In this document: one piece after another, positions 1 through 64,000 of the stretch
Position numbering within the stretch: position 1 is the stretch's first letter
Layout of the letters: the number at the start of each line of letters is the position of its first letter
Source: a virus
Taxonomy: Duplodnaviria; Caudoviricetes
Reading direction: 5' to 3' (one strand)
DNA: 64,000 nt
Virus record (IMG/VR): IMGVR_UViG_3300027708_000013
Position numbers and translations under genes: made by a program
Notes under the pieces: model-generated
Told to the model about the DNA's origin: nothing
Database searches by the model: none
Seen by the model: only the letters and a program-made list of their open reading frames with translations

Positions 1-675
1 GGCGTAGCACTCAATTGTTTGGCAAATAGACGTTTAGGAGATTATTTTGATAACATTTGGATTATGCCTTGTCCTGGTGATGCTGGTAGCAGCCTGGGTG
101 CGGCTGCTTTACGATTTGGGAAAAGACTACACTGGCGTGATGCTTACTTGGGCAGTGATATTCCTGGTGCTTATCCCGTTGATGCCGTTGTTGATCATTT
201 ATACAACAACAGCATCGTTGGTGTGGCTAGTGGTCGAGCGGAATTCGGGCCCAGGGCACTAGGCAATAGAAGTTTGTTGGCAGACCCAAGAGGGCATAAT
301 GTAAAGGATCGAGTAAATGAAATCAAACGAAGACAGCAATTTAGACCGTTCGCTCCAGCAATTTTGGAGGAACATGTACATGATTATTTTGATATCCCCC
401 GTGGCTGGAGTGACAGTAGGTATATGCAAATTGTCGGTGGTTGCCGGCATCCTGACTTATATCCTGCTGTTGTTCACGTTGACGGCACTAGCCGTATACA
501 GACTGTGCCCCGAGATGGATCGGGAATAAGACAGGTATTGGAAGCATGGCATCAACGCACTGGCTGTCCCATGTTGTTAAACACCAGTTTAAACATACGT
601 GGCGAACCCATGGTAAACAATAGAGCAGATGCAGATCGATTTGAACGATTATATAACATAAAGGTATGTTCGTGA
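1..675 (+). CDS. Carbamoyltransferase (NodU/CmcH family), C-terminal part, 5'-truncated
   Basis: Frame is open from base 1 (GVALNC). Motifs GDAGSSLGAA, GRAEFGPRALGNRSLLADP, FRPFAP, HVDGTSRIQTV and LNTSLN are present. Confidence 0.93.
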   Translation, partial: GVALNCLANRRLGDYFDNIWIMPCPGDAGSSLGAAALRFGKRLHWRDAYLGSDIPGAYPVDAVVDHLYNNSIVGVASGRAEFGPRALGNRSLLADPRGHNVKDRVNEIKRRQQFRPFAPAILEEHVHDYFDIPRGWSDSRYMQIVGGCRHPDLYPAVVHVDGTSRIQTVPRDGSGIRQVLEAWHQRTGCPMLLNTSLNIRGEPMVNNRADADRFERLYNIKVCS

Positions 676-1358
676 AAATTTTTACAGGAGCCAGCTGGTC
701 CATTGGTGAGTTTGGTGAACATAATCGGCTGGTTGGGCCCAGTATAACTCAGTACGTTGCATTGCATGATTGTGTTGTAAATTTGTGCAAGGGAGCCTTG
801 TCAAATTTTGATCAAATACATCGATTGGATAATTTTTTAACTAGGTATAAAATACAAAACAACAGTGATGCTGTTTATTGGTTAGTACATAATCCTTTAG
901 CCTGTATGCCGATAGAACAAATATACCAAGGGCAAGCAAGTCTCGTTGCTTCCGTTGAAAAAATAGTAATCGATCAGTTATCGTATGCAAATACCGTGGC
1001 TGGAAAATATAACATTGTTATAAATTTAATTGGAGCGTCGTGTGACTTGGATTCAGTTGATATCGGGCACTTTAAAAATTTAAACATGTTGGTTCCCAGT
1101 TGGGGGAAATTAATAGACGAATCATATCCTGCATCTATATTTGCACATCAAGCCGACGAGTTTACGCGATTAAAAAAAGAATTAGAAATACACAGATCAG
1201 ATTTAATAACCGAATACGAACGTATTTCGGGGATGGCATTTAGGAAAAGAAAATTTATGTTGACTCAGCCGGATAAATTTGCAAGTTTTCATCCCACTAG
1301 CCAATCACATAGACTGCTGAGAGATCATCTATTCCCCGAATACAGTCATTTACTTTAA
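666..1358 (+). CDS. Hypothetical protein, possibly SGNH/GDSL-like
   Basis: 230 aa ORF overlapping the upstream stop. N-terminal TGASWS and late HP motif resemble the 23491/24191/26761 paralogues. Confidence 0.6.
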   Translation: MFVKIFTGASWSIGEFGEHNRLVGPSITQYVALHDCVVNLCKGALSNFDQIHRLDNFLTRYKIQNNSDAVYWLVHNPLACMPIEQIYQGQASLVASVEKIVIDQLSYANTVAGKYNIVINLIGASCDLDSVDIGHFKNLNMLVPSWGKLIDESYPASIFAHQADEFTRLKKELEIHRSDLITEYERISGMAFRKRKFMLTQPDKFASFHPTSQSHRLLRDHLFPEYSHLL

Positions 1359-1367
1359 AGGAAACAC

Positions 1368-2159
1368 ATGACACAAAGAATATTAATAATGGGCCTTCCG
1401 GGCTCAGGAAAAACTACACTGGCAGAAACACTGAGAGAACAATTATGGCAAGCCGGGCGTACAGTGGCATGGTTCAATGCCGACGATGTGCGACGTGACA
1501 CAAATGACTGGGACTTTAGTGAAGCCGGTAGAATTAGACAAAGTATTCGCATGAGAGAACGTGCCGATGCCGCCGCCACTGACTATGTCATCTGCGACTT
1601 TGTTGCTCCATTGGTAGAACAACGCAACAACTACAAAGCCGATTGGATCATATGGATGGACACTATCAGTGCGGGACGTTACGCCGACACCAATGCTGCT
1701 TTTATTGAGCCCGAAGTATACGATTTCCGCATTACAGAACAAGCGGCAGAGAAATGGGCAGACTTTGTTGCTGACCATATCCTAGACAATCGTCGTCGCC
1801 CACAGTGGGATTCTAAAAAAGAAACTGTACAGATGATGGGCAGATGGCAACCTTGGCATGCGGGACACAGAGCATTGTTTGAAAGATTACTGGCACGCAC
1901 AGGGCAAGTTGATATTCAAGTGCGTGATGTACAAGGATGGCAAGACAGCAATCCGTTCGGTTTCTTTGATGTTGTGCGTTTCATTCGACGAGATCTAGAG
2001 CCCGTGTATCAAGGACAGTTTAACATTAGACTGGTACCTAACATTGTACACATTGGCTGGGGTCGTGGCGTAGGTTATACAGCAGGCGAAGAAACATTTG
2101 ATGCTAGTATTACAGATATCAGTGCTACCAAAATAAGAAAAGAGTTGGGATTGAAATGA
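1368..2159 (+). CDS. cysC: Adenylyl-sulfate (APS) kinase-like domain fused to a HIGH-type nucleotidyltransferase domain
   Basis: P-loop GLPGSGKTT, then NADDVR and VICDFVAP. C-terminal GRWQPWHAGH and ISATKIR. SD AAGGA upstream. Confidence 0.8.
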   Translation: MTQRILIMGLPGSGKTTLAETLREQLWQAGRTVAWFNADDVRRDTNDWDFSEAGRIRQSIRMRERADAAATDYVICDFVAPLVEQRNNYKADWIIWMDTISAGRYADTNAAFIEPEVYDFRITEQAAEKWADFVADHILDNRRRPQWDSKKETVQMMGRWQPWHAGHRALFERLLARTGQVDIQVRDVQGWQDSNPFGFFDVVRFIRRDLEPVYQGQFNIRLVPNIVHIGWGRGVGYTAGEETFDASITDISATKIRKELGLK

Positions 2160-2368
2160 ATGACACCGCTGTTAGAAGTCTAGCCAAAGCTGTCAGTTGG
2201 CGAGTGACTGGAACTGTAGATACATTCCTAATAAGTTGGCTGATCACCGGTGAAGTGCTGTTGGCATCAGGTATAGCACTCACTGAAATAATCACTAAGA
2301 TATTTTTATTTTGGATGCACGAGCGAGTGTGGAACAGGATCTCTTGGGGACAGCAACGGCAAGATTAG
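2156..2368 (+). CDS. Small membrane protein, DUF2061-like
   Basis: RSLAKAVSWRVTGT...HERVWNRI pattern; ATGA overlap with the upstream gene. Confidence 0.75.
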   Translation: MNDTAVRSLAKAVSWRVTGTVDTFLISWLITGEVLLASGIALTEIITKIFLFWMHERVWNRISWGQQRQD

Positions 2369-3455
2369 TTTGCAACTCCTGCCAGCAATGATCTAAAAAA
2401 TCATTACTGTAAAACAGATTGTAGTTGTGATTTAATATGGGTGTCATTTCTCTCAACATGAATTCAAGATCCTGCATACCGTAACTGCAAATTTCCTCAA
2501 TCACCTCTGCCACAGCAGTCATGCGTAAGATGGGATCTTCTATGGCATCGTAACTTTCGTTGAACCAACGTCCGAATGTTCTAAAGCCATAACTGCGTAG
2601 GTATTCCAAGTTGTGTGCTGGTCCCACTAATACAAATGGCATACGACTCACAATGGGTTTGAATATTTTTTCAGTTAAATGACATTTGTGTTCCCAGTAA
2701 CAAGTTTCTGTAACCACGTAAACAAAACTTTCCTGTGTCTGTTCTACAGCACTCAGCACAAAACTATGATTGGGAATCGATTCATGGTCCTGATAATCTA
2801 TGCGTAACGGTAGTTGAATTTGGTTGATACTAGCAACAGCTTGCTCAGCAACAACTCTTGGCACCAAAGCCGAGGATAATAAATTTTCTTGATAAGTACC
2901 ACCTTCAGGACAGACATCATTGTAACTAACGTATCCATCATCGAGTATGTCACGTTGAAGCAATTCACTGATTAAGAGACTACGGTAAACTCGTGGTCCA
3001 CTGGTTAGTCGATTAAAGGTGATATATTTTTTAGTTAGTTGCCTTTCACCTGGTGCAATTAATAAAGGATTGTAACGGTATCCGCGAAACCAATCGTTTG
3101 CAGAAAAAGCGTGATGGAAATAATAAACAACCGGGCAACTGTATCGTTCTTGTATTAGATCTACCGAGTTGGAATTTTTTTCGGTTGTAACTAATATAAA
3201 CTGATCACCATCTAAGAAGTTTTTGCACACTTGATCAAATACGGGATAATTAAATTCTCCCAGTACGGGCTCTTGATCATAAAATACAAATAGAGGTCCG
3301 CGTTTTCCTGGCCAATGGCCCATATCAGTCATTAAGAATTCAAAATTTTCTGGTTGAGTTGAACCGTAGGGCATTAGGTAAATGAGCCTGGGATCTGTTA
3401 CAATAGTGTTTAAATACGAAAAGATATTTTCGTAATGACTGTGGATATTATACAT
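2295..3455 (-). CDS. Glycosyltransferase-like protein (VTET...TEK..KP family)
   Basis: FITFNRL, VVTETCYWEHKCHLTEKIFKPI and LRSYGFRTF; paralogous to 27485 and 34975. Confidence 0.6.
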   Translation of the reverse strand: MYNIHSHYENIFSYLNTIVTDPRLIYLMPYGSTQPENFEFLMTDMGHWPGKRGPLFVFYDQEPVLGEFNYPVFDQVCKNFLDGDQFILVTTEKNSNSVDLIQERYSCPVVYYFHHAFSANDWFRGYRYNPLLIAPGERQLTKKYITFNRLTSGPRVYRSLLISELLQRDILDDGYVSYNDVCPEGGTYQENLLSSALVPRVVAEQAVASINQIQLPLRIDYQDHESIPNHSFVLSAVEQTQESFVYVVTETCYWEHKCHLTEKIFKPIVSRMPFVLVGPAHNLEYLRSYGFRTFGRWFNESYDAIEDPILRMTAVAEVIEEICSYGMQDLEFMLREMTPILNHNYNLFYSNDFLDHCWQELQTNLAVAVPKRSCSTLARASKIKIS

Positions 3456-5487
3456 GTTTGATGTTTTTTATTGGGGACCTAAACCCAATTTATTTGCTTT
3501 TGAACGGCCCGCTGACAATTTGGATCATGCGGCCGCTTTGTCACGAACAGGCCGCTACTGGTATATTTATGGTGGCAATGACTACACAGGATTTGATTTT
3601 GATTATCAACCAGTTCCTTGGGAAAGTCAGCACGTACATGTTTGGCCCAGTCAATGGCAAAGAAACGGTGGCGTGTATCTGGCCGATCGAAATACTGTAC
3701 ACAACAGAGAGTGGCATTTTAGAACTGAACAACAGGTTGTTAGACAGCCCGACCGGGATCAATGGAAGATACCCAACAATATAGACACCGCAGAGTTTGA
3801 TTTCTCCTGGCATCCTGATCCACTGGAACCGGATTACAGTTACTATTTTCCCACACAACACCAATCAGCCGGCGGCCCTGTATACCCGGGCACTGCTGGG
3901 ATAAAATTAGTTGCAGATCAAACTGCTCGAGCAGTGCCTGTGCAGGAATCGTGGAGCATACCTCCAGGAATTGATACCGCAGAGTTTGATTTCTCGTGGC
4001 ATCCAGACCCTAGAGAACCCAACTACAGTTACCAATTTCCTACCCAGCATCAGCGAGATGGCGGTCCTGTGTATCGAGGATCGGCCGGAATAAAATATGT
4101 CACTGATCAACGTATTCGCGCCAATGCTGTACAGATATTTTACATGGATTTTTTAAATGGAACTATGGCACAGCATCAATTTGAATACCTACGCACCAAA
4201 CATCCTGACATTAAACGAACAAGATACGTAGACAATCATCTCACAGTGTTCCGTAGAATCATGTTCATGGCCACTACAGAATTTGTTTGGATCATCAGCA
4301 GTGTTTGTGATTACACTGATTTTGATTTCACATGGCACCCTCCGGAAGAACAAAGAGAAATGATTCATTGTTTCCCCACAGGTGTTCAGAAACGTGGTGA
4401 TACATTTCGCATACATGTAGAATCATTTAAACGACAAATGATTGAACTAGAACTGTTGGATTGGTTCAACGTAATTAACTATGTTGAAGATCACCCAGTG
4501 AATCGTTTTTCGATTCCTGTTCATTATTATGAATCAGACGATTTAGTTACAGAAATAAAGAAATACCAGTTCGAAACACCGTATGTGTTATTTACAAATC
4601 GAAGAGATGTGCGATATTTACAAACTCAAATTGAAAGTACTGAGTGCTTGTGGAGTCCTAAAGACCGTGTGGTTTCGCGGTGTAGCGAAGCCGGTAGTAC
4701 TGTGTTCGTACCCCGCGACGTCAAGGTGGATTTGAAGTCGCAAATCTACGATTATCCCTACATCAAGGACTCGGTTTATAGGTTTTGCGACCCTAGATTA
4801 GATATTGTATACATTAGTAACGGAGAACCCGACGAACAACGCTGGCACGATCATTTGGTAAACGGCACAGGCCAATTGGACAGTTATACATATGAAAATC
4901 GGGTACAATGGGTGCGTGGCGTCAATGGTAGAACAGCCGCTTATCAAGAAGCCGCACGTCGATGTTCGACCCCTTGGTTCTTTGCTGTGTTTGCTAAATT
5001 GGAAGTAGTTGCCGATTTTGATTGGACCTGGATGCCGGACTATTTCCAAGAACCCAAACACTATATCTTCAACAGCCGTAATCCTGTAAATGGCTTGGAG
5101 TATGGTCATATGGGTATAATCGCTTATAACAAGAGATTGGTGCTGGAAAATAACACACCCGGCATTGATTTTACCTTGAGTCAACCTCATGAAAGTGTTC
5201 CTGTACTTTCTGGTGTAGCACACTTCAATCAAGATGCTTGGATGACATGGAGGACTGCATTCCGTGAAGTGGTCAAACTCAAACACTTCATGGCAGTAGA
5301 ACCCACCGTGGAAACAGAACATAGACTAAATACTTGGCTGACAGTGGCTGAAGGCAATTTTGCCGAATACTGTTTGGCCGGTGCCCGGGACGCTGTAGAG
5401 TACTACGATCAAGTTGCGGGAGATTATGAACTGCTGAAGTTGAGTTTTGATTGGGCCTGGCTGAAACAACGTTTTGACAATAAATAA
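3454..5487 (+). CDS. Glycosyltransferase-like protein with internal 63-aa repeats
   Basis: 677 aa. C-terminal GT-A-like half (DIVYISNGEP, FFAVFAKL, NPVNGLEYGH, WRTAFREVVKL); repeated IDTAEFDFSWHPDP. Confidence 0.65.
   Translation: MFDVFYWGPKPNLFAFERPADNLDHAAALSRTGRYWYIYGGNDYTGFDFDYQPVPWESQHVHVWPSQWQRNGGVYLADRNTVHNREWHFRTEQQVVRQPDRDQWKIPNNIDTAEFDFSWHPDPLEPDYSYYFPTQHQSAGGPVYPGTAGIKLVADQTARAVPVQESWSIPPGIDTAEFDFSWHPDPREPNYSYQFPTQHQRDGGPVYRGSAGIKYVTDQRIRANAVQIFYMDFLNGTMAQHQFEYLRTKHPDIKRTRYVDNHLTVFRRIMFMATTEFVWIISSVCDYTDFDFTWHPPEEQREMIHCFPTGVQKRGDTFRIHVESFKRQMIELELLDWFNVINYVEDHPVNRFSIPVHYYESDDLVTEIKKYQFETPYVLFTNRRDVRYLQTQIESTECLWSPKDRVVSRCSEAGSTVFVPRDVKVDLKSQIYDYPYIKDSVYRFCDPRLDIVYISNGEPDEQRWHDHLVNGTGQLDSYTYENRVQWVRGVNGRTAAYQEAARRCSTPWFFAVFAKLEVVADFDWTWMPDYFQEPKHYIFNSRNPVNGLEYGHMGIIAYNKRLVLENNTPGIDFTLSQPHESVPVLSGVAHFNQDAWMTWRTAFREVVKLKHFMAVEPTVETEHRLNTWLTVAEGNFAEYCLAGARDAVEYYDQVAGDYELLKLSFDWAWLKQRFDNK
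3766..4110 (+). repeat. Intragenic tandem duplication, period 189 nt (63 aa)
   Basis: ga(c/t)accgcagagtttgatttctc(c/g)tggcatcc occurs at 3784 and 3973. Confidence 0.9.
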
Positions 5488-5491
5488 TAAT

Positions 5492-6190
5492 ATGAGATCC
5501 AGTGAATTTATAACATCTAACAGAGTAGCAGATTTAACTCCCGCTCAAATTGGGCGTATTTTTGAAAATATACTCAACCCTAACGTATTGTTAGAAGGCA
5601 TTAATCCGCAAGCTGCCGCAGAGGTTAAGCAAGCTACCAATTCCACTATACAAAAAATACTCGCTGTTCCAGCCGGTGCTGTACAAACATTTGATCAAGA
5701 TGTCGCACAACTAGAACAAAAAATAATGGGATCAATCAAAGATCCTGAAGAGAAAAAAACTGTTTTACATTATCTAGGAAGGTATCAATTGTGGGCAAAA
5801 AAGCATCCTGTGACACAGGCCGCAATTTTAGCTACTCTGGCGGTGCTTGCAGGTGCAGCCGTAGGAACACTCACTGGTGCTATTGTAATCGGTCTTCTTA
5901 AAACAGTAGATGAATTGGTATTGGGTAAAAAAGCACATGAAGCTGTTGGTGCAGGTGTTGTAGCTGGTGGATTAGCCTGGGGTATAGGCAAGGCACTGGA
6001 ATTTGCCGCTGGTACTGAACTAGTTAAAAGTGCTGCTCACTGGGCCGCGGATACGGTGGGCGATATTGGCAAGGCTGGTGCCCGCGGAATAGCGGCTGGT
6101 GCTCGCAGTGTGGCTGGTGTAGCATCCGGTGTATATGGAGATACTGTAAAAGGATTAAAAAATATAGCCGGTGGTGGCGGCTATTATTAA
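5492..6190 (+). CDS. Hypothetical protein, Ala/Gly-rich hydrophobic C-half, likely virion-associated
   Basis: ATG 5492 follows TAAATA (5481). N-terminus MRSSEFITS resembles a capsid-targeting sequence. Confidence 0.65.
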   Translation: MRSSEFITSNRVADLTPAQIGRIFENILNPNVLLEGINPQAAAEVKQATNSTIQKILAVPAGAVQTFDQDVAQLEQKIMGSIKDPEEKKTVLHYLGRYQLWAKKHPVTQAAILATLAVLAGAAVGTLTGAIVIGLLKTVDELVLGKKAHEAVGAGVVAGGLAWGIGKALEFAAGTELVKSAAHWAADTVGDIGKAGARGIAAGARSVAGVASGVYGDTVKGLKNIAGGGGYY

Positions 6191-6202
6191 CGCAAATACC
6201 AG

Positions 6203-6547
6203 ATGCGTATACACGAAATCTCCGTACCTCAATATAAAGAAATAGAATTTGTCTGTGCCAATGCAGAGCATCCTGACGCTACAGATCCCGCTGTGCAACG
6301 AAAACTGTATAGAGAATTACAAAAAATCCCCGGAGTAATACCTTTATATCAAGACTGGACCGATTACAGTGAAGGTCAATATAGTTTAAGTGCTATATAT
6401 AAAGACCGTGCTGTTCGTGGTAAAATTTTATCACTGGCTCGGCAGTTGGGTGTGGAGGTTGATGTGGAACAAACAGTGGATGGGGACTATGTTGATCGTG
6501 CCTTAACAGGTAGTCACGAAGGACAAATTAACGCAGATAATTCTTAA
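6203..6547 (+). CDS. Hypothetical protein
   Basis: 114 aa ORF; MRIHEI N-terminus like the 47-61 kb proteins. Confidence 0.7.
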   Translation: MRIHEISVPQYKEIEFVCANAEHPDATDPAVQRKLYRELQKIPGVIPLYQDWTDYSEGQYSLSAIYKDRAVRGKILSLARQLGVEVDVEQTVDGDYVDRALTGSHEGQINADNS

Positions 6548-7634
6548 CCGCATTGACCACACTTTCAACTTCCGTGTCACGCAGTTCAGGATAAATCGGT
6601 AAGCTGATTGCTTCTCTCGAAAACGCTGTAGATTCTCTAAACAATTCTCTAGCATAGTCAATATAGTTGTAACCCACAGGCAATTCAAACAAGGGTGTGT
6701 CATAGTGGAAACGTGAGTCGATTCCACAACTCTGTAAGTAATCACGCAGGCCATGACGTTCGCTCAAGCGTATTACAAATTTACTCCAGGCCGAAGTTAC
6801 GTGTTCACCGGGTAATACCACATCCACCCATTCCGCAAGTTCTTGTGTATAGTATTCGGCGATAGCCTGTCTACGTGTTTGCCAAGCATCAAAGTATTTG
6901 AGTTTGACCAACATTTGAGCTGAATCGCTTTCGCTCATTTTGCTGTTGGTGCCAATGAAGCAATGATCCAGGTATTTGCCATTGTCACGTAAATTTAGTA
7001 ACTGATGATAAACATCAACATCGTCCGTGAGCACCATGCCACCTGAACCATAGTTATTTAGATTCTTGGTAGGGTCAAAACTCAACACACCGATGTCACC
7101 AAGACTGCCCGAGGGTTGGTCCTTGTATCTAGCACCAAAACTCTGTGCAGCATCTTCTATCACACGTATGTTGCTGTTGAAAAACTCTGTTTGCAGTCTA
7201 AATCTATCATAGTCTACAACATGTCCAAACAGGTTGGCATACATGATACAGTTAACCCCAGCTCCGGTTAGGGCCATGTCCATGCTTTCTAAATCTATCA
7301 GTGCTGCATCATCGGTGTCGCAAAACACCGGAGTATTGCCGGCATACAGTACCGAGTTGATGGTGGCTGCAAAACTCAAGGTGGGAATTAACACACGAGA
7401 TTCCTGTGCCAATATCACTTGTTGTGCAAAAATCAATCCCTGTGTGGCACTGTTCACTGCCACTGCATATTCTCGATCACATCGACGGGCTATGGCTGTT
7501 TCGAACCGTCGAGTCGAGTCACCATCTAACACCTGCCCGGATCTGTACACTTGATCCACAGCATCAAGTATCTCTTCACGCAGAGTCAAGAATTGACGAT
7601 CAACGCCGAAGAAGGGTATCCGTGATCCACTCAT
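6528..7634 (-). CDS. DegT/DnrJ/EryC1/StrS PLP-dependent sugar aminotransferase
   Basis: AVAVNSATQGL, IEDAAQSFGA, SFDPTKNLNNYGSGG. Likely start MSGSRIPFF at 7634. Confidence 0.93.
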   Translation of the reverse strand: MSGSRIPFFGVDRQFLTLREEILDAVDQVYRSGQVLDGDSTRRFETAIARRCDREYAVAVNSATQGLIFAQQVILAQESRVLIPTLSFAATINSVLYAGNTPVFCDTDDAALIDLESMDMALTGAGVNCIMYANLFGHVVDYDRFRLQTEFFNSNIRVIEDAAQSFGARYKDQPSGSLGDIGVLSFDPTKNLNNYGSGGMVLTDDVDVYHQLLNLRDNGKYLDHCFIGTNSKMSESDSAQMLVKLKYFDAWQTRRQAIAEYYTQELAEWVDVVLPGEHVTSAWSKFVIRLSERHGLRDYLQSCGIDSRFHYDTPLFELPVGYNYIDYARELFRESTAFSREAISLPIYPELRDTEVESVVNAVKNYLR

Positions 7635-8556
7635 GATATTTTCTAAATCCTGACTCAATGTCTGTGGTGCCACGATAACCAAAGTCTTCGCCGGCACGTA
7701 TGTTACTTAATGTTCCTCTTGATGGAAATCTAGGATTGGCATCGACAATTTTTATTCTGCCACCACCGGCTATCTTCACTGCCAATTCGGCAGCTTCCAC
7801 CAAACTTCTTGCCTCACCTCGGGTAATATTATATGTTCTACCACTGCTGTTGAAATTGACAGCGGCACGAACAATACCATCCACTACATCATCCACATAG
7901 GTAAAATCCAACAGTTCTCTGGCGCCACACACAGTCAATTCTTCATTGCGTATGGCCGAGAGTAAAAATCTACTCACAACTCTATCAACAACATCATGTG
8001 GGCCATACACAGCACTGGGCCGAACCACAACATGGTCAATGCCGGCTGTTCTACAAAGATCTCTAGTAAGAGTTTCACCAGTGAGTTTTAATATTCCGTA
8101 GATGCCACGTGGCCTGCACTGCATGTCTTCATAGGCCAAGGGAGCAAAGTCACCGTACACCATGCTGCTACTGATGTAAACAAATCTGCGTAACTGTACC
8201 TGCTCGCTGGCACGAAGTAGATTTATCAATCCTTGTGTCAACACTTGACTGCCTTCTGCAGGATTTAAATCCACTGCTTTGGCTCGGGGATATGCTGCAC
8301 AGTGTATAACCACATCCGGACGACATTCTTCAAACGCATTTACGACGTAATTGTAGTTTCTAATGTCTACATTGTGTATGCTCTGTGTTGAGATACGGTC
8401 AAGACGTTGTTGATGTAGGGGAGTTAATTCTGCGTCAGGTATAATACCATAGTTGGTAAAGTTGTCCAGCACACAAACTTCATGACCTTGATGTTCTAAT
8501 AGTCGTACTACGTTGTGTCCAATAAATCCAGCACCGCCGGTTACTAGAAATTTCAT
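7600..8556 (-). CDS. NAD-dependent sugar epimerase/dehydratase (extended SDR)
   Basis: VTGGAGFIG, SSSMVYG, YGILK (YxxxK), RPSAVYGP. Confidence 0.93.
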   Translation of the reverse strand: MKFLVTGGAGFIGHNVVRLLEHQGHEVCVLDNFTNYGIIPDAELTPLHQQRLDRISTQSIHNVDIRNYNYVVNAFEECRPDVVIHCAAYPRAKAVDLNPAEGSQVLTQGLINLLRASEQVQLRRFVYISSSMVYGDFAPLAYEDMQCRPRGIYGILKLTGETLTRDLCRTAGIDHVVVRPSAVYGPHDVVDRVVSRFLLSAIRNEELTVCGARELLDFTYVDDVVDGIVRAAVNFNSSGRTYNITRGEARSLVEAAELAVKIAGGGRIKIVDANPRFPSRGTLSNIRAGEDFGYRGTTDIESGFRKYHEWITDTLLRR

Positions 8557-9230
8557 TGTACAAATTCACCGGCCATGGGAAATATTTCTGCAATCACACC
8601 AGCACAGGTTTGAGCAATCTCTTGATGCTCCAGTTGTGTGCCGTTGGCACTGCGAAGTTCTATGTAGTGTATCCAACTTCTCAGTGTGCCATTCATGTAG
8701 AGTCTGCTCACAGTGTTGCCTTCGGGCAACACAGCACGGGCCTGTTCCTTGGCAATGCCGTTGCGTACAGCCCATGCATAAGTGTCTCGAGCCAGGTCAA
8801 TCACTGCCTGTTGTCGTTCCTGCCAAGTTTCTCGAAGAATTTGATTAGAAACAGTGTCGTCCAACTCAATGCTGTTCTGACGATTTTTAGTATCTTGTAA
8901 ACGTGCTGGTCTTGTAACAAAACTTAAATCCTGTGTGGGATCTGCATAGCGTTGACTGAACTCTTGGAAACTAAAACTTCTGTGACGCAACATCTGCCTA
9001 GCAATGTCTCTGGTTGTGGTAATTTCCAAACAGGCCGACACCATTTCCAACGGGCTCCAGTGTTGATGTTTGACTAAGTATCTAATCAATCGTTCACTGG
9101 TTTCTGTATTGATTTGATTGTTGGGATTACTAACTCTGGCACAGAACGCTACCAGTTCCTGCACGTTGTCCACTTGTGATGCCAGCATGTCTTGACTGGG
9201 TGCGGAATAACTTATTAGTTTAACTTGCAT
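8553..9230 (-). CDS. thyX: Flavin-dependent thymidylate synthase
   Basis: RHRSFSFQEFSQRY signature, HWSPLE, EQARAVLP. Confidence 0.96.
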   Translation of the reverse strand: MQVKLISYSAPSQDMLASQVDNVQELVAFCARVSNPNNQINTETSERLIRYLVKHQHWSPLEMVSACLEITTTRDIARQMLRHRSFSFQEFSQRYADPTQDLSFVTRPARLQDTKNRQNSIELDDTVSNQILRETWQERQQAVIDLARDTYAWAVRNGIAKEQARAVLPEGNTVSRLYMNGTLRSWIHYIELRSANGTQLEHQEIAQTCAGVIAEIFPMAGEFVQ

Positions 9231-9732
9231 GTTTATGTTGTCGTTTAAAAATTGGTGTGTATTTTACCAAGGTTGATCGAAAGTCGGCTGCTACTTCTGC
9301 TTTGACAGGAACAAATCCTGTCAGGAACGTTTTAAGTTCCATCCTAGTATCTATTTTAAACGAACCCTTGACATGTGTCAAGTAAACTGCATCCAGAATG
9401 TTAATGCATGATTCGATTAATCCTGGTCCACCTATGACCCATATTATACGATTGGGGTTTTCCTGTTCCAGTGCAAGTACAGATTCCACAATGTCCCCTG
9501 ACACTGTTCCTGCTGTAGCCACATGACTGTGAGTGGCCACATAGACAATACGTCCCAATAGGGGTTTGGGCATGGCTGGATCATCCCAGGTGCGTCGTCC
9601 CATGACCACTACATGGTTTTGGGTCAGTCGGGCGAACGAGTCAAGATTGTGTGTGGTGCTGGGCCATGGTCTGGTGCCATTGACACCCATACCGCCGTAG
9701 TGGTCCACGGCAAATAGTGCGTTGATAGTCAT
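9220..9732 (-). CDS. folA: Dihydrofolate reductase-like protein, divergent
   Basis: MGVNGTRPW, VVVMGRRTW, KPLLGR, WVIGGPGL, YLTHV. Confidence 0.8.
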   Translation of the reverse strand: MTINALFAVDHYGGMGVNGTRPWPSTTHNLDSFARLTQNHVVVMGRRTWDDPAMPKPLLGRIVYVATHSHVATAGTVSGDIVESVLALEQENPNRIIWVIGGPGLIESCINILDAVYLTHVKGSFKIDTRMELKTFLTGFVPVKAEVAADFRSTLVKYTPIFKRQHKHAS

Positions 9733-9735
9733 TGA

Positions 9736-10086
9736 TTATAAATTTTTAAGTAAGTTGTCTGTGATGGGTTGTACTGCTCGAGCAACATGGTCAACACTGA
9801 TAAAAAAGTCGACATTTTTTATAATGTCGTCTAGGGATTCTAATCGATCATTGATACGTTGTTCTAAATCTTCTGGTGCTACACCCTCGGCCAGTAGTTC
9901 TTGGATATCAATATCTACTTGGGTGCCATCTATTAGATTAACAGTGATTGCACGGAGTACAGATACTGGAGCTTGAGCCTTTTCGACTTCTGCCAGTATC
10001 TGTCGCCATTTGTCACGTTCGGTAATAGTTAACTTAAGCCGTTTGTTTTTTCGCGGGGGCTTTTTTGGCTTTGGTTGGTTTGACAT
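9736..10086 (-). CDS. Hypothetical protein
   Basis: 116 aa ORF in operon with abutting neighbours. Confidence 0.7.
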   Translation of the reverse strand: MSNQPKPKKPPRKNKRLKLTITERDKWRQILAEVEKAQAPVSVLRAITVNLIDGTQVDIDIQELLAEGVAPEDLEQRINDRLESLDDIIKNVDFFISVDHVARAVQPITDNLLKNL

Positions 10087-10714
10087 TTTTTGCAGGAGTA
10101 GTGAATTCGGCAGCTTCGAGTTCTAATCTCTCTGCTTCTTTTAATAAAGTCTGTGCATCTAATCGCATTTTGGCAGACTGTGCAATACGCTGACTGGCCA
10201 ACTGCTCGTCGGTCAACACATCACTGACAGTGGCAGTGCTGACTACAGCGGGCTGACTGCGACTTGCTGGACTTACACCCACTTCTCTTGGTTCACGACG
10301 TCCGGTCATTCCGGCATTGGCATCTAAATCAGCTAATTTTTTGATGGCCTCTTCGCCCTGGCTCATTTCGTTTAGGATTTTGTTTAATTCGTCCAAACGA
10401 ACTGTGCTTTTGGCATTGGGGGTAATGATGACTTGATTGGTATTCACCTTCTTTAACAGACCTTGAACATGCAGTGCTTCTAGACAGTTGCGTCCATCGG
10501 CCAACACATGACGAAACAGTGCATCGGCCAGTTCTGGACTGTTTTGTCCCACTGGGCTTTCCAACACCTTCATTACATCATCGTGAATCATCTGTGGTAA
10601 TGTGTCGCTGTAAATTACCAGGCACATGTGATCATCGCCGGGAATCTGACGATATGCTAATACAATTCTTTTGCCATTGTGCTTGCCAATGTGCTTGAGT
10701 ACGCCTTGTGCCAT
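10034..10714 (-). CDS. Hypothetical protein
   Basis: 226 aa ORF; SD GGAGA upstream. Confidence 0.75.
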   Translation of the reverse strand: MAQGVLKHIGKHNGKRIVLAYRQIPGDDHMCLVIYSDTLPQMIHDDVMKVLESPVGQNSPELADALFRHVLADGRNCLEALHVQGLLKKVNTNQVIITPNAKSTVRLDELNKILNEMSQGEEAIKKLADLDANAGMTGRREPREVGVSPASRSQPAVVSTATVSDVLTDEQLASQRIAQSAKMRLDAQTLLKEAERLELEAAEFTTPAKNVKPTKAKKAPAKKQTA

Positions 10715-10716
10715 GT

Positions 10717-10959
10717 TTATTCTCCTTGTGGTGGTGTTGTATCTGCTTCTGTATTAGGAGCAGTTGCAACACCTTGGGCTTGTAAAAATGCAGCTAAACG
10801 ATCATGTAAACCGCCAACTAAAGCCATTTCGTCTGCACGAATAGCACCACGTTGTGCTGTTACTTGAATAGTTTGTAAAGCCAGTGTAAGATCGCTCAAG
10901 GTCAACTGCGGTGCAGGTGCGTCTACTGGGGCTTGTGGTTGTTGTAATTCTTCTGACAT
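10717..10959 (-). CDS. Hypothetical protein
   Basis: 80 aa ORF; SD GGAGA; TAAATA motif upstream. Confidence 0.7.
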   Translation of the reverse strand: MSEELQQPQAPVDAPAPQLTLSDLTLALQTIQVTAQRGAIRADEMALVGGLHDRLAAFLQAQGVATAPNTEADTTPPQGE

Positions 10960-11026
10960 GTTATCTCCGTTTAAATAATTAACTACAGTTATTTAACCAG
11001 TGATGCCGGCCACGAAAAAATTTTTA

Positions 11027-11332
11027 TTAGAAAGGGTGATTGTCTGTATTAAACGTAGATAATACCAGTGCAAAGTAACTGGCTTCGCCGGCTGTTTCAA
11101 AGGCTGCTCGTTTTAAAAAACCTGTACTCAATGATATATCGATGGATTGCTGATTCGCCCATGATGCATCGCCGAAGTAAAATCTACCGTCAAGATTTGC
11201 CCAAATCCAGTCTGTGATGTCTTTGTCATCCACCAAGCACTCAAAATCCACTGGTGTGAAGTGTGGCGGACAGTGAGCCAACTGTCGTAGCCCAAACACT
11301 GCCAAGGGATTGGCATCGCCCAGTTTAAGCAT
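11027..11332 (-). CDS. Hypothetical protein
   Basis: 101 aa ORF coupled to the upstream gene. Confidence 0.65.
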   Translation of the reverse strand: MLKLGDANPLAVFGLRQLAHCPPHFTPVDFECLVDDKDITDWIWANLDGRFYFGDASWANQQSIDISLSTGFLKRAAFETAGEASYFALVLSTFNTDNHPF

Positions 11333-11678
11333 TTCCCGCGGCCTTTTTTGCCTGTTCAGTGATGGATTGGTTCAGTCGTTCCTGTGTGGCATCACTGACT
11401 TTACCAGTGATCACAGTGATATTTGGTTCATCTGATTGCGGATACTCCACAGTGATTTTATTCACCAACGCTGAATCTGCATCCAGTCTAAATCCACCAA
11501 TGATGTGCCACTGTGACGATGCTTCGGCGATTTCTGTGGCTCTAACCAAATCCTCCAGTCGCATTTCCAATTCCATGATGCGGGCAATGGCCTGATCCAT
11601 GTCCTCGGGTGCATTGTGATGAATGGGTTTTCTATCTACAGGCAAATCTTGTTTATCAACTGCTGTGTTATCGCTCAT
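11325..11678 (-). CDS. Hypothetical protein
   Basis: 117 aa ORF; ATGA overlap. Confidence 0.65.
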   Translation of the reverse strand: MSDNTAVDKQDLPVDRKPIHHNAPEDMDQAIARIMELEMRLEDLVRATEIAEASSQWHIIGGFRLDADSALVNKITVEYPQSDEPNITVITGKVSDATQERLNQSITEQAKKAAGNA

Positions 11679-12088
11679 GCTGTTCCTTGTGTTGTGTTTG
11701 ATTCATGTGGGGGTAATGCCAGTGCTTCAACTCCGCTTTTGTACCAAGCAGTCAAGGGTTCAACTCCCCGGGTCTGAGTCAATTTAATCATACAGCCATT
11801 CATGAACAAGGCTTGGTATTCAATCCAAGCATCTGCCTTGTAGCCACCACGAGGTTCATCTTCACGATAAAATCTTATCAAGCCATCGAATTCGTCGCAC
11901 AGTACCCAGCGTTCATTGGACTTTGTCAATCCGCCACCAAATATACCTTCACCATCTTCCCACTCTGCATCATATTCCTCGTACCACAGCTGATGGTTTT
12001 CAATTTTATAATTGTCCAATGCCTGAGCCGGAGTGTCTTTGGTTTGATACTCGCGTCCTTCAAAATTTAAAAGATCAAACATTCCCAT
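11675..12088 (-). CDS. Hypothetical protein
   Basis: 137 aa acidic/aromatic ORF. Confidence 0.65.
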   Translation of the reverse strand: MGMFDLLNFEGREYQTKDTPAQALDNYKIENHQLWYEEYDAEWEDGEGIFGGGLTKSNERWVLCDEFDGLIRFYREDEPRGGYKADAWIEYQALFMNGCMIKLTQTRGVEPLTAWYKSGVEALALPPHESNTTQGTA

Positions 12089-12108
12089 TTAAGATTTTCT
12101 TTCTGCAA

Positions 12109-12300
12109 TCATAGTCTACCTACGTCTTGGGCCAGTCTATCTATTGCCGCTTGCGAAATCTGTACAATGGTGCTGGGAGGGCAGTTGGCAAGTGCTTCTA
12201 TGGCCAAAGCTATTTGCAACAGCTCCATTCGTTTAATTGTGCTGGATCCAGTATCAATTTCGTTAATTGGTGACATCACGTTTGATGATTCGATTTTCAT
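12109..12300 (-). CDS. Small hypothetical protein
   Basis: ATG 12300 with GGAGA SD overlaps the stop of 12297..12530; shorter than the ORF-track call. Confidence 0.5.
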   Translation of the reverse strand: MKIESSNVMSPINEIDTGSSTIKRMELLQIALAIEALANCPPSTIVQISQAAIDRLAQDVGRL

Positions 12301-12530
12301 TGTTTTAAAGTCTCCCATATCAGTGTTGGATCGGTTCGCGGAACAGAGGCCACTGGCCGTATCCACCGTTGTTCAACGGCCAAGGCTATGACATCTGCAT
12401 AATACGGGGGGCAGTTTTTAGCGATTTCAATTGCGGCACGGCCGGTCACTGCAACATCACCCTGCAGTTGGAAACTGACATCACCGGGACGCAGTTCGAC
12501 CCATGGAGTTTGTTGTACAGTGATGGTCAT
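12297..12530 (-). CDS. Hypothetical protein
   Basis: 77 aa ORF, TAATG-coupled to the VWA gene. Confidence 0.6.
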   Translation of the reverse strand: MTITVQQTPWVELRPGDVSFQLQGDVAVTGRAAIEIAKNCPPYYADVIALAVEQRWIRPVASVPRTDPTLIWETLKQ

Positions 12531-13774
12531 TATTCAACGTCCTCATAGTGTACTCCCACTCCAAACTCAGGTTCTGCTGAAGGATTACCTTTGATAATCC
12601 ATACCGTATCACAGTAGTTTTCTACTTCGCTGGGATTCCAGCCAAAGAAGCAGTAGTCAGTAAACATGATCAACTTCTTGGGTTCAATGCCCTGCTCAAT
12701 CAAGTAGTTCCAAACACAGTGTGGATCTGTACCACCACCACCTTTGGGGTCAAAACTGGTAATATCTTCCAAGTTATCACTGGTGAATTCACCTACACCA
12801 CCAATCTCAGTGTCCCAACCCAGCACAGTGATTTTGTATTCACTGTAGGCTTCCATGATGCCTTTGATCTCGCTAAAGAATATTTTCAACTCTGCGGCGC
12901 CAATACTGCCCGAAGTGTCAATGCCAATCACAACATCAATCTGTTCGCCTGGCTTCATACCTGGCAGTATAGCATCCATGCCCCAGCCCTTGCGATTCAT
13001 TCTACCAAAGGTATAGTCTTGTTTGATGGTGCTTTGGATCTGTTGTTGAATCAATTCCTGCCAAGAAATTCTCGGTTCAGTTAAATCTTTAATAAGTCTT
13101 TTGACACCGCCGGGTATGTTGCCAGCACCTGCGGCCTGTGCCGCTTGCAACACAGCATCTTTGATTTCGTCACGTATGGCTTGACGTTCACTGGCAGACA
13201 GTTTGGGACGACCTTTGCCTTCGCCCTCGCCGTCCTCGCCCTCACCATCATCACCATCCAAGTGCTCGTCCAACATCTGTTTCAACAAAGATTCAATGTC
13301 AAGTTTGGTGGCGTTTTTGTACAAGTCATCGTACACTTCTTCGGCACTCATGCCACGATATTTGGTATTGTATAAACCAATTGGAATACGCTCGCCAATA
13401 CGCTGTTCTTCTAAATCAGCATTGACACAGTAGTCATCGGCAATGTTCCACAGTTTAGGATCTCTGCTGTCTCTACGTCCCATGTGATCGTATACCACGT
13501 GCAACACTTCATGCCCAACTAAAAATTCCACCTGCTTTAGTGGCATTTTATTGACAAATTCGCTGTTGTAGTACAATCTTCTACCGTCGGTTGCGGCAGT
13601 GGCACACCAAGCATCGGCATTGACCAACTGCATACGTGTGGCTAGATTACCAAAGAACGGAGCCTTGAGTAGTAAACCAATACGTGCAGTGATGAATTTT
13701 TCACGTGCGGCCTCGTCAATTCTTGGATCAGTCACTGTCACGGGTTTTACGGCTTGTAGTGTTGTCATATGCAA
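12530..13774 (-). CDS. DUF2201-like metallopeptidase (HExxH) plus VWA domain protein
   Basis: TAATDGRRLYYN, GHEVLH, MIDAS-like DTSGS, GGGGTD. Confidence 0.88.
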   Translation of the reverse strand: MHMTTLQAVKPVTVTDPRIDEAAREKFITARIGLLLKAPFFGNLATRMQLVNADAWCATAATDGRRLYYNSEFVNKMPLKQVEFLVGHEVLHVVYDHMGRRDSRDPKLWNIADDYCVNADLEEQRIGERIPIGLYNTKYRGMSAEEVYDDLYKNATKLDIESLLKQMLDEHLDGDDGEGEDGEGEGKGRPKLSASERQAIRDEIKDAVLQAAQAAGAGNIPGGVKRLIKDLTEPRISWQELIQQQIQSTIKQDYTFGRMNRKGWGMDAILPGMKPGEQIDVVIGIDTSGSIGAAELKIFFSEIKGIMEAYSEYKITVLGWDTEIGGVGEFTSDNLEDITSFDPKGGGGTDPHCVWNYLIEQGIEPKKLIMFTDYCFFGWNPSEVENYCDTVWIIKGNPSAEPEFGVGVHYEDVE

Positions 13775-13896
13775 TTCCTTATTCTATACTAGTATTATAC
13801 TACTTTTCAATTCTCAATGTGTTGTATTTACACTGCAAATAAATTGGAGGACTTACGGCCAATTCTACCTGCCTCCGGCTCAGAGACCGGCTGATC

Positions 13897-14997
13897 TTAC
13901 TTACCGCTTGCGGCAATGATGTACTTACCAAATCTCTTGTGGAATTCGTTGAAGTTAGGCATCTTGCCCGGTACCATTGGTAAGTTGTATGTGGTTAACG
14001 CAACTCTAGCACCCATAACAACAACTTCAGTGGTAAAATTATCCATCATAAACTTCAAGAAACGATCCGCTTGGGCATGCCATTCTGCCAAGTTGGTAGC
14101 GCCAGACTTCTTAAATCTTTCCTGCAATTCATAGCATAAACTAATGGTCAATGAATACATGGCCGAAATTTCTTTGGTCTTTAATTCAGTGGTCTTGCCA
14201 CTTAAAATATCGTCTGGCTTGGGCATGGAACTTGACACCTTGCGATGTGCCATGAACTTGAGAGCAAGTCCTTCGCCCACAGTACCAGCAATCAAGTCAG
14301 TGAGTTCAGCATCAGTGGCATCTTCATCATCCAAGAACTGACTTACAAATGTCCACGATCTTGGTGTAGCAAATGCACGGCTTGAGCTTTTTGGATCAAA
14401 GTCAAACAGGTCCTGTTTGGCAAAGGTCAAGTAACCCACTACATCTTGGTGTACATAATTCTTCACACTCCAAGCGAACCATGAATCAAAGTCCTTACGC
14501 ATTTCCAAGTGTACGAAACGATTGGCAAGCGGAGTAGGCATACGATAGGTGACACCTTTGTCGCTTTCTCTGTTACCCGCCGCCACCATGACTACGTTTT
14601 TAGGCAGGACATACTTGCCACTGCGACGATTCAAAATAAGTTGATAACCTGCGGCCTGTACACTGGGCGCCGCTGAGTTCATTTCGTCCAAGAACAACAC
14701 CACGATGGGGTACTGGCTGGCCAATTCTTCGCTAGGCAAGTCAATTGGAGGAGCCCAATCCATAACTTCTTTGTTCTTGTTGAAGAATGGGATACCACGA
14801 ATATCTGTGGGTTCCATCTGACTCAGTCGCAAGTCAATCATGTGTCCGCCCAATTCTTCTGTTATTTCGGCGATGATTTCGCTTTTACCAATACCTGGAG
14901 GGCCCCATAAAAATACTGGACGTTGTTTTTTGAAACAGCGTAAAATTCTACTGCGAGCATCGTTGGGGCTAACGGTTCTATTTTCAGTCACTGACAT
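13897..14997 (-). CDS. MoxR-type AAA+ ATPase
   Basis: GPPGIGKS (Walker A), LFLDEMN (Walker B), AAGNR, PLANRF, ATPRSW. Confidence 0.92.
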   Translation of the reverse strand: MSVTENRTVSPNDARSRILRCFKKQRPVFLWGPPGIGKSEIIAEITEELGGHMIDLRLSQMEPTDIRGIPFFNKNKEVMDWAPPIDLPSEELASQYPIVVLFLDEMNSAAPSVQAAGYQLILNRRSGKYVLPKNVVMVAAGNRESDKGVTYRMPTPLANRFVHLEMRKDFDSWFAWSVKNYVHQDVVGYLTFAKQDLFDFDPKSSSRAFATPRSWTFVSQFLDDEDATDAELTDLIAGTVGEGLALKFMAHRKVSSSMPKPDDILSGKTTELKTKEISAMYSLTISLCYELQERFKKSGATNLAEWHAQADRFLKFMMDNFTTEVVVMGARVALTTYNLPMVPGKMPNFNEFHKRFGKYIIAASGK

Positions 14998-15063
14998 AAT
15001 TACTTTCCTTTTGTTAATTGTTACTACTATTATATACGAATACTAATTCCTGGTCTGTGGCTT

Positions 15064-15396
15064 TTATGCTACTGAGTAAAATTCGGCATCCAATCTGGCC
15101 GACAGTTCTGCCTGTTCGCGACTGCGTTCATCGGCCAACCATTTGGCATGCATGGCTGACTCTTCATCTGACTCTTCAATCACCCAACCCGCGGCACGAA
15201 GTTCTTCGCGACCAGCAAAGGTTGCCTTCATGCGATCCATACAATCATGGATACTATTAATGCTGGACTCCAACCACTCACGACTACGCCATTGTTCCGG
15301 GGTAGCCGAACGTGGACGAGAACCGTAAAAATCCTTGTGGAAATCGCTGAAATAACCTTGTAATTCTTCTACTGAGTATTGGGCTAATGTATTCAT
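15064..15396 (-). CDS. Hypothetical early protein
   Basis: SD AAGGAG; directly downstream of the promoter at 15428-15456. Confidence 0.75.
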   Translation of the reverse strand: MNTLAQYSVEELQGYFSDFHKDFYGSRPRSATPEQWRSREWLESSINSIHDCMDRMKATFAGREELRAAGWVIEESDEESAMHAKWLADERSREQAELSARLDAEFYSVA

Positions 15397-15427
15397 CGAC
15401 TGCTCCTTAAAATTTAACTATACATAT

Positions 15428-15456
15428 ATTATAACAAATCTGGAATTCTGGGTCAA
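15428..15456 (-). promoter_or_regulatory. Sigma70 promoter, TTGACC-17-TATAAT with extended TG
   Basis: -35 at 15451-15456, -10 at 15428-15433. Confidence 0.85.
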
Positions 15457-15731
15457 CCAAACGGCTGATTTTTAAAATAAACTGTAAACGCACGGGCATC
15501 TGCTTTGTGGGTGTCTTGTTGCTGAGCATGCGGTCCACGATAACGAATTCTAACCCGATAGCCCAACTGAGTCAATCCCGATTTCACTGCGTTGTAATGT
15601 TTGATCGGTATCATACGCAGGTCAGGATTGGTGCTGGCCACCTCATACAATTCCACAAACCCAGCAACAAAACTTTGAGTTACAAGATTTGTTGTTGGCA
15701 CTTGTGTATTTTCTGGGCGATAAGTGTACAT
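15453..15731 (-). CDS. Hypothetical early protein
   Basis: 92 aa ORF abutting the upstream gene. Confidence 0.65.
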   Translation of the reverse strand: MYTYRPENTQVPTTNLVTQSFVAGFVELYEVASTNPDLRMIPIKHYNAVKSGLTQLGYRVRIRYRGPHAQQQDTHKADARAFTVYFKNQPFG

Positions 15732-15732
15732 G

Positions 15733-16200
15733 TTAGTTAGCCTCGTACACTGCCTTCAACTGCTTCATAAATTCAGCACGTAATTTGCCTGCTTCTTTTG
15801 GGCTGATTGTGTCTTTTTCATACTTGACCCGGCGGTCAGTGCCTGGGATTGTTTTATAAACAAAATCGCCGGCCTGTGCAACTTTAACAGTGTTTTTACC
15901 TACGGCAACTGCCCGGGGCTTTTTAACTGTTTTAGTCTTAGCAACAGTGCTTTCATCTTTGATCAAACCTTCCAACAAAGCCGCCGCTTCCACTGTATTA
16001 AAATTTGAATAACGATCTACTAAGTTAGCAAGTACATACCGAGCGGCATCATTTTTAGTCATTGCAGTAGGCAAAATTGTCATACAAATGTCAGTATCGC
16101 CTAATTTGGCCAACTGCTGAGCACGACCAATGTCGTTGGCAGTACGGAATTTTAAACTACCGTTTAAACGGCTAAATCCTGCAAAAGTTACTGTACTCAT
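15733..16200 (-). CDS. Hypothetical early protein, Lys-rich C-terminus
   Basis: SD AAGGAG; downstream of the promoter at 16231-16259. Confidence 0.8.
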   Translation of the reverse strand: MSTVTFAGFSRLNGSLKFRTANDIGRAQQLAKLGDTDICMTILPTAMTKNDAARYVLANLVDRYSNFNTVEAAALLEGLIKDESTVAKTKTVKKPRAVAVGKNTVKVAQAGDFVYKTIPGTDRRVKYEKDTISPKEAGKLRAEFMKQLKAVYEAN

Positions 16201-16230
16201 TTAACACTCCTTTTTGTTTACTATACTAAT

Positions 16231-16259
16231 ATTATAACAAACCCTGAATTATGGGTCAA
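16231..16259 (-). promoter_or_regulatory. Sigma70 promoter, TTGACC-17-TATAAT
   Basis: -35 at 16254-16259, -10 at 16231-16236. Confidence 0.85.
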
Positions 16260-16399
16260 CCAAAAAGCTCACGATTTTGATGCTTTTCTTGACGTTTGAA
16301 ACGTGTTTTCAACTCCACTGTACGGCTACGAAAAGGGCTGTTGTTCATAAACAACACTCTATGAGCACGGGTTTTTTGGGGTTTTTGTTTAATTTTCAT
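16256..16399 (-). CDS. Basic 47-aa peptide, ArfA-like
   Basis: ATG 16399 lies just after the promoter. SPFRSRTVE...FKRQEKH resembles ArfA PLFRQRVE...YxRKxKH. Confidence 0.5.
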   Translation of the reverse strand: MKIKQKPQKTRAHRVLFMNNSPFRSRTVELKTRFKRQEKHQNRELFG

Positions 16400-16408
16400 A
16401 ATACAGTT

Positions 16409-16437
16409 ATTATACGGTATTGCGAATTCTGGGTCAA
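16409..16437 (-). promoter_or_regulatory. Sigma70 promoter, TTGACC-17-TATAAT
   Basis: -35 at 16432-16437, -10 at 16409-16414. Confidence 0.85.
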
Positions 16438-16440
16438 CCA

Positions 16441-16467
16441 AAAGAAAAGCCCCACGAAGGAGCTTTT
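16441..16467 (-). terminator. Intrinsic terminator
   Basis: Minus strand AAAAGCTCC-TTCGT-GGGGCTTTT followed by CTTT. Confidence 0.8.
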
Positions 16468-16494
16468 ATTATTAATTTTAGTACTAATTTTTAG

Positions 16495-17547
16495 TTATTT
16501 TTTGCCGATATATTCGTGACTGTAACAAATACGATAAGCATCTCTAACAGTGGTGGTACCACCATATCCCGGCATCTTACGTGCAGAGCCATCGGAATTG
16601 AGATAACTACCTGTCCTGCTTTTCTTGTTCATTGAAGTGGCTCGCCATAATGGTGACTTTTCTCTGTGTTCACCAAATGATGGGTGTGCAGTTTTAGAAA
16701 AGTATCGTAATCCACGACTGACATAGATTTCAGCAATGGCGTCCGAGAAGGCTGTGCCTATGCCCATGCCTTGGAACTCGGGCAAGATCACTGTCCTGTG
16801 ACCACGCCAGTAACTATGTATATCTCTATTGGTTGAATGTATCGCGGCATGAAACCCAATGGGCTTGTTGCCCAACAACAGTACATAGTAGTGAGCACTC
16901 TTTGAGATAGCAGTGTCTAGATAGTGATACTTACCAAAATATTGCCAATAGTCTCGACTTGTGCTTTGGATGGTAAGCGTAATCTTGGGTCTTGTTCCCA
17001 TTGGAAGAAGTGACCTCCGATTTTCTAAGACACAGAGATCTGTGTCATAAACGTAGTCGGGATCAAGCCATTCTACTATGTCTCTGTGGCATGACGCAAT
17101 GTAAAGTGCAGACTTTTCTGTTTGCCGGTCATAAAACTTACGCATACTCAATGCAAGACTTTTAGCAGTATCCCTGTCCACTACTGACGTAAACTCATCT
17201 ATTTTGTTGATGCCTTGGTCCAAGCACTGGGCCATTTCAAATCTGTGGCGCTCGCCATTGCTCAGTGTTGACACAGGGCGGAACCATGCTGGTATTGATC
17301 TTAATCCGCAGGCCAATAATAATTCTTCTCCACGCTCGGCTGTAGAGAAATTACTTATAACCCACGCTTCGTCGTCAATGTAAGGTTGTTTGAGTTCTCC
17401 AATGTTGCGTAGGATTGTGCTCTTACCCGAACCCGATGTGCCTACAATCAGCACAATACCTTCTTGTGGCAGATCAGGGATAGCGACCGCAGATTCTTGA
17501 TAATCTTTGATATCGTATTTTGTTTTAATGGTTTCTAAGTAGCTCAT
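16495..17547 (-). CDS. ABC-type ATPase fused to a GNAT acetyltransferase
   Basis: GTSGSGKS, LSNGERHR, IDEFTS and SCH; C-terminal RTVILPEFQGMGIG acetyl-CoA motif. Confidence 0.88.
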   Translation of the reverse strand: MSYLETIKTKYDIKDYQESAVAIPDLPQEGIVLIVGTSGSGKSTILRNIGELKQPYIDDEAWVISNFSTAERGEELLLACGLRSIPAWFRPVSTLSNGERHRFEMAQCLDQGINKIDEFTSVVDRDTAKSLALSMRKFYDRQTEKSALYIASCHRDIVEWLDPDYVYDTDLCVLENRRSLLPMGTRPKITLTIQSTSRDYWQYFGKYHYLDTAISKSAHYYVLLLGNKPIGFHAAIHSTNRDIHSYWRGHRTVILPEFQGMGIGTAFSDAIAEIYVSRGLRYFSKTAHPSFGEHREKSPLWRATSMNKKSRTGSYLNSDGSARKMPGYGGTTTVRDAYRICYSHEYIGKK

Positions 17548-17548
17548 A

Positions 17549-18106
17549 TTATATAATCAAATGTTTAAAATAATTGTAATGGTCTTCCAGGGTCCAAGCC
17601 AATGGATCAATAGCCGTTCCGTCGTGCGTCTGGTAGGTGGCCGAAAAAACATTTGAATACCGTACAAATGGCAACCAAATATTTGGAGTACGACTGGCCC
17701 ACCCGGTTTCCTTTAGTTCCTTGTGTTTAGCACGACTCAATTTAACCGTGGGCGAATTAAGTGCTTGCTTGATTGTGATGGTCTTGGATAATAATAAATC
17801 ACGAATGATTTTCTCCGGAATCAAATGCTCAAAATCGCATTTTTTGTCGGCTCCAATTTCATGATAGTGTGCTTGCATACCATCTCGTTGTTCGATGCAA
17901 TATCCATGATATCTGCGTAAATTGTCATCAATTTCATTGCGAATTTCTCGTAATTCTTGTTGATCGTTTTTCACAGCATGGTATTCATCAAGCAAGCGGC
18001 CAAGATTTCTAGTACAACGACGGGCCACTGTTTGATAAGTTTCAGGGGTACGTTTGGTTTTGCCATAATTGGGTACTATGAACTTTTCTAATGACTCCTT
18101 AAGCAT
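17549..18106 (-). CDS. Hypothetical protein, possible HNH-like nuclease
   Basis: CDFEHLIP...LSRAKH resembles a His-Me finger; weak. Confidence 0.45.
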   Translation of the reverse strand: MLKESLEKFIVPNYGKTKRTPETYQTVARRCTRNLGRLLDEYHAVKNDQQELREIRNEIDDNLRRYHGYCIEQRDGMQAHYHEIGADKKCDFEHLIPEKIIRDLLLSKTITIKQALNSPTVKLSRAKHKELKETGWASRTPNIWLPFVRYSNVFSATYQTHDGTAIDPLAWTLEDHYNYFKHLII

Positions 18107-18599
18107 TGGCCAATCCCCATAAATCTTCTCCGAACAGGCGTCTGATCAGAATTTGTTCTGGCTCGTCACCCCAATTATTTTTTACAATTTTATTGCACCA
18201 TGCTCGAGCATGGTCTTCGCTAGGCACCTTAAACGGGCATGATCCAAAAGAAGTTGCTATGTACGGTTTTTCAAGAACTATTTCTTTGATATGTAATTCA
18301 TCTTGTTTAATCTGATTTCTTATGTAGTCAAAAAGCATTTTTTCCTTAACTTGAAATAATTCTGTACGACAGTCGCCAACTAGACTTGTTCCTGAACAAT
18401 AATCAAAATTCTTTTTAACTCTTGATTCTAATTTTTCAATGTGGCTGGCTCGGCCAAAAAACAAATAATCAAGTCCAACAGTGTTCCAACAATTTCTTTG
18501 TCTCAATCGAACAGCCGACCAAGGAGTCAACGCCTTTCCTACTTTCCATACATCTGCTTGGCCGGTTAAATCTTTGTGTGCATATAAAAAATGGCTCAT
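18099..18599 (-). CDS. GIY-YIG / T5orf172-like protein
   Basis: LYAH...WKVGKA...VRLRQ...KLESRVKKNF...TELF pattern. Confidence 0.5.
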   Translation of the reverse strand: MSHFLYAHKDLTGQADVWKVGKALTPWSAVRLRQRNCWNTVGLDYLFFGRASHIEKLESRVKKNFDYCSGTSLVGDCRTELFQVKEKMLFDYIRNQIKQDELHIKEIVLEKPYIATSFGSCPFKVPSEDHARAWCNKIVKNNWGDEPEQILIRRLFGEDLWGLANA

Positions 18600-19654
18600 T
18601 GTGCTACCTCCTGTGGAAATAGACCTGGAGCAATATTGCCATCCTCTATACCAGTTTTACTTGCATTACCGTGAAATGGTAAATTTAGCGTTCCGCCGTT
18701 GCGTAAATGCAGTTCACGTAAAAAATTACTCATCGCCAACGGAGCATTCCAACCGGCACCTGGATGACTGTGTTCCCATTGTGTTTTGGCCTTTTTGTGC
18801 ACCAATGATGAACTTTTAAATGATCGTTTGGCTGTGGACAATACCTGAAGCATCCAATTGTCCGGAAGATCAAATTGAGTAGGGTTGGTACCAATCAATC
18901 TTTGCAGTTCTACTAGCCCGATATAACAACCCTGGTCAATTTCTTCCTGCATTAGAAATACTGTTTTGATAGCGTCCAGTACACGATTCAAAATTGTTCC
19001 GGATTCATCTAATTCAATACCTTTTTGTGCATATTTAAAATGACTAAAGAAGTGATCGTTGTCTCCACGCAAGGTATCGCTGTTGCGTGAATTCTTGTCT
19101 TGAAGGTCTATTCCCAGTTGATCAAATTGATCCTGCATGGTACGAGCACGAACATTTTTGATATCACGACTACCGTTTTTGTAGCGTACCAATGCGTTAC
19201 GATGTAAGTCGCCTGGGTTGAGACGTTTTACACCTGTGTCGTTTAGCATTTCGAAAGCATACGAGGCAAAGTTTGGATCGTCTGTTTCCACTACAGCACA
19301 GGGAATTTTTGTGTAGTCAAGGATTGCCGCGGCCAGTGCCCGGTGCTGAGCATCATACAAATAGATAGTACCGCCTTTAATACAACAAGCCGACCCAGGA
19401 CTGCATATTCTAGGATCCCATTTTTTCATGATATTGATCACGTGTTTGTGTAGTACGTCACGTTGGACCTCATAGTCGATCCAAAGATCTTCAATGTCAA
19501 TCATGGTGCTGTGTGGAAATGTATGTACTAATGCTTTTGCACGAGCTCGCCAAGCCTCAAGGTCTTTTTCGGAAACTTCGTAATGTGCTTTGAGCTGTGA
19601 TTCTACTTCTGCTACTACCTCCGTAAATTTACGGACTAGGCGTTTTGCGGCCAT
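18596..19654 (-). CDS. ParB/Srx-fold (DGQHR-like, DUF6551-like) protein
   Basis: LWIDYEVQRDV...WDP...YLYDAQHRALAA; SD AGGAGA. Confidence 0.7.
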   Translation of the reverse strand: MAAKRLVRKFTEVVAEVESQLKAHYEVSEKDLEAWRARAKALVHTFPHSTMIDIEDLWIDYEVQRDVLHKHVINIMKKWDPRICSPGSACCIKGGTIYLYDAQHRALAAAILDYTKIPCAVVETDDPNFASYAFEMLNDTGVKRLNPGDLHRNALVRYKNGSRDIKNVRARTMQDQFDQLGIDLQDKNSRNSDTLRGDNDHFFSHFKYAQKGIELDESGTILNRVLDAIKTVFLMQEEIDQGCYIGLVELQRLIGTNPTQFDLPDNWMLQVLSTAKRSFKSSSLVHKKAKTQWEHSHPGAGWNAPLAMSNFLRELHLRNGGTLNLPFHGNASKTGIEDGNIAPGLFPQEVAQ

Positions 19655-19733
19655 TTATTTCTCCTTTATTAAGCTTCGTTACCCGACACAATGCGGGATT
19701 AGTTTAGTAAACGATTTACTTTAACTATTTACA

Positions 19734-19762
19734 ACTATACACAACTTCAAATCTACTGTCAA
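19734..19762 (-). promoter_or_regulatory. Sigma70 promoter, TTGACA-17-TATAGT
   Basis: -35 at 19757-19762, -10 at 19734-19739, upstream of the ParB-like operon. Confidence 0.8.
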
Positions 19763-19765
19763 CCT

Positions 19766-20317
19766 CTAAATTTCTAGTGTACTGCCTTTTGCCCGATTGT
19801 AGAAAATATGTACACCAATTTTCTTTGCACGTTGAGTAACATCGGCCCAGGCAGGATTTCGAATATAATCGGCATGATAAAATAAACTGCGTTCCAAGCC
19901 AGCGACACCTTCGCCCGCCAACACTGCTTGGGCAATCTCTTCACAACGATGGTATATACCTGGGTCGGGCTGTGGCAATCGTTTTAATAGTGTCCATGAA
20001 AATTGGCTGGGTGCATGCACCACACCACACACAGTTGTACCCCAGTATCCCGAACGTACACGATTCACAGTGACATGACCCACAGCATATCTACCTACAT
20101 CTTCTTGGTTACCGGCTTCGTAATAGATGTTTCGAGCCAAGCAATCCACGTCTCGAGCAGTGTAGTCGACACGATGACCCGTGTCAACAATACCTTCCAA
20201 TCTATTCAGGCGTTGTTCAATTTGTTGGGTTTGGGTTGATATATCACCAATGGTAAATGACAGTTTGATCAACAACAACACAGCAATGCCAGATAAAAAC
20301 AGTATGGAACGATTCAC
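19766..20317 (-). CDS. Cell wall hydrolase, SleB family (Hydrolase_2), with N-terminal TM/signal
   Basis: CLARNIYYEA, AVGHVTVNRV, VCGVVHAPSQFSW, FYHADY, IGVHIFY. Confidence 0.93.
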   Translation of the reverse strand: MNRSILFLSGIAVLLLIKLSFTIGDISTQTQQIEQRLNRLEGIVDTGHRVDYTARDVDCLARNIYYEAGNQEDVGRYAVGHVTVNRVRSGYWGTTVCGVVHAPSQFSWTLLKRLPQPDPGIYHRCEEIAQAVLAGEGVAGLERSLFYHADYIRNPAWADVTQRAKKIGVHIFYNRAKGSTLEI

Positions 20318-20394
20318 AAAGACCTCTACAAGTGGTTAGACAAGTAGTCATTGTACGATGTATTGGATTATCGTGTGTTGTTTTTACACAACGG

Positions 20395-20769
20395 CTACAG
20401 ATTTGATTGGAGATTGTTTAGATATGTAGCAAGATCGCCACCGTGTAACTGTAGCATCACAGCATCTGTTTCACTGTGGACATACAGTTGTTTGGTTGTG
20501 GTAAGGTAATAGGGTGCCTGAAAGATTCTTTCCAACTGCAACAGTTGCCGATAATGAATATCGGATGCCACAGCAACAGGGTGAAACGCAATATCAGTGT
20601 GCCGTTTAATCCAACGATAGCCCACAGTGGTTAATCTAAGACTGTGTGGGTTTAGTGGGTTCTTCCACCATTGATGTTCAACACCGGGCCAGGCAGAACC
20701 GGGCTCCACGTGATCAATTAAAAATTGAGTCCATGTGGCTTGTGAATTAAGGTCGGTAGACTGTGTCAC
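20395..20769 (-). CDS. Hypothetical protein
   Basis: 124 aa ORF in operon. Confidence 0.7.
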   Translation of the reverse strand: MTQSTDLNSQATWTQFLIDHVEPGSAWPGVEHQWWKNPLNPHSLRLTTVGYRWIKRHTDIAFHPVAVASDIHYRQLLQLERIFQAPYYLTTTKQLYVHSETDAVMLQLHGGDLATYLNNLQSNL

Positions 20770-21037
20770 CTTGCTTTAATAGCACAACAGTAAAGGCAGT
20801 GGTTTTAAAAAGAATGTTGAGTTTTTTGGCCAAGTTGATGGCATGACCTGAATTAGAGAATGAAACCTTCTTGTATTTTGGTCCAGGGTAATTTATCAGC
20901 ACGTTGAATGTTTTTAAATTGATAGGCTGGTTGTTGTAAAATATCGCCCAGATTCCTTCGCTGGCCAAAATTTGGTCACTTTTGTAGTTTGACTTGTTTA
21001 CATGTTCCAGCAGAACTGTTGGTTTTGGCCTACTCAT
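20747..21037 (-). CDS. Hypothetical protein
   Basis: 96 aa basic ORF; SD GGAGA. Confidence 0.75.
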   Translation of the reverse strand: MSRPKPTVLLEHVNKSNYKSDQILASEGIWAIFYNNQPINLKTFNVLINYPGPKYKKVSFSNSGHAINLAKKLNILFKTTAFTVVLLKQGDTVYRP

Positions 21038-21097
21038 TATCGATATCTCCCATACTTTTGATACAGTTATTTATCTCCTATAAGTGCGTATATTATA

Positions 21098-21313
21098 TTA
21101 AAATCCGCCGCCGTCCATGGTAATTTCCACAGCACCGGTGGTTACATCGGGTTGCTCACTGAGTTCAGCGATGTGTGACAGCAGTGCAAATATGTCCGCA
21201 TGCAGGTTACGTGCATCCTGAGCAGTCATGACCACGGTGGCACTTTGCGTTTGATTCATTACACGAATTCTGTCATTGAAGTTTCGTACATGTATGCTTA
21301 GTTTATGATCCAT
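21098..21313 (-). CDS. Hypothetical protein
   Basis: 71 aa ORF overlapping the upstream stop. Confidence 0.65.
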   Translation of the reverse strand: MDHKLSIHVRNFNDRIRVMNQTQSATVVMTAQDARNLHADIFALLSHIAELSEQPDVTTGAVEITMDGGGF

Positions 21314-21779
21314 TTGCTGTCCTTAGGTGTTGGTTGGCTGTTTCCTGTGTGTGAAATGGCCCTTGATATTCATAGCGATTTAAGGTAATGGCCTTGGGAC
21401 AATAGCCACGTGCCCAATGTGAATCAAACTTTACAATGTAGTAGCCAGCACAGAAAAAACTTTTGCTTTTGGCAGTTTTGGTGAAAATTGGCAACTGCCG
21501 TTGTACATCAAACAACACATTGTAAGGACGGTGTGGAGTGGGATAACCATAAATTTCGTAGGCTTTACCTTCTACAGCACGTGGTTTTTCCGGTTTAACA
21601 AATTCAATGTTGTATTTCTTGCTCAACAGTTTGATCGACGGGAATACTTCACGCTGGTCATTGCGAACATAGGCAACTCCTCCTTCGTCAATGGCCTGTA
21701 TGGTGGCAATCTTTTCTCCCGATGCTTCTACGATCCAAAATTTATTTTTTACTATTTGTTTTGCTATGGTTTCTGTCAT
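21303..21779 (-). CDS. Hypothetical protein
   Basis: Likely start MTETIAK at 21779, overlapping the upstream stop. Confidence 0.7.
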   Translation of the reverse strand: MTETIAKQIVKNKFWIVEASGEKIATIQAIDEGGVAYVRNDQREVFPSIKLLSKKYNIEFVKPEKPRAVEGKAYEIYGYPTPHRPYNVLFDVQRQLPIFTKTAKSKSFFCAGYYIVKFDSHWARGYCPKAITLNRYEYQGPFHTQETANQHLRTANGS

Positions 21780-22144
21780 GTTAGTGATCCTATTATTAGT
21801 ATGTAAGTCGCTGTGTGTAACAATTGGTCTAGACCCAACAACCACCAAAATTCTTCATGGGTAGTAGCAGTCCAACCGTAGTGCCGATTGATGTTGACCT
21901 TGGCCCAGTCAATGTGATAGTGTGCCACTGCATCTAATAAACCCATAAGAGAAGCAGTCATTTCATCATATCCAAACAATGCTAGGCATAGCATTGTAGC
22001 TGTGCCATGTAGGCCAGCATGTAGTACACCACCCGGGTGCCCATAGACACCTTTGTTTAGATATTGATAAGGCCTCTGTAGTAAAAAGTCCACAACAAAA
22101 TGCTTGACGAACAATACTAGAACCAGTGCAAGGGTAGTATTCAC
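21776..22144 (-). CDS. DUF3307-like membrane protein
   Basis: HFVVDF, HAGLH, HYHIDW and DQLLH within hydrophobic helices. Confidence 0.8.
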   Translation of the reverse strand: MNTTLALVLVLFVKHFVVDFLLQRPYQYLNKGVYGHPGGVLHAGLHGTATMLCLALFGYDEMTASLMGLLDAVAHYHIDWAKVNINRHYGWTATTHEEFWWLLGLDQLLHTATYILIIGSLT

Positions 22145-22187
22145 GTTATTCTTTCAAACAGCTCATGGTGATTATTTTTTTGCCCAG

Positions 22188-22481
22188 TCATGACTTCAAC
22201 AACTCCATGCTGACAATGTGTCCAATGGCAGTGGTGATGTCTTCGCCCTCGGGAATAACATGTGTGACCAAGTTATCTTGATCTGTTTTACGATTGTAAG
22301 TGTGAATCTGCACAACAGTTCCGCCCTGTGCTGGCATAACCTTAAATGACAAACCTTCAACTTCAACGTGAGCATGATTTCTGCCCGCTTTTGTATTGTA
22401 TATATCTTCGCTCTCGTAGCCGCGGCCGCGGTTGTAATCCCAGCCCCACTTCATCATTGCCGACCAAACTTTTCTAATCAT
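22188..22481 (-). CDS. Hypothetical protein
   Basis: 97 aa ORF; ATGA overlap with the rnh-like gene. Confidence 0.65.
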   Translation of the reverse strand: MIRKVWSAMMKWGWDYNRGRGYESEDIYNTKAGRNHAHVEVEGLSFKVMPAQGGTVVQIHTYNRKTDQDNLVTHVIPEGEDITTAIGHIVSMELLKS

Positions 22482-23470
22482 TTGGGATAACTTCTTGACA
22501 AAAATTCCACGTAACTGGCGGCTTGATCGCTGATACGCTTTAAATCATATTTTCCACAAAACTTTAAAAACAGTGTGCCAATCTGACTCACTGCCTTGGG
22601 CACTGATCCGGCAACAACGGTTTCTGTTATTTTTGCTTTGACATCGTCGGGCTGTGCAGATAAATCCACCAGTGTAACATTGCGTTGATAATCGTCCAGC
22701 ACTCTGTGTTCTACACCGTTGTGGTCAGTCCAGCGACTCAGCATTAAATTATTCCACGCAAAGCCTTTTTTATCCCGGTCTTCGTAGGCTTCTTTAAGTC
22801 CAACTTTATTCTTACTGCCAGTCGTCCTGACTCCAGGGTACGCACTGAATACGTTGTCTGTGGGGTCGCCTCGCATAGCTTTTTCAAATAAGATCCAACT
22901 TGGATCAGGGATGGATCGGTTTTCCTTAGTCTTTTTATCTTTGACTGGGGCACCTTTTTTGTCAAAAATGCCCGTAATAGTGTGGAGCTCATCTGCTATC
23001 CCGTTGTATTGTTTTACGTTTTCACTTAGTAGTTGATAAAAGTCTGTGTCACTGCTGACTATGACATGCTCGTCTTCAGGATGTGTCTGTATCCATCCGG
23101 CAATTAAATCATCTGCTTCTAACTCAGCGTGTTGTAGCACTGTGCAATTGGTCTTTTCTGTTAAAAAAGTTTTAAGTTCATCAAAACTTTCCCAAAATAA
23201 TCGATCTTCTTCTGCCTCAGCCTCGGTCAAGGCCGCACGGGCCACCGCACGATTCTTTTTGTATGGCTCGTAAAAGTCCTTACGCCAACTTCTACCTTCC
23301 AAGCAGAACACCACATGATCGGCCCGTTGATCTCGAAAAGCCTTGTTTACACTGCCCAAGGTAACATGTATGGCAAAGCCCAATTTATCCCATGTATCTG
23401 TTTGTCTATGGGCCGAGTGTCTTGCACGAAAGAATGTGTTTGCAGTGTCAACTATTAGATATTTTGTCAT
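22478..23470 (-). CDS. rnh: 5'-3' exonuclease / T4 RNase H-like (FEN1/PIN)
   Basis: LIVDTAN, SWRKDFY..YK.NR, EADDLI, SSDTDFYQL, GDPTDNV. Confidence 0.92.
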   Translation of the reverse strand: MTKYLIVDTANTFFRARHSAHRQTDTWDKLGFAIHVTLGSVNKAFRDQRADHVVFCLEGRSWRKDFYEPYKKNRAVARAALTEAEAEEDRLFWESFDELKTFLTEKTNCTVLQHAELEADDLIAGWIQTHPEDEHVIVSSDTDFYQLLSENVKQYNGIADELHTITGIFDKKGAPVKDKKTKENRSIPDPSWILFEKAMRGDPTDNVFSAYPGVRTTGSKNKVGLKEAYEDRDKKGFAWNNLMLSRWTDHNGVEHRVLDDYQRNVTLVDLSAQPDDVKAKITETVVAGSVPKAVSQIGTLFLKFCGKYDLKRISDQAASYVEFLSRSYPK

Positions 23471-23476
23471 ACAGTA

Positions 23477-23505
23477 ATAATAGCATATAACTATTTAGCA
23501 GTCAA
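23477..23505 (-). promoter_or_regulatory. Sigma70-like promoter TTGACT-17-TATTAT with TAAATA in the spacer
   Basis: -35 at 23500-23505, -10 at 23477-23482; predicted +1 is the A of the rnh ATG. Confidence 0.65.
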
Positions 23506-24189
23506 CAAGATTTCTGCTATTTCCTCGTTGGATTTGAATCCATAGTGCAATCCGTCTCGAGCAACATCGCACAACAGGTTCTGTTGGCTATATCTGCGGT
23601 TGAATTCGGCAATACTGAATTCCTTTACTTTGAATTTATAAATTTTGCTCAACAATGCAACTCTTGATTGATTTTGGTAAAATCTTTGAACAGCAACAGA
23701 GTCTTCCATATTCCATACATATTCTATTTTTGGATTCATTGGCATAATGTTCTGTATTTCGTTACCGTACAGTTCAAATCTGGCCATGTCTGGCCAAAGT
23801 ATGTAAATAGTTTGTATCTGATATAGTCCACATACATTGGTTAATATTCTTGCCACTGTGTCGGTACTGCCGCCGCTGTAACCCAAGTTTAACATAGGGT
23901 ACGGACGGTTCTTTTCGATCAGTGAGGGCCATGTACTGTCCTCTGGCATGCCCACTCCTTGAGTGAAACTGCACCCCAGGGCGATGTCTACTTTTTTGTT
24001 GTACATCTCCTCTAAATCATATGTTCTAAATCCCTGTGCATTGAATTGATACGCTATCTCAACTCCGCTCCACTTTTCCCGATCAGCGTTTTGTGACAAC
24101 GCTGTTTCAGTGTCACTACCATACCAATTCTGTGTGACATTTTTTACATTTGAATTCCACGGTATCTGTTGTGTTAGCCAATGATTCAT
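23491..24189 (-). CDS. SGNH/GDSL-like hypothetical protein
   Basis: LGCSFTQG, NLGYSGGS, late DGLH. Confidence 0.6.
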   Translation of the reverse strand: MNHWLTQQIPWNSNVKNVTQNWYGSDTETALSQNADREKWSGVEIAYQFNAQGFRTYDLEEMYNKKVDIALGCSFTQGVGMPEDSTWPSLIEKNRPYPMLNLGYSGGSTDTVARILTNVCGLYQIQTIYILWPDMARFELYGNEIQNIMPMNPKIEYVWNMEDSVAVQRFYQNQSRVALLSKIYKFKVKEFSIAEFNRRYSQQNLLCDVARDGLHYGFKSNEEIAEILLTAK

Positions 24190-24190
24190 A

Positions 24191-24889
24191 TTATCTCGTT
24201 AAAAATTTCAACACCATTTGCTTGTATAAGAATTCCGCCCAGGCTTGGTGTGCTGCTGCACCAAAATGGTAACTGTCAGGAGCCACTGTAGCAAACCCAT
24301 GGTTTTTACACCAGTTGTAATACGTGAAGTCGGGATTGTAAGGTTCCAGGTAGCGACCATTCCAATCAAACTGCTCAACACCGGTCCAGGGTTCATAACT
24401 AGTGAAGAAAAAATGATTTATGCCCAATCTTTCCAACTCTTGATGAAAATTGTAAATGTACTGATGCGAACGATTCATGGTGGGTTGCCATTGGAATTCT
24501 GTCACCCATTTCCGATACTGTTCTTTTATCTGCTGGGGCCAATCTTCACCCGCCCCGCCAGCATTTATTTGCCACCATACATCATCATAAAACCACTCTT
24601 CACGTTCCCATGTGCTCCAGCCAATGATGACTAAATCGGGTCTGGGATTATTTTTTAGATATTGCCCAGTGGTTCTTATTATTCTACTGTTGCTGGCAGC
24701 ACTTTCGGCATCACAGTGCAACACGGCACCCAACTGATTGGCTATGTGACAACCGTAACTTGCCCGTTCATTGTCAGGATGAGGCCTACGAGCCAAGGCC
24801 CAGTATAGTGGGTCGTCATTGGCAAAACAATAACCGTTCACTGCTTCCGCTCCAGCACTATGACTGTCGCCGTTGACGTAAAGAATCAA
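24191..24889 (-). CDS. SGNH/GDSL-like hypothetical protein
   Basis: NGDSHSAG, SAASN, late DSYHFG..AH. Confidence 0.6.
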   Translation of the reverse strand: MILYVNGDSHSAGAEAVNGYCFANDDPLYWALARRPHPDNERASYGCHIANQLGAVLHCDAESAASNSRIIRTTGQYLKNNPRPDLVIIGWSTWEREEWFYDDVWWQINAGGAGEDWPQQIKEQYRKWVTEFQWQPTMNRSHQYIYNFHQELERLGINHFFFTSYEPWTGVEQFDWNGRYLEPYNPDFTYYNWCKNHGFATVAPDSYHFGAAAHQAWAEFLYKQMVLKFLTR

Positions 24890-25363
24890 TTAACTGATCT
24901 CGGTTTTGCCGTCGCCTAGATCTCGACGATCCAGCACTCTTGGTCTAGCTTCATAAGGTTGATTGGCTTCCCACTGTTCGTAGTTTTCCTGCACCACATT
25001 GCGACACACATCCTGAAACCAACGATCCACAATAGCACTTTCATCTTCGCCCGGCTTGCTTTGATAACCTTGACGCACCAAGTTGACAATGAATTTTTCA
25101 TTCCAATCCAGTTCAAATGCACCGTTGCCAATGTTGTCTGGATCCAAGTCCACTTTGACCACACTGACCCAAGGCTCACCTTTGAGTGTAGCTGTGTCTT
25201 TGGGCGACATGTCACCCAATCGTGCCCACGTGTCCAATGCATCATCAGCATCTGCAGTTTTTTTTGTTGCGGCTTTTTGTCGCTTGGGCTTGGGTGCTGG
25301 TGGAGATGCCGGCTCGGGTGCGGTCTCTGGATTTGCTTTTTTAAATCGATCAAATATTCCCAT
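24890..25363 (-). CDS. Hypothetical protein
   Basis: 157 aa ORF; SD AAGGA. Confidence 0.75.
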   Translation of the reverse strand: MGIFDRFKKANPETAPEPASPPAPKPKRQKAATKKTADADDALDTWARLGDMSPKDTATLKGEPWVSVVKVDLDPDNIGNGAFELDWNEKFIVNLVRQGYQSKPGEDESAIVDRWFQDVCRNVVQENYEQWEANQPYEARPRVLDRRDLGDGKTEIS

Positions 25364-25366
25364 TTA

Positions 25367-25657
25367 TTATCCTTTCAATAACCATATTAAGTGTTCTACT
25401 GTGCTGTGATATCTAACAACGTGTACTGGTGGTCTCGGAATCGCAACAGCAGAAGTTGAATCACTGTGATTATTATAAGCACCGCGGTATGCTGTTTCCA
25501 ACCACATCAGCCGTCCACTTATGTCACAACGCTGAGGCCACCATAAAAACAGCAACCGCCATTCAATGTGTTCGCGGTACCATTCAGCTACCCAGTCTTC
25601 AGTCATTGATCTCCTGCCGGGTCCTAGTATTCCTGGCATGGGCATTACGTACCCCAC
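25367..25657 (-). CDS. Hypothetical protein
   Basis: Trp-rich ORF between queE and 24890; start uncertain. Confidence 0.5.
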   Translation of the reverse strand: MGYVMPMPGILGPGRRSMTEDWVAEWYREHIEWRLLFLWWPQRCDISGRLMWLETAYRGAYNNHSDSTSAVAIPRPPVHVVRYHSTVEHLIWLLKG

Positions 25658-26496
25658 TCGTTCTTGAAAAGCGGCACTTGAAGTCTGTCACTGTATCTCC
25701 AACCACGCTTCATAGCCGCCCCTGCTACATTACGTGCATTCAGTGAGTACACACTTTCCACACCACCCACTGGCATCAAGTACACAGGACCTGTAAAGCC
25801 TGCACTACGATATGCACCCACGGCACATTCTGCATCAGCAACATCTTGTTGTGTGGCCACAACAAATTTCAAATACGCTGTTCCATAATTTTCATATTCG
25901 CATACAACATCTGGAAGAATAGCTTCTTCCCACTTTTCACCTGACGCTGGAAGTTTAGCACTAACACTAAACGTAACTTCTTTTGAGTTTTCATAAACCC
26001 AATCTTCTAAATAACTTTTAAATTCTTCTGTTAGTTTTTGAGTGCCATTTGTTTCAAAGGTTATTTCTTTCAAAGCCTTCAAACTGGGATGATCTAGTAA
26101 ATCTGGGTAGGCACGTTGCCATCCCAACAAAGGTTCCCCTCCAGTGATCACAAGATGTTCGTCTCTCCACTCACCATGTGGTAAGATCTCCATGATACGA
26201 GCCACAATGGCATCCGTAGTCAACATGGGACTGAGCTGTTTAAAGTCCGGATGCCACGACGCATAACTGTCACAACCAGTTGACACCAATGGTAATGCCT
26301 CATATCGTGGGTAAGGATACAACTCATGTATTGCGGCCAAGTCATCGGCTTCGGTACTTGACTCGCCACGTGGCATGCCAAATCCGCTACAAGTGAAGTT
26401 ACACCCAAATGTTCGAAGGAACACACTGGGTACTCCCATGTATCTTCCTTCTCCCTGGATTGAATAAAACAGTTCTGCTATTTTAATCTTGCTCAT
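25645..26496 (-). CDS. queE: 7-carboxy-7-deazaguanine synthase (radical SAM)
   Basis: ELFYSIQGEG, FLRTFGCNFTC...CDS, VITGGEP, FETNGT, SAKL, DRLQV. Confidence 0.93.
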   Translation of the reverse strand: MSKIKIAELFYSIQGEGRYMGVPSVFLRTFGCNFTCSGFGMPRGESSTEADDLAAIHELYPYPRYEALPLVSTGCDSYASWHPDFKQLSPMLTTDAIVARIMEILPHGEWRDEHLVITGGEPLLGWQRAYPDLLDHPSLKALKEITFETNGTQKLTEEFKSYLEDWVYENSKEVTFSVSAKLPASGEKWEEAILPDVVCEYENYGTAYLKFVVATQQDVADAECAVGAYRSAGFTGPVYLMPVGGVESVYSLNARNVAGAAMKRGWRYSDRLQVPLFKNEWGT

Positions 26497-26764
26497 CGAA
26501 TATTGTACTCCACTTTCGTAATTTGTTAAATTTGTTTTGTTTTGCTACGGTTATTTCTGATTCTGTTACCACACCGTGTTGTTTTAACAGCTCAATCATG
26601 GCCACTACATCGCCAATTTCTTTCACTAAGTTTTCACGTTGTGTGCCTGATTCTTTGAGGTACACATTGTCCATACCAAAACGTCTACACTTGCTGATGC
26701 TTTGTATCACCTCGGCACACTCTTCTTGTAGTATATCTAATATTTCTGTTATCTTGCTAGTCAT
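26483..26764 (-). CDS. mazG: MazG-like nucleotide pyrophosphohydrolase
   Basis: LQEECAEVIQ...EIGDV. Confidence 0.8.
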   Translation of the reverse strand: MTSKITEILDILQEECAEVIQSISKCRRFGMDNVYLKESGTQRENLVKEIGDVVAMIELLKQHGVVTESEITVAKQNKFNKLRKWSTIFDEQD

Positions 26765-27483
26765 TTTCTTGCAATTCCATTTAAAACTAAATTAGTTTGT
26801 TCCTGCATCACTTGATCCAGTGTGGTGTTTATAGACAATCCCAACTTGGGTGCTATTATTTTATTACAATATTCCCAATGAGTCAATGGTGTTGGGTGAT
26901 TATCTGTGCCATCTGGGTGATATTGATGTCGAGTCAACATGTATTGATTGTTTTGTTCTTGATAATCCAGCAAGGAAATTCCCTCGACATGATTGTTGGC
27001 AATATTATATTTTTTATATATGTCCAACAATTTGGCATCTACCTCTTTTTCTGTTTCGCCTGTAAAAAACGGAAAAGCTGAAAAATGATACACAGTATAT
27101 TTTTTTCTATAACTGTCACAGTCAACCAAATACATGTAATCCATTGTGGTTTGAAAACGTTCCACACAGTGATAAAAATTGACTAAAAATGTTTTGTCTC
27201 CTCGTATACTGCCCAGGTGATGCCAGTGTGGATCATGTTTATTGGACGGACTTGATTTTGGTGTATCTCGATACCTGGACCAACGATCAAATCCAGACCA
27301 CATGATCACCACTGTATCACCGGATCGGGCTTGATCAACCACCGATCGTGCAATGGTGGCATTGTCTCCACCAGCGATGCCTACGTTGCGAAACTCATTA
27401 AATTCTGCACCGAGATAGTCGGCCCAAGTACTCCAACAGTAATCAGTAAAACTACACCCCGACACTACTAATCTTGTGTTCAT
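26761..27483 (-). CDS. SGNH/GDSL-like hypothetical protein
   Basis: SGCSFT, GIAGGDN, late DNHPTPLTH. Confidence 0.6.
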   Translation of the reverse strand: MNTRLVVSGCSFTDYCWSTWADYLGAEFNEFRNVGIAGGDNATIARSVVDQARSGDTVVIMWSGFDRWSRYRDTPKSSPSNKHDPHWHHLGSIRGDKTFLVNFYHCVERFQTTMDYMYLVDCDSYRKKYTVYHFSAFPFFTGETEKEVDAKLLDIYKKYNIANNHVEGISLLDYQEQNNQYMLTRHQYHPDGTDNHPTPLTHWEYCNKIIAPKLGLSINTTLDQVMQEQTNLVLNGIARK

Positions 27484-27484
27484 A

Positions 27485-28435
27485 TCAAATTCCCAAATTC
27501 TGTATTTTATTGTGATTTTCTATCATGTATTCTTCAAATCTCGTTCTATTATTGATCAATCTCGGCAATAGTTTTTGATATAACATATTTAGATCTGACG
27601 GGCGTTTATCAAAGTTTTTTAATATCTCCGCAATGGCATGTGCCCGGTCACGCCAATGCGGGAGACTCCACCAAGTACCAAATACATCATCAAAGGTATC
27701 AAATCCCGATTGATGCAATTGATTGTATAAATTATCGTCACCTAATATTAAAAATGGACGTAGGCCAATAATGGGTTTCCATGATTTCTCACTGAGAAAA
27801 ACATTGGAATGTTTGCAGGATTCTGTGACCACATTGATAAAAATTTGATTCCATATTGTGGGATCGCCTAGGCTAAAAATGTCGTTGGCTATTTTTCCAA
27901 TGTTTTCTGGTTCGTGAGGATCAAACTGCTTTACATCATAGTGCGGATCAATGAATCCTTGAGTACTTTGACTCACAATTCCATGATCTTTCACACTGGC
28001 AAGTTGTTCTAAAAATTCAATTCTAAACGGATGCAGTTTTCTATTTAAACATAGATATAATTTTTTTATATTGGGTGCTTGAGTATAACGTTGATCAAAG
28101 AAATACTCAGGATTTTGTCGTATAAACTCCACCCAATAACTAAAATAATACTGCCCATAACTGTTACCAATGTGTATTTGTGCTCTAGATCGATTGCAAA
28201 TTATTTCATGTGCTGCAGTTCTAAGAGGAATACATCCTGTGCTCTCCCAATCAATACTGGAATAACACACTGCAATTTTTTTACAATCTAGTTTATCAAG
28301 TTCTGTATCTGTTGCAGTGATACCACTGGTATCAATGAAAACATGATCCTGTGACAGTTGCGGTAGTATTTGTTCAATGATATAGCAATTGACTTTCCCA
28401 CGCCGAGATAAATTAAACGGTTTATTATATGCCAT
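27485..28435 (-). CDS. Glycosyltransferase-like protein (VTES...SEK..KP family)
   Basis: YLCLNRK, NVVTES, FLSEKSWKPI, GFDTFDD. Confidence 0.6.
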   Translation of the reverse strand: MAYNKPFNLSRRGKVNCYIIEQILPQLSQDHVFIDTSGITATDTELDKLDCKKIAVCYSSIDWESTGCIPLRTAAHEIICNRSRAQIHIGNSYGQYYFSYWVEFIRQNPEYFFDQRYTQAPNIKKLYLCLNRKLHPFRIEFLEQLASVKDHGIVSQSTQGFIDPHYDVKQFDPHEPENIGKIANDIFSLGDPTIWNQIFINVVTESCKHSNVFLSEKSWKPIIGLRPFLILGDDNLYNQLHQSGFDTFDDVFGTWWSLPHWRDRAHAIAEILKNFDKRPSDLNMLYQKLLPRLINNRTRFEEYMIENHNKIQNLGI

Positions 28436-28461
28436 TGATTTTTATTGCTTGTGCTGTGGAT

Positions 28462-28665
28462 TCAACATTGGTTCCAATGTCTTACTACACCTGCGATTAT
28501 AACAAAATTTGTTATTATGTATATCAACACAATTACTGTGCGAACACCGGCGACGCCGTCGGCTTCTTGATCAGTAGCACCAGTTTTTTCACCCAGTGCC
28601 TTGGCCCAAATTCTCCAAAGATGCCTAACCTTCGTAGATGGCACTGTTGGCTCCATGTTCAGCAC
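28462..28665 (-). CDS. Small membrane protein
   Basis: WRIWAKALGEK followed by a hydrophobic segment; start uncertain. Confidence 0.5.
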   Translation of the reverse strand: MLNMEPTVPSTKVRHLWRIWAKALGEKTGATDQEADGVAGVRTVIVLIYIITNFVIIAGVVRHWNQC

Positions 28666-29251
28666 ATTCCGCTCTTACACAGTAACAACGACCATTGGTT
28701 TTTTCTCTAATCAATTGATCGGCAAAATAAAATGCATGTTCGGCAAATTTCTCTGCACCCACACCATTGAATATTCTAATTTCGGCTAATCCCAACTCTT
28801 CCAGTTCTTGGAATTTGGCAAGATATGGATCAGCGAGATCCAACGCCAATTTATGATCAAAGTTATCTTCTAACCATGCCTTGAGCGGTTTGAGTCCGCC
28901 AAAGTCCACTGCCCAGTTTTTATCATCTAATTCATCGCAACCAAATGTAAATGTAAATGCTAGACTGTAACCATGTAGCAAATGACAATGACTGTGATCT
29001 GCGTTGGGTTGACGAAACACAGCACTGAGTCCTATGTTGTGTCCGTAGTGCTTGGTTGAGTAATATTTTGCCCCAGACCTTTGCCCTGTTTCGGCAATGT
29101 CATTGAGTGCTTGCTCGGTTGATTGAACTGTATTGCGTAACTGTTCAATGTATTCAGATGTCTCGTCACTATTTGCCTTGGTGCTATGGTAATGGTTGAT
29201 TCGAGCATCAAAATAGTCGCTCAGTGCTGATGTGAAAGTTTTATTTGCCAT
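28625..29251 (-). CDS. queD: 6-carboxytetrahydropterin synthase with ~60 aa N-terminal extension
   Basis: CHLLHGY, VDFGGLK, FDHK, EHGANSA; SD AGGAGA before ATG 29251. Confidence 0.9.
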   Translation of the reverse strand: MANKTFTSALSDYFDARINHYHSTKANSDETSEYIEQLRNTVQSTEQALNDIAETGQRSGAKYYSTKHYGHNIGLSAVFRQPNADHSHCHLLHGYSLAFTFTFGCDELDDKNWAVDFGGLKPLKAWLEDNFDHKLALDLADPYLAKFQELEELGLAEIRIFNGVGAEKFAEHAFYFADQLIREKTNGRCYCVRAECAEHGANSAIYEG

Positions 29252-29337
29252 TGTATTCTCCTATGTTAGATTATAGCATAGACTTGCAGAATTTGTATAG
29301 CGGGAATGAAAGCCAGAAAGGCCGCTTGAAACAGTAT

Positions 29338-29889
29338 TTATTGTTGCCACCAAGTTTCCCAAGGAAAACAAATCCACACCGGGTCTTCCAGTTTGTTGAT
29401 GTCCGTCCCCGAATAGTCCACCAAAAACTCACTCGCAGTGTTGTTCACCAGCACAGCAGTGCGTACATTGTGATGCCAGACGTTCAGCCAACGATCGTGA
29501 TTGGGCAAACAACTGCTTTGCCAATCCTCCCGAATCCAAGCCAGTGTGGCACCGGAATCATTGATGTCGTCTACTATTAATATACGTTTAGCATGTATGG
29601 TGTAGTCAAATGCACTGTTGGTGCCCAGGCCTTGATATCCGCCATCCACCCAACCGAATGCATCTTCGGCCATGCTGAGATTACTTGTACGCTCATCTCC
29701 GTCACGCAAACTCACATCCAGACTCCGCATTGGTACGCCCAAATAATGACTCAACATCAATGCCGGAGTCAATCCACCACGTGTGAGTCCCACAATGTAA
29801 TCGGGGCGCCATGAGCCCTCGTGCAGGTCACGTATAATTTCATGCACCCAACCACGAACATCTGCATCGGTGTAATAGATTTTTTTCAT
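29338..29889 (-). CDS. Type I phosphoribosyltransferase (Gpt/Hpt-like)
   Basis: IVGLTRGG, ILIVDDINDSGATL, WICFPWE. Confidence 0.9.
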   Translation of the reverse strand: MKKIYYTDADVRGWVHEIIRDLHEGSWRPDYIVGLTRGGLTPALMLSHYLGVPMRSLDVSLRDGDERTSNLSMAEDAFGWVDGGYQGLGTNSAFDYTIHAKRILIVDDINDSGATLAWIREDWQSSCLPNHDRWLNVWHHNVRTAVLVNNTASEFLVDYSGTDINKLEDPVWICFPWETWWQQ

Positions 29890-30635
29890 CTTGGAGCAAA
29901 GTCCTGTTGTAGTTTGATATTGTCCATGAACTCTTTTTTAGTTCCTGGGTCTGTGTTGAACGCACCTTTGAGTACTGTGGTCTGTGTCAAACTACTATGT
30001 GCCATGATGCCTCTATTGGTGCAACATCCATGTTCCGCCTGTATGTAAACTCCAATATGTTCCGAATCTGTTGCTCTCATTATTTCTTTTGCGATGTCGT
30101 TGCAGAGCTCTTCTTGTAAAGTACCACGCCTAGCACACCACTGAGCAATCCTAGTGTACTTGCTAAGACCAATAAGTTTGTTAGCGGCGATAATACCAAT
30201 GTAAGCCACACCACTAACAGGCTGATGATGATGACTACACATACTACGCAACTCACTTCTAATAACCAACATACCTTCATATCTATCCTCGCTATCATTT
30301 GGAAAAGCTGTTGCATCTGGTGCTGCATCATATCTACCCGCCATCGTTTCGTTAAAATACATTTTAGCCAATCGCTTGGCAGTGCCCTTGCTGTTTGGAT
30401 CCGTTTCTCTATCAATCAGCAAGCGATCTAAAACAGTTTCGAATGCCTCAGCGGCTTCGTTGATCAATTGTCGTTTGACGGCATCATTATTGACATATTC
30501 GCTAATATTGTCTCCAGCCCAAAATCTTTTACCATTTCGTTTCATTGTGGCACGAATCACGTCTGATACTGGGCATAGTTGATAACCACCGTCACCTGCC
30601 ATTGCGGCTAGGCCTGTTTCTTTTTTATTTGTCAA
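29886..30635 (-). CDS. folE: GTP cyclohydrolase I
   Basis: TAKRLAK, SMCSHH, GLSKYTR, RRGTLQE, HGCCTNRG. Confidence 0.96.
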   Translation of the reverse strand: MTNKKETGLAAMAGDGGYQLCPVSDVIRATMKRNGKRFWAGDNISEYVNNDAVKRQLINEAAEAFETVLDRLLIDRETDPNSKGTAKRLAKMYFNETMAGRYDAAPDATAFPNDSEDRYEGMLVIRSELRSMCSHHHQPVSGVAYIGIIAANKLIGLSKYTRIAQWCARRGTLQEELCNDIAKEIMRATDSEHIGVYIQAEHGCCTNRGIMAHSSLTQTTVLKGAFNTDPGTKKEFMDNIKLQQDFAPR

Positions 30636-30658
30636 TTAGTTCTCCCGTGTATTGTGTT

Positions 30659-30687
30659 ATTGTATAGTATTTAGATTCAAGTGTCAA
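30659..30687 (-). promoter_or_regulatory. Sigma70 promoter TTGACA-17-TACAAT with nested TAAATA
   Basis: -35 at 30682-30687, -10 at 30659-30664, TAAATA at 30668-30673. Confidence 0.8.
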
Positions 30688-30743
30688 ATAATTATGAACA
30701 TATATTATATAATAAATACCAAAACAATGTGATTATATTCAAA

Positions 30744-31826
30744 ATGAAACGTGCCGTTCTTTGTGTTGCCAATCCGCAGGACTATATCAATCAACTTGAT
30801 GATTACAGTATTATGATTGTCAATCCTGATGCTCCCGTGTCACGACAGCAGTATCTACTAGATAATTCAGATTGGAGCCTGCTGATCACAGCCGATGGTG
30901 AGCAACATCGTGACGGTGCCGACTACCCCAATGAACGAGTGTTATGGTATACTTCGGGCACCACCGGCGACAGTAAGTTTTGCAGTTTTAGTCAACGACA
31001 ATTAAACCATATGGCCGAAACCATTGTACAAGCATATGATCTAACCGAACAGGATAGGTATGTCAGTGTCATGAGTCTTTGGCATGCACACGGGCAAGGA
31101 TTTTATTGGGCCACACAGTTGGCTGGATGTGAAACACACTATCTTTCAGTTAAAAACCTACGTGCCTGGCCCAGCTACAGTCCTACCTTTGTCACTGCCA
31201 TACCTGATGTATTACAAACCGCCACTCAGTTAAAATTTGATAACAATCTAAGGTTTATACGCACAGCCAGTGCTCCATTGCCTGATCGGTTGTACACTGC
31301 ACTACGAGAATGTTTCGACGTCCCGGTATTGGAAGCATTTGGTATGACCGAGGCAATGAGTCATTGTTTTACCAATCCCTTACACGGTGAGCAAAGAATG
31401 GGCACCGTGGGTTTACCGTCAGGAGTTGAAGCTCAAATTGATGATGGGCACCTGTTGTTGCGTGGTCCCACTTTGGATAGAGAGGTATGGTTTGACACCG
31501 GTGACTTGGCCGAGCAAGATGAAAAAGGATACTATCGAATACTTGGTCGCAGCCGTGATCAAATCAATGTCAAAGGTGTTAAATTAAATCCGTTGAGTCT
31601 GGAACAAAAAATACTTGAGAATATCGCCGGAGTGTCGGCGGTGGCAGTGTTTGGCTCAGATTCGGTTAAATGTGTTTATGTTGGATCTGTTGACAGTAAA
31701 GAAATTCAACAATTCTTAATTGATCTAGCACCATACTGTCGAGCCACAGTATTGGAATCTGTTTCTGCTATACCCTTGACTCCTGCAGGTAAAGTATCCC
31801 GCAGTTTGTTAAATACTCTTTACTAA
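30744..31826 (+). CDS. AMP-binding acyl-CoA synthetase-like protein, compact
   Basis: YTSGTTGDSK, EAFGMTE, DTGDL, GRSRDQINVKG, GKV. Confidence 0.9.
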   Translation: MKRAVLCVANPQDYINQLDDYSIMIVNPDAPVSRQQYLLDNSDWSLLITADGEQHRDGADYPNERVLWYTSGTTGDSKFCSFSQRQLNHMAETIVQAYDLTEQDRYVSVMSLWHAHGQGFYWATQLAGCETHYLSVKNLRAWPSYSPTFVTAIPDVLQTATQLKFDNNLRFIRTASAPLPDRLYTALRECFDVPVLEAFGMTEAMSHCFTNPLHGEQRMGTVGLPSGVEAQIDDGHLLLRGPTLDREVWFDTGDLAEQDEKGYYRILGRSRDQINVKGVKLNPLSLEQKILENIAGVSAVAVFGSDSVKCVYVGSVDSKEIQQFLIDLAPYCRATVLESVSAIPLTPAGKVSRSLLNTLY

Positions 31827-31939
31827 AGTATTTTAAGTTATAAACTGGTGTTTTGGTTAACTTGTATATTTTGTGTTGCTAACAAAACATAAAGATTGTC
31901 TGTTGTCGTGTAGTAGTGTATATTCGTAATGGTCAAGAA

Positions 31940-32557
31940 TCATTTGATATTAATTAATCTACAATCGGGATAGTCAAAATGCTTGTCAAGTTGAGGAGTG
32001 AATTTCTTTTCATTGAGCAAGTTTAATCCCGCTACACACTCTTCTGGACGTAGGTAATAATGATATCCGACTTCAAATTCACATTGTGAAATCCACGGAG
32101 TATAGTTAAAAATATCCCTGCCATCATAACGCATACGACTGGCACGACGATATACTTCTGGATCATCGGTCAACAGGCAACCACCAAGGCCAATTTCCAA
32201 TGGTTTACTCATGCCAAAACTTACACATTGTATAGTGCCCGATTTGTACATATTAGATTCAAATTTACGAGCATAGTCCCAAATATTAGACCCTTTAAAC
32301 TCATATGACCCATGCCAGCGGTCATTGGTTAACATGTACGGAATGTTTAACTTCTTCATGGTCATTGGCACACTCAGATAAGTGTATGCTGGAAACATAA
32401 CCATGTCATTATTAAAATTTATACGAAATGCTATTTCTATAGCATGAGTACAGCAATCTGTGGTTACGCAATAAGGTGCACCAGTATAGTTGGCTACCGC
32501 CAACTCAAAGTCTTGAATAACATTAAATGGATTTTTATAATCACTTAATTTAATCAT
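31940..32557 (-). CDS. Short DegT-like PLP aminotransferase-fold protein
   Basis: VTTDCCTHAI, CVSFGMSKPL.IG.GG (catalytic Lys region), RMRYDGR; only 205 aa. Confidence 0.75.
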   Translation of the reverse strand: MIKLSDYKNPFNVIQDFELAVANYTGAPYCVTTDCCTHAIEIAFRINFNNDMVMFPAYTYLSVPMTMKKLNIPYMLTNDRWHGSYEFKGSNIWDYARKFESNMYKSGTIQCVSFGMSKPLEIGLGGCLLTDDPEVYRRASRMRYDGRDIFNYTPWISQCEFEVGYHYYLRPEECVAGLNLLNEKKFTPQLDKHFDYPDCRLINIK

Positions 32558-33071
32558 GTAAATGTGTTCCTGTAATCTGCATAGTGTATCTTGACTCTAC
32601 CCCAAAGTTTCCGGCAAAATGTGGTACATCGTAATTCCACATCACATAATCTCCTCTGTTCCACGACATAATAGGGTTTCCATCAACTTCCATGTAATGA
32701 CCGGACTTCCAATCCTCTAAAAATACAATACAACGCCAGATAGTTGTGGGATCTTTTATGTTAAAATTTTGTTGATAAGAATGATAGTGGTCTTGGTGTG
32801 TTGGAAACATATTTAATGTATTCATGCAAAAAAACCCAACACCGATGTCTTTCCATTGGAAACTATTGGTAAATAATTCAATAATTGTATGTACATAATC
32901 GGGCATAGGATTTGGCATACTATATAATGCACCATTTAACGTCACATTAACATAGCCCTGTTGTTGCCAGCGTTTTTCGTCCCACGTGTTTTTAATAGGC
33001 AAATATTGGTATGGAAGATCTTTAAAACTGTCATCCCATAATATATCGATATGGCCTTGCTTATGCTTCAT
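32550..33071 (-). CDS. 2OG-Fe(II) oxygenase-like protein
   Basis: PTHQD (HxD), late PHFAGN...RYTMQIT (H...R). Confidence 0.7.
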   Translation of the reverse strand: MKHKQGHIDILWDDSFKDLPYQYLPIKNTWDEKRWQQQGYVNVTLNGALYSMPNPMPDYVHTIIELFTNSFQWKDIGVGFFCMNTLNMFPTHQDHYHSYQQNFNIKDPTTIWRCIVFLEDWKSGHYMEVDGNPIMSWNRGDYVMWNYDVPHFAGNFGVESRYTMQITGTHLHD

Positions 33072-33427
33072 TCCGACAAATGATCCTGTTTAATTTCCCT
33101 CACACTGCATCCCAATTTTTCAGCAAGAGTATTTTTAATGGCGATGCGTTTGTTATTCCAATCTCGTATCTTTATGGCGCGGCGCCCGATTTCTTCCAAT
33201 CCCAACTCCTGCTCGCGACCGGTCTTTAGTAGGCTTTCTAATTCCCAGATCTCGTTATGTATCTGTACTAAATTGTTGTATAAACCAGTAACAGGTGCAA
33301 GATCAAAATGTGACGATTGATCAAGATACCACTCAAGTTCTTCCCTGTTTGCACCCGAGGTACGTGCAAATTTTACTTCGGCAATGGCCAGTCTATCAAT
33401 TAGTTCAATAACAGGAAATATGATCAT
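33068..33427 (-). CDS. Helical hypothetical protein (DUF6165-like)
   Basis: ELIDRLAIAEVK...HNEIWELE...NNKRIAIKN. Confidence 0.6.
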   Translation of the reverse strand: MIIFPVIELIDRLAIAEVKFARTSGANREELEWYLDQSSHFDLAPVTGLYNNLVQIHNEIWELESLLKTGREQELGLEEIGRRAIKIRDWNNKRIAIKNTLAEKLGCSVREIKQDHLSE

Positions 33428-33971
33428 GATATTTTTTTGCATTTGATAAAATTAAATCTTTATTAACCGACCCTATTTCTTTAACAGGAGATCCAGCATA
33501 TACAATCCATCCATTTAAATTTTTATTAACTAGGCTATTAGCACCAATTCTTGCTCCGGTGTCTACAGCTACGTTTGGTAATATAACTGAATTTGCACCT
33601 ACAATGACATGCGAGCCAATATTAATATCTCCAGTTACAAAAAAATGATAATCAGTTTGTTCGTTTACAATTACTATTGATTTATAAAAATCGTTGCTAC
33701 TGCACAATAAAGTAGAGTTTGGAGCTACAGCGGAGTGTTCTCCCATAGTAATTTTATAATTTTTGCCACCCATAAGAACACAACCCGCTTCTATTTTAGT
33801 ATTGGAATTCATAATCAACCCAGTGGAAATAAAAGTAAAATCGTCAATAATAACATTGTCGTGCAATTCTACCAGTTCCGGAAATCTAATACGAACCGTT
33901 TTGCCAATGATTACATTATTGCCTCTATATTTTAAACGAGACGTATCAAAAAATATGTTTTCATTGTTCAT
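33405..33971 (-). CDS. Hexapeptide-repeat O-acyltransferase
   Basis: Left-handed beta-helix repeats, VGANSVILP, IGANSLV, YAGSPVK. Confidence 0.9.
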   Translation of the reverse strand: MNNENIFFDTSRLKYRGNNVIIGKTVRIRFPELVELHDNVIIDDFTFISTGLIMNSNTKIEAGCVLMGGKNYKITMGEHSAVAPNSTLLCSSNDFYKSIVIVNEQTDYHFFVTGDINIGSHVIVGANSVILPNVAVDTGARIGANSLVNKNLNGWIVYAGSPVKEIGSVNKDLILSNAKKYHDHISCY

Positions 33972-34996
33972 AGATATAAGGCCTCGATATCTTTGGGATT
34001 ATTTAGAATATTTTGTATCTTAATATTACTTATATTGGGTCTACAAGGTTGGCAAAATTCAACCCGAGTTTTATTATATATGTCATAATGACGTTTGTTT
34101 AACCAACTGTCACGGAAGTCGTTTTTGTCCCAGTTAGTTAACTCAAACTGAGGATTACCCTTGCCTTCACAGCACAAATAGATTTTACCGTTGGCACAGA
34201 ACACAGGAAAGTGGAACATTTGATGACATTTCTTATAGTTGCGTGGAAGTGTTTTGTTTTGGTTGGCCCAGTATGGTAACTGGTACTGTTGGCTATACTT
34301 GTCTAAACGAGCAATAGTCTCTTTGGTAATAGGATACGCTTGATTATCAACAATTACAGGACGGAAATATAACATGCGACCCTTGAGTTCTTTAACCAGC
34401 CTAAACAAGTCGTTTATTGCTTCGTCATTGTCATTGAGCGGATTGATCAAGCACTTGAAGTCTACATTAACTCCGGCCTCAATTAATCCACGAGCGTTGT
34501 TGCACACTTTAGTAAACAAACTTTTGGCAGTTAAACTGCGTCGTATCTGTTCGTATAAATCTTCTGTGCCAGCATCTATGTCAATGCCAATCCAGGCTAT
34601 TTTGCGTAACTTTTCTACTCTGACTGTGTCTAGCAATTGATCCAAGTTACTTCCGTTAGTGGTGATGCTGGTTAAAAATCCCAAGTCTATGGTATGTTCT
34701 ATCACTTGTTCATAATTGACCAATACAGTGGGTTCGCCGCCGCCGGGATAGGTTATGGTGTGTGTTGTTCCGTAACTGCGAGGCGAGTGGGCTCTCCACC
34801 CAGCTAGTTGATCTAACAAGTCTATGTATTCTGTATATTTCTTTTGCACTGGCTGTTGTTGTCTAAACTCGGCACTGTTGCAATAGTAACAGTCTTGGTT
34901 ACACACATTGGTCAGGTCAATGTCTACTTGAGCCGGTAGTATTTTCATACTGTCGGAGTTTGTCATCCAGTGTGCTACTTCAGCGTATTGATACAT
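33968..34996 (-). CDS. Radical SAM/SPASM protein
   Basis: CNQDCYYC, GGGEP, TTNG; C-terminal C...G.IY.CC...CQPC. Confidence 0.9.
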   Translation of the reverse strand: MYQYAEVAHWMTNSDSMKILPAQVDIDLTNVCNQDCYYCNSAEFRQQQPVQKKYTEYIDLLDQLAGWRAHSPRSYGTTHTITYPGGGEPTVLVNYEQVIEHTIDLGFLTSITTNGSNLDQLLDTVRVEKLRKIAWIGIDIDAGTEDLYEQIRRSLTAKSLFTKVCNNARGLIEAGVNVDFKCLINPLNDNDEAINDLFRLVKELKGRMLYFRPVIVDNQAYPITKETIARLDKYSQQYQLPYWANQNKTLPRNYKKCHQMFHFPVFCANGKIYLCCEGKGNPQFELTNWDKNDFRDSWLNKRHYDIYNKTRVEFCQPCRPNISNIKIQNILNNPKDIEALYL

Positions 34997-35937
34997 TCTT
35001 GTATTTTAGGTTGATATTGAGTATCAAACTCACCGGCAAAAAATTTAGCTCTATTAAGTGCTCGTCTTGCCACAGTGTTTTGATTAATTTTATATAAATC
35101 TTGCTGGATTAAATCTTCAACAAGTTCATGGACTTTTGTGATTCTTGTTTGCCAGTCGAGTTCGTTGTCATAGTACTTATGATCGATTATGTCGTCAAAA
35201 ACATCTACTCCCTGAGTTCTGAGATAGTCAACTGTGCCGGGATTGCCTATTATTAGAAATAGTTGTCCCGTGGCCACAGGTTTCCAAGTTTTTTCAGTGA
35301 CAAATACCTTAGGTATAACTGTAGTTTCTGTTACCAAGTTGATATAACTATCAGCATAGGCAGAATGGGATAAATCGGTACTGGTCTTTACCATTAACGA
35401 CACCCTTGCATCTCCTAGCCTGGATTGAATTGAATTCCATTTTTCTAGCATATTGTTGCTTAACTCATAATTATCAGTTCTCATTGAGAACTGATCGGAT
35501 TGACGATGCATACTAAACAAAAGATCAGCAACATAGGGTTTTTCTTGAAGAGTCATCCAATTATAAATTCTATGCGGTCGTGGTACGCCATTTAGGCAAG
35601 ACACTTTGTATTTCTTTTCTATTTCAAGTAAGTCGGGGCAATTATATAAGTTTTTCCGGCACCAGTGATACCAGTGCGGATAAAATAACAATCGTGGTTT
35701 TATTAAATGATCCTGTGGATTGTGACTCAACAATAAAAAATTAAGACCATGGGATTCCAAGTCATTATGCAAGTTGTACAAAAAGTCACGGTCTCCGTAA
35801 TGCTCACTGCCAAAGTCGGCAACAACCAAATTGTGTGTTTTTAATAGTGTTATTTTTTCTTGATCCAAGCACCAAGTAGTCTTGTTAAAAATCGTATCTG
35901 GCTGATTAAAATAAAAAACTCCTGGTTGATTAAACAT
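34975..35937 (-). CDS. Glycosyltransferase-like protein (VTET...TEK..KP family)
   Basis: SCLNG.PRPHR, INLVTET, FVTEKTWKP; likely start 35937. Confidence 0.6.
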   Translation of the reverse strand: MFNQPGVFYFNQPDTIFNKTTWCLDQEKITLLKTHNLVVADFGSEHYGDRDFLYNLHNDLESHGLNFLLLSHNPQDHLIKPRLLFYPHWYHWCRKNLYNCPDLLEIEKKYKVSCLNGVPRPHRIYNWMTLQEKPYVADLLFSMHRQSDQFSMRTDNYELSNNMLEKWNSIQSRLGDARVSLMVKTSTDLSHSAYADSYINLVTETTVIPKVFVTEKTWKPVATGQLFLIIGNPGTVDYLRTQGVDVFDDIIDHKYYDNELDWQTRITKVHELVEDLIQQDLYKINQNTVARRALNRAKFFAGEFDTQYQPKIQECINTLK

Positions 35938-36904
35938 TCCTGGTGTACCACCGATGGGCACTATCAATGATGGTGGCAATGTCACTGTGTTCAGGCACCC
36001 ACGCCATCTTTTCTTTTATTAAACCAGCATCGGCCACAAGTTCCGCAGGATCTCCAAATCTAGCTGGACCATAATTAACCGAAGTTATCCCGTATTTTTC
36101 TAATACATAATCCACAATGGCTTGATTGCTGGTGCCTGTGTTGGTGCCTAGGTTAAACACTTCAGCACCAGGTTGTGGATAGTCATTGAGTTTATAATCA
36201 GCGGCCATGACATGTGCTCTGGCTATATCCCATACATGTATGTAGTCTCTTACACAGGTACCGTCCTCTGTGGGGTAATCACCACCGTTGATAGTAACAG
36301 GTTGTTGAGCTATGCTGGCTTCTAAAGCACGAGCTATCAAGTGTGTGGCACCAGGTTCTTGACCTAGATCTGCACTGAAAGGTTCTGCACCAGCAGCATT
36401 AAAGTACCTAAAGCACACACTGGGTACAGCATAGGCGCCCCAGTAGTCGGCCAACATGCGTTCAGTCATGGCCTTGGTGGCACCGTAGGGACTGATGGGT
36501 TGGATAGTGTCGTATTCTCTGCAAGGCAATCTATCGGGTTCTCCGTACACACTGGCACTGCTACTGAACATTACTACAGGTTTAGTATCAAAGTCTTTCA
36601 CCGCATTCAGCATGCGTATGGTCTTGGCAATGTTGTTGTCGTAGTATTCACCAGGATTGTCCATGCTGGGCCCAACCAAGCTGGTTCCGGCACAGTGTAC
36701 AACAACATCTGGTGCCAGGCTGTGCATGGTGGCTAGACTGCTATCACTGGCGAAATCTGCAATCAAATAGCCATCTATACCTTGTAAGGTATGATCTCTT
36801 TGCTCTCGATCAATGATAACCACATGATCACCATTCTGTTTGAATGCTCGTGCCACGTGGCTACCAATGTAACCACAGCCTCCAGTTACTATGATTTTTC
36901 TCAT
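35930..36904 (-). CDS. galE: UDP-glucose 4-epimerase
   Basis: VTGGCGYIGSH, SSSASVYG, YGATK, FRYFNAAG, VRDYIHV. Confidence 0.93.
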   Translation of the reverse strand: MRKIIVTGGCGYIGSHVARAFKQNGDHVVIIDREQRDHTLQGIDGYLIADFASDSSLATMHSLAPDVVVHCAGTSLVGPSMDNPGEYYDNNIAKTIRMLNAVKDFDTKPVVMFSSSASVYGEPDRLPCREYDTIQPISPYGATKAMTERMLADYWGAYAVPSVCFRYFNAAGAEPFSADLGQEPGATHLIARALEASIAQQPVTINGGDYPTEDGTCVRDYIHVWDIARAHVMAADYKLNDYPQPGAEVFNLGTNTGTSNQAIVDYVLEKYGITSVNYGPARFGDPAELVADAGLIKEKMAWVPEHSDIATIIDSAHRWYTRNV

Positions 36905-37131
36905 TTGGGTTTTGTTTGTGTTAGTTGCCAATTTTTTTCTAGCAAGATATTGTTTTTTTTGCGTAGGTCAATGACATCCTGTATTAAACTGTCTGTCAAA
37001 TTACGATGGTACGCTAAATCCCGTTGTAGCTTTTCATCAGTGATGGGAGGTTTTTGTTGGCTGGCACAATAGGCATAGCCGGCTAAAAAGCCTACCATCC
37101 CAACTACACCAGTTAATAAGTCAATGGTCAT
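36901..37131 (-). CDS. Small membrane-anchored coiled-coil protein
   Basis: N-terminal TM helix. Confidence 0.6.
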   Translation of the reverse strand: MTIDLLTGVVGMVGFLAGYAYCASQQKPPITDEKLQRDLAYHRNLTDSLIQDVIDLRKKNNILLEKNWQLTQTKPK

Positions 37132-37144
37132 ATATAAAATCCTT

Positions 37145-37348
37145 TTATGTTTGGGTCAATGGGGTCGGGAATACAATAGTTTTTAACATTACATATTGAT
37201 CAAATAATTTAGTTAATTCATTTTCCTCACCCAGGAACCATTGACTGGCAGCTCGCATACTCAAGGCATCAAGTTCAGTTTCGGTCAACATGGGGTACTG
37301 CTCTCGAGCCAAAGTTATCCAAATTTCTCGTTTAGTATTTAGACTCAT
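37145..37348 (-). CDS. Hypothetical protein
   Basis: 67 aa ORF overlapping the GT stop. Confidence 0.55.
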   Translation of the reverse strand: MSLNTKREIWITLAREQYPMLTETELDALSMRAASQWFLGEENELTKLFDQYVMLKTIVFPTPLTQT

Positions 37349-38510
37349 GTGTGTGTTTTCTGTAATCTGTACTCATGCGTAGCCACTGTTCTCCAGATCC
37401 TTGTAATATATCAACAATACGATCAACAGTACCATCGGTCCAGGCACTGATACGGCCCATGTGTTGGCTTGGTTTGTTCAACAAAGATTGTAACTTGCTC
37501 ATAGCATCTTCCAAACTCCAAGGAACATACAAGCGGCTTGCGTCGTTGGCAAAAGTCTCAGGGAAACTTCTATATGCTGGATATAACACATTGGCACCCA
37601 AGGTATCTGCTTCACTCACAGTGTTAGACACCCAATCTTGTAAAGCACAGTTAAACAATACCCTAGTGTCGTTTAATAACGCATAGTATTCATTCTTCTC
37701 AAGGTTATCGTACACTTTGATCATGCCCTTTGCTTCAAACGCACGGATACGATCAATGGCACCTTGATCATTGCCACGCAGTTGAGAGCCACTGAAGATA
37801 GCAAACTCTACTCGAGGCAAATGAAAGTTATCGTGCCATGCTTGAATTAAATCTAAATAAAAGTGCGGCTGTTTTTCTTGATCTGTTCTGGCCGCAAAAG
37901 CCACTCGCATGGCTCTTTGATCAAACGGTGTTAATTCTCCAGGCACTCTTGCACGGACTTCATCTCGACCAAACGCCAAGCCGGAGATGTTGTAGATCGG
38001 GGCTTCCCAGCCAGCTATTTTCATGTGCATTGCCATTTCTTCGTTTGAAGCTAATACAATATCCGCAAAACTATCCACCATTTTCTCATAAAGTGCCATC
38101 CACTTTGACATACCCCAGACATGAACGAAATCGTCCGGGTCAATGCTTTGTGCAAGACAACGAACAGCGATCCTAGGACGCATGTTAGGCTCAACTTGAT
38201 TAATAATGTAAGGTAGGCTCTCGATGCCTGGTTGAAACATGTCTTCAAAGTATATAACATCTTCATTTGTGATTTCTCCTGCTTTCATTTTTGCCACAAG
38301 CATCATTAATTGACTCATACCAAAGTAAGTACGTCCGTGTGCATCCAACACCTGTCCGGTTACAATGGCTTGATCATTGCTTAATGTTTCACCAGCGACA
38401 ATTTCATAATCAATACCACGACGCCGAAATACACGTTCGTTCCAGTCTTGTAACTGTAGTGTGTATCTTGCTTTATAGGGCTCTAGGCCCATGTACCAAA
38501 GTTTTCTCAT
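37332..38510 (-). CDS. GT-B glycosyltransferase, T4 DNA alpha-glucosyltransferase-like
   Basis: N-terminus MRKLWYMGLE...YT..LQDW recalls Agt (MRICIFMARGLEG...QRDW). AART..EKQP; QDWVSNTVSEA. Confidence 0.7.
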   Translation of the reverse strand: MRKLWYMGLEPYKARYTLQLQDWNERVFRRRGIDYEIVAGETLSNDQAIVTGQVLDAHGRTYFGMSQLMMLVAKMKAGEITNEDVIYFEDMFQPGIESLPYIINQVEPNMRPRIAVRCLAQSIDPDDFVHVWGMSKWMALYEKMVDSFADIVLASNEEMAMHMKIAGWEAPIYNISGLAFGRDEVRARVPGELTPFDQRAMRVAFAARTDQEKQPHFYLDLIQAWHDNFHLPRVEFAIFSGSQLRGNDQGAIDRIRAFEAKGMIKVYDNLEKNEYYALLNDTRVLFNCALQDWVSNTVSEADTLGANVLYPAYRSFPETFANDASRLYVPWSLEDAMSKLQSLLNKPSQHMGRISAWTDGTVDRIVDILQGSGEQWLRMSTDYRKHTHESKY

Positions 38511-38845
38511 CGTGCTTTCCTAAATTCTTCAACATCTTTCACTGCTTGTTGTAGTATTGTAGCATAGTTGACAGCCTGTTGTCTATTCATTATGAGACTA
38601 GATTCGTATCGGATGTAACCTCGAGTCAGCAGTGTCCAGATGTGATACCATCGAGTTCTACTCCACCAGTTGGTTTTACCTGTGGTATAGGTAGTAACAG
38701 TGACACCTGTTTCATCGGATTCGACCCAAACATCATGATCATGATCACTTTGGCCACACTCACATATGACCTTGTACATTTTGGCGTCGCCCCAGGTGTT
38801 TTTGATCAAGACTCCGGTGGCAGGAGTTTCGGGTGTTAGCGCCAT
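38507..38845 (-). CDS. Hypothetical protein
   Basis: ORF in operon; CEC...H motif. Confidence 0.65.
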   Translation of the reverse strand: MALTPETPATGVLIKNTWGDAKMYKVICECGQSDHDHDVWVESDETGVTVTTYTTGKTNWWSRTRWYHIWTLLTRGYIRYESSLIMNRQQAVNYATILQQAVKDVEEFRKAR

Positions 38846-39105
38846 GTTCTTGGACGCCAATTTGCATCACGTGGTTTGAAATCACGTTTTTCTTTGGGAT
38901 ACGGGCTCCAATTATCTTTAGGATGTTTGCCGGCTTTCACACGTTGCATTTCGCCCCAGGGAGTTTTTTCATTGTAGAGATGATTTTCATCATACACATA
39001 ACCTTGTTTTTTACAGAACGTGAGATACTCTTCAAGATCATCAAACAGGTCGCGGACTTCGGGTCTTAAGCGAAGATATTTGTTTAACCAAGTGGGCTGG
39101 CCCAT
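38836..39105 (-). CDS. Hypothetical protein
   Basis: 89 aa ORF; SD AAGGAG. Confidence 0.7.
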   Translation of the reverse strand: MGQPTWLNKYLRLRPEVRDLFDDLEEYLTFCKKQGYVYDENHLYNEKTPWGEMQRVKAGKHPKDNWSPYPKEKRDFKPRDANWRPRTWR

Positions 39106-39116
39106 ATACTACTCCT

Positions 39117-39560
39117 TTAAATTACGATTGAAAGACTTGGACGGACTACGTTGTAATTGATATGGCATCCGTTTTCACCGTCCTCGGATACCTCAATTGA
39201 TACATAACGACCAGGATATCGTTCTGCTACTTGAAGATAGAGATCGTCGGCGAGCATTTCCACACTTTTAAAGTCCAACTGTAACACATCCTTGCTGTAA
39301 AGACTTTCCAGCCAACGTTTGAATTGTATAAATTCAATGTCTCTATCATTATGCTCTACACCAATCCAGACTTGAAAATGGAATATGTGTCTGTGACTAT
39401 TGGCTAGGAAACTCACATCATACTCACCGGGAGTACACAAGTTGGGATCTGTAGCTGCAGCTGGATAGCGATGTATGCCTTCACGTTGGAACGTGACCCA
39501 AATCTGTCTTTGGGCCTGTGTCATGATTCTATCCACTGTTTCTCTCAATTCTTGATTCAT
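39117..39560 (-). CDS. dpdL: QueD-like T-fold protein, DpdL-like (candidate CDG decarboxylase)
   Basis: LANSHRHIF matches LxxxHRHxF rather than QueD CxxxHGH. Also RDIEFI, SVEMLA and VSEDGENG. Confidence 0.72.
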   Translation of the reverse strand: MNQELRETVDRIMTQAQRQIWVTFQREGIHRYPAAATDPNLCTPGEYDVSFLANSHRHIFHFQVWIGVEHNDRDIEFIQFKRWLESLYSKDVLQLDFKSVEMLADDLYLQVAERYPGRYVSIEVSEDGENGCHINYNVVRPSLSIVI

Positions 39561-40078
39561 TTTATTACCTCATCTTTGGTATATTGACTCCAGTCCGTAA
39601 AACACTTACGGTCCTGTAACGCATGTAAACTATGACACCAGACTCCAGGATTGGAGGCCGCAAAGTCTCTATCGTCTAGTTTAATTGTAGCATTATATCC
39701 CAGCTGTTGTATATAGGGCAATTTAACCGAAAGCATGGGAACAAAGTTGTGAAACTCTGTCAATCCACTTTCCAATAACCCTTCGGCACAGGCAACATCT
39801 ATATCCAAGGTGCACAACATACCACGGCGTAAAAATGGAGTAATCATAAGTTCCCATGCTTGCCAGGCCTCGGCATCATTCACTGCCAACAGTGGGAAAC
39901 TGTGATTGGCACCAAAATAAATATGATCAATTGGGTATGGTTGTGCATCAGCGGCAGTGATGATGGCCGATTCGCTGTGTACACCAATGACAAATAAAGT
40001 TTTTTTATTGTATGCTGGTGTGTGTTCTACTTCAGTTCCAACGAAAAAGTTCACATCTTCATGTCCAGGTCTATCCAT
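39557..40078 (-). CDS. Conserved-looking hypothetical protein between dpdA and dpdL
   Basis: SD GGAGA, ATG 40078 at the dpdA stop; GTEVEHTP, HIYFGANHSF, GVWCH. Confidence 0.75.
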   Translation of the reverse strand: MDRPGHEDVNFFVGTEVEHTPAYNKKTLFVIGVHSESAIITAADAQPYPIDHIYFGANHSFPLLAVNDAEAWQAWELMITPFLRRGMLCTLDIDVACAEGLLESGLTEFHNFVPMLSVKLPYIQQLGYNATIKLDDRDFAASNPGVWCHSLHALQDRKCFTDWSQYTKDEVIK

Positions 40079-40079
40079 G

Positions 40080-41675
40080 TTATTCTCCAAATAGGTCTGG
40101 GTTGAGTAAGGGCCGTGGTTGTTCAGTTTTAACAGGTTTATCGCGAGCCAAATTGCCTTCGATGTCCACCAGTTTACCGGCCATGGTGTATGCATTTACA
40201 ACTTTATCGCCTTTGAATCCTCTGGTTCCGATGATGTCGGTCCAATACTTGCTGTATTTTTTAATAATTTCTAAACTGTCTGCTTGCGTTGGAGCAACAA
40301 ATATGCTTTCCACAATGTCTTCAAAGTAGGCATGGTCTCCGGTGCGTCCTTTGGTTCCGCTGTACTGCATCATTGCCGGATGTTCACCACTATCGAATCG
40401 TCTATTGGCTTCTTGCACTGCTGTCAAATGCATCCAAACATTGTGACCCATCAGCAACATATAACTGAAGCTGTCCCAACTAGTTCGTGCTGGCTCTTTG
40501 CCATTCTTATTAAGATCACCAGGTGCATACACACAAATATCTTTCATTTTCAGCATGTTGCTGATGGGGCTTTCATCCCAATTTTTAATTGCTGTGCCAG
40601 GATCTTTGACAGGCAAGTCAGCCAATACTCCTGTACTCCATTTACGAGTGTCTTGGGCATATTTTTTATCATCCAACACAGGAGCCATTCTATAACTCCA
40701 TTTACCGTCCTGTGGGAATACGTTTTCAAAGTACACCTGTCCGTTGGCAGTGGCCAAGAAAGGACTGGCACAATCAAAACTAATGGTAAAAGCAGGATTG
40801 ATGTGTTTTCTCACCGCACGTTGTATAACTGTAAGTAGCACTGCCCACTCTAATTTGCTAGTGCCCAAGAAGTGCATCCAATCATGTACGCCTGGTTGTA
40901 GCAAATTATCATATCGTAATGCAACAAGTCTTTTTAATACTAGTTCTACATCACACATGTTCTGACCACCCATACTCCAGCCATTAAAATGTGTGTCGGG
41001 ATACTTGACAGGATCGCAATAATCTTTCATTGTTTGATACCATTGTTCAGCATCATCGTGATTGGCACCTTGCAACACGTTCAACACTCGCATACCACCG
41101 TTGTTGATGCCTCGACGATGCTTCATGTAAAAGTCATTGTTGAATCTAGTGGCATCCACAGCTTCTTGTAGAGTGCTGATACCACATGCCAGACTGGCTT
41201 TCTTATCGTGTATCACCCAAGTTGGAATATCCAAGGTCATGCCATAATCGGCAATGCCATCCAGCCATTTAAGCACAGCTTCACGCCGAGCTTGAGCCCG
41301 GGGGCATCCACTGTTAGCCCGCCAGTCACCTTCCCATAGGCCTTTGGCAATTTGGAAACCACCTGAATCGCCCAGCATCACGGTGTTGGGATCTCTATTA
41401 CGAACCATGTCCTCACTCCAGTCCTGCTTGTTAAGATCAAGATTGGCATGACCACCCGAGTAAAGACTCCATCGATAAGGGAACAGGGCTTTCTGTGCAT
41501 CAAGCCAGTTCATCTGTTCCATATCTGTCAGGCCCTGTGGAAAACGTGCAGGATCTACATAAGGTGTTGCTGAGGTATCACGTTGTTTGCCTATGAATGT
41601 GGCATAAAACCCCGAGATGGCTGGAAGAAATACTGCATAATCTTTTTGTTTTGCTGTTAAGTTATCTTGTTCCAT
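40080..41675 (-). CDS. dpdA: tRNA-guanine-transglycosylase-like DNA transglycosylase (DpdA/DpdA2-like)
   Basis: LGDSGGFQ, MTLDIP, LNVLQG, GWSMGG, HFLG, SFDCAS, HN; que genes nearby. Confidence 0.85.
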   Translation of the reverse strand: MEQDNLTAKQKDYAVFLPAISGFYATFIGKQRDTSATPYVDPARFPQGLTDMEQMNWLDAQKALFPYRWSLYSGGHANLDLNKQDWSEDMVRNRDPNTVMLGDSGGFQIAKGLWEGDWRANSGCPRAQARREAVLKWLDGIADYGMTLDIPTWVIHDKKASLACGISTLQEAVDATRFNNDFYMKHRRGINNGGMRVLNVLQGANHDDAEQWYQTMKDYCDPVKYPDTHFNGWSMGGQNMCDVELVLKRLVALRYDNLLQPGVHDWMHFLGTSKLEWAVLLTVIQRAVRKHINPAFTISFDCASPFLATANGQVYFENVFPQDGKWSYRMAPVLDDKKYAQDTRKWSTGVLADLPVKDPGTAIKNWDESPISNMLKMKDICVYAPGDLNKNGKEPARTSWDSFSYMLLMGHNVWMHLTAVQEANRRFDSGEHPAMMQYSGTKGRTGDHAYFEDIVESIFVAPTQADSLEIIKKYSKYWTDIIGTRGFKGDKVVNAYTMAGKLVDIEGNLARDKPVKTEQPRPLLNPDLFGE

Positions 41676-42294
41676 AGAACTTTACTGAGTTAATTAATTC
41701 GTAGTCTGCGGCAAAGTAATCTTTGACTGCTTTGAGATATCGAGGATTTTGTATTTCTCTCTCAAATATATTTTTAAACTTTTTACGTATGGGATCTGCT
41801 TCACTGACATGTTGTGGTTCATACCTATGATACCTATTAGGCATACCCTGTTCATCCAAGAACACACTGAAGTCTTGTCTATAGTATTCGTCACATAGAA
41901 AAAACACACATTGTTCACTGTCAAGTCCATGTACAAAGTTTACTTGACGCTCGGTGTGGTCGTCAAATGCAATTCTATCAAAAATTAAATCCATGGCTTC
42001 TAGATCATGCATGATAAAATCTGGATGATACAGTGCAAGGTATTCGGCAATGCCCGAAATCCAACGCTCAACAGGATCACGCAGTACCACCATGGCTGTT
42101 TTGATCTGAAGAATTCTATCTGTGTGATAGTTGTAGAACTCCCAACCAAAATCTTTCAAGTTGGGTTTGGTCCACGAGCTGGCATTTTTAGGAATGTTGA
42201 CATACATGAGATCCGTGTTGTTGCTGGACATGCATTGACCATACACATGGCCTTTTGAACTCCACTGAGTTAAAAATCCTGCATCAATCTTCAT
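41662..42294 (-). CDS. Sulfotransferase (Sulfotransfer_2-like)
   Basis: YVNIPKNASSW (5'-PSB), VLRDPVERWISG (3'-PB), DYELI. Confidence 0.85.
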   Translation of the reverse strand: MKIDAGFLTQWSSKGHVYGQCMSSNNTDLMYVNIPKNASSWTKPNLKDFGWEFYNYHTDRILQIKTAMVVLRDPVERWISGIAEYLALYHPDFIMHDLEAMDLIFDRIAFDDHTERQVNFVHGLDSEQCVFFLCDEYYRQDFSVFLDEQGMPNRYHRYEPQHVSEADPIRKKFKNIFEREIQNPRYLKAVKDYFAADYELINSVKFYGTR

Positions 42295-43022
42295 TTGGTC
42301 TGTGCTGGGATAATGTAAGAGTATTCTGCAAGTCCAGAGTCTACGGTGATCATAGCAGCACCTTCATCGGAGATTTTAAATGTTTTGTCTCCACTTAGAT
42401 TTAAAATACTGATAACAGCCGCAACTGGCCAATTCCATGCTTTAGAGATAGTACCCGAAACTCCTGCTTGAAACACAAAGTTACCTGCATGACTGCTGGC
42501 ATCACCAAAGAAGAATTTCAAGTCACCGTTTTCGGTTTTGGCAATGAATGTGGTTTCTTCACTGTTGGCACTGGCTTGAAATTTCAAACGTTGAATATTT
42601 GCATTGGTGGGAACAAAGTCCACACCCCATTTGACACCTTTGAATTTCACTGCTTTGAGTTTGTCATTGATGATTTCTGCAGCCATAAAACGATAGTCGT
42701 TTTTAAAGTCGCCGGCGGCATTTTGAAAATGTACTCCTGCGGGAATAGATTCACCGTTACGGTCTTGACGATTGATACTGAGTTGTGCATTTTCTCTGTA
42801 TTCTGGAATACCCAAAATAGTATTGAGTTTGCCCAAGTTAGGCATACCAAACACACCAATGAAATCTGGATGTGCTGATTTGAATCGTGCTTCTACGATG
42901 ACTGATCTATCTTCGGCCACTGCATTGATCACTGTGTCGTCTTCAGTGCCGGTAATTTTAACTAGGTCAATAATGCCCAGTCCGTGTGTGTGCGATACGA
43001 TATCTTTTAAAAAATCTTGCAT
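42291..43022 (-). CDS. Sliding clamp, T4 gp45-like
   Basis: 243 aa, next to the polymerase; clamp-like beta/alpha pattern ending AEYSYIIPA. Confidence 0.7.
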   Translation of the reverse strand: MQDFLKDIVSHTHGLGIIDLVKITGTEDDTVINAVAEDRSVIVEARFKSAHPDFIGVFGMPNLGKLNTILGIPEYRENAQLSINRQDRNGESIPAGVHFQNAAGDFKNDYRFMAAEIINDKLKAVKFKGVKWGVDFVPTNANIQRLKFQASANSEETTFIAKTENGDLKFFFGDASSHAGNFVFQAGVSGTISKAWNWPVAAVISILNLSGDKTFKISDEGAAMITVDSGLAEYSYIIPAQTK

Positions 43023-43042
43023 ATAGTTCTCCTGTTGTATGT

Positions 43043-43072
43043 ATTATACGTGATTGTATTTAGACCTGTCAA
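43043..43072 (-). promoter_or_regulatory. Sigma70 promoter TTGACA-18-TATAAT with nested TAAATA
   Basis: -35 at 43067-43072, -10 at 43043-43048, TAAATA at 43057-43062. Confidence 0.7.
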
Positions 43073-44004
43073 CGTTCTTGGTATTTTATTTCGCCCAATA
43101 CTTGGTGTGCTTTGACTGTGTGTAAGGTTCCTGGCCGTTGAATTTCCAACCAGGTGATGTTGTATTGATTGAAATCACTGTGTATGCAGTAGCCTAGACT
43201 TTCGCACAAAGGTATCAATAGGCTCTTGGGCATATATGTCTGTGCAAACGATTCGGCTAGCCCGGCACCATGTGTGGTGTCACCATCATTGTAACTGAAC
43301 ATAAACACACCACCCGGTCTCAGTAACTCAAATATCTGTCTCAGGTACGATTTCATAGTGTCCAAGCTGACATAATTAAAATATCCCCAGCTGAAAACAA
43401 AGCTCATTTGTTGCAGTGGCAATGCAGATAAATCATGATTGCTTATGCGATATTTTCTCAATCTTGTTTGGTACTCTGGAGTAAACTGACTGTTGGTTGA
43501 GTCAAGGAAATCCTGATTGGGATCTGCTAGGTATAAGGGATCCGCTGCCACCATGTACTGTGTCCATTCACCGTCTCTACAGCCAATTTCCAAGGCCGGA
43601 TATCTCCAGCTGGTATGCAACATTATACGTTGTTTTATGTCTTGTTCGGTATCGGGCAATATTGCGATTCGTCTATTGGTTCTAATAGATTCTATGGTTC
43701 CCGGCTGTTGCTCTATGCCGTAATTGTTGGCAAACAGTCTATGAGTTATTTCGTTGATTTGATTGTTGATCTTTTCAATCCTGGGCCCTAACTCATCTGC
43801 CTGTTGCACTAAATTTTCAATTGAGTGTATAAGTTTAATGATGTTGGTTTGAATGTATTGTTTGTGTTCGTCACTGATGTCGCTGACCTGTGACTCAATG
43901 TTTTCAAAATTACGTTTCAACTGTTGCAATTCTTCAATGGCAGAGTCAACTGCCATTGCTTCAAGCAACGATTGTCGTAGTGCAACAAGATTGTATAAAT
44001 TCAT
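43069..44004 (-). CDS. Class I SAM-dependent methyltransferase with N-terminal coiled coil
   Basis: ALEIGCRDG, LYLADP, FSWGYFNY, LLRPGGVFMFSY. Confidence 0.85.
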   Translation of the reverse strand: MNLYNLVALRQSLLEAMAVDSAIEELQQLKRNFENIESQVSDISDEHKQYIQTNIIKLIHSIENLVQQADELGPRIEKINNQINEITHRLFANNYGIEQQPGTIESIRTNRRIAILPDTEQDIKQRIMLHTSWRYPALEIGCRDGEWTQYMVAADPLYLADPNQDFLDSTNSQFTPEYQTRLRKYRISNHDLSALPLQQMSFVFSWGYFNYVSLDTMKSYLRQIFELLRPGGVFMFSYNDGDTTHGAGLAESFAQTYMPKSLLIPLCESLGYCIHSDFNQYNITWLEIQRPGTLHTVKAHQVLGEIKYQER

Positions 44005-44006
44005 CT

Positions 44007-46676
44007 TTATTCAAATGTAAACAAACTGTCAAATGTAGTTTTAATGTCAGTGGCTTCAGCAATGCCCCACTCCAGCACACCCAACAAATTTTCCACCTTT
44101 TGATCCACAATGGTCACTTCCATGAGGTCGTTGTCAAATGGCAAGTTTTTAAACCAGTCGGGAATGTGACTTTCATCTGTGGGATAGCCCACCGACGTAT
44201 AGCCCAAAGGATTGTCCTTTAATTTACACACAATGGTTTTCATACCATCCACAATACTCATGGAATAGTTGTCACTCATCATGCGTTTTAAGTTGTTCCA
44301 ATTCATTGCAGCTCTAACATGTCCTGGCATGTTGGCCTTGCCCAAGCGTTTTTCTTCGGCTGTGTATTTGGTTAGATTGTTTACACGTTTGGGTGTACCT
44401 TTTTCCCAGGCCGGACGTTCAGCAAATTCAATCTTGAATTCTCTAACTCTATCCACCACACGTTGTCTAACATCTCCGGTGCCGGTGAGTACTTCCAATA
44501 AAATTTCACTGAGAAACTCCTGCACAATCTTGGGAGTATCACTGCGTTTCAAATCCAAGCCCATGGCCTTGACCTTACCCGGCCGACCCATGACATCCTG
44601 TCGCTTGCCTTCTTTATCATAGATCAACACAGCATAGCGTTTCTTTTTAATGAACAATCCTTTACTTGCTACCAGTTCTCTGCCACCTAGAATAATAGCA
44701 CCCATGTCTCTGGGGCAGTGACAAGCACGTTCCATGAACGCTGGGAAACTTTCATTTACACTTTGGGCAATGGTGTCGTACAGTTGTACGCAGATTTCCC
44801 GCGACCATTCCATTCTACCCGCCGCAACTTCCTCTTTGACTGCGGGCCACGCTGAGAAGTATACCGAGTCGGTGTCGCCGTATATAATCGACGAGCCCAC
44901 ATGGTCGTATTCGCCTGTAATGGCTTCATTAACATGTGCATCCATGTGCCTTGCAATGATGCGGCCAGTGAGTGTCGTGCTCTGACCAATGCGGTGGTCG
45001 AAGAACCTGCAACCCGGGTTGAGGATCGCACCGTAGAGGCTGTTGAGGTTGATTTTTTTGACCAACTGTCGTTTGTCCCAGAACGCAACATCTTCCGGAG
45101 TTTCTGCGGCTTCCTTTTTGGCTTGTAAGTCTTTTCGTTCGGCATACCATCTCTCCAGTAATCCAGGAATAATTCCTTTGGTGTCGTATCTAAATATTGT
45201 ACCATTGGCACTGAGTGTCCATGGTTGTCTGCTGTCAAAGATCATTCGCCATACTTCAGCGGCCGAGTGTACAGTACTTTTGCCCGAGTCCTCCCAGTCA
45301 ATGGTGATTTCTGTGCCGGGTTCGGCATTCATCACAGCAGTGTATTCCACACTACCAAACATGTTTTCCCAAGCATCAGCAAAACTACTGCCTGAGGCTA
45401 TTTTATCCCCAATGTATCTATCTGTCATGATGGGACGCAGTTGAGCCACAACAGTTTCTGGACCCATGTTGAGTGCTCGAATGGCTGAGGGATACAAACT
45501 GTTGATGTCTATGGCACCAATGTATTCGTGTACACCGCGTTTGGGATAGGCCACATAAGCACCTGCGGCTTGACTGTTGACTTCTTCGTCACGTCCTCTA
45601 CGGTTGGGGGCAATCATGCCACGACTGTGTGCTTCGTTGATGATGGCCTGTTCAGTAACAGCCACAGCACCCATTGTGGTGGGCAACAACACTGTGTTGT
45701 CATGTGCCAGTTCATTGGCTAGATCCAAGTAACGTAATTTCTTATCCAGTTTGGCCAACAAGGCCACGTCCTGACGATTGTAGTCTATGAACTTTTCAAA
45801 CTCTCTGTTGTACAGTTGATCCAAGGTGCCTTCGTAGGCAGTTTTATTGCCCACTTCTTCGTATTCGCCAATGGCATCTAAACTGTAACTGTGACGTTCT
45901 TCATAGGTGTATTTTCTATACAACTGCATATAGTCCATATGCACACGACCTATCAAATCAAATGTCAATTGTTCGGCACCAAAGCGTTCAAATGTTCGCT
46001 GTTTGGGAAACTGTCCCCACAAGCACAGGCGTCGTGTGTCGTCTTTGCTCAACACACGATTGATACGCATGGTGGTGTAGGGAATATCATATCCCTCACT
46101 ATTCCACCCGCTCAAGATGTCGGCATCGTCAATGATGTCCAGGAATGTGTTCAACATGTCTGCTTCACGTTCAAACAAGAAACAGTTGTCAAATTTACGG
46201 CAAATTTCTTCTGCCGATTGCCATGAGTAACTCCGGGGTGGCACCACTAGAGTAACCATCCGGTCCATCCAGTCCATGTACACTGATATTGAAGTGATGG
46301 CGTTGAATGGATCATCCGGCTTGGAATAGCCACGCTCGGGATCAAAGTCCACTTCAATATCAAAAAAGGCTGTGTGTAATCTGGGTGAAGCCACGCCGAG
46401 ATAGTTTTCCTCTAGGCAACGAAATATGGGATTGATATCGCTTTCCCACAGTTGCTTGTTGGAGTTTATGCGTAGTTCTTTTTGGAATTCTTTATTGTTA
46501 CGTGTGGTAAAACGGCTCACAGGTGTACCGTAGATGGTTCGATGTTTGCCCTTGGGGTCATCATAATACAGGGTGTAGTTGGCTGGATATTCTCGATAAA
46601 CTCGCTCACCTGCAACTCGTTCTACCACATGAATACGATCTTTATTGCGATCAAACAATGCGTCAATATAGCTGAT
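44007..46676 (-). CDS. Family B DNA polymerase (T4 gp43-like)
   Basis: Exo FFDIEVDF, GWNSEGYD, YNRQD; pol DINSLYPS, KINLNSLYG, YGDTDS, KKRYA. Probable start is ATC 46676 after AAGGAG. Confidence 0.97.
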   Translation of the reverse strand: MSYIDALFDRNKDRIHVVERVAGERVYREYPANYTLYYDDPKGKHRTIYGTPVSRFTTRNNKEFQKELRINSNKQLWESDINPIFRCLEENYLGVASPRLHTAFFDIEVDFDPERGYSKPDDPFNAITSISVYMDWMDRMVTLVVPPRSYSWQSAEEICRKFDNCFLFEREADMLNTFLDIIDDADILSGWNSEGYDIPYTTMRINRVLSKDDTRRLCLWGQFPKQRTFERFGAEQLTFDLIGRVHMDYMQLYRKYTYEERHSYSLDAIGEYEEVGNKTAYEGTLDQLYNREFEKFIDYNRQDVALLAKLDKKLRYLDLANELAHDNTVLLPTTMGAVAVTEQAIINEAHSRGMIAPNRRGRDEEVNSQAAGAYVAYPKRGVHEYIGAIDINSLYPSAIRALNMGPETVVAQLRPIMTDRYIGDKIASGSSFADAWENMFGSVEYTAVMNAEPGTEITIDWEDSGKSTVHSAAEVWRMIFDSRQPWTLSANGTIFRYDTKGIIPGLLERWYAERKDLQAKKEAAETPEDVAFWDKRQLVKKINLNSLYGAILNPGCRFFDHRIGQSTTLTGRIIARHMDAHVNEAITGEYDHVGSSIIYGDTDSVYFSAWPAVKEEVAAGRMEWSREICVQLYDTIAQSVNESFPAFMERACHCPRDMGAIILGGRELVASKGLFIKKKRYAVLIYDKEGKRQDVMGRPGKVKAMGLDLKRSDTPKIVQEFLSEILLEVLTGTGDVRQRVVDRVREFKIEFAERPAWEKGTPKRVNNLTKYTAEEKRLGKANMPGHVRAAMNWNNLKRMMSDNYSMSIVDGMKTIVCKLKDNPLGYTSVGYPTDESHIPDWFKNLPFDNDLMEVTIVDQKVENLLGVLEWGIAEATDIKTTFDSLFTFE

Positions 46677-46683
46677 GATAATT

Positions 46684-46740
46684 CTCCTTGAGTGTGACTT
46701 TGAGCTCACACAGCTCTACATGTTCGTAAGTGAACGACTC
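46684..46740 (-). promoter_or_regulatory. Structured 5' leader of the polymerase gene, candidate translational operator
   Basis: Hairpins GTTC/GAAC and GAGCT/AGCTC, alternative GTGTGA/TCACAC and outer GAGT/ACTC, directly before the SD. Confidence 0.55.
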
Positions 46741-46744
46741 TATA

Positions 46745-47050
46745 TTATACTGTTTTACTTATCATGTGAACAAGACCTATAATATCAATAGTAACAAGGA
46801 GGCAGTAATTAGCCAACATACCAAAGCTACCACGAGTCCAGCTTGCCCAAGCGTACATGCAACATCCTGAAATCCAAAAAGGGTACATGAAGAGGAGAGG
46901 AGGATTAGGTACAGTAAGGGCCATAGTAATGCTACAACCCACACTGATAGCCCAAGCCAAAATTTCAATACAGAACCTAAGTGGCCACTGTTGATAGTCT
47001 CTTTTAGCCCACTGATAAAGTTCGACGATGACATTGGCTACATGACCCAT
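46745..47050 (-). CDS. Small membrane protein
   Basis: Three hydrophobic segments; TAATG coupling. Confidence 0.7.
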   Translation of the reverse strand: MGHVANVIVELYQWAKRDYQQWPLRFCIEILAWAISVGCSITMALTVPNPPLLFMYPFWISGCCMYAWASWTRGSFGMLANYCLLVTIDIIGLVHMISKTV

Positions 47051-47310
47051 TAAAGAGTGTGGCCTGCTGTTTCTAAAATCTCATTCAATTCCTCGTGATC
47101 GGCATTGGTGTCAGTGAGTTTTGATTTTTGAGCAATTTTGATGGCTTTTTTCAACAGTGCTGGTTTGAGTTCTAATTCTTCGGCAATGGCCTTGACTGTT
47201 TCGCTCAAGCCTTCATTCAGTGCTTCAATTTCGGTAAGCACAGCAATACCTTCGTTGAACACTTGTTGTAATTTTGCACGTTGTTCGGCACTAAACATTC
47301 TTGATGTCAT
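47050..47310 (-). CDS. dsbA: dsDNA-binding protein, T4 DsbA/GapR-like
   Basis: 86 aa helical pattern (LNEGLSETVKAIAEELEL...LKKAI); SD AGGAGA. Confidence 0.65.
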   Translation of the reverse strand: MTSRMFSAEQRAKLQQVFNEGIAVLTEIEALNEGLSETVKAIAEELELKPALLKKAIKIAQKSKLTDTNADHEELNEILETAGHTL

Positions 47311-47371
47311 AAAATTCTCCTGTTGTGATTAATATGTTATTGTATATTATAAAAGTTGAAAAAGCAAAGAA

Positions 47372-47468
47372 TATTTGCTCGTTTTAGGGAGTTTTGGGCA
47401 CGACTCCTACTCCTCCCAGGCCAGCAGCCGGCCACACCAAAACCACAAGGGTCCTAAGGTAGGTGTTC
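47372..47468 (-). ncRNA. Unassigned GC-rich structured intergenic element
   Basis: Stems ACACC/GGTGT, ACC/GGT, GGCCGG/CTGGCC and GGAGT/ACTCC; possible CCTAC/GTAGG pseudoknot. Confidence 0.5.
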
Positions 47469-47474
47469 TTTACG

Positions 47475-48995
47475 CTAGTAGATACTGATGGGATCCACTA
47501 TGACCAACTGTCCGTTGGCACGTCTTCTAATATTTTCAATCTGACCCAAATCCAAATTATAACCTTTGGGTCCAACTAGACCCTCAATGATCGCTTCGGT
47601 GGCATATATTAGGCCATCCAATTCTTGTTCGCTGATGCCGGAGGGTCTTGGTTTATTCATCATGAACGCATTTACCCCCAGCTGACCGCGTGCCATGGCT
47701 GTCATTAAATCCTCAATGTACTCTAGAGTAGCTTCTTCACTGGCCACATACTCCAAATACTCTGTTTCGTACACAAAATAAGTTTCTTCGCCCAGCTGAA
47801 AATCTCCTGAATTGTATATTCGTGGATAATGTGGGTTGCGTTGATTGCGTTGAAAAAACTCCACATAGTCACGCACAGCTTGTTCTCTATCACCATCACC
47901 CACACCCAGCACCTTGACTATGGTGTTTCTTGGACTTTTGAAAACTATTTGATCCCGCCCTTCACCCACGTACTTGTAGCCTTTTGAAAAGAAATAATCC
48001 TGTATTCTTTCGCTCACTTCAAGTTCATCTGCATCGTTGACTTCTTTTACTAATTCTTTTTTCTGTTGTTCCCAGATATTTTTACTTGGTTTATGTTTGT
48101 TCCAAAACCCAGCACCAGCCGCAGTTTGTGAAGGATTACGGCGTATTTTATATCCTTGATTTTTCATATAGTCATACATGGTGGCAGCAATGCCTTGACC
48201 ACGACAGCGATCATCAACTTCTAAATCTTCTGGTGTAAGATATTCGCCATCAAATGAAAACAGCACATGTCCCAGTTCTTGACCGTCGCTTCTAGCAATA
48301 ACATATATGAGTGGTTCATCATCCGGGTCAGCTATATAACCTTCAATATCATCTTGTGTTTCAATTGAAATATCTATGCCGTTGTAGTGTACAGTTTTGG
48401 CCTCTGCAACAGATTCTCTCGCAAATTCTCTGGCTCTGCCTTCTGGATCCACATGCCAAGCATAGAATCTTGTGTCGGGATATTCCTGCTTCAATTCCAT
48501 AAAACTGTTCAAGTTGGGCACAGCATCATCATACATGATGGCCTTGGTGTAACTACCTTGATCTAATAAATCACGTATGATCTTCTTTTTCTTTTCTTCT
48601 GTGGTAGCACCCTGCATGTTGCCGGCACGGTACACATGCACACGACTCATGTCAACACCGTACTTGCGGAACGTGTCTAAAAATAATTCTTTATCATCAA
48701 AGTCAGCTCTGGCCGTCACCATCACAACTCGGTTGCCTGTGGCAATATCGTGCTTGAGTTGATTCATCATGGGAATAATTGGACGCGATTTTTCAAAGAA
48801 TTCTTGTGCGTTTCTAAAGTCCGCAAAGTCAAATTCCTCGCCAGGCTGGAGTCGGTACAGTGTAAAGTCATGACTGTTTAAACTTTTAACTACAGCACCA
48901 TTGCGAATCACATGCACTTGAGTTTGCGTGTGCACCAAGGTGTCGTCTATGTCAAAGACAACTAATTTACTTGGTTGTATTTCATCAGCTCTCAC
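47475..48995 (-). CDS. Modular protein: HAD phosphatase + GNAT + protein-kinase-like domain
   Basis: VFDIDDTL, VTAR, MYDDA; EVDD..RGQGIA; GEGRDQIVF, VKVL, PRIY, EYLE, D...EN...VIVDP. Confidence 0.8.
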   Translation of the reverse strand: MRADEIQPSKLVVFDIDDTLVHTQTQVHVIRNGAVVKSLNSHDFTLYRLQPGEEFDFADFRNAQEFFEKSRPIIPMMNQLKHDIATGNRVVMVTARADFDDKELFLDTFRKYGVDMSRVHVYRAGNMQGATTEEKKKKIIRDLLDQGSYTKAIMYDDAVPNLNSFMELKQEYPDTRFYAWHVDPEGRAREFARESVAEAKTVHYNGIDISIETQDDIEGYIADPDDEPLIYVIARSDGQELGHVLFSFDGEYLTPEDLEVDDRCRGQGIAATMYDYMKNQGYKIRRNPSQTAAGAGFWNKHKPSKNIWEQQKKELVKEVNDADELEVSERIQDYFFSKGYKYVGEGRDQIVFKSPRNTIVKVLGVGDGDREQAVRDYVEFFQRNQRNPHYPRIYNSGDFQLGEETYFVYETEYLEYVASEEATLEYIEDLMTAMARGQLGVNAFMMNKPRPSGISEQELDGLIYATEAIIEGLVGPKGYNLDLGQIENIRRRANGQLVIVDPISIY

Positions 48996-49366
48996 GATTC
49001 AAAAAACTCCGGATGCTGTTCGCCAAAGTCACGCATGAGTACACCGGCTTCAGCATTGGCTTGATTTTCGGCCGCACTGCCTGTGGCTCCATCACCTGGA
49101 TCTAGTTCGTCCTGTTCTCTTTGACGTGCATGCACCAGCTCATGTGCCAGGGTACGTAACACATCAACGGGGTGTCTATCGCCCACAACTAGGTTTATTT
49201 GTTCTGTGTCTAGGTCAAATCCACCAAAGGCAGTGCCAGTGGGTTCACGAAGCAATCGAATTTTGGGAACAGATTTTAATTTTACTTGATCAACAAACCA
49301 AGGCAAGTACTGCCGAACCACTGACACAGTGTCCTGACCTTCAACCAGTATCTCAACAATTTTCAT
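48992..49366 (-). CDS. Zincin-like HExxH protein with CTS-like N-terminus
   Basis: LAHELVH...ENQANA; starts MKIVEILVE. Confidence 0.7.
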   Translation of the reverse strand: MKIVEILVEGQDTVSVVRQYLPWFVDQVKLKSVPKIRLLREPTGTAFGGFDLDTEQINLVVGDRHPVDVLRTLAHELVHARQREQDELDPGDGATGSAAENQANAEAGVLMRDFGEQHPEFFES

Positions 49367-50166
49367 TTTTTATGGCCTGACTTCATGTTGGCACACCATT
49401 GATACATTCGTTTACGTTCTCCCGATGCTGCTTTGGCTTTTTGTTTTAGACTGGTCACCGATCCCTTACAACTGGCACCTGCACGTTTTACACGTCCGGG
49501 ACGACTCTTGCCTCGGACCTTGCCATCGGCAAAGTTTTCTTTTACTACTTGTGCTTGTTGTGCCAATTCTGGAGTCACTGTGAATTCACTGTTGGGTGCC
49601 GAGGCCACACTATCGGTGTACTGTGCTAAATCTTGAGTGGGCACATCTATATAGGTCAATGATCCACCGTACTGTTGTAAAAACGGTAATGCTATGCCCA
49701 CTAAACTGTTGGTAAAAGTTGGATTTTGTCCCACTTCGCCGGGCCTATTGCCGCGCCACAAGCGTGTGTGGCCAGACTCAACAGGAGCCAGTTGACTTTC
49801 AATCTCCTGTGCCTGCTGTATCAAACTTTGAATACGTGGCGTGTCCATGTAACTTTGACCGTTGTAGTTTAATCCAGTGTTTTCTTTTAACTTTTGTTTC
49901 TTAATCCAATTGTCCGGAATGAGATTGTGTGCTTTGACAAAATCATCATGTAGTTTTTGACCTGTTATGTTGTGACTCCGGCAGATTCGTTGCATCATGG
50001 CATCTATGTTTTCATAGTTCATCTCGGTGCCGTTTTTCTTGGCACGTATCAGGGCCGTTTCTAATGCTGCTACTGCTCCATCCTTGGCTGTGCCCTTGGC
50101 GGATAAAGGCTCCATGGGTCCGGAGTATTTGCCTTCTATTAGATCAACGATTTCTAAGATTTTCAT
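49363..50166 (-). CDS. Modular protein with an ADP-ribosyltransferase-like module and basic C-terminal module
   Basis: LWRG...TFT...SEF (R-S/T-E pattern); modules split at LKE/VKE. Confidence 0.6.
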   Translation of the reverse strand: MKILEIVDLIEGKYSGPMEPLSAKGTAKDGAVAALETALIRAKKNGTEMNYENIDAMMQRICRSHNITGQKLHDDFVKAHNLIPDNWIKKQKLKENTGLNYNGQSYMDTPRIQSLIQQAQEIESQLAPVESGHTRLWRGNRPGEVGQNPTFTNSLVGIALPFLQQYGGSLTYIDVPTQDLAQYTDSVASAPNSEFTVTPELAQQAQVVKENFADGKVRGKSRPGRVKRAGASCKGSVTSLKQKAKAASGERKRMYQWCANMKSGHKK

Positions 50167-50243
50167 ACAGGTGCGTAGGGATTCGTTGGTCTATCATCGT
50201 TGGGGTTTTCCTTTTCAGGATACACAGGATAAGGATAGTTCAT
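50163..50243 (-). CDS. 26-aa Pro/Tyr/Asn-rich microprotein
   Basis: MNYPYPVYPEKENPNDDRPTNPYAPV fills the gap exactly, with TGATG and ATGA overlaps. Confidence 0.7.
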   Translation of the reverse strand: MNYPYPVYPEKENPNDDRPTNPYAPV

Positions 50244-51622
50244 CAGCAGTTCCAACGTCGACGTGCTTTACAAATGGCCTTGTCCGGAGTCTTGGCACAC
50301 GAAATATTATGCATCTTCATTTGTCCTCGGCTTCTTGAACAGTAGCTTTTTCTACGCTTTGACGCTTTACTACCACGCTTTAGCTTTGACGGCTTGGTGG
50401 TTACAGCAGTTTTTAATTTTGAACCTGGATGTTCTCTACGATAGGCATTGACAGCTTTTTGACTCATACCTGAAGTGTGATCCCGTTTATTGACCTTTTG
50501 CCAATCTTCTGTGATGGTTTGCTGTGTAACTGCAAACACATACAGTTCGTCATCTGTTAATGATTCTAGGTCTTCCCATATCACTTCGGCATCTACACTG
50601 TTGTGATCAGCCAATCCTTCAATGATGCTTTCAACTAAATCAAACTCTTCGTCCAATTCATCATCATCTTCAGGACCTTCGGTATTCCGTATGTCATTGG
50701 AAATATCCATCATGCTTGCATCCGACATCCTGGACTGGGTCACAGCCCAATCCAACAGCTCTTGGAATTCTGTTTTGTCGGTCAGGATGGCCGGTTCCAA
50801 GGTTTTCAGCTGAGCTATCAGTTGCGGATAACTAGCCAGGGTCTTGATGGCAGTAGCTCTATCCATTTGCCAAGCCTTGATGGTCATGGCCGCACGATAG
50901 GCTGCACGACCCACTGGATCATCATCCAGCTCGCCGTCGTCCCAGTTGTGATCTTCGGGAGGTGCAAATTCCTTTAAGTTGTCTTCCGATACCCCTTGAT
51001 TTTCGTGATCGTTGATCAAATCATGTGCCTGTTGAACAAAAGGCCGATATCTATCTGTCATCTTGTAAGCAAAGTATTTCACTTTTCCATTGAGAAAAAT
51101 ATCACCTTCGAGTATGCCTCGAGCTGAATTGACCATGCAGTCACCCATTTGCTCGCCATCCTCATCGATCACATCAAAATGGTAGTTATAACTGCGTTTG
51201 CCATGGTTCTCAGCTTGTATCCCAGCCGAAACAAGAACCAATTGTGGCATATAGTCCTCGCCAGAGTCTCTGTTAGGAGAAAATTCGTTGAGTCGGTCTT
51301 CTTCAGTGACACTTTCATTGGGCACACATTTACGAACTTGTCCACCGTTCTTGCCCCGCTTGGTTCCTTCGGCATGATGATTTGGCCAGCAACGGGTAAA
51401 ACCGTTGGCGTCTTTTTGACCTTTGGCAATTTCATTGATGTTGCCGTGTGTTTCACACCGACCGCAGTCCGGGCAAGTCATTTCCATCACTTCATGACTT
51501 TCATTATGCTTGCGTTTACCAGCACAGTGAGCCCGTTGACTAAAACCTTTGGGATGACTGCAATTAATACTGTTTTTGTATTTTTGACTCCACTTTTCTG
51601 TTAGTATTTCATTGATTCTCAT
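50243..51622 (-). CDS. Modular virion-type protein with Cys-containing basic modules (C-terminus DUF6321-like)
   Basis: MRINEILTE start; KWS.KYK.SINCS.PKGFSQRAHC, CW...GTK...KCVPNE and AYRREHPGSKLKTAVT...RRRWNC. Confidence 0.75.
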   Translation of the reverse strand: MRINEILTEKWSQKYKNSINCSHPKGFSQRAHCAGKRKHNESHEVMEMTCPDCGRCETHGNINEIAKGQKDANGFTRCWPNHHAEGTKRGKNGGQVRKCVPNESVTEEDRLNEFSPNRDSGEDYMPQLVLVSAGIQAENHGKRSYNYHFDVIDEDGEQMGDCMVNSARGILEGDIFLNGKVKYFAYKMTDRYRPFVQQAHDLINDHENQGVSEDNLKEFAPPEDHNWDDGELDDDPVGRAAYRAAMTIKAWQMDRATAIKTLASYPQLIAQLKTLEPAILTDKTEFQELLDWAVTQSRMSDASMMDISNDIRNTEGPEDDDELDEEFDLVESIIEGLADHNSVDAEVIWEDLESLTDDELYVFAVTQQTITEDWQKVNKRDHTSGMSQKAVNAYRREHPGSKLKTAVTTKPSKLKRGSKASKRRKSYCSRSRGQMKMHNISCAKTPDKAICKARRRWNC

Positions 51623-52056
51623 TTTAATGTACTCCTTAACATCCATGCGTGTTTTCTAAAGGCATCCATTCTTTCAGCAAGAAAATTGCTGAAGCCGTGT
51701 TCACCTGCGGCTTCAGCTTGGTCGTAAACAATCTTTAATATTTTAAACATTTTATCTGCATCGTTCAATAGTTCCGCCACCATCTTCTCTGCCACCCACA
51801 CTGCACTTTCATCTTCAATGCGGGTCAGCATGGCGAATCTACTGTTTGACCCCGGAGCATAAGCACCCAAACTTCGTATTTTCTCAGCGAATTCATCCAC
51901 AGCACCATACACTTCGGTGTAGATGGTTTCAAATAAACTATGTAGTTCTTGAAAGTGTATACCTTCCACGTTCCAGTGGAAGTAGTGACTTTTCAAATAA
52001 AAAGTATAGTGACTGGCAAAGGCTATCTTTGCTGCTTGTGTTAGTTCATCGTTCAT
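51619..52056 (-). CDS. dps: Dps / ferritin-like DNA protection protein
   Basis: HYFHWNVEG..F..LH.LFE.IY, DEFAEKIR, KHAWML. Confidence 0.93.
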   Translation of the reverse strand: MNDELTQAAKIAFASHYTFYLKSHYFHWNVEGIHFQELHSLFETIYTEVYGAVDEFAEKIRSLGAYAPGSNSRFAMLTRIEDESAVWVAEKMVAELLNDADKMFKILKIVYDQAEAAGEHGFSNFLAERMDAFRKHAWMLRSTLK

Positions 52057-55000
52057 AGTATCTCGTATCCTGCTCGTTTAAGTTGTTGTAGGTAATTTTC
52101 CATGATGTCAAGTTCGTCATCGTCATCTTCTACCGGTATCAGCTGATCAAATGTGGCTGACCATCCGCGACCTTGTTTGTCACCGATCCAGCAACGACCA
52201 CGTTCTTGGTCACAGTGACTCACTGTGAATATCTCATCTGGGCGATCTGCGTACTCTGGTGTGAGTTTGACCTGCATGCCGTTGCGGAATGATTGCGAGC
52301 CTTCCTTCATTAAAGCACTACCACCATGATGCTTTTCGATATCTTGTTCTTTGCTGCTGATAGAATAATCCATAACACCGACAATCTTATCTACTGCCTG
52401 AGCAATTTCGCTTTGAACCCAGTCTGGCAAATCTTCATTGCTACCAATGGCATTGTCTAAATGGGTTATTACTCTTTTCATGGTGTGTAATTGATTTTTA
52501 ACAAAATCGCCCTCGCCTTGACTATGATTGTCAGCATCAACATTTTTTAATTGTGTATCATTGACATTGCCGTTGTATTCCGTTACACCGTGTATGGGGC
52601 TGATGCTGTCCACTGCCACTGGCATGTTGCTATCCTCAGATGCAACTCCAGTCACTGGCTTCAATGTAGCAGCCAACACTTTGAAAAGTTTGCCGGTCCA
52701 ATCTCGGATGACAACCTTTCCGCCCTCAATGCCCTGCACTGTGCAGGGTCGATTTGAAATACCCTCGTGCCGTACCTGTTTGCCCTTGGCTAACCAGCTT
52801 GGAACTGCTGATTCCGCCACACCTTGTTGGTCCAGACCATCTACGCTTTGCCACGCATGAGCAAATGCTTGATTCAGTGCTTGAGTAATTCCTGGATATT
52901 TTGATTCCCAGTTAAACTCGTCCAAACTTTTTTGATTCATAAGAATATTATAGATACCTTTAGCACCAGTATCCGCCACATCAATGATCCAGTCCGATGC
53001 TTGCCAATTCTTTGATAAGTTTTTAGCAACAAAACGAATTTGTTGAACTGCTTCCTTGGCTTCTTGATCGGCTTGTTCTTTTGAATATCCCAATTGAGAA
53101 ACATTTTCTTTTCGAGTGCGAAGAATATTGTTACGCAGTAAGGTAGCAAAACGCTGGGCCATCTGTTCTACTTTTGTTTGAACTTCTGGAGATAAAGTTC
53201 CTCTGCCTTCCGCCACACCCGGCTCGCCTGTGATGGCCTGTAACATGGCACGGGCAACCACACGATCTTTTTCTTTTTCATCTTCTGGCAATTGAGCATA
53301 GTTCTGTGTTACCAGTCGTTGACGCTGTGCCAATTTGGCTTGTAATTTTTCCGGAGCCATTGTTTTGCTATCATCAAATATCATTGGATTTTGTATAAAT
53401 GCCTGTGCAGTGACATTCCACCCTCTATGGATGGCATCACTGATCTTTTCAATGTCAGTCTCACCCGAGTCAATCATCTTTTTAGCATAAGCAGCTGATT
53501 TCAAGTTGGCCTGCCATCCAAATGTGTTACCTGGTGTGCTACGACCATAATGATAAGCCGCGTCTAGGGCCTCATCACTGATGGTGGCCAACTGTTCTAC
53601 ACTCAATGGTTTTCCAGCGGCTTCGGCCAGGCCACTGTGTACACGGGTCTTCAGTTGTTCCAGCACTTCATAGGCGGCTGTTAGATCCTGTTGTGCTTTG
53701 GCACGACCCTGATCGGTTTTCAGTATTTTTGTTTTTTTGTATAATTCACGGATTTGCGACTGCACTTTTTTGATTTCACCCATGGTGGCTGTTTCTGGAT
53801 GTTGAAACAGATCCTTGAACGCCTGTGCCAATGCGACGCCATAGACTGCTAGTCCGGATCCAATCACAACGCCAATGCCGGAGAGGTGATTGAGATTTTC
53901 GGGTTTCAAAGGACTATAGGGATTCATGGGACTAAAGGGACTCATGGGATTCAAAGGATTGGTGCTCCAAGAGCTTTCATTGGTGGTGCTGTGTGTGGAG
54001 CCTTCTGTCACACCCGGCTTTTTAGTCATGTACCGGTCAGCATCTGCGGCTCTGCACTGTGCTGGATCTAAAGGATCAAACTTTGCATTTCCAATTGTAA
54101 AATTCTTGCCGTATTTCTTATAAAGACTATTTGCAAGATTTTCTCTGGCTCGACTGGCTGTTGACAGAGAGGGAAATACTTTCCAGTAGATGTTATCGCC
54201 ACCTTGAGTTTTCCTCCACCAAACCACTTGCGGAGTATTTTCTATTGGGCCATTACGATCAACATAGCCTTCCGCCACAACTTGGAATTTACTTTGTATC
54301 TCTTGTAATGCTTGAGCCAACAGTTCGGTTGGTGCCCGGCTGAGTAATTGTGATATATCGTTATGGAACTGACGGTATAACTGACCCCAAGTTGGGCAAC
54401 TATACGCCATTGCATGAGCACGATTACTACTGCCTTCTTGATCTAGAGAGCGAACGTATTTCCAAAGTTCACGTCTAATCGTGTCACGATCGGTTGGAGC
54501 AACTAATTCTCTACGTGCATCTCTAGACAACGGAGCAGTTTCCTCCACACCCGACCGTTGTTTAACCTGCTGTCGTTGTTTTAATTTTAATTTAGTCTGT
54601 GGATCTAATGCCCATCCTGGCTTGTGCCCGGTTGGTTGACTTGTTGAAGCTTTGTGATTTTTCTCCCAAGCAGATCGCATTAGATCCCCTTCGGCCACAT
54701 CCTTCTTGTTGATGTCATCAGTGCCGTGTTCAACGCCGCCGCCAAACAGTTCATGCCAAACCATTGTAAGCACTGGTGCATAGGCTCTAGAGCCGGGCAC
54801 AGTGTTTAATATTTGGTATATGGGTGCCAACCTATTCCAATAATCGGTATAGTTTTCGCTGTAGTCCAACACCGAATGCCAACTGTCTTCTCCGTCTGCT
54901 GGATTTCCATCCTCATCTTCGTCATTACCGGCAAAGGCTCTAGGTCCTATGCGTTTCCACAGTTGCATCATCTCCTGGTATGCACCTCCATCACTGCCAT

Positions 55001-56252
55001 AGAAATGTCCACCGGGATATCCATTGGGGAACATGTCGGGAAACATGCCAACAATCTTGTCAGCTGATTGGCTTTTTTCTTGATATTGGGGGAATTGACG
55101 AATTATGTCAGCCCACTGTTTGGCTATGGTTTGAAATTTTCCACTGGATACCAGTTTACTCAACATGGTGTCAAATTTCAAATCACCAGTGACTTCACCT
55201 AAATTATCTTTGCCATGTACACGATTCAATGCACGATCAACACCTTTTTTGCGTTGCGGACCTTTTGGTCCAAAGGTTTTCTCTATCTTGCCATACATGT
55301 CGCGTTGTACGCCACCCAGCTTTTCGGCTTGTTTTTTGGTCACATCCAATAGATATTGCTCGGCTTTTTCTATTGAGGTTTCCGTTACATCTCGCACAGC
55401 AACACCGTAGCGACGCAACAGGTTCCTGCCATCACTCACTCTAAATGCACCTTTTACATAAGGTCCCACTCGCTTGATGGCTTTTTGTTCTATATGGGGT
55501 AGATGCATTTCAGCCTGTTCGGGGGTGTTGTATTCACCGTATATCACTGCTGCACCGTCCCAGGCCCATACATAATATAATCCGGGGTCAACTGGGTACT
55601 CTCTACCTTGAATGGTTTCAATTGCTTCCGCCACACCATCTTCTTTCATTTTATCCAGCTCGTGTTGTGGAATTCCTTTTTTTCTGAGATAAAAGTCTCT
55701 AGCTCGTTTACCAACCTCAGGGGTATAATTGAATAGCACACTGGCTGGGGTCAATGGTGGAGGATGTCCATGGGCTTTGATATATGCTTTACGTTCTGCT
55801 TTTTCTTCTGGACTTCTCGCATCATGACGCCCGCTTTCCTCCACACCTTTGCTCATAGTAGGACCTGTTGTAGGTAGTTCTTCAAACTCAGCGTATGCAT
55901 CAAATACATCCTTATAGCCTTGTTGCTGGGCTAGTTTGTCAAAGTAATTATATGATACTCGGTATTTCTGCATTAGTGGTTTTAATGCATCTGTTGGGTC
56001 AATGTCTGGATAGCCCTGTGTTAGTGCAGAAATAACTTCTGGCCAGCTTGGACCACCGGAGCCTTCCTCCACACCCGAGCCAACGGGACTGGCCACATTG
56101 TCTGAATCCTGTGTGGCCGCCACACCGTTCAAGCCAGCTGAGGTGAATAGATCCGTGTCTTCGGCAAACTCGTGTATGATTTCAATTCGAGATTCGCTAA
56201 CCGTGGGTTTGCTTGGTTTTTTGTTGCTGTCAAATAAGTCGTATATGTTCAT
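52053..56252 (-). CDS. 1399-aa polyprotein-like protein; modules separated by GV(A/E)E
   Basis: At least 11 GVxE-type linkers; contains RyR-like and SH3/KOW-like modules and an LPxWVQ helical module. Confidence 0.85.
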   Translation of the reverse strand: MNIYDLFDSNKKPSKPTVSESRIEIIHEFAEDTDLFTSAGLNGVAATQDSDNVASPVGSGVEEGSGGPSWPEVISALTQGYPDIDPTDALKPLMQKYRVSYNYFDKLAQQQGYKDVFDAYAEFEELPTTGPTMSKGVEESGRHDARSPEEKAERKAYIKAHGHPPPLTPASVLFNYTPEVGKRARDFYLRKKGIPQHELDKMKEDGVAEAIETIQGREYPVDPGLYYVWAWDGAAVIYGEYNTPEQAEMHLPHIEQKAIKRVGPYVKGAFRVSDGRNLLRRYGVAVRDVTETSIEKAEQYLLDVTKKQAEKLGGVQRDMYGKIEKTFGPKGPQRKKGVDRALNRVHGKDNLGEVTGDLKFDTMLSKLVSSGKFQTIAKQWADIIRQFPQYQEKSQSADKIVGMFPDMFPNGYPGGHFYGSDGGAYQEMMQLWKRIGPRAFAGNDEDEDGNPADGEDSWHSVLDYSENYTDYWNRLAPIYQILNTVPGSRAYAPVLTMVWHELFGGGVEHGTDDINKKDVAEGDLMRSAWEKNHKASTSQPTGHKPGWALDPQTKLKLKQRQQVKQRSGVEETAPLSRDARRELVAPTDRDTIRRELWKYVRSLDQEGSSNRAHAMAYSCPTWGQLYRQFHNDISQLLSRAPTELLAQALQEIQSKFQVVAEGYVDRNGPIENTPQVVWWRKTQGGDNIYWKVFPSLSTASRARENLANSLYKKYGKNFTIGNAKFDPLDPAQCRAADADRYMTKKPGVTEGSTHSTTNESSWSTNPLNPMSPFSPMNPYSPLKPENLNHLSGIGVVIGSGLAVYGVALAQAFKDLFQHPETATMGEIKKVQSQIRELYKKTKILKTDQGRAKAQQDLTAAYEVLEQLKTRVHSGLAEAAGKPLSVEQLATISDEALDAAYHYGRSTPGNTFGWQANLKSAAYAKKMIDSGETDIEKISDAIHRGWNVTAQAFIQNPMIFDDSKTMAPEKLQAKLAQRQRLVTQNYAQLPEDEKEKDRVVARAMLQAITGEPGVAEGRGTLSPEVQTKVEQMAQRFATLLRNNILRTRKENVSQLGYSKEQADQEAKEAVQQIRFVAKNLSKNWQASDWIIDVADTGAKGIYNILMNQKSLDEFNWESKYPGITQALNQAFAHAWQSVDGLDQQGVAESAVPSWLAKGKQVRHEGISNRPCTVQGIEGGKVVIRDWTGKLFKVLAATLKPVTGVASEDSNMPVAVDSISPIHGVTEYNGNVNDTQLKNVDADNHSQGEGDFVKNQLHTMKRVITHLDNAIGSNEDLPDWVQSEIAQAVDKIVGVMDYSISSKEQDIEKHHGGSALMKEGSQSFRNGMQVKLTPEYADRPDEIFTVSHCDQERGRCWIGDKQGRGWSATFDQLIPVEDDDDELDIMENYLQQLKRAGYEIL

Positions 56253-56941
56253 CGTGTAGTTCCTGCTGAAGGTGGTGTTGTGGCAGAGGGTGCTGGTGTT
56301 GTGCTAGTTCCAGGCTGTGCGGGTTGACCGGCAGTAGCCGAGGCAGTGCCAGCTGTGGGAGTTTGTCCCATGGACTTTTGAGCCTGTTGTACCTGTTTGT
56401 TTTTTTGTAATTCTGTTTGTTGTGTTTTATCCAACAATGCTTTGAACTGACTGGCAGTTTGTGGATTCTGTAACATGTTGCTGGCAGCCACAGCCAATGG
56501 GCCCAGCTGATTTTGTTCTTGATTGCTGAGGTCAGTGCTGGGAGCCTGATCTAATTTATCCATTACCGCAGTGAACTTGGCAGGATTCATCTGCTGAGCA
56601 GCACCCAGCTGATTTAACTTTGGTTTGATTTGATTCACTGATTTTTGTATCTGTGATTGATCTGTTTTCTGTTGAAGGGCCGCTGGATCGGGTTTTTGTG
56701 CAGTGGAGCCCGGGGCGGTTTGAGCGGCAGCTCCATATCCGCCCACGCCACCGTATTCAGTAACGTAGGAGTAATACTCCTGCATTAGCTCACGGGCAGT
56801 TTGTTTCACCTGCGGACGACTTTTTAATTCAGCTTGTAATTCTCGCAGTACACTTTCAGTGACAAGGGTTGATGGTTGATCCAACGGCGTTGCGGTGTCA
56901 GCAATGGTGTCCATACGATGGATTAATGTACGTAGATTCAT
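56249..56941 (-). CDS. Gln/Ala/Thr/Pro-rich hypothetical protein
   Basis: 230 aa; TGATG and ATGA coupling on both sides. Confidence 0.75.
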   Translation of the reverse strand: MNLRTLIHRMDTIADTATPLDQPSTLVTESVLRELQAELKSRPQVKQTARELMQEYYSYVTEYGGVGGYGAAAQTAPGSTAQKPDPAALQQKTDQSQIQKSVNQIKPKLNQLGAAQQMNPAKFTAVMDKLDQAPSTDLSNQEQNQLGPLAVAASNMLQNPQTASQFKALLDKTQQTELQKNKQVQQAQKSMGQTPTAGTASATAGQPAQPGTSTTPAPSATTPPSAGTTR

Positions 56942-59670
56942 CAGCGTTTGATCATACTTTCTTTTTTCACTGACTTCTTACGAAAAGGACTGCTGGGGTT
57001 CTTGTAAGTACCACCAAACAGTGTACCGGTTCCGGGTCCTGAGCCTGGAGTGATTGCTGTGCTGATTGAACTGGAAAAAGTTTCGGCTATACGATCTAGA
57101 TCTTGATCCAGGGTGGGTAATTCTTTTGTTTTCTTAAGAGCTTGTCCGGTTAAGTTGTGTACTTTGCCTTGAGGATTTTTCTTAGGATTGGTTGGTTTCC
57201 ATGGGCCTTCGTCTCGCCAACTGGTGACATTTCCATCTTTATCTTTTGTTTCAGTTCTGTCTTCCGACACACCCGGCTTCTTGACACCCAGGTTGGCTGC
57301 TGGATTGCCGCCACCAAACATGCTGTCAAAAGCATCTTTAGATTGTTGTTTGGTGTCTGCTGTTCGTTGTTTGGCTACTGCTTTTTTACCAGTGATGCCT
57401 TTAAACATCTTGTCAAACTTTGGGTCGCCGGTGGCTTCCGCTACACCCGACTCTGGTAAATTAGGTTTGCGGTGTTGGCCAAGCTGACCTTTAATAGCGG
57501 CTTTAAGATCGCCTGAACGACGGGCTCTCTGCTGATCAGCAAATTCTTTTGTCTCTGGACTTGCACCGGGAGTATTCATTCCAGGAATATTCCCTAGATC
57601 GGTTTGACCTGGTCTAGGAAATTTATGTGCAGTGTTCATACCTGTGCGAGCCCTCAGTCTGTCTGGACTTGTTCCTAATGCTTCCGCCACACCTTCACCA
57701 AATCTATTTGTTGGGGATACATTGCGTGGATCAGAGAAGTCAGCACTAGGCTCAGGCATACTATATTCATGAACTTCGTGAACCCACTCCTCTGGAATAT
57801 CTAACTTACGAGCAATAGTTGCCGCTGGTACACCCTTTACCAGCAAGTCAATGATCTGTTGATCAATTTTACTTTGTGGGCCATTGCCTTCCGCCACACC
57901 CGACTTGCCAGCAGGAACAACTTCAATTTTACTAAATTTACTGTTTTTCATTCGTGCTTTGAATTTTTCTTCAGCGTCTTGCGGATTCAATGCTTTGATT
58001 GTGGCGCTGGAATAGCTTGTTCCAGACTGACCAAAATAGCCCTTGACATCATACACTTGTCCGGGCTGGGCATTGAAATCTGCCTGCATTTTTTTCAAAT
58101 TCATTACACTCTGCTTGCTGATTCCGCCGGGATTGCCGCGACGAGGTTTTTTAAGAGCGGCCTGATACGGAGTATGTATATCTTTTTGTGTATCAAAACC
58201 TTGTTTATCCAGGTAATGCAATACATCGTCGCTGACCTGGGTGTCGAGATCAAATAGTGCGGCAATACCAGCAGTCATTCCTTTGTGTAAAAAAGTTTCT
58301 CCTACTTCTTTGATCATTTCTCCGTCTTCTGCAGAAGCTTCATCATCCCACAATGTGCTGTACTGTTTGCTGAACTCAACAATAGCTGTACCATACTGTA
58401 GCGGGCCATTGTTACCTTCTCCGCCGGGTGCAAATTCGTTTAGTTTACCATTGGCTGACTTTGCATCTTTTTCTAATACACTTGCTGCATGTTGTAAAAA
58501 ATCAATTAAATCATATGCTGTTACAATCTCATAAGGTGTCATGGCACGGCCAAGATCAATGCTCCAGTCGTCCAACTCGTAACGACCTGAGGTTACAATT
58601 TTTGCATAACGCAAGATCCATTGACGTGCTTTTGCAAGATTTGGACTGGCCAAGTCGCGAGTACGATTTAGTACATCATACAACGTATCAATGTGTTGAC
58701 CTGGATCTGCTACTTCTTGATCAATTGCTGAAATTATATCTTCAAGGCCCAGAGACTGTGTATCCGCTTGTTTTTTACTAGTGATGTTGTTGAGCCAGGT
58801 GTCAAATTTTATATCGCCGGTTGCTTCCGCCACACCTTGCTTGCTACTCATTCTTTTCAACAAACTCACAGCATAAACCAAATGCTGGCCAAGTTCTTTT
58901 CGTTGATCTGTTCCTGGTTTAGCATTGCTATTTTTCTGTATACTCTTTGCTAAATTTTCGGCGGCAAGTGCTTGACGGGCCAAATCACCATTGGACCGAT
59001 TGCCAACGATTTGATTTAAAAATCCACGCTTGCGGTTGGCTTGATTTGCACCATCAATTAGTGCCTTAACAATTTTATCTATCTGTTCAGCTGTTGCTCT
59101 ATCACCCACTGTGACAAACTCATCGTGGCGTGTTTCCCAATCCAAGCCTTCCTCCACACCTTGTTCTTCATTCACAGCCCGGTGTTTCACATCCTTCAAG
59201 TGTGCATCAACACCCGCGGTGTTTTTTAATTTCCATTTGGCAGCGGCCTTTCGAGCAGCTTCATAGGAAGTTTTGGCTGTTACTTCGCACTGACCTTTTT
59301 TTGCGTGTACACAAACATAAGCACGTTCTGCATCACTCTCGCCCAACAATTCAGCAAACTTTTCTTCAGCTTCGGCAATGTTGAACACTGTCATGCCACT
59401 GGCATGGGGTCTTTCGCCGCTCATGACATCGTACTCCAACCATTCGACCACAGTTTTTAAATAGTCATTGGCTAGACTGATCTTTTCAGCGGCCCAAGCA
59501 TCCAGTTCGTGCCCGTCGGGTAATTTGCCCAGTAATTGATGTAGTTTGATTGCGTTGGCAGCCGAGTGATAGCACTCTTCTCTCAGCATGTGGTGTTGTT
59601 GGCTCTTATGCATTTGATGTGCGTCATCGCCAATAAATTCGTGTTCTGTGATAAAATCTTGTGGTTTCAT
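56941..59670 (-). CDS. 909-aa polyprotein-like protein; modules separated by GV(A/E/S)E
   Basis: MKPQDFITE start, six GVxE linkers, duplicated ATGDxKFD modules. Confidence 0.85.
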   Translation of the reverse strand: MKPQDFITEHEFIGDDAHQMHKSQQHHMLREECYHSAANAIKLHQLLGKLPDGHELDAWAAEKISLANDYLKTVVEWLEYDVMSGERPHASGMTVFNIAEAEEKFAELLGESDAERAYVCVHAKKGQCEVTAKTSYEAARKAAAKWKLKNTAGVDAHLKDVKHRAVNEEQGVEEGLDWETRHDEFVTVGDRATAEQIDKIVKALIDGANQANRKRGFLNQIVGNRSNGDLARQALAAENLAKSIQKNSNAKPGTDQRKELGQHLVYAVSLLKRMSSKQGVAEATGDIKFDTWLNNITSKKQADTQSLGLEDIISAIDQEVADPGQHIDTLYDVLNRTRDLASPNLAKARQWILRYAKIVTSGRYELDDWSIDLGRAMTPYEIVTAYDLIDFLQHAASVLEKDAKSANGKLNEFAPGGEGNNGPLQYGTAIVEFSKQYSTLWDDEASAEDGEMIKEVGETFLHKGMTAGIAALFDLDTQVSDDVLHYLDKQGFDTQKDIHTPYQAALKKPRRGNPGGISKQSVMNLKKMQADFNAQPGQVYDVKGYFGQSGTSYSSATIKALNPQDAEEKFKARMKNSKFSKIEVVPAGKSGVAEGNGPQSKIDQQIIDLLVKGVPAATIARKLDIPEEWVHEVHEYSMPEPSADFSDPRNVSPTNRFGEGVAEALGTSPDRLRARTGMNTAHKFPRPGQTDLGNIPGMNTPGASPETKEFADQQRARRSGDLKAAIKGQLGQHRKPNLPESGVAEATGDPKFDKMFKGITGKKAVAKQRTADTKQQSKDAFDSMFGGGNPAANLGVKKPGVSEDRTETKDKDGNVTSWRDEGPWKPTNPKKNPQGKVHNLTGQALKKTKELPTLDQDLDRIAETFSSSISTAITPGSGPGTGTLFGGTYKNPSSPFRKKSVKKESMIKR

Positions 59671-59704
59671 GCGTTAAACTCCAGTATATTATAGTATTTA
59701 GCAG

Positions 59705-59983
59705 CTAGATTGTAAACGATAAATCTTGACTGCTGATGCCGGCACCGTTGACAGTAAAATTTTGTGTGCTTATACAACCTTGTGTAACACATTCCTGTAC
59801 TGTTAACTGATGTGTTCCCGGCTCAAGATCTACTTCAATATTTTCTTGAACATAAACACTGTATGCGGGCCAACGCCAAGTGCGTTCAGTGAGTAGATCA
59901 CTGTCAACATAAACTCTATACACCGGAGCACCCTCAGCAGTAGAGTTGCAATGAACATCTACAGAGAGTGCCAATAAGGTCAT
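59705..59983 (-). CDS. Beta-rich hypothetical protein
   Basis: Start MTLLAL at 59983 overlaps the upstream stop. Confidence 0.65.
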   Translation of the reverse strand: MTLLALSVDVHCNSTAEGAPVYRVYVDSDLLTERTWRWPAYSVYVQENIEVDLEPGTHQLTVQECVTQGCISTQNFTVNGAGISSQDLSFTI

Positions 59984-60828
59984 CGATACGTGCCTTGCCA
60001 AAGTTGCTGAATTTTACTCTTTAACTCGGCAATTTTCTTTTGATAGTGGGGTTTGGCAGCAGAATCAATGTTGCTATCGGCAATCAAGTCCTGATAGTGG
60101 TCAATGTCATCGCGATATTTTTTAATCAAGTACACAGTGGCATCCACAGTGGGATTGCTTTCTGCCACACCTTGTTGTACAGTTTCATCTAACACACTGC
60201 TTAATAATTTCAAAGCACGTTGGGGATTTTTTGGGTATAGTGTTTGTGCAATTTTTGCACGACCTGCAGGCGTGGCCTTTGCCCAAGCAGCACGTATTTC
60301 ACTGGCACTGGTGACTCCACCTGCAAATTCCACAGTGGGCAAATAGGCCATGTAGGCATGTTGAGCCAAGGGTAGAAGATTTTTGATATTAGTAAAAGAC
60401 TGCAAATAGTTGCTTACTGGTTGCCCCTTACGTGGCCCACGAGTAACCAAAGGTAATTTACCTGTTGCAGGATCAACTTTTGCTGGTTGTGGTGCTTGGT
60501 TGCGATCTTTTTCGCTACGCACAAATATCAATGCTGTAGCTGTGGGATCATAGTGATCTACAATTTCCTTTGCAGTAAAAGGACTTTTGACCTGTACAAA
60601 GTGGTCTGCTGGAACACCAGCGATGGTGGCCAATTCTTGTTTAACTGCAAAAGGTATCGGACGTTCGCTAGTATCGTTGGTAGAAGCCACATATACATCA
60701 GCTCCAGGAAATGCCCGCAGTGCGGATGTGTAAAGAGACATGTGTCCAGGAGTCCATGGATGAAATCCCCCCGGCATTATCACAAGAGTTTTTAGAGTCG
60801 TTGCTTCAAATAAATCTGCTATGAACAT
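59980..60828 (-). CDS. HIGH-type nucleotidyltransferase (cytidyltransferase-like) with appended GVAE module
   Basis: PGGFHPWTPGH, SASEIR; starts MFIADLFEA. Confidence 0.8.
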   Translation of the reverse strand: MFIADLFEATTLKTLVIMPGGFHPWTPGHMSLYTSALRAFPGADVYVASTNDTSERPIPFAVKQELATIAGVPADHFVQVKSPFTAKEIVDHYDPTATALIFVRSEKDRNQAPQPAKVDPATGKLPLVTRGPRKGQPVSNYLQSFTNIKNLLPLAQHAYMAYLPTVEFAGGVTSASEIRAAWAKATPAGRAKIAQTLYPKNPQRALKLLSSVLDETVQQGVAESNPTVDATVYLIKKYRDDIDHYQDLIADSNIDSAAKPHYQKKIAELKSKIQQLWQGTYR

Positions 60829-60857
60829 GGCAATATCCGTTTATAGCAGTATTTAGT

Positions 60858-61334
60858 TTAAATGTTTTCTAATAGAAATATGTAAAAAGGATTGGTCCAC
60901 TGGAGCCGCCACTCACCGTTCCAGCCAAGATTCACACAGTTTTTAATTATTTTAGTAATTTCACCACTGTGTTTAACCGGTTGATCAACATGATATTCAC
61001 TTAGGTTATATATTAAATGTCCCAGATCAATCTCGTCAATTTCCACGCTGACAATATTTAACAACATATCGCCAATGATTGTAAAATTGTCAGGATCTGT
61101 ATACTGGTCTTTTTTAACATCATTGGCAGTTTTATTTTCCAATCTTATTTGCAACCGATTGAGTTCCACGTCAGAATCTAAATCAAATTCTACATAAAAA
61201 ACTTCGTCCGTGGCCGCGTCTATTAGTGAGGATTTGACCACAGCCATGTCATTGACCAAAACACTGTATTGGGGCGGCCGATCCCAATACGTGCCGCTGA
61301 GTCCAATTCGAAAGTGTAAGGTTTCTTTTTCCAT
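60858..61334 (-). CDS. Hypothetical protein
   Basis: 158 aa ORF. Confidence 0.7.
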   Translation of the reverse strand: MEKETLHFRIGLSGTYWDRPPQYSVLVNDMAVVKSSLIDAATDEVFYVEFDLDSDVELNRLQIRLENKTANDVKKDQYTDPDNFTIIGDMLLNIVSVEIDEIDLGHLIYNLSEYHVDQPVKHSGEITKIIKNCVNLGWNGEWRLQWTNPFYIFLLENI

Positions 61335-61351
61335 GTTGACCTGTTATGCTG

Positions 61352-62293
61352 TTAGTTGATTTGTGCTTGTGGTTGTCCAGCCTTGGCCATGTTGACAGCA
61401 TCTTTCAGCGCCGCCGGAACACCGGATGGCAATGTGTCGCCGGATCCTGCTGGAGCAGCACCTCTTGCTTGATTGATAACATCAATCTTGCTGAGATCAC
61501 CGGCAAATTCAAAGTGTCCAATGTGGTTAAGCAATACTTTACTGTGTACCCAAATTTCGCCACCCATGTCTTGCCATCTACGACAGAACAACCAGTCTTC
61601 ACTGAGATAGTGACCACGAGCGTCAATTTTACAATCGAAGATCGAGTACATCATGGGCTCGTATTGTTTACCAAGTCCTACATCATCCACATATTTTGTT
61701 TCTGGAAACTGTGCAATCATTTTTTCATACACTGCACGTTTGAACAACAAGAAACCTGTGCCTGTGGTGTCCACAGTGAAGATGTCACCTTGAATCTTAG
61801 TTTCAGGTTTTAAATTAATCACATAATTAACTGGTAATGCTTTTTTAGGATATAATCCACCAATGACTTCTTTGTCACAGGCAATCATTTGCAAGATTGA
61901 TTCTGGTTGGAAACGAATGTCTGCATCAATAAACATGAAATGTGTGGCAGTGGTGTTGGTCATCATTTTGGCCATCAAGTTGTTTCTGGCACGAGTCACT
62001 AGGCTTTCGTTCACCATGGTGTCCAGGCTCCAATTGAGTCCTGCTTGACCTGCCAACAACACAAAACGTAAAAAGCTGGTCATTGTGGGCTCGCTCACCA
62101 TACCACCGTAGCAAGGAATACCTATGTGCAAGTGTACTCGACTGAAGTCGTAAGGAACGCCCTGGCCTTGGTTGGCCGGAACTAGCTCAGGTGGTTTTTG
62201 TGCTTGTTGTGCTTGACGTGCGGCAGCTGCTTTGATCATGGCTACTGCATCATTTTGACTGACAGGAGTGCCAGAGGATTTTTTTGTACTCAT
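61352..62293 (-). CDS. GT-A glycosyltransferase-like protein
   Basis: IGIPCYGG, SLVTRARN, FMFIDADI (DxD), GTGFLL, YLSEDWLFC. Confidence 0.8.
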   Translation of the reverse strand: MSTKKSSGTPVSQNDAVAMIKAAAARQAQQAQKPPELVPANQGQGVPYDFSRVHLHIGIPCYGGMVSEPTMTSFLRFVLLAGQAGLNWSLDTMVNESLVTRARNNLMAKMMTNTTATHFMFIDADIRFQPESILQMIACDKEVIGGLYPKKALPVNYVINLKPETKIQGDIFTVDTTGTGFLLFKRAVYEKMIAQFPETKYVDDVGLGKQYEPMMYSIFDCKIDARGHYLSEDWLFCRRWQDMGGEIWVHSKVLLNHIGHFEFAGDLSKIDVINQARGAAPAGSGDTLPSGVPAALKDAVNMAKAGQPQAQIN

Positions 62294-62313
62294 TGATTTC
62301 TCTCTTTAATTGA

Positions 62314-62484
62314 TTAGGCTGTGGTTGTTTCAATTTCAACAAGTGCGCCTGCACCTGCTAATTCTTGTACTACTGCTTCTAAACTGGTAACTAATTCTTC
62401 GCTCAGTGCTGTACTGATGTCATCTGAATCTTTAATTAATTTACTAATTTTAATTACTAATACGTCCTCTTGAAGTTTTGCCAT
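62314..62484 (-). CDS. Small hypothetical protein
   Basis: AAGGAG SD before ATG 62484 (MAKLQED); TAAATA upstream. Confidence 0.7.
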   Translation of the reverse strand: MAKLQEDVLVIKISKLIKDSDDISTALSEELVTSLEAVVQELAGAGALVEIETTTA

Positions 62485-62513
62485 GTTGGGCTCCTTGAAT
62501 AATATGCTAGTAT

Positions 62514-63230
62514 TTAGCCAGGCGCTGACACCATGGCATGAATATTTGATATTAATGCAGGGTTTATTAGGCCAATAAACGTAACAATCGCTGGATCGTT
62601 GGTGTAAAAGAACACACCCCAAGTGCTTTCATACTGTTTATTCAGCATGTCTTTAGATGTTTTGCTTAGTTTAACTGTGTCGCCTAGATTTTCTAAATAG
62701 TGTAATAATTGTTGTTTAGTTTGAAGTGAATATCTACCATCGCGTACAATTACTTTGTGTGAGTATGCCCATGGTGTTGGTGTTACAATGGCACCGCACT
62801 GTAACAATGGCACCATTTCCGGCTGTGGGTATGTGATAGATTCTATATATTTTGGATCAATCTTCAATGCTATGGTTTTTAATGTGGCTTCATCTTGGGT
62901 ATAAAATTGTATGTTGGGTTCTTCTATACGTGTTCTAACTGAGCCAGACATGCCTGTTTTGATCTCTTGAACTGTACGCAACAGCGTTAAATCTACTAGA
63001 TCCAAGTTGGGAGATCTATAAAACCAACCAGTTTTACCAAAATTATATCCAGATTGAGCCATAGCACGTCTATGTTCCAACGCCGCTTCAAGACTTGCAA
63101 GTTTTGAATCCAACAGTCTACCGCCTTCGGCATGTATTACCAAACGCCAAAGATATCTACCGTGAAATTGCTTCACAGTGGTAGCGAGTTTGATACCCGG
63201 TTGTATTTTATTCCAGAACGATGAGTCCAT
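62514..63230 (-). CDS. Hypothetical protein
   Basis: 238 aa ORF overlapping the clp stop. Confidence 0.7.
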   Translation of the reverse strand: MDSSFWNKIQPGIKLATTVKQFHGRYLWRLVIHAEGGRLLDSKLASLEAALEHRRAMAQSGYNFGKTGWFYRSPNLDLVDLTLLRTVQEIKTGMSGSVRTRIEEPNIQFYTQDEATLKTIALKIDPKYIESITYPQPEMVPLLQCGAIVTPTPWAYSHKVIVRDGRYSLQTKQQLLHYLENLGDTVKLSKTSKDMLNKQYESTWGVFFYTNDPAIVTFIGLINPALISNIHAMVSAPG

Positions 63231-64000
63231 CGGCGTCCACTGTGGCTTGGGTTGGTACTGAGATTGATTCGAATGTCAATGCTTCATCCACACAGTCAAC
63301 AACCACTGTGGTAGATTCAGGAATCTTTTCAAATAGTATTTTTTTACTCAAGGGTACTTTGATTAAATCGTTAATTTTACGTGCCATGGGTCTAGCACCC
63401 ATTTGACTGTCATGTCCTACTCTGGCTAGATAATCTATTGCTGATTCGGTCAGTCTAACACGAATAGATTTTTCGCTGAGTAATTCATTGAGTTCATTGA
63501 TGAACTTGGCTACAATCTTTTTCATACTCAGTGCATCTAGCCGATTAAACTTGCAAACTCCATCCAGTCTGTTGCGAAACTCAGGTTTAAAGAACTCCCG
63601 AACTGCTCGGTCATCTTCATCACTTCGGTTGATGTCGCCAAATCCTATGCTTTTACGTTCATTGTCGGCAGCACCTAGATTGCTGGTTAAAATAACAATA
63701 CAGTTACGTGCATCGGCTTTTTTACCATTACTGCTGGTGACAACACCTTCGTCCATCAAGCTCAGCAACACATTGACAACATCCGGATGTGCCTTTTCAA
63801 TTTCATCAAACAACAACACACTGTTGGAGTTTTTCTCAATATCGGATATTAATAATCCTCCGCCTAGATTGCCATCATCGTAGCCAACATAGCCGGGAGG
63901 AGCACCAATCAGTTTACTTGCGGCATGCTTTTCTTGATACTCGCTCATGTCGTAACGCAACAGTTTCATTCCAAGATTTTCACTCAGTAGTTTTGCCAAC
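63208..64000 (-). CDS. ClpA/ClpB-type AAA+ chaperone, C-terminal NBD2, 5'-truncated
   Basis: DMSEYQEKH, LIGAPPGYVG, LFDEIEKAHPDV, LTSN, PEFRNRLD, MGARP. Confidence 0.95.
   Translation of the reverse strand, partial: LAKLLSENLGMKLLRYDMSEYQEKHAASKLIGAPPGYVGYDDGNLGGGLLISDIEKNSNSVLLFDEIEKAHPDVVNVLLSLMDEGVVTSSNGKKADARNCIVILTSNLGAADNERKSIGFGDINRSDEDDRAVREFFKPEFRNRLDGVCKFNRLDALSMKKIVAKFINELNELLSEKSIRVRLTESAIDYLARVGHDSQMGARPMARKINDLIKVPLSKKILFEKIPESTTVVVDCVDEALTFESISVPTQATVDADGLIVLE

Follow-up and report, generated by a model that had tools for sequence, protein, structure and literature searches.

The glycosyltransferase encoded at 37332-38510 on the minus strand of the window, i.e., the whole 64,000-nucleotide stretch of phage DNA analyzed here, is a fixed and dedicated member of a deazaguanine cassette found across unrelated phages. 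The best explanation for the stretch is that it belongs to an uncultured freshwater phage, a relative of the jumbo phage PA5oct, and holds the core of a DNA-modification cassette linked to replication. Judging from the sequence, we slightly favor the proposal that this enzyme glycosylates a 7-deazaguanine that becomes part of the phage DNA.

Organization of the gene run

All features described below are on the minus strand. Every open reading frame (ORF) of the run at 35930-41675 was found where the original prediction had placed it, in the order DpdA-like protein, X173, DpdL, two small ORFs, GT-B glycosyltransferase, two small ORFs and GalE. The calls of a dpdA-like gene, an unknown gene, dpdL, a GT-B gene and galE were right, as was their tight coupling: the genes are separated by gaps of at most 13 nt or overlap, and several of the overlaps are of the 4-nt ATGA type. 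The run extends past GalE via sugar-tailoring genes to those for FolE, a phosphoribosyltransferase, QueD and QueE. The same arrangement was found in all 80 close relatives and recurs in distant relatives too, and is therefore not due to chance. Immediately upstream of the run are replication genes (42291-46709), which by Pfam matches encode a sliding-clamp-like protein (42291-43022; 37% identity to PA5oct gp170), a methyltransferase (43069-44004) and a family-B DNA polymerase (44007-46709; 48% identity to the PA5oct polymerase). The Phosso homologue of the 42291-43022 protein is annotated as a sliding clamp.

The DpdA-like DNA-guanine transglycosylase (40080-41675) is a long, divergent form of 531 aa with a TGT fold and a GDSGGFQ motif. 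The protein itself has no match to any Pfam or NCBIfam model; the top 50 Foldseek matches of its AF2 model are all tRNA-guanine transglycosylases (E 3e-8), and D103, S104, G106, Q108, D149 and D301 are invariant in its family, the HMM of which detects ACP17 gp123 and the annotated TGT of phage BUDD. X173 (39557-40078), a conserved protein of 173 aa from an internal ATG, begins 1 nt past the DpdA stop codon. It is found in 52 of 100 glycosyltransferase loci, includes ACP17 gp122 among its family members and has no match in Pfam, PDB or PHROGs. DpdL (39117-39560) is a QueD-like T-fold protein of 147 aa, identified by a match to phrog_17812 and by the LxxxHRHxF signature (defined in PMC10516641), which appears here as LANSHRHIF. 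The invariant residues of its family are H56, H58, E76, E101 and E126, and it is 33% identical to CGPG_00067 of phage phiST and 50% identical to PA5oct gp166.

A small conserved ORF of 89 aa (38836-39105) is present in 76 of the 80 close relatives, invariably between DpdL and the glycosyltransferase, and was not found in distant glycosyltransferase relatives. The remaining small ORFs are rarer. One of 117 aa (38507-38860), which is lineage-specific (5 of 80 close relatives), has a TTG start with an ATG at codon 6, contains a CxC...HDHD stretch and overlaps the glycosyltransferase start by 4 nt with its stop; another of 67 aa (37145-37348) is likewise present in 5 of 80, while one of 76 aa (36901-37131), with a hydrophobic N-terminus by sequence, occurs among these relatives solely in the closest one, L004.

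The UDP-glucose 4-epimerase GalE (35930-36931; TIGR01179, PF01370) scores 290.9 bits against TIGR01179 vs. a cut-off of 262.3, and its true start is probably the tenth codon, at 36904, which would give another ATGA overlap. Downstream lies a variable sugar-tailoring block (31940-35985), in which Pfam and NCBIfam domain assignments give an unknown protein of 336 aa, a radical SAM protein of 342 aa, a hexapeptide acyltransferase of 188 aa, two further unknowns and a short DegT-type aminotransferase of 205 aa. Thirty relatives have the short DegT at a conserved length of ~203 aa; for the radical SAM gene and the unknowns, the count is just 1-3 of 80. The precursor genes encode the GTP cyclohydrolase I FolE (29886-30635; PF01227, E 1.5e-39), a purine-type phosphoribosyltransferase (29338-29889; PF00156), the CPH4 synthase QueD of the CxxxHGY variant (28625-29251; PF01242; 53% identity to BUCT-ZZ01 QueD) and a QueE-like radical SAM enzyme or CDG synthase (25645-26496), the last with a weak Radical_SAM match and 48 and 30% identity to BUCT-ZZ01 QueE and PA5oct gp162, respectively. 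The phosphoribosyltransferase, whose family is found in 33 of 100 loci, is 31% identical to a BUCT-ZZ01 protein annotated as xanthine-guanine PRTase.

The glycosyltransferase and its linkage to deazaguanine genes

The 392-aa glycosyltransferase was modeled confidently as a GT-B fold (pLDDT 95.7). In fold, it is closest to MshA, BshA, LmbT, SenB and sucrose-phosphate synthase; its fold neighbors also include 5zer, a tetrahydrobiopterin glucosyltransferase (Z 23.6). The protein itself has no match to Pfam models; PF00534 is matched by 54 of 92 relatives. R208, K213 and E300 align to the donor-binding motifs of GT4 enzymes, at least 90% of the 92 diverse family members compared retain them, and the protein groups with the GT4 retaining transferases. 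The original prediction had likened its N-terminus to that of the T4 DNA alpha-glucosyltransferase Agt. There is, however, no sequence match to T4 Agt, and the likeness is that of the general GT-B fold alone, with Agt ranking 28th at Z 20.9 vs. Z 26.9 for the best GT4 enzymes.

Among 100 non-redundant relatives of the glycosyltransferase with at least 5 kb on each flank, DpdL is encoded on the same strand within 10 kb in 96 loci, within 3 kb in 92 and within 600 bp in 53, while DpdA, FolE and QueE are found in 84, 87 and 85 loci, respectively. The linkage to DpdL is seen in both gene orders and is kept in 25 of the 29 loci whose glycosyltransferases are <40% identical to the one here. The neighbor families common to all identity bins are solely DpdL, DpdA, FolE, QueD, QueE and the polymerase. 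In an isolate collection of 50,697 records, DpdL occurs in 28 and the glycosyltransferase in 14, all among those 28 and at a distance from DpdL of about 2 kb at most. These 14 records represent five groups that are unrelated to one another: PA5oct-like phages, ACP17, Xanthomonas phages BUDD/X1, Sinorhizobium phage Phosso and the T4-like cyanophage BUCT-ZZ01.

Such linkage across unrelated phages argues strongly, at the level of genomic evidence, for a deazaguanine derivative as the acceptor, one of the two possibilities raised originally. The other, an oxidised base, is not borne out: no oxygenase is conserved with the glycosyltransferase, and the relatives have no hydroxymethylase route but instead an ordinary, canonical ThyA with PCH and PFNI motifs. 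Thus, the earlier interpretation of the run is partly supported: it holds for the gene calls and their coupling and is well backed for the link to deazaguanine, but finds no support for a specific likeness to Agt or for an oxidised base.

The proposed donor, UDP-Gal or UDP-GalNAc, is plausible in this lineage only. GalE is found in 61 of the 100 loci, invariably downstream of the glycosyltransferase, but beside just 1 of the 29 distant (<40% identical) relatives, where other sugar-nucleotide genes are found instead. The sugar genes beside the glycosyltransferase vary among relatives, including GalE, the short DegT, nucleotidyltransferases, a nucleotidyltransferase-cupin fusion and a second glycosyltransferase, as would be expected of an exposed mark whose sugar diversifies.

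Proposed pathway and comparison with known systems

Folds, motifs, gene linkage and the lack of QueC in relatives are what the sequences show; an acceptor, a donor and an order of steps can be inferred from them. GTP would be converted to 7-carboxy-7-deazaguanine by FolE, QueD and QueE, and the pathway would halt there because QueC is missing; QueC is absent from a complete 352-kb relative, PA5oct and BUCT-ZZ01. DpdL, a proposed 7-carboxy-7-deazaguanine decarboxylase whose activity has never been reconstituted (PMC10516641), would then remove the carboxyl to yield 7-deazaguanine, for which the long DpdA-like enzyme would exchange guanine in the phage DNA after replication. The GT4-like enzyme would transfer a sugar from a nucleotide sugar onto the deazaguanine, either before the base is inserted, while it is still free, or once it is part of the DNA. 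The probable donor in this lineage is UDP-Gal or UDP-Glc, which the phage GalE would interconvert, and the aminotransferase, acyltransferase and radical SAM genes downstream may tailor the sugar further. The product would be a sugar-bearing deazapurine that protects the DNA against host nucleases. What counts against this pathway is that 7-deazaguanine has no hydroxyl group and that no hydroxylase is conserved among the neighbor families of the glycosyltransferase relatives, so that transfer would have to target a nitrogen, a carbon or the carboxyl of the precursor. We know of no GT4 enzyme that transfers to any of these on DNA. The never-reconstituted activity of DpdL and the lack of a Pfam match for the glycosyltransferase itself also weigh against the pathway.

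The closest known systems share parts of this cassette. Cellulophaga phage phiST has a DpdA3/DpdL system for 7-deazaguanine (dDG) (Nucleic Acids Res 2023, PMC10516641). Both phiST and the phage here have FolE, a CxxxHGY-type QueD, QueE, an LxxxHRHxF DpdL and a TGT-family transglycosylase, neither has QueC, and in both the cassette adjoins the polymerase. In contrast, phiST has neither a glycosyltransferase nor GalE, which are built here into the cassette with sugar-nucleotide genes, and its DpdA3 is 259 aa long vs. 531 aa and reaches only E 0.1 against the HMM of the 531-aa family. Because phiST has DpdL without the glycosyltransferase and plain deazaguanine in its DNA, the sugar step is dispensable for DpdL function, which also speaks against the proposed pathway. 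Acidovorax phage ACP17, the dpdL of which was used in the paper that named DpdL (PMC10516641), and Pseudomonas phage PA5oct share a trio of DpdA-like protein, glycosyltransferase-like protein and DpdL beside QueE and the polymerase, although their glycosyltransferases are just 23-24% identical to the one here and have no GalE beside them. We found no discussion of these glycosyltransferase genes as part of the pathway in the literature that we read on those clusters (PMC10516641, PMC12191111). For PA5oct DNA, the pattern of restriction-enzyme resistance points to a modified G (PMC12191111).

Chemistry and gene context also liken the cassette to those of huimycin and dapiramicin. In huimycin, the 2-amino group of a 7-deazapurine is glycosylated, a step attributed to the GT-B glycosyltransferase HuiG of Kutzneria albida, encoded beside folE, queD and queE (PMC7439116), and the dapiramicins are likewise glycosylated on the 2-amino group of a 7-deazaguanine-derived base, which provides a chemical precedent. 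The huimycin pathway differs in that it makes a bacterial secondary metabolite from a free preQ0-derived base, with QueC and without DpdA or DNA. T4 Agt (PDB 1y6f) is, like the enzyme here, a GT-B phage enzyme, and its decoration of DNA bases is known whereas that of the enzyme here is predicted from sequence; Agt requires hydroxymethylcytosine, to which the relatives have no route. In vertebrate tRNA, mannosyl- and galactosyl-queuosine are examples of 7-deazaguanine bases that bear a sugar inside a nucleic acid, and the mannosylation is catalyzed by a GT-B enzyme. There the target is RNA and the sugar is placed on a cyclopentenediol hydroxyl of queuosine, a moiety that the phage here cannot make. 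A cluster named tRNA-queuosine alpha-mannosyltransferase is among the language-model look-alikes of the glycosyltransferase, which we treat as a lead only.

Alternative explanations

The glycosyltransferase might instead act on a soluble molecule, i.e., free 7-deazaguanine, its carboxy precursor or a pterin intermediate, with a product that stays out of the DNA, e.g., a soluble or sequestered base pool or a host-acting, huimycin-like glycoside, and with plain deazaguanine in the DNA. We regard this as rather unlikely. It is true that MshA, BshA, LmbT, SenB and 5zer use small-molecule acceptors, that HuiG glycosylates a free deazapurine base (PMC7439116), that the free base is the presumed target of DpdL, to which the glycosyltransferase is most tightly linked, and that the purine phosphoribosyltransferase in a third of the loci also suggests free-base chemistry. 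The cassette, however, includes a DNA transglycosylase in most loci and sits amid replication genes, the diversification of its sugar genes is easier to reconcile with an exposed mark under selection than with an internal intermediate, and no export or self-resistance genes were seen.

Linkage that outlasts rearrangement, across five unrelated cultured groups and glycosyltransferases <40% identical, makes it quite improbable that the enzyme modifies an unrelated target, such as a virion protein, the host envelope or another DNA base, and neighbors the deazaguanine genes through a shared early module. Moreover, every isolate with the glycosyltransferase also has DpdL, itself so rare in the collection, and the relatives, with their canonical ThyA, have no hydroxymethylase route to a T-even-type acceptor. 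For such a target speak the very broad acceptor ranges of GT4 enzymes and the conservation of module order in this lineage by descent; phages are also known to glycosylate capsids and host surface sugars. Finally, the protein might have lost sugar transfer and instead assist DpdA or DpdL structurally or by binding DNA. It falls below Pfam thresholds, and others could not obtain dDG in E. coli from DpdA and DpdL alone (PMC10516641), which leaves room for a missing partner, but the retention of the donor-binding arginine, lysine and glutamate in at least 90% of the family members compared and the clustering of sugar-nucleotide genes with the glycosyltransferase make this highly improbable.

Transfer of a sugar to a 7-deazaguanine destined for phage DNA is therefore the explanation that we prefer. 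Our literature search found no paper describing a sugar-bearing purine analogue of this kind in DNA, and, if the proposal is true, the DNA of these phages would hold a sugar-bearing purine analogue that we have found described nowhere else.

Organization of the gene run

The genes considered here all lie on the minus strand of the window, where they abut or overlap one another. The run begins with a gene for a 531-aa DpdA-like protein with a tRNA-guanine transglycosylase (TGT) fold (40080-41675), and the gene for a 173-aa protein, X173 (39557-40078), starts 1 nt past it. The gene for the QueD-like protein DpdL (147 aa; 39117-39560) overlaps the stop of X173 with its start and is followed by two small ORFs (38836-39105 and 38507-38860), a 392-aa glycosyltransferase (GT; 37332-38510), two further small ORFs (37145-37348 and 36901-37131) and a GalE epimerase (35930-36931, with the start probably at 36904). 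The original prediction had described a tightly coupled series of dpdA, an unknown gene, dpdL, small ORFs, a GT-B gene, small ORFs and galE, and this series is present as described. Past GalE the run continues with genes for a 336-aa protein, a radical SAM enzyme, a hexapeptide acyltransferase, two proteins without assignment and a short DegT-type aminotransferase. Beyond one opposite-strand gene lie those for GTP cyclohydrolase I (FolE), a phosphoribosyltransferase and QueD, with QueE a few genes further. Upstream of the run are a sliding-clamp-like gene, a methyltransferase gene and a family-B DNA polymerase gene. The window, from a freshwater metagenome, shares synteny with PA5oct, a jumbo phage of Pseudomonas.

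Several neighboring genes have features of their own. At 205 aa, the DegT-type aminotransferase (31940-32557, minus strand) is roughly half as long as usual. This is not a local truncation because a form of about 203 aa is kept in 30 relatives. The gene that breaks the minus-strand run between the DegT gene and folE (30681-31826, plus strand) encodes a truncated-looking, 381-aa AMP-binding protein of the acyl-CoA-ligase type. The phosphoribosyltransferase gene (29338-29889, minus strand) is of the purine type and has a 4-nt overlap with folE; one third of the GT loci include such a gene, as does Synechococcus phage BUCT-ZZ01. The class-I SAM methyltransferase gene (43069-44004, minus strand), located between the DNA polymerase and clamp-like genes, has a counterpart in only 24 of 80 close relatives. 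At a considerable distance from the main cassette, in the region 6528-9230, a second NAD-dependent sugar epimerase/dehydratase (7600-8556, minus strand) is encoded beside ThyX (8553-9230) and a 389-aa gene. On the minus strand at 12530-14997, the gene for a DUF2201 metallopeptidase/VWA-like protein (12530-13774) forms a pair with that for a MoxR-type AAA ATPase (13897-14997).

Predicted functions of DpdL, the DpdA-like protein and the glycosyltransferase

Single-sequence searches of Pfam, NCBIfam, PHROGs and PDB returned a match for DpdL alone (phrog_17812) and none for GT, the DpdA-like protein, X173, the small ORFs or the 336-aa protein. For X173, profile searches against PDB and Pfam and an hhalign comparison with the DpdA family were also empty, and the scores of its language-model look-alikes fell below the useful range.

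The defining signature of DpdL is LxxxHRHxF, which replaces CxxxHGH in a QueD-like T-fold protein (PMC10516641). The window protein contains LANSHRHIF as well as the conserved His and Glu residues of the family, and an HRHxF-type motif is found in 201 of the 211 DpdL family members of the loci fetched for comparison. It is 33% identical to CGPG_00067 of phiST over 78% of the protein (tblastn, E 5e-8). Residue 100 of the window DpdL is a valine (SVEM), a change shared with one 58%-identical relative, where at least 90% of the family has a cysteine (SCEM). FolE, QueD and QueE are encoded in the window beside DpdL and the DpdA-like protein. QueC was not found among the window ORFs scanned and is also absent in a complete 352-kb relative, PA5oct and BUCT-ZZ01; therefore, the base pathway is predicted to end at the carboxy or the decarboxylated form. 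Decarboxylation of 7-carboxy-7-deazaguanine by DpdL is a proposal, and the reconstitution attempted by its authors was unsuccessful (PMC10516641).

The TGT likeness of the DpdA-like protein came from its fold. An AF2 model built on 22 diverse relatives (pLDDT 83) had exclusively tRNA-guanine transglycosylases as its top 50 Foldseek matches in PDB, with E from 3e-8 and a probability of 1.0. The protein itself matched no Pfam or NCBIfam family, PF01702 was matched by just one of the 22 relatives, and a family profile found no TGT among PDB sequences. Residues 102-108 read GDSGGFQ, and D103, D149 and D301, which are invariant among the 22 diverse members, are probably equivalent to D102, D156 and D280 of TGT. 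A family HMM derived from the collected loci detected the ACP17 protein that adjoins the DpdL of that phage (E 4.6e-18) as well as the protein annotated as TGT in Xanthomonas phage BUDD, and barely reached the 259-aa DpdA3 of phiST (E 0.1). Because it combines the TGT fold, the invariant Asp residues and the HMM link to ACP17 and BUDD with no match to a curated family, we describe the 531-aa protein as a long, divergent DpdA-like enzyme and infer that it acts on DNA.

The GT model (pLDDT 95.7) has a GT-B fold with two Rossmann domains and is most similar to retaining enzymes of the GT4 family, including MshA, BshA, LmbT, SenB, sucrose-phosphate synthase and PimA, with a Foldseek E of 1e-12 to MshA, BshA and LmbT and VIA-align Z scores of 26.9 to 23 for GT4 enzymes over GT residues 1-372. 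The window GT has no match to PF00534, which 54 of 92 diverse relatives match. Three residues, R208, K213 and E300, are either invariant or retained by at least 90% of the family. In alignments with WlaC and GlgM they fall within the motifs GRLDxxKN and LEA, and they correspond to the Arg/Lys pair that binds the donor and to the first glutamate of EX7E; the second glutamate of EX7E is absent. The strongly conserved N-terminal, acceptor-side domain suggests one common acceptor. The enzyme had originally been called Agt-like, after the T4 DNA alpha-glucosyltransferase, but it is better described as a GT4-like GT-B enzyme that has only its fold in common with T4 Agt. In the structural comparison Agt (1y6f) ranked 28th (Z 20.9 vs. 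26.9 for the best GT4 enzyme), and single-sequence and profile searches of PDB sequences did not retrieve it at E up to 1. In the BFVD library of viral structures, the best named match was the ACP17 homologue, and models of viral DNA alpha-glucosyltransferases first appeared at rank 30. The glycosyltransferase of phage HY126, which has a solved structure and belongs to an arabinosyl-hydroxycytosine system, is not close to the window GT (Z 19.0).

The GT family is large: clustering at 50% identity gives at least 775 groups, and at least 7997 of 8000 scored candidates (90% clustering) are members. A single-protein scan of bacterial genomes identified GTs 65-66% identical to that of the window on only two MAG contigs (L242 and L243), which carry the labels Haliscomenobacter sp. 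and Chitinophagales and were binned into Bacteroidota MAGs. Both contigs are probably of phage origin and provide at most a weak hint of a Bacteroidota host for the window phage. Short exact contigs of two lake RNA libraries map onto the GT, DpdL and DpdA genes; the libraries may contain DNA, and these contigs are not counted as proof of expression.

Association with deazaguanine and sugar genes

To sample distant branches of the GT family, 240 loci around GT relatives were collected in three scans seeded with different family members and searched with HMMs built iteratively from the proteins of the window. Counts are based on the 100 non-redundant loci that extend 5 kb or more to both sides of GT. 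DpdL was found in 96 of these loci, always on the same strand as GT, within 3 kb in 92 and within 600 bp in 53; the other partners were FolE (87 loci), QueE (85), the DpdA-like protein (84) and QueD (70). The link to DpdL was kept in 25 of the 29 loci whose GT is <40% identical to that of the window. Gene order varies between groups, and the linkage is therefore not mere inherited synteny. Unbiased clustering of all neighbors identified DpdL, DpdA, FolE, QueD, QueE and the polymerase as the only families common to all branches. Two distant members of the GT family, looked up independently, adjoin genes for PTPS-family, radical SAM and GTP cyclohydrolase proteins.

The association extends to cultured phages. 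Among 50,697 isolate records, 28 contain DpdL and 14 contain GT, and all 14 are among the 28, with the two genes no more than about 2 kb apart. The order is DpdA, GT and DpdL in PA5oct and its relatives and in ACP17; GT, TGT and DpdL in the Xanthomonas phages BUDD and X1; DpdL and then GT in Phosso; and a second glycosyltransferase, a DSGG-bearing protein, DpdL and then GT in the T4-like cyanophage BUCT-ZZ01. DpdL is present and GT absent in phiST.

Two further observations concern individual loci. The second glycosyltransferase of BUCT-ZZ01 (L001 11632-12975, minus strand), directly upstream of the DSGG-bearing DpdA-like gene, is a GT4-like protein of 447 aa with the motif FIGRWEDGKNP, and this phage may attach more than one sugar. 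In a distant relative, a 408-aa UDG-family protein (L084 9381-10607, plus strand) is encoded a few genes downstream of a run of GT, PTPS-family, QueE and FolE genes.

The sugar genes are more variable. The window GalE scores 290.9 bits against TIGR01179, above the curated equivalog cut-off of 262.3. GalE lies downstream of GT in 60 of the 71 loci whose GT is at least 40% identical to that of the window, compared with one of the 29 more distant loci. Other relatives have beside GT a nucleotidyltransferase fused to a cupin of the mannose-6-phosphate-isomerase type (directly upstream of GT in 16 relatives), a small cytidylyltransferase-like protein or a second GT4 enzyme, while the window has a rare set of its own, comprising the radical SAM enzyme, the acyltransferase and the short aminotransferase. 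A constant GT amid changing sugar-making genes is the pattern that would be expected of a surface mark under selection; the varied sugars on the cytosines of T-even phages are a comparable case.

Proposed pathway and its alternatives

To our knowledge, all known sugar-decorated DNA bases are pyrimidines, i.e., glucosyl- or arabinosyl-hydroxymethyl- or hydroxy-cytosine and base J. The original prediction had pointed to the absence of a hydroxymethylase, and this was borne out: the window has ThyX, and the PF00303 members in the relatives are ThyA of the canonical type, with its PCH and PFNI motifs. A hydroxymethyl-pyrimidine acceptor is therefore absent. An oxidized base had also been suggested as acceptor. 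Clustering of GT neighbors revealed no oxygenase family that travels with GT across its lineages, and a conserved oxygenase that supplies the sugar-acceptor hydroxyl is not supported.

We propose that FolE, QueD and QueE would turn GTP into 7-carboxy-7-deazaguanine, from which DpdL, following the literature proposal, would strip the carboxyl group; the DpdA-like enzyme would then exchange the base into DNA, and GT would add a sugar to the deazaguanine before or after insertion. That the DNA contains a sugar-bearing deazaguanine is, on balance, the reading we favor. Chemically, the lack of a hydroxyl group on deazaguanine is a difficulty. Huimycin and the dapiramicins provide the best precedent: there the sugar is attached to a free 7-deazapurine at its 2-amino group, and the gene of the glycosyltransferase held responsible in huimycin adjoins folE (PMC7439116). 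Two further possibilities are attachment of the sugar to the electron-rich C7 and esterification of the carboxy precursor.

The same free 7-deazapurine glycosides bear on a different reading, in which the product is a soluble glycoside that never enters DNA. We regard this as unlikely, and the DpdA-like protein predicted to insert the base accompanies GT in most loci. That the acceptor of GT is unrelated to the base pathway is a reading we find somewhat less plausible still: it would have to accommodate the retention of DpdL beside the most divergent GTs and in every isolate with GT. GT as a non-catalytic helper protein is highly improbable in our judgment; the conserved residues of the donor site argue for an active enzyme.

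Compared with the DpdA3/DpdL deazaguanine system, the cassette proposed here to glycosylate deazaguanine is a variant with a built-in GT and sugar genes. The DNA of phiST contains plain 7-deazaguanine, and the glycosyltransferase of ACP17 is not discussed in the 2023 paper (PMC10516641). The DNA of PA5oct behaves as if G were modified, and a 2025 preprint names QueE and a PTPS without naming the chemistry (PMC12191111). A literature search found no description of sugar-bearing deazaguanine in DNA. We tentatively suggest, with slightly less than even confidence, that the DNA of the window lineage and of PA5oct, ACP17, BUDD/X1, Phosso and BUCT-ZZ01 carries glycosylated 7-deazaguanine, which would make it the first purine analogue with a sugar to be found in any DNA. 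Its maker may be a previously unrecognized GT4-like family of DNA-base or free-base glycosyltransferases that freshwater viromes contain in abundance, and the sugar would differ from one relative to another. As the same gene pair occurs in at least five groups of cultured phages, the prediction is directly testable.

If this is true, a glycosylated deazapurine would add a chemical class to the known DNA hypermodifications. It could account for the failure of reconstitution with DpdA and DpdL alone for ACP17, and it would be a candidate identity for the modified G of PA5oct, a jumbo phage considered for therapy. The GTs would then offer a new family of enzymes with which guanine positions in DNA could be tagged; whatever the function of the family is, its size indicates that this function is common in nature.

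Follow-up and report, generated by a model that had tools for sequence, protein, structure and literature searches.

A large phage-only protein family encoded beside dpdL as a strong candidate to provide a missing step or a partner protein in 7-deazaguanine DNA modification

The 173-aa open reading frame described here (ORF173; positions 39557..40078, minus strand) is a member of a large, undescribed, phage-only alpha/beta protein family. Since members of this family are nearly always encoded between the two genes responsible for 7-deazaguanine insertion into phage DNA, it is a strong candidate for a partner in, or an unaccounted step of, the 7-deazaguanine DNA-modification pathway. The window, i.e. 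the whole stretch of 64,000 nucleotides that was analysed, encodes the set of enzymes known from phage clusters of the DpdL/DpdA type, and ORF173 lies between its dpdA-like and dpdL genes. Homologues were gathered in 5649 clusters at 90 % identity (E ≤ 1e-3), many of them 65-72 % identical to ORF173, and in 561 clusters at 50 %; this places the frame far beyond a chance ORF. Together with a ribosome site (GGAG) located 6 nt 5' of the ATG at 40078, it establishes as a real gene what the sequence-only reading had proposed.

An alternative in-frame ATG at 40195 would extend the product to 212 aa; family homologues all begin at the methionine of the 173-aa form, with the consensus MxRxY. The annotated start of one homologue, gp122 of phage ACP17, is too short. 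ORF173 had been read as overlapping both of its neighbours. This held on the dpdL side, where the stop codon of ORF173 and the start codon of dpdL share the bases ATGA (39557-39560), but not on the dpdA-like side, where the stop of the upstream gene (40080-40082) is separated from the ATG at 40078 by one base.

The surrounding operon is entirely encoded on the minus strand and is preceded by a sigma-70-type promoter of 12/12 consensus (43043..43072). Its first gene is clamp-like (42291..43022; phrog_12062; tblastn 33 %, 1e-36 to the 'DNA polymerase III sliding clamp beta' of phage Phosso) and is followed by a 210-aa ORF without family match (41662..42294), a divergent DpdA-like DNA guanine transglycosylase of 531 aa (40080..41675), ORF173, DpdL (39117..39560; 147 aa; phrog_17812), an 89-aa ORF of pI 9.4 without family match, kept in 58/82 loci (38836..39105), and a GT-B fold glycosyltransferase (o392; 37332..38510). 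No minus-strand terminator-like site was encountered below the promoter down to 36500; with a single consensus promoter, ORF173 is thus probably co-transcribed with the dpdA-like, dpdL and GT-B genes.

Both neighbours turned out to be what they had been taken for. DpdL, a QueD-like T-fold paralogue and proposed CDG decarboxylase, displayed LANSHRHIF, which fits the DpdL signature LxxxHRHxF (PMC10516641), and yielded tblastn matches to dpdL of both ACP17 and phiST. The 531-aa protein displayed the motifs DSGGFQ, MTLDIP and VLQG; nothing matched it in Pfam, in NCBIfam or among PDB sequences, and its link to TGT/DpdA is by profile comparison only, with the DpdA of ACP17, BUDD and BCSR5 (hhalign 94 %, E 1e-7, 192 columns), ACP17 gp123 itself matching the TGT superfamily. 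Homologues of this DpdA-like protein were also found in PA5oct and Phosso. The model of the glycosyltransferase (AF2 pLDDT 82) retrieved GT4-type GT-B enzymes from the PDB with Foldseek (E 3e-11), and its profile matched WlaC and GlgM. Its homologues include ACP17 gp124, a 385-aa protein of BUDD and genes in PA5oct, Phosso and BUCT-ZZ01.

The remaining deazaguanine genes of the window are likewise on the minus strand. They comprise FolE (29886..30635; PF01227 1.5e-39), a GTP cyclohydrolase I that performs the first step to the deazaguanine core, QueD of the PTPS family (28625..29251; PF01242 3.6e-12) and a divergent QueE, or 7-carboxy-7-deazaguanine synthase (25645..26496; TIGR03365 3e-15, TIGR03963 4e-14, TIGR04322 and TIGR04508; weak Radical_SAM). 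A phosphoribosyltransferase adjoining FolE (29338..29889; PF00156 8e-12) may salvage the guanine freed by base exchange; BUCT-ZZ01 also carries an annotated XGPRT within its deazaguanine cluster. QueC was found neither among the scanned ORFs of the 64-kb window nor in 10 kb of sequence flanking related loci, and no hydroxymethylase was seen among the scanned window ORFs. In the proposed scheme, FolE, QueD and QueE would lead to CDG, DpdL would act on CDG, and the DpdA-like protein would exchange the resulting base into DNA.

Known deazaguanine tailoring starts from preQ0 or preQ1, which phages with ORF173 should be unable to make since they lack QueC and QueF. One tailoring enzyme, DpdC, is the hydratase of bacterial dpd clusters that converts preQ0-DNA to ADG-DNA, and for both DpdM and DpdC an action on the already inserted base has been proposed or shown. 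Like ORF173, DpdM (DUF3109), DpdN (PF00551) and DpdC are encoded inside deazaguanine clusters; no sequence relation to ORF173 was apparent. A relation to DpdM, which the sequence-only reading had left undecided, was not found: neither ORF173 (E ≤ 0.01) nor 83 family members (E ≤ 1) matched DUF3109, and the Cys-rich Zn/Fe site of this DUF3109/YkgJ-like preQ1 methyltransferase was absent. The same 83 members and the query also lacked a match to the Formyl_trans_N domain (PF00551) of the formyltransferase DpdN. A T-fold protein of the QueD/DpdL kind was rejected on the absence of a PF01242 match and on a predicted fold of alternating beta and alpha elements. For DpdC, the comparison covered Pfam and NCBIfam models, none of which was matched by ORF173; the DpdC substrate preQ0 should be absent here because no QueC was present in the scanned window ORFs and related 10-kb flanks.

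The ORF173 family includes ACP17 gp122 and PA5oct gp121. It is marked by a length of ~170 aa and by the motifs FxGxEVExT, TLFVxG, HIYxGANxSF, TLD, KIDDxxF and NxGVW, all of these marks being displayed by ORF173. The motifs first pointed out in ORF173 itself (GTEVEHTP at residues 14-21, HIYFGANHSF at 52-61, TLD, and KLDD..DF..NPGVWCH at 133-149) were all recovered and proved to be conserved across the family. Residues conserved at 85 % or more in the family alignment include G14, E16, E18, T27-V30, G32, H52, G56, S60, K133, D135, D136, N143, G145-W147, T161 and W163, while no conserved cysteine was found; the conserved residues singled out in ORF173 were E16, E18, H52, N58, D92, K133, D135, D136 and N143. 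A remote branch (A3) shares E16, E18, T27, K133, an acidic residue at 135 and another one after the VT of strand 4.

ORF173 had no match in Pfam (E ≤ 0.01), PHROGs or NCBIfam; Pfam searches with the 83 members returned no family at E ≤ 1, and the family profile retrieved only chance matches to picornavirus VP2 among PDB sequences (E of at least 0.015). Megablast of the region against phage records gave no match. In cellular genomes, homologues were restricted to MAG contigs of phage-like appearance. Paralogy with the other 173-aa ORF of the window (32550-33071) was dismissed (hhalign 0.09 %), as were Rosetta-stone fusions: the C-terminal extras of long family members (260-350 aa) are low-complexity tails and not DpdL or another enzyme.

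In the AlphaFold model of ORF173 (pLDDT 95.7), beta and alpha elements alternate. Most of the conserved residues of acidic, Lys, His or Asn type are placed where a strand ends or immediately thereafter: strand 1 is followed by E16 and E18, H52 and N58 surround strand 3, strand 4 contains D92, strand 6 is the site of K133, D135 and D136, and N143 precedes strand 7. The confident fold, the alternation and the position of most conserved polar residues together give the protein an enzyme-like character. In the model, the layout of these residues suggests a divalent-metal or acid/base site, and ORF173 would most likely be a small soluble enzyme with an active site built from conserved strand-end residues.

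No convincing known fold emerged from structure comparison. Foldseek found nothing at E ≤ 0.001 in the PDB and only the ACP17 homologue in BFVD, and a wide VIA-align search with a second look gave a best Z of 6.9, the noise level being stated as Z 7-8. Within this noise range, STAS domains (RsbS, SpoIIAA) reached Z 6.5-6.9 (rmsd 2.8-3.2 A over 89-92 residues) and matched the order of secondary structures, but for residues 7-117 only; they lack a counterpart to the C-terminal 55 residues, which carry K133, D135, D136, N143 and W147. GH-type barrels (GH18, GH5, DUF4434) scored Z 4.3-5.3, also noise, and the protein lacks the length for a complete barrel; language-model look-alikes in the ESM Atlas were weak GH-like leads only (0.79-0.83). 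QueE and the GH5/GH18 barrels align loosely to the whole chain at noise-level Z, and none of the three groups displayed sequence or profile similarity to ORF173.

The QueE matches raise the question whether ORF173 is a structural relative of QueE without the cluster, with the fold of a partial beta/alpha barrel, retaining a pterin or deazapurine pocket and acting as a CDG/DG carrier or an isomerase-type enzyme. Three QueE structures were among the few matches spanning most of the model (Z 5.2-6.3): 5tgs/5th5 (Z 6.1-6.3, 123 residues aligned), 6nhl (Z 5.9, 131 aligned) and 4njg (Z 5.2, 124 aligned), all in the noise range. The conserved EVExTPA loop directly follows strand 1, where radical-SAM enzymes carry their cluster loop. 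These values nevertheless lie below the noise level, STAS and GH-type barrels score alike, and hhalign of the ORF173 profile with a QueE profile gave 2 %. With no conserved cysteine and no Radical_SAM match in the 83 members, ORF173 was rejected as a QueE or radical-SAM protein by sequence, and the structural variant appears highly improbable.

Linkage was counted over 105 distinct environmental loci, with denominators that differ per neighbour gene. DpdL was located at most 3.5 kb downstream of the ORF173 homologue in 75/75 loci and a DpdA-like gene at most 3.5 kb upstream in 83/89; GT-B was present in 46/47. The homologues are thus not mostly found without dpdA, the pattern that would have spoken against the initial proposal, and the linkage persists down to 30-45 % identity of ORF173 and 46-63 % of PolB. 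The environmental loci form one broad clade, as indicated by PolB identities of 46-88 %, and since most of them belong to this one large clade their synteny is partly inherited. ORF173 could then be a replication-module protein unrelated to base modification, tied to dpdA and dpdL merely by common descent. The whole PolB-clamp-DpdA-ORF173-DpdL block is indeed conserved, and in PA5oct the homologue lies apart from DpdA and DpdL. The homologues of ACP17, BUDD and BCSR5, however, are located inside the deazaguanine cluster and not beside PolB, in phages that differ in genome type and DpdA subfamily. No DpdL-positive phage without GT-B was found to carry ORF173, and tblastn in 50,697 phage records detected it in only 13, all of them DpdL-positive. 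A role confined to replication is therefore considered unlikely.

The arrangement varied among the phages regarded as independent lineages. ACP17 (Acidovorax) displayed the order FolE-gp122-DpdA-GT-B-DpdL-QueE. BUDD (Xanthomonas) and BCSR5 (Burkholderia) carry remote homologues of 143 and 155 aa, respectively, directly upstream of the GT-B gene; their assignment is based on hhalign of A1 versus A3 (83 %, E 8.5e-6) and on the A3 profile, which finds ACP17 gp122 (E 4e-4). In PA5oct, the DpdA-like, GT-B and DpdL genes are contiguous while gp121 is located 27 kb away, beside an alcohol-dehydrogenase-like gene; PA5oct-like phages also harbor homologues. ORF173 was not detected in the DpdL phages of the phiST group, MA9V-3, D479, Bakedbeans, RHph_I1_18, Ahp1, Phosso and BUCT-ZZ01. 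Genes occupying the same slot in several of them were rejected as homologues: the 'glycosylase' gp222 of Phosso lacked similarity, CGPG_00066 of phiST (a small gene between dpdL and dpdA3 that was dismissed in PMC10516641) and a 156-aa protein of MA9V-3 are P-loop kinase-like and unrelated to ORF173, and the proteins of BUCT-ZZ01 (174 aa), Ahp1 (147 aa) and D479 (196 aa) are an exonuclease, HTH-like and a metallophosphoesterase, respectively.

Among 13 DpdL phage lineages, ORF173 was present in five of the seven with GT-B and in none of the six without (Fisher p = 0.016, for lineages that are not fully independent). It was found only together with a long DpdA and GT-B, never with the short DpdA3, and the GT-B family co-occurs with it in every ORF173-bearing lineage. 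As long DpdA and GT-B always occur together, the two correlations are fully confounded and the relevant partner cannot be separated. Phosso and BUCT-ZZ01 possess both without a detectable ORF173, which must be dispensable or replaceable there. Not being universal among DpdL phages, ORF173 cannot belong to the core functions on which synthesis or insertion of 7-deazaguanine depends; it would rather be a conserved, co-transcribed part of the DpdL-type module, the core chemistry proceeding independently of it.

Two readings of this distribution were weighed. ORF173 is tentatively placed in a glycosyltransferase-linked tailoring branch, as an enzyme of phages having GT-B and a long DpdA. The other reading, possible but rather doubtful, makes it a helper protein or accessory subunit acting with the long DpdA or with DpdL and having no sugar role; 7-deazaguanine would need it to be formed or inserted efficiently, for instance in base hand-over from DpdL to DpdA or in DNA opening. 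Bacterial DpdA also needs a partner, DpdB. Such a helper would fit the position of ORF173 between dpdA-like and dpdL, adjoining both in most loci and translationally coupled to the latter, as well as its restriction to long DpdA (416-531 aa) at the exclusion of the short DpdA3 of phiST, MA9V-3 and D479. It would also fit the report of Cui et al. that ACP17 dpdL and dpdA alone gave no dDG in E. coli and that further enzymes were maybe needed (PMC10516641). It is at odds with the distance of 27 kb in PA5oct, with a long-form lineage in which GT-B, ORF173 and DpdL are contiguous while DpdA lies 7 kb off, with the long DpdA of Phosso and BUCT-ZZ01 that occurs without ORF173, and with a protein of pI 5.0 in which no nucleotide-binding or DNA-binding motif was found.

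Under the tailoring reading, ORF173 would either make an acceptor ready or handle the sugar, and the deazaguanine placed in DNA would thereby be modified beyond plain dDG; we infer that ORF173 is catalytic, that it works in connection with glycosyl transfer and that the end product differs from dDG by a further modification. In favour of this reading count the genomic linkage, its recurrence in independent lineages, the phyletic pattern, the operon context and the enzyme-like features. Against it, dDG offers no obvious hydroxyl acceptor, and we know of no DNA in which a glycosylated deazaguanine has been shown. A bolder version, in which ORF173 and GT-B turn the 7-deazaguanine of DNA into a sugar-bearing purine analogue and ORF173 creates or handles the attachment point on a base lacking any hydroxyl, is improbable. 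If true, it would represent the first glycosylated deazapurine in any genome, with an unprecedented step performed by ORF173, and it would account for the failed reconstitution with dpdL and dpdA only and for the sensing of PA5oct DNA as hypermodified. Two reports from the literature also count in favour of the tailoring reading as such: PA5oct DNA withstands restriction at sites containing G and is attacked by nucleases that sense hypermodified DNA (PMC12191111), and Cui et al. obtained no dDG from ACP17 dpdL and dpdA alone (PMC10516641).

The GT-B enzyme invites comparison with the glucosylation of hydroxymethylcytosine in T4, since it resembles T4 alpha-glucosyltransferase (AGT; 1ya6, Foldseek 2e-8) and is encoded in a base-replacement operon, which suggests that a modified base receives a sugar after replication. 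It differs in that the modified base here would be a purine analogue without known hydroxyl acceptor, and the role of ORF173 has no counterpart in T4. With the DpdL/DpdA phage clusters of Cui, Hutinet et al. (2023, NAR, PMC10516641), the window shares FolE, QueD, QueE, DpdL and a transglycosylase of the DpdA family. ACP17 is one of the DpdL phages of that study and its gp122 adjoins dpdA, yet the ORF173 family was not described there. Unlike that set, clusters with ORF173 also encode a glycosyltransferase of the GT-B type, and their long DpdA cannot be recognised as DpdA3 (hhalign 0.7 %).

7-Deazaguanine DNA modifications shield phages from restriction enzymes. To our knowledge, the dDG pathway is unproven and the activity of DpdL has never been shown; reconstitution of dDG from ACP17 and phiST genes reportedly failed. 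A protein family of great abundance and confidently predicted fold, so far without annotation, is now tied to the DpdL/DpdA cluster, and its range is narrowed to phages that have both a GT-B glycosyltransferase and a long DpdA. Homologues are carried by cultured phages (PA5oct gp121, ACP17 gp122 and the 143-aa protein of BUDD), which makes the role directly testable. Should ORF173 be a helper of DpdA, the failed reconstitutions would be explained; should it belong to a sugar-tailoring branch, it would point to a new class of purine hypermodification.

ORF173, the 173-aa gene considered here, was read from the window on the minus strand at 39557-40078 and is a real gene. Translation from an in-frame ATG at 40195 would make the protein 39 residues longer and run into the upstream gene; this start was rejected, as homologues all start at the shorter methionine (consensus MxRxY), and a GGAG lies 6 nt 5' of the retained ATG at 40078. 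The sequence-only reading, whose quoted motifs were all recovered in the translated sequence, had the gene overlapping both neighbours. This held on the dpdL side, where the ORF173 stop (39557-39559) and the dpdL start (39558-39560) form an ATGA junction, but not on the dpdA-like side, where one base separates the upstream stop (40080-40082) from the ORF173 ATG. Since a sigma-70-type promoter (12/12 consensus) is found on the minus strand at 43072-43043, 5' of the first gene in the run, and no minus-strand terminator-like site was found from there down to 36500, ORF173 is probably co-transcribed with its neighbours.

The labels dpdA and dpdL previously given to these neighbours were supported by their motifs and profiles, and by the FolE, QueD and divergent QueE also encoded in the window. 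DpdL (147 aa; 39117-39560, minus strand), downstream of ORF173, displayed LANSHRHIF, which fits the LxxxHRHxF signature separating DpdL from QueD (Cui et al., PMC10516641), and in tblastn it matched DpdL from ACP17 (52% identity) and from phiST. The upstream protein of 531 aa had no sequence match in Pfam, NCBIfam or the PDB; it carries the motifs DSGGFQ, MTLDIP and VLQG, and its profile (22 relatives) matched the DpdA profile of ACP17, BUDD and BCSR5 (hhalign 94%, E 1e-7, 192 columns) and failed to match phiST DpdA3 (0.7%). ACP17 gp123 itself matched the TGT superfamily model TIGR00449 at 4.6e-7. The DpdA-like gene (40080-41675, minus strand) was linked to ACP17-type DpdA exclusively by profile comparison; its type was also encountered in PA5oct and Sinorhizobium phage Phosso, and may on these sequence grounds constitute a separate DpdA subfamily. 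No QueC was seen among the scanned ORFs of the window. A phosphoribosyltransferase (29338-29889) adjoins FolE and could either recycle guanine freed by base exchange or make a deazaguanine nucleotide; an annotated XGPRT is also present in the BUCT-ZZ01 deazaguanine cluster.

The 392-aa protein at 37332-38510 (minus strand) had no family match by sequence, its profile only weakly matching GT4 enzymes. Its model (pLDDT 82) matched GT-B enzymes of the PDB at E values down to 3e-11, resembling T4 DNA alpha-glucosyltransferase (2e-8) and tetrahydrobiopterin glucosyltransferase (1e-8). This protein was 78-81% identical across hundreds of metagenomic clusters, and its family, which accompanied DpdL in seven lineages, may point to a sugar modification, so far uncharacterised, within the deazaguanine pathway. 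The region between FolE and this gene (30681-36931) encodes an AMP-binding enzyme, a DegT-type aminotransferase fragment, a hexapeptide acyltransferase, a radical SAM protein and a GalE-like epimerase/dehydratase, of which only the epimerase (60/82) and the DegT-like gene (45/82) were widely conserved in related loci.

By sequence comparison, ORF173 belongs to a large phage family that is undescribed in Pfam, PHROGs, NCBIfam and the PDB. ORF173 itself matched no Pfam, PHROG or NCBIfam entry, and 83 diverse relatives gave no Pfam match at E<=1. Homologues were found at E<=1e-3 in 5649 clusters (90% identity), many of them 65-72% identical and on contigs of up to 374 kb; at 50% identity, 561 clusters matched, 344 of these below 1e-10. 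Members were located on viral contigs and on MAG contigs with the same phage genes, and none was found in isolate-style genomes scanned with the single ORF173 protein. Among 50,697 phage records, tblastn detected the gene in only 13, of which 11 belong to PA5oct-like jumbo phages of Pseudomonas and two to Acidovorax phage ACP17. The annotated start of ACP17 gp122 (L002:7956-8441), at L002:8043, was too far 3'; an in-frame ATG near L002:7956 yields MERAYAQG...FFIGDEVEHT and regains the N-terminal first strand and the EVE motif, so that constructs built from the database entry would be truncated. Relatives of 260-350 aa might have contained a second enzyme, an idea rejected on finding that the added part is a low-complexity tail. 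In some long members (P0138, P0145, P0149, P0188, P0245) these tails were 100-180 residues long, rich in Ser/Thr/Glu/Lys, and had an end motif like AA(A/E)AYA(E/A)G..DP; one matched positions 195-249 of PF07230, the T4 portal model, at 7e-10.

The 141 loci used to score linkage lay on viral and MAG contigs, were gathered with ORF173 and three divergent members as probes, and comprised 105 distinct ORF173 sequences; counts were taken only at loci with sufficient flank. DpdL started within 3.5 kb downstream of ORF173 in 75 of 75 loci, and the GT-B gene was within the locus in 46 of 47. Homologues occurring mostly without dpdA had been named as the observation that would speak against a pathway gene; in 83 of 89 loci, a DpdA-like gene ended no more than 3.5 kb upstream, one of the six exceptions being a 2-nt overlap artefact of the counting criterion. 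The order clamp gene, DpdA-like, ORF173, DpdL, GT-B was kept at ORF173 identities of 30-45%. Because PolB stays 46-88% identical, these environmental loci form one broad clade whose synteny is partly inherited, as would suit a hitch-hiking protein of the replication module; independent support for the linkage comes from the other genome types, ACP17, BUDD, BCSR5 and PA5oct, and such a hitch-hiker is an unlikely, lesser rival.

In ACP17 the order was FolE, gp122, DpdA, GT-B, DpdL, QueE. In BUDD (L095:3027-3458, Xanthomonas phage) and BCSR5 (L097:8656-9123, Burkholderia phage), the cluster encodes a protein of 143 or 155 aa whose gene lies directly 5' of GT-B. This protein is remotely homologous to ORF173 (hhalign 83%, E 8.5e-6, 104 columns) and keeps the motifs EVE, TxF, IY, VT(V/L)(E/D) and IK(I)(E/D); a whole-genome search with its profile picked up ACP17 gp122 (E 4e-4). 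Across several unrelated types of phage, ORF173 is almost always part of the DpdL/DpdA cluster. PA5oct was the sole lineage with ORF173 apart from dpdA and dpdL: its DpdA-like, GT-B and DpdL genes were contiguous and the homologue, gp121, was 27 kb off. There gp122 (L001:7096-7998), a zinc-type medium-chain alcohol-dehydrogenase-like protein (ADH_N, 3e-8), ends 3 nt before gp121, which hints at redox chemistry beside ORF173.

Thirteen DpdL-positive lineages were scored for the ORF173 superfamily, the GT-B family and DpdA type. ORF173 and GT-B were both present in the window clade and the PA5oct group (long, window-type DpdA), and in ACP17, BUDD/X1 (143-aa branch) and BCSR5 (155-aa branch), all three with long, ACP17-type DpdA. 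GT-B was present and ORF173 not detected in Phosso (long, window type) and BUCT-ZZ01 (long, ACP17 type). GT-B was absent and ORF173 not detected in D479, MA9V-3 and the phiST group, which have the short DpdA3, and in RHph_I1_18, Bakedbeans and Ahp1, where no DpdA type was identified; a lone weak ORF173 match in Ahp1 (E 0.011) was outside the deazaguanine cluster and was scored as not detected. Small genes in the same slot proved unrelated in BUCT-ZZ01 (an exonuclease) and Phosso (an unassigned 'glycosylase'), as did phiST CGPG_00066 (L140:6317-6796) and its MA9V-3 counterpart (L139:6312-6782), both P-loop kinase-like (AAA_18/AAA_33) and located between dpdL and dpdA3. DpdA3 phages fill the ORF173 slot with a different small protein.

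ORF173 is hence not required everywhere that DpdL occurs. ORF173 was nested in the GT-B-positive set (5/7 lineages with GT-B, 0/6 without; Fisher p = 0.016 by our own arithmetic, the lineages being not fully independent). Because the GT-B-positive set is exactly the long-DpdA set (416-531 aa), association with the glycosyltransferase and association with long DpdA are not separable from present data. From the linkage and the absence in some DpdL phages, we infer that ORF173 is outside core synthesis of dDG, the deazaguanine nucleoside in DNA; more likely, it would act in an extra step common to phages with long DpdA and a GT-B enzyme. The main rival, a helper of long DpdA or DpdL, would suit the same lineage set and the constant DpdL neighbour, has to accommodate the distant PA5oct gene and the long-DpdA phages in which ORF173 was not detected (Phosso and BUCT-ZZ01), and seems rather doubtful.

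The AlphaFold2 model of ORF173 (83 sequences; pLDDT 95.7, pTM 0.89) displayed seven strands with alternating helices. Foldseek gave no PDB match at E<=0.001, and among viral models its sole match was the ACP17 homologue. With an exhaustive structural aligner, STAS domains scored best (Z 6.5-6.9, residues 7-117 only), followed by three QueE structures (Z 5.2-6.3, 123-131 residues) and several glycosidase-type barrels (Z 4.3-5.3), all in the noise range according to the tool. A QueE-like deazapurine-binding protein, to which the second of these scores might point, is quite improbable: profile-profile comparison gave 2% and the family has no conserved Cys. With Z values in the noise as well, the confidently predicted fold was treated as unclassified. 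ORF173 was not DpdM-, DpdN-, QueD- or QueE-like by sequence, which answers negatively the DpdM kinship left open by the sequence-only reading. Conserved polar residues of the family were E16, E18, H52, N58, D92, K133, D135, D136 and N143, most of them at or just after strand ends in the model and D92 within strand 4; active sites of alpha/beta folds are usually at strand ends. The remote 143/155-aa branch retained E16, E18, T27, K133 and acidic residues matching 92/93 and 135.

Our best guess, a tentative one, is that ORF173 may be an enzyme in a tailoring branch linked to sugars. The DNA of PA5oct is resistant to enzymes whose sites contain G and is attacked by nucleases sensing hypermodified DNA (PMC12191111). 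ACP17 dpdL and dpdA expressed in E. coli gave no dDG, and missing enzymes were proposed (PMC10516641); that paper left the ORF173 family unmentioned, dismissing only the unrelated phiST small gene. The ACP17 dpdA is flanked by gp122 and gp124. The resistance of PA5oct and the failed ACP17 reconstitution are why the tailoring idea merits attention, and ORF173 is best regarded as a new, unassigned part of an already known type of system.

Follow-up and report, generated by a model that had tools for sequence, protein, structure and literature searches.

It is most likely that the DNA polymerase gene of the phage lineage studied here starts at an AUC codon, as judged from aligned relatives, and that this codon is a fixed, inherited allele. 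The gene follows a conserved leader RNA whose covariation fits a 5' hairpin (P1) and a small H-type pseudoknot. The explanation that we favour, and hold to be fairly likely, combines the AUC start with this pseudoknot leader acting as a gene-specific translational operator.

The start codon of the polymerase gene

The window, i.e. the whole stretch of 64,000 nt that was analysed, comes from an uncultured giant lake phage. It is 94% coding, contains no broken genes, and gave no blastn match to cultured phages. The features around the start of the polymerase gene are:

44007..46676, minus strand: DNA polymerase gene, family B (T4/RB69 gp43-type), 889 codons plus stop if read from ATC 46676
46674..46676, minus strand: ATC, most likely the initiation codon, based on alignment to the starts of relatives, Shine-Dalgarno (SD) spacing and the boundary of coding constraint
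46677..46682, minus strand: in-frame ATT (46682-80) and ATC (46679-77) inside the spacer between SD and start, read from the sequence
46684..46689, minus strand: SD AAGGAG, 7 nt ahead of ATC
46707..46709, minus strand: GTG chosen by gene callers, within the 5' arm of stem S2 (see below), SD absent
46745..47050, minus strand: upstream gene, 101 codons, hydrophobic C-terminus, kept ahead of the polymerase gene in relatives

The product matched the Pfam domains DNA_pol_B and DNA_pol_B_exo1 and was collinear with RB69 gp43 (E = 7e-57; query residues 43-842 corresponding to chain residues 48-859). The called open reading frame begins at GTG 46709-46707 and has 900 codons, with ATC 46676 in the same frame, whereas the polymerases of relatives are 886-889 aa long and begin with M-S-Y-I/V-D. 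A preliminary description of this DNA had pointed to a perfect SD, a 7-nt spacer and an ATC where an M-S-Y-I-D start is expected. The minus strand indeed reads AAGGAG (46689-46684), AATTATC (46683-46677), ATC (46676-46674) and then AGC TAT ATT GAC, and the ATC aligns with the starts of relatives. Among 159 relatives, the codon aligned to it is ATG in 141, TTG in 15, GTG in two and ATT in one; thus, 158 of them carry ATG, TTG or GTG at this position, just before a conserved S-Y-I/V-D-A-L. The same description had proposed such a comparison and would have taken an ATG in relatives as a refutation. Read literally, this is what was found; however, the ATG of relatives only locates the start position, and the claim is therefore not refuted.

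Relatives have GGAG or AGGA 4-8 nt ahead of the start. The ATC at 46679-77, which lies 4 nt after GGAG, is a possible additional start. A wider use of AUH starts (AUA, AUC or AUU) in the window was considered and rejected, in that only the polymerase gene among 77 genes needs one.

Near-cognate starts across the polymerase family

We identified 25 further polymerase genes in IMG/VR with AUH at the start codon (ATA in 13, ATC in 10 and ATT in two). In each of them, the SD precedes this codon by 6-7 nt, compared with 7 nt in the window, and the reading frame comprises 881-893 codons where the contig allows. An in-frame canonical start upstream, before a stop, is absent in 24 of the 25, and likewise in one locus (L131) with ATT at the start codon. 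In three AUH clades, synonymous and nonsynonymous differences in codons 2-17 numbered 236:14, 39:10 and 6:0, whereas those in the 15 in-frame triplets upstream of the AUH codon numbered 6:250, 1:58 and 1:12. This flip at the AUH codon implies that coding constraint begins exactly there.

On a tree of 185 rows, at least nine changes between AUH and canonical starts were observed. AUH is retained in clades through 5-15% protein divergence, and whole clades alternate among AUA, AUC and AUU without reverting to AUG. The AUH share of the family is roughly 1-4%, an approximate value whose canonical-start denominator comes from the matches listed. A cassette of GGAG-AATT-ATY-ATH, in which as many as three near-cognate codons stand in tandem, is found again in other lineages (L330-L343 and L352, and P0091 at the protein level); such lineages are 77-85% identical and have unrelated leaders. 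The cultured relatives Phosso, Atu_ph07, PA5oct and 121Q start their polymerase with ATG and lack the leader. In the literature, no account of AUH starts on phage polymerase genes was found.

For the lineage of the window, the allele was followed at the protein level. The 900-aa product (P0123) is identical on five contigs. A strain variant (P0122/P0124), which is ~97% identical with 17 substitutions in the first 616 residues, was found on four contigs and reads R-I-I-I-S-Y, and so do three products (P0091, P0136 and P0137) that share 81% identity with the window and come from nine contigs. The Ile allele is thus replicated on 18 contigs, where for same-lineage strains the evidence is Ile in the protein and contig counts may include repeat deposits of one assembly. 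Exact-pattern scans of IMG/VR and JGI metagenome contigs gave no near-identical strain, and the best identity in two protein-seeded scans was 83-84% among the matches listed. One further product, P0117, was called in truncated form and may conceal a further AUH start; a scan seeded with it did not recover its contig.

These data bear on whether ATC arose by error in sequencing or assembly, or whether the gene truly starts with ATG and ATC marks a defective minority allele. ATC is one base away from ATG and no near-identical DNA of this lineage was found, but the same product occurs on five contigs, Ile occupies the same place in two further diverged lineages, the 25 cases at the DNA level sit in clades that retain AUH over 5-15% protein divergence, and the mostly coding window shows no broken genes. 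We therefore consider both of these very improbable. The earlier proposal that the polymerase initiates at a non-AUG codon is borne out by the recurrence of the allele across independent contigs and lineages and by the onset of coding constraint exactly at this codon.

Another possibility is that translation begins at GTG 46709, giving an 11-residue N-terminal extension in which ATC is an ordinary internal Ile codon. This GTG is the sole canonical in-frame start ahead of the conserved N-terminus, and P0091, from the second R-I-I-I-S-Y lineage, likewise has an open in-frame upstream start. However, P0091 was found via its extended product, so that its open upstream frame reflects ascertainment bias. 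As had been noticed earlier, the GTG has no SD and lies inside a hairpin, and this hairpin (stem S2) proved to be conserved. Moreover, the extension would be translated leader RNA and is not conserved, an in-frame upstream start being absent in 77 of 84 leader-bearing relatives as well as in nearly all AUH relatives (24/25), and the coding boundary is located at the AUH codon. Initiation at the GTG is therefore improbable, and the comparison supports the view that the GTG call is a gene-calling artefact. A minor extended isoform may still arise from it, as the upstream GTG is open in the window, unlike in most AUH relatives. Gene callers appear to misplace the starts of these polymerase genes more generally, with false extensions of 11-13 residues and truncations of 7-20 residues.

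The AUC reading can be compared with the AUU starts of Escherichia coli infC (encoding IF3) and pcnB, which give low expression and depend on initiation factors. Similar to these genes, the phage gene has a near-cognate AUH codon that is evolutionarily conserved and lies behind a normal SD. Among the features that characterize infC, AUH at the orthologous start, functional SD spacing, a conserved codon and constraint that begins there were found in it, together with one unsupported GTG upstream. On the other hand, the phage polymerase gene uses AUC and AUA besides AUU, with at least nine acquisitions in one family, while most relatives have AUG. It has been reported that, in E. coli, initiation at AUC reaches 1-2% of that at AUG, with an N-terminal Met confirmed by mass spectrometry, and that only AUU is confirmed among the natural non-canonical starts of this organism (10.1101/063800).

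Structure and distribution of the leader RNA

The leader upstream of the SD contains the following features:

46692..46711, minus strand: stem S2, GTGTGA (46711-06) with TCACAC (46697-92), 6 bp, 8-nt loop GCUCAAAG (46705-46698)
46703..46715, minus strand: stem S1 of the pseudoknot, AGC 46715-13 pairing with GCU 46705-03 (the first three S2 loop bases), with an optional fourth pair G46716-C46702 and L1 = U46712
46716..46722, minus strand: linker CAUGUAG between P1 and the pseudoknot, near-invariant alignment columns
46722..46735, minus strand: P1, a 5' hairpin GUUC/GAAC with loop ACUUAC and GAGUC ahead, from covariation
46744..46749, minus strand: TATAAT resembling a -10 box, sharing bases with the stop codon of the upstream gene, putative promoter

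This leader was found in approximately 90 relatives, with one copy per locus and one in a complete genome of 374 kb. In the window, the leader model recovered a single copy at 66.9 bits, the next match scoring 12.9 bits; two weak matches (48582-48648 and 58087-58163), both within coding regions, were judged to be chance. Rfam 15 gave no match at E <= 10 for either strand of 46400-47100, and no description of the leader was found in the literature. Based on the alignments, it is well supported as a new small pseudoknot RNA with about 90 examples.

The loop of the GTGTGA/TCACAC hairpin has 8 nt, read as GCTCAAAG. S2 is paired in 99.5% of alignment cells, shows double or compensatory changes at four of six pairs, and was recovered de novo in the RNAalifold consensus. 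Its length in relatives ranges from 3 to 9 bp and its loop consensus is GCYNNAAN; in relatives with a short stem, the 3' arm reaches into the GG of the SD. For S1, the segments GAGCT (46716-12) and AGCTC (46706-02) are present as previously described, and a complementary triplet (AGY/GCU, GGY/GCC or AGU/ACU) occurs at a fixed offset in all of the 75 unique leaders. The A-U/G-C state of S1 changed at least seven times on the polymerase tree, with the mismatched state in none of 93 loci. P1 is paired in 87.5% of cases (72 sequences), with compensatory changes at three of four pairs, well above slid controls. A role of the linker as a conserved AUG-UAG start-stop reading frame was ruled out by relatives with CAAG, CAGG or CAUGAAUCA.

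The TATAAT at 46744..46749 is probably a promoter, which would place P1 at the 5' end of the mRNA. A similar -10-like box is found in relatives 4-8 nt ahead of GAGTCG, and a scan with the -10 consensus performed no better than chance. In single-sequence folding, the leader was no more stable than its shuffled versions (minimum free energy -13.6 kcal/mol, z = +0.94). Thus, it is covariation, and not thermodynamics, that indicates S1 and S2 to be more than chance.

The pseudoknot ends 2 nt before the SD, its L1 spans 1-4 nt in the family, and its L3 is A-rich and has 5 nt. These observations fit a leader composed of P1 and a small H-type pseudoknot, although the covariation itself is also compatible with two alternately formed stems. 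The preliminary description had proposed the latter, i.e. a switch in which mutually exclusive stems, GAGCT/AGCTC and GTGTGA/TCACAC, alternately expose and hide the start region. Both stems exist and both covary, and drawn as nested structures they cross and share A46706; covariation backs each of them and is silent on whether they form simultaneously. What does not hold up is their exclusiveness, since the overlap is confined to that one base and the joint geometry is that of an H-type pseudoknot, the 1-4-nt L1 and the A-rich 5-nt L3 matching the classical type. Furthermore, the SD and the start codon both lie outside the two stems in the phage of the window, so that switching alone would not gate initiation. 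We regard such a switch as unlikely and prefer the pseudoknot.

The AUH starts of the ATA clade occur without a structured leader, and the leader has been lost in the near-identical relatives L057 and L062. Start type and leader are therefore separable. The layered translational control suggested earlier is accordingly not obligatory in the family.

Proposed control of polymerase synthesis

In the proposed mechanism, the perfect AAGGAG 7 nt upstream would position the 30S subunit, and the initiator tRNA would pair with AUC 46676, and perhaps with AUC 46679 too, at a few percent of the efficiency of AUG. The product would carry an N-terminal Met and be made at low output, as may suit an enzyme needed only in small amounts. 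The predicted pseudoknot (S1 of 3-4 bp and S2 of 6 bp, with the GCU of the S2 loop pairing upstream, and an A-rich third loop) would serve as the gene-specific translational operator, as suggested by its layout and by homology to T4/RB69 gp43. When folded, or when bound by a protein, of which the polymerase itself is the simplest candidate, it would make the SD harder for ribosomes to reach; such autogenous feedback would also even out differences in strength between start codons. Overall, the knotted leader probably throttles translation of the polymerase.

The comparison with T4, in which gp43 represses its own translation, is apt because the polymerase is gp43-type, and a conserved structured leader adjoins its SD. 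In T4, the hairpin of the gene 43 leader is an operator bound by gp43; its loop is -UAAC-, that of RB49 is -UAAA-, and the 3' AC/AA bases are important for binding, with no evidence of a pseudoknot reported for this operator (PMC3014915). As read here, the T4 gene 43 leader runs from TATAAT through a hairpin (5-bp stem, 8-nt loop) to the SD. Both leaders are single-copy, gene-specific elements at the 5' end of a gp43-type gene and adjoin the SD (overlapping it in short-stem relatives), and they share the order -10 box, hairpin (8-nt loop with a conserved AA), short A-rich spacer, SD and start. In contrast, the T4/RB69 operator is a simple hairpin of 16-18 nt, whereas in the leader described here the first three bases of the loop covary with a triplet upstream, which gives the pseudoknot, and an additional 5' hairpin, P1, is present. 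The loops also differ (GCUCAAAG in this phage and GCYNNAAN in the family versus -UAAC- in T4): an AA is conserved, and AUAA or UAAA occurs in some relatives, although the register differs. The leader model (R1) found no match on the T4 gene 43 leader or in Phosso, Atu_ph07, PA5oct and 121Q, and no sequence similarity to T4 was found. A second phage system, the gene 32 leader of T4/T2 (autoregulation by gp32), also has a small H-type pseudoknot ahead of a replication gene, in which a single-nucleotide loop crosses a stem of 6-7 bp. However, that pseudoknot is located a long way upstream of the start and serves to nucleate cooperative binding on an A/U-rich tract that lacks structure, and it belongs to a different gene without sequence relation.

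The preQ1 and SAM-II classes are typically small H-type pseudoknots that adjoin the SD and have an A-rich third loop, and the element might accordingly be a ligand-sensing riboswitch (the ligand being, e.g., a nucleotide or a precursor of 7-deazaguanine), or else an mRNA-stabilising or ribosome-standby element, instead of a protein operator. The probable position of P1 at the mRNA 5' end would agree with this, and preQ1-I-type riboswitches are likewise H-type pseudoknots of 30-35 nt with an A-rich third loop that abut or overlap the SD. On the other hand, the Rfam families gave no match even at E = 10, S2 varies from 3 to 9 bp with few conserved unpaired bases, which is unusual for a ligand pocket, and a genome has a single copy of the element, which occurs solely ahead of the polymerase gene or operon. 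This alternative has a small but real chance of being correct, and the protein operator is preferred.

It is also conceivable, though we find it doubtful, that the non-AUG start has been selected for a regulatory role and is not a tolerated defect. Polymerase synthesis would then be tied to the state of the initiation machinery, through IF3-type discrimination as in infC or through a phage-encoded factor or tRNA from the 27-tRNA set of the phage, and, in phages that have the pseudoknot, would act in series with this element as a polymerase-binding operator. No tRNA genes were found in the 64,000-nt window, the tRNA cluster of the phage being placed about 150 kb away from it.

To our knowledge, verified natural starts that are not AUG, GUG or UUG are very few in bacteria and phages, and in E. 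coli they are limited to the AUU of infC and pcnB. The family described here offers dozens of matched natural cases, in which one essential gene starts with AUG, UUG, GUG, AUA, AUC or AUU while the ribosome binding sites ahead of it are otherwise similar. Because the cases are matched, three questions become directly testable: how near-cognate codons perform in natural contexts, whether selection favours weak starts in genes for low-copy replication enzymes, and whether feedback buffers differences in start-codon strength. If the leader binds the polymerase, gp43-type autoregulation would extend well past the T4 group, and a second type of operator with a different structure would be added to it.

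The start codon of the window polymerase

The 900-codon open reading frame (ORF) of the window encodes a family-B DNA polymerase, whose nearest solved relative is RB69 gp43 (E = 7e-57; the N-termini are collinear to within five residues). Cultured relatives include Phosso, Atu_ph07, PA5oct, 121Q and similar jumbo phages (polymerase identity 36-48%), and their annotated polymerase starts align with the ATC codon at 46676. The window is 94% coding, and the polymerase gene is the only one of its 77 intact genes that needs an AUH (AUA, AUC or AUU) start.

Layout of the polymerase start region (read from the sequence, except the last line, which is from gene calling)
46749-44, minus strand: TATAAT, -10-like, read directly; overlapped by the stop codon that ends the 101-codon gene upstream
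between TATAAT and P1, minus strand: GAGTCG
46735-32 / 46725-22, minus strand: P1, small 5' hairpin GUUC / GAAC
between P1 and the S2 hairpin, minus strand: CAUGUAG, then AGC, then U
46711-06 / 46697-92, minus strand: S2 hairpin GUGUGA / UCACAC, loop GCUCAAAG
46689-84, minus strand: SD AAGGAG, preceded by UC
46676-74, minus strand: AUC, preceded by the spacer AAUUAUC and followed by AGC UAU AUU GAC
from 46709, minus strand: polymerase ORF as called from GTG, 900 codons

We compared 160 uncultured relatives among the matches listed, which were 66-84% identical over the N-terminal 189 residues. In 159 of them a codon was aligned to ATC 46676 (ATG in 141, TTG in 15, GTG in 2 and ATT in 1, i.e., canonical in 158), and S-Y-I/V-D-A came next in every one. 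The ATC therefore occupies exactly the orthologous start position, as the preliminary description had expected. That description had also doubted the called GTG, rightly as far as the main start is concerned: an open in-frame upstream start was absent in 77 of the 84 leader-bearing relatives, the 11 residues added by a start at GTG 46709 are nothing but leader RNA in protein translation, and this GTG is a minor alternative start at best.

Whether the ATC is real is settled by the protein collection (P-numbers). The exact 900-residue product of the window (P0123) was called on 5 contigs, and a strain variant with 17 substitutions within the first 616 residues (P0122/P0124; 4 contigs, two sources) kept R-I-I-I-S-Y. 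The same residues were present in P0091, P0136 and P0137, a separate 90% cluster that was 81% identical to the window (9 contigs). The nearest canonical relative, P0001 (96% identical), starts with M-S-Y-V-D. Exact-pattern and protein-seeded scans found no DNA near-identical to the window locus among the matches listed.

The 729-residue products P0122/P0124 part from the window protein right after the YGDTDS motif in an intein- or other insertion-like manner, and the intein-splicing domain PF14890 is present in another family member, P0205. Several products (P0041, P0116, P0117 and P0120/P0140) were called 7-21 residues short from an internal GTG or TTG, and may conceal more non-canonical starts.

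AUH starts in the polymerase family

Exact-pattern scans of IMG/VR revealed 25 additional polymerase genes in which the start position holds an Ile codon (ATA 13, ATC 10, ATT 2). All had a strong SD 6-7 nt upstream of the AUH codon, and their ORFs were 881-893 codons long where the contig permits. In 24 of the 25 genes the frame is closed by a stop 5-32 codons upstream, and the stretch between contains no canonical start; the ATT locus L131 presented the same situation. Codon differences (synonymous:nonsynonymous) were counted in three AUH clades. They were nearly all synonymous in codons 2-17 (236:14, 39:10 and 6:0), with the reverse pattern in the 15 in-frame triplets upstream (6:250, 1:58 and 1:12), and coding constraint therefore starts at the AUH codon.

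Product replication, these 25 genes and the coding boundary strongly support the proposed non-AUG start, predicted here at AUC 46676, with AUC 46679 possibly serving as an additional start. The tree of 185 polymerases shows 9 or more changes between the AUH and the canonical state, several AUH clades lasted through 5-15% protein divergence while alternating among ATA, ATC and ATT, and the cassette GGAG-AAUU-AUY-AUH recurred across distant lineages. The non-AUG start thus proves to be both recurrent and inherited in the gp43-type polymerase family of the window. In E. coli, AUC initiation is ~1-2% of that from AUG and produces an N-terminal Met (10.1101/063800).

In a 13-contig clade (L330-L343, L351), the ATA start lies behind GGAGAATTATT and the leader is short, unstructured and immediately after a TATAAT box; its sister loci L332/L339 have ATC within the same cassette. 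In leaderless relatives (L008, L052, L071, L075, L289, L292 and L296), the polymerase TTG overlaps the stop of the small hydrophobic gene that precedes it (..ATTGA..), an arrangement that points to translational coupling in place of a separate ribosome binding site.

A probable pseudoknotted leader RNA

The leader is common to ~90 of the 160 listed relatives. The preliminary description had taken GAGCT/AGCTC and GTGTGA/TCACAC (S2) as the mutually exclusive stems of a switch. Both stems are conserved and covary, but they overlap only at A46706. S2 pairing was 99.5% with compensatory changes in 4 of 6 pairs, and RNAalifold predicted it independently; its length varies by lineage (3-9 bp) around a constant 8-nt loop, GCYNNAAN. 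All 75 unique leaders have, at a constant spacing behind the CAUG linker, a triplet complementary to the first three bases of the loop (AGY with GCU, GGY with GCC, AGU with ACU), a pairing that corresponds to GAGCT/AGCTC (S1). The polymerase tree shows no fewer than 7 changes of its A-U/G-C state, and the mismatched state occurred in 0 of 93 loci. With loop lengths of 1-4 nt (L1) and 5 nt (L3, A-rich), the stems together fit H-type pseudoknot geometry, and a new leader RNA with a pseudoknot is probably the better reading of the "switch".

P1 covaries too: its pairing reached 87.5%, and compensatory changes were seen in 3 of its 4 pairs. With the covariance model, the leader was found once in the window, at 66.9 bits (the runner-up, at 12.9 bits, was within coding sequence), once at each related locus and once in a complete genome of 374 kb. 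Single-sequence folding of the leader gave no signal (z = +0.94), and it is only the comparison of relatives that points to the structure.

In short-stem relatives, the GG of the SD belongs to the S2 3' arm. Many of them have TATAAATA at the upstream gene end instead of TATAAT, which resembles the T4 late promoter. In short-stem leaders such as L155 and L067, a tiny ORF, e.g., AUG AAU CAU GGC UAA, begins within the conserved CAUG that follows P1; it is without SD and in some relatives reaches a stop overlapping the polymerase start. In one sub-clade (L013, L015, L021, L023, L031, L056 and L092) a ~55-codon Cys-rich ORF (M-S-N-R-..-C-E-Q-C-E-D-C..), ~160-180 nt before the polymerase start, stands between the leader and the polymerase gene; the stop of this ORF and the polymerase ATG overlap in ATGA, and the two genes form a coupled unit headed by the leader.

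Relation to the T4 gene 43 operator and to the AUH start

The T4 gene 43 leader, to which gp43 binds and so represses its own synthesis (PMC3014915), consists of TATAAT, 6 nt, a 5-bp hairpin with an 8-nt loop (AAUAACUC), 7 nt, AAGGA, 6 nt and AUG. The window has these parts in identical order before a homologous enzyme, but its S2 loop sequence is different, it has an additional 5' hairpin, and it has the pseudoknot pairing that the T4 leader is said to lack (PMC3014915). The covariance model gave no match to the T4 leader, nothing similar was present in Rfam, and the literature search returned no paper describing the leader. By analogy, it may be filed as a gp43-type operator in its presumed mode of working, not as a family member, and autoregulation by the polymerase, as proposed earlier, is plausible. 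It is also possible that the leader is a riboswitch or stability element.

An AUH start together with the pseudoknot was observed in the window, L345, L348, L350 and L353-L356, and without it in the ATA clade, L332, L339, L352 and the ATT clade (L131/L346/L357). The polymerases of L057/L062 and of L060, which bears the leader, are almost identical; L057/L062 have retained P1 and the linker with the whole pseudoknot deleted, and are a natural knock-out of this element. Thus, the two features are independent layers, and each of them plausibly reduces or tunes polymerase output.
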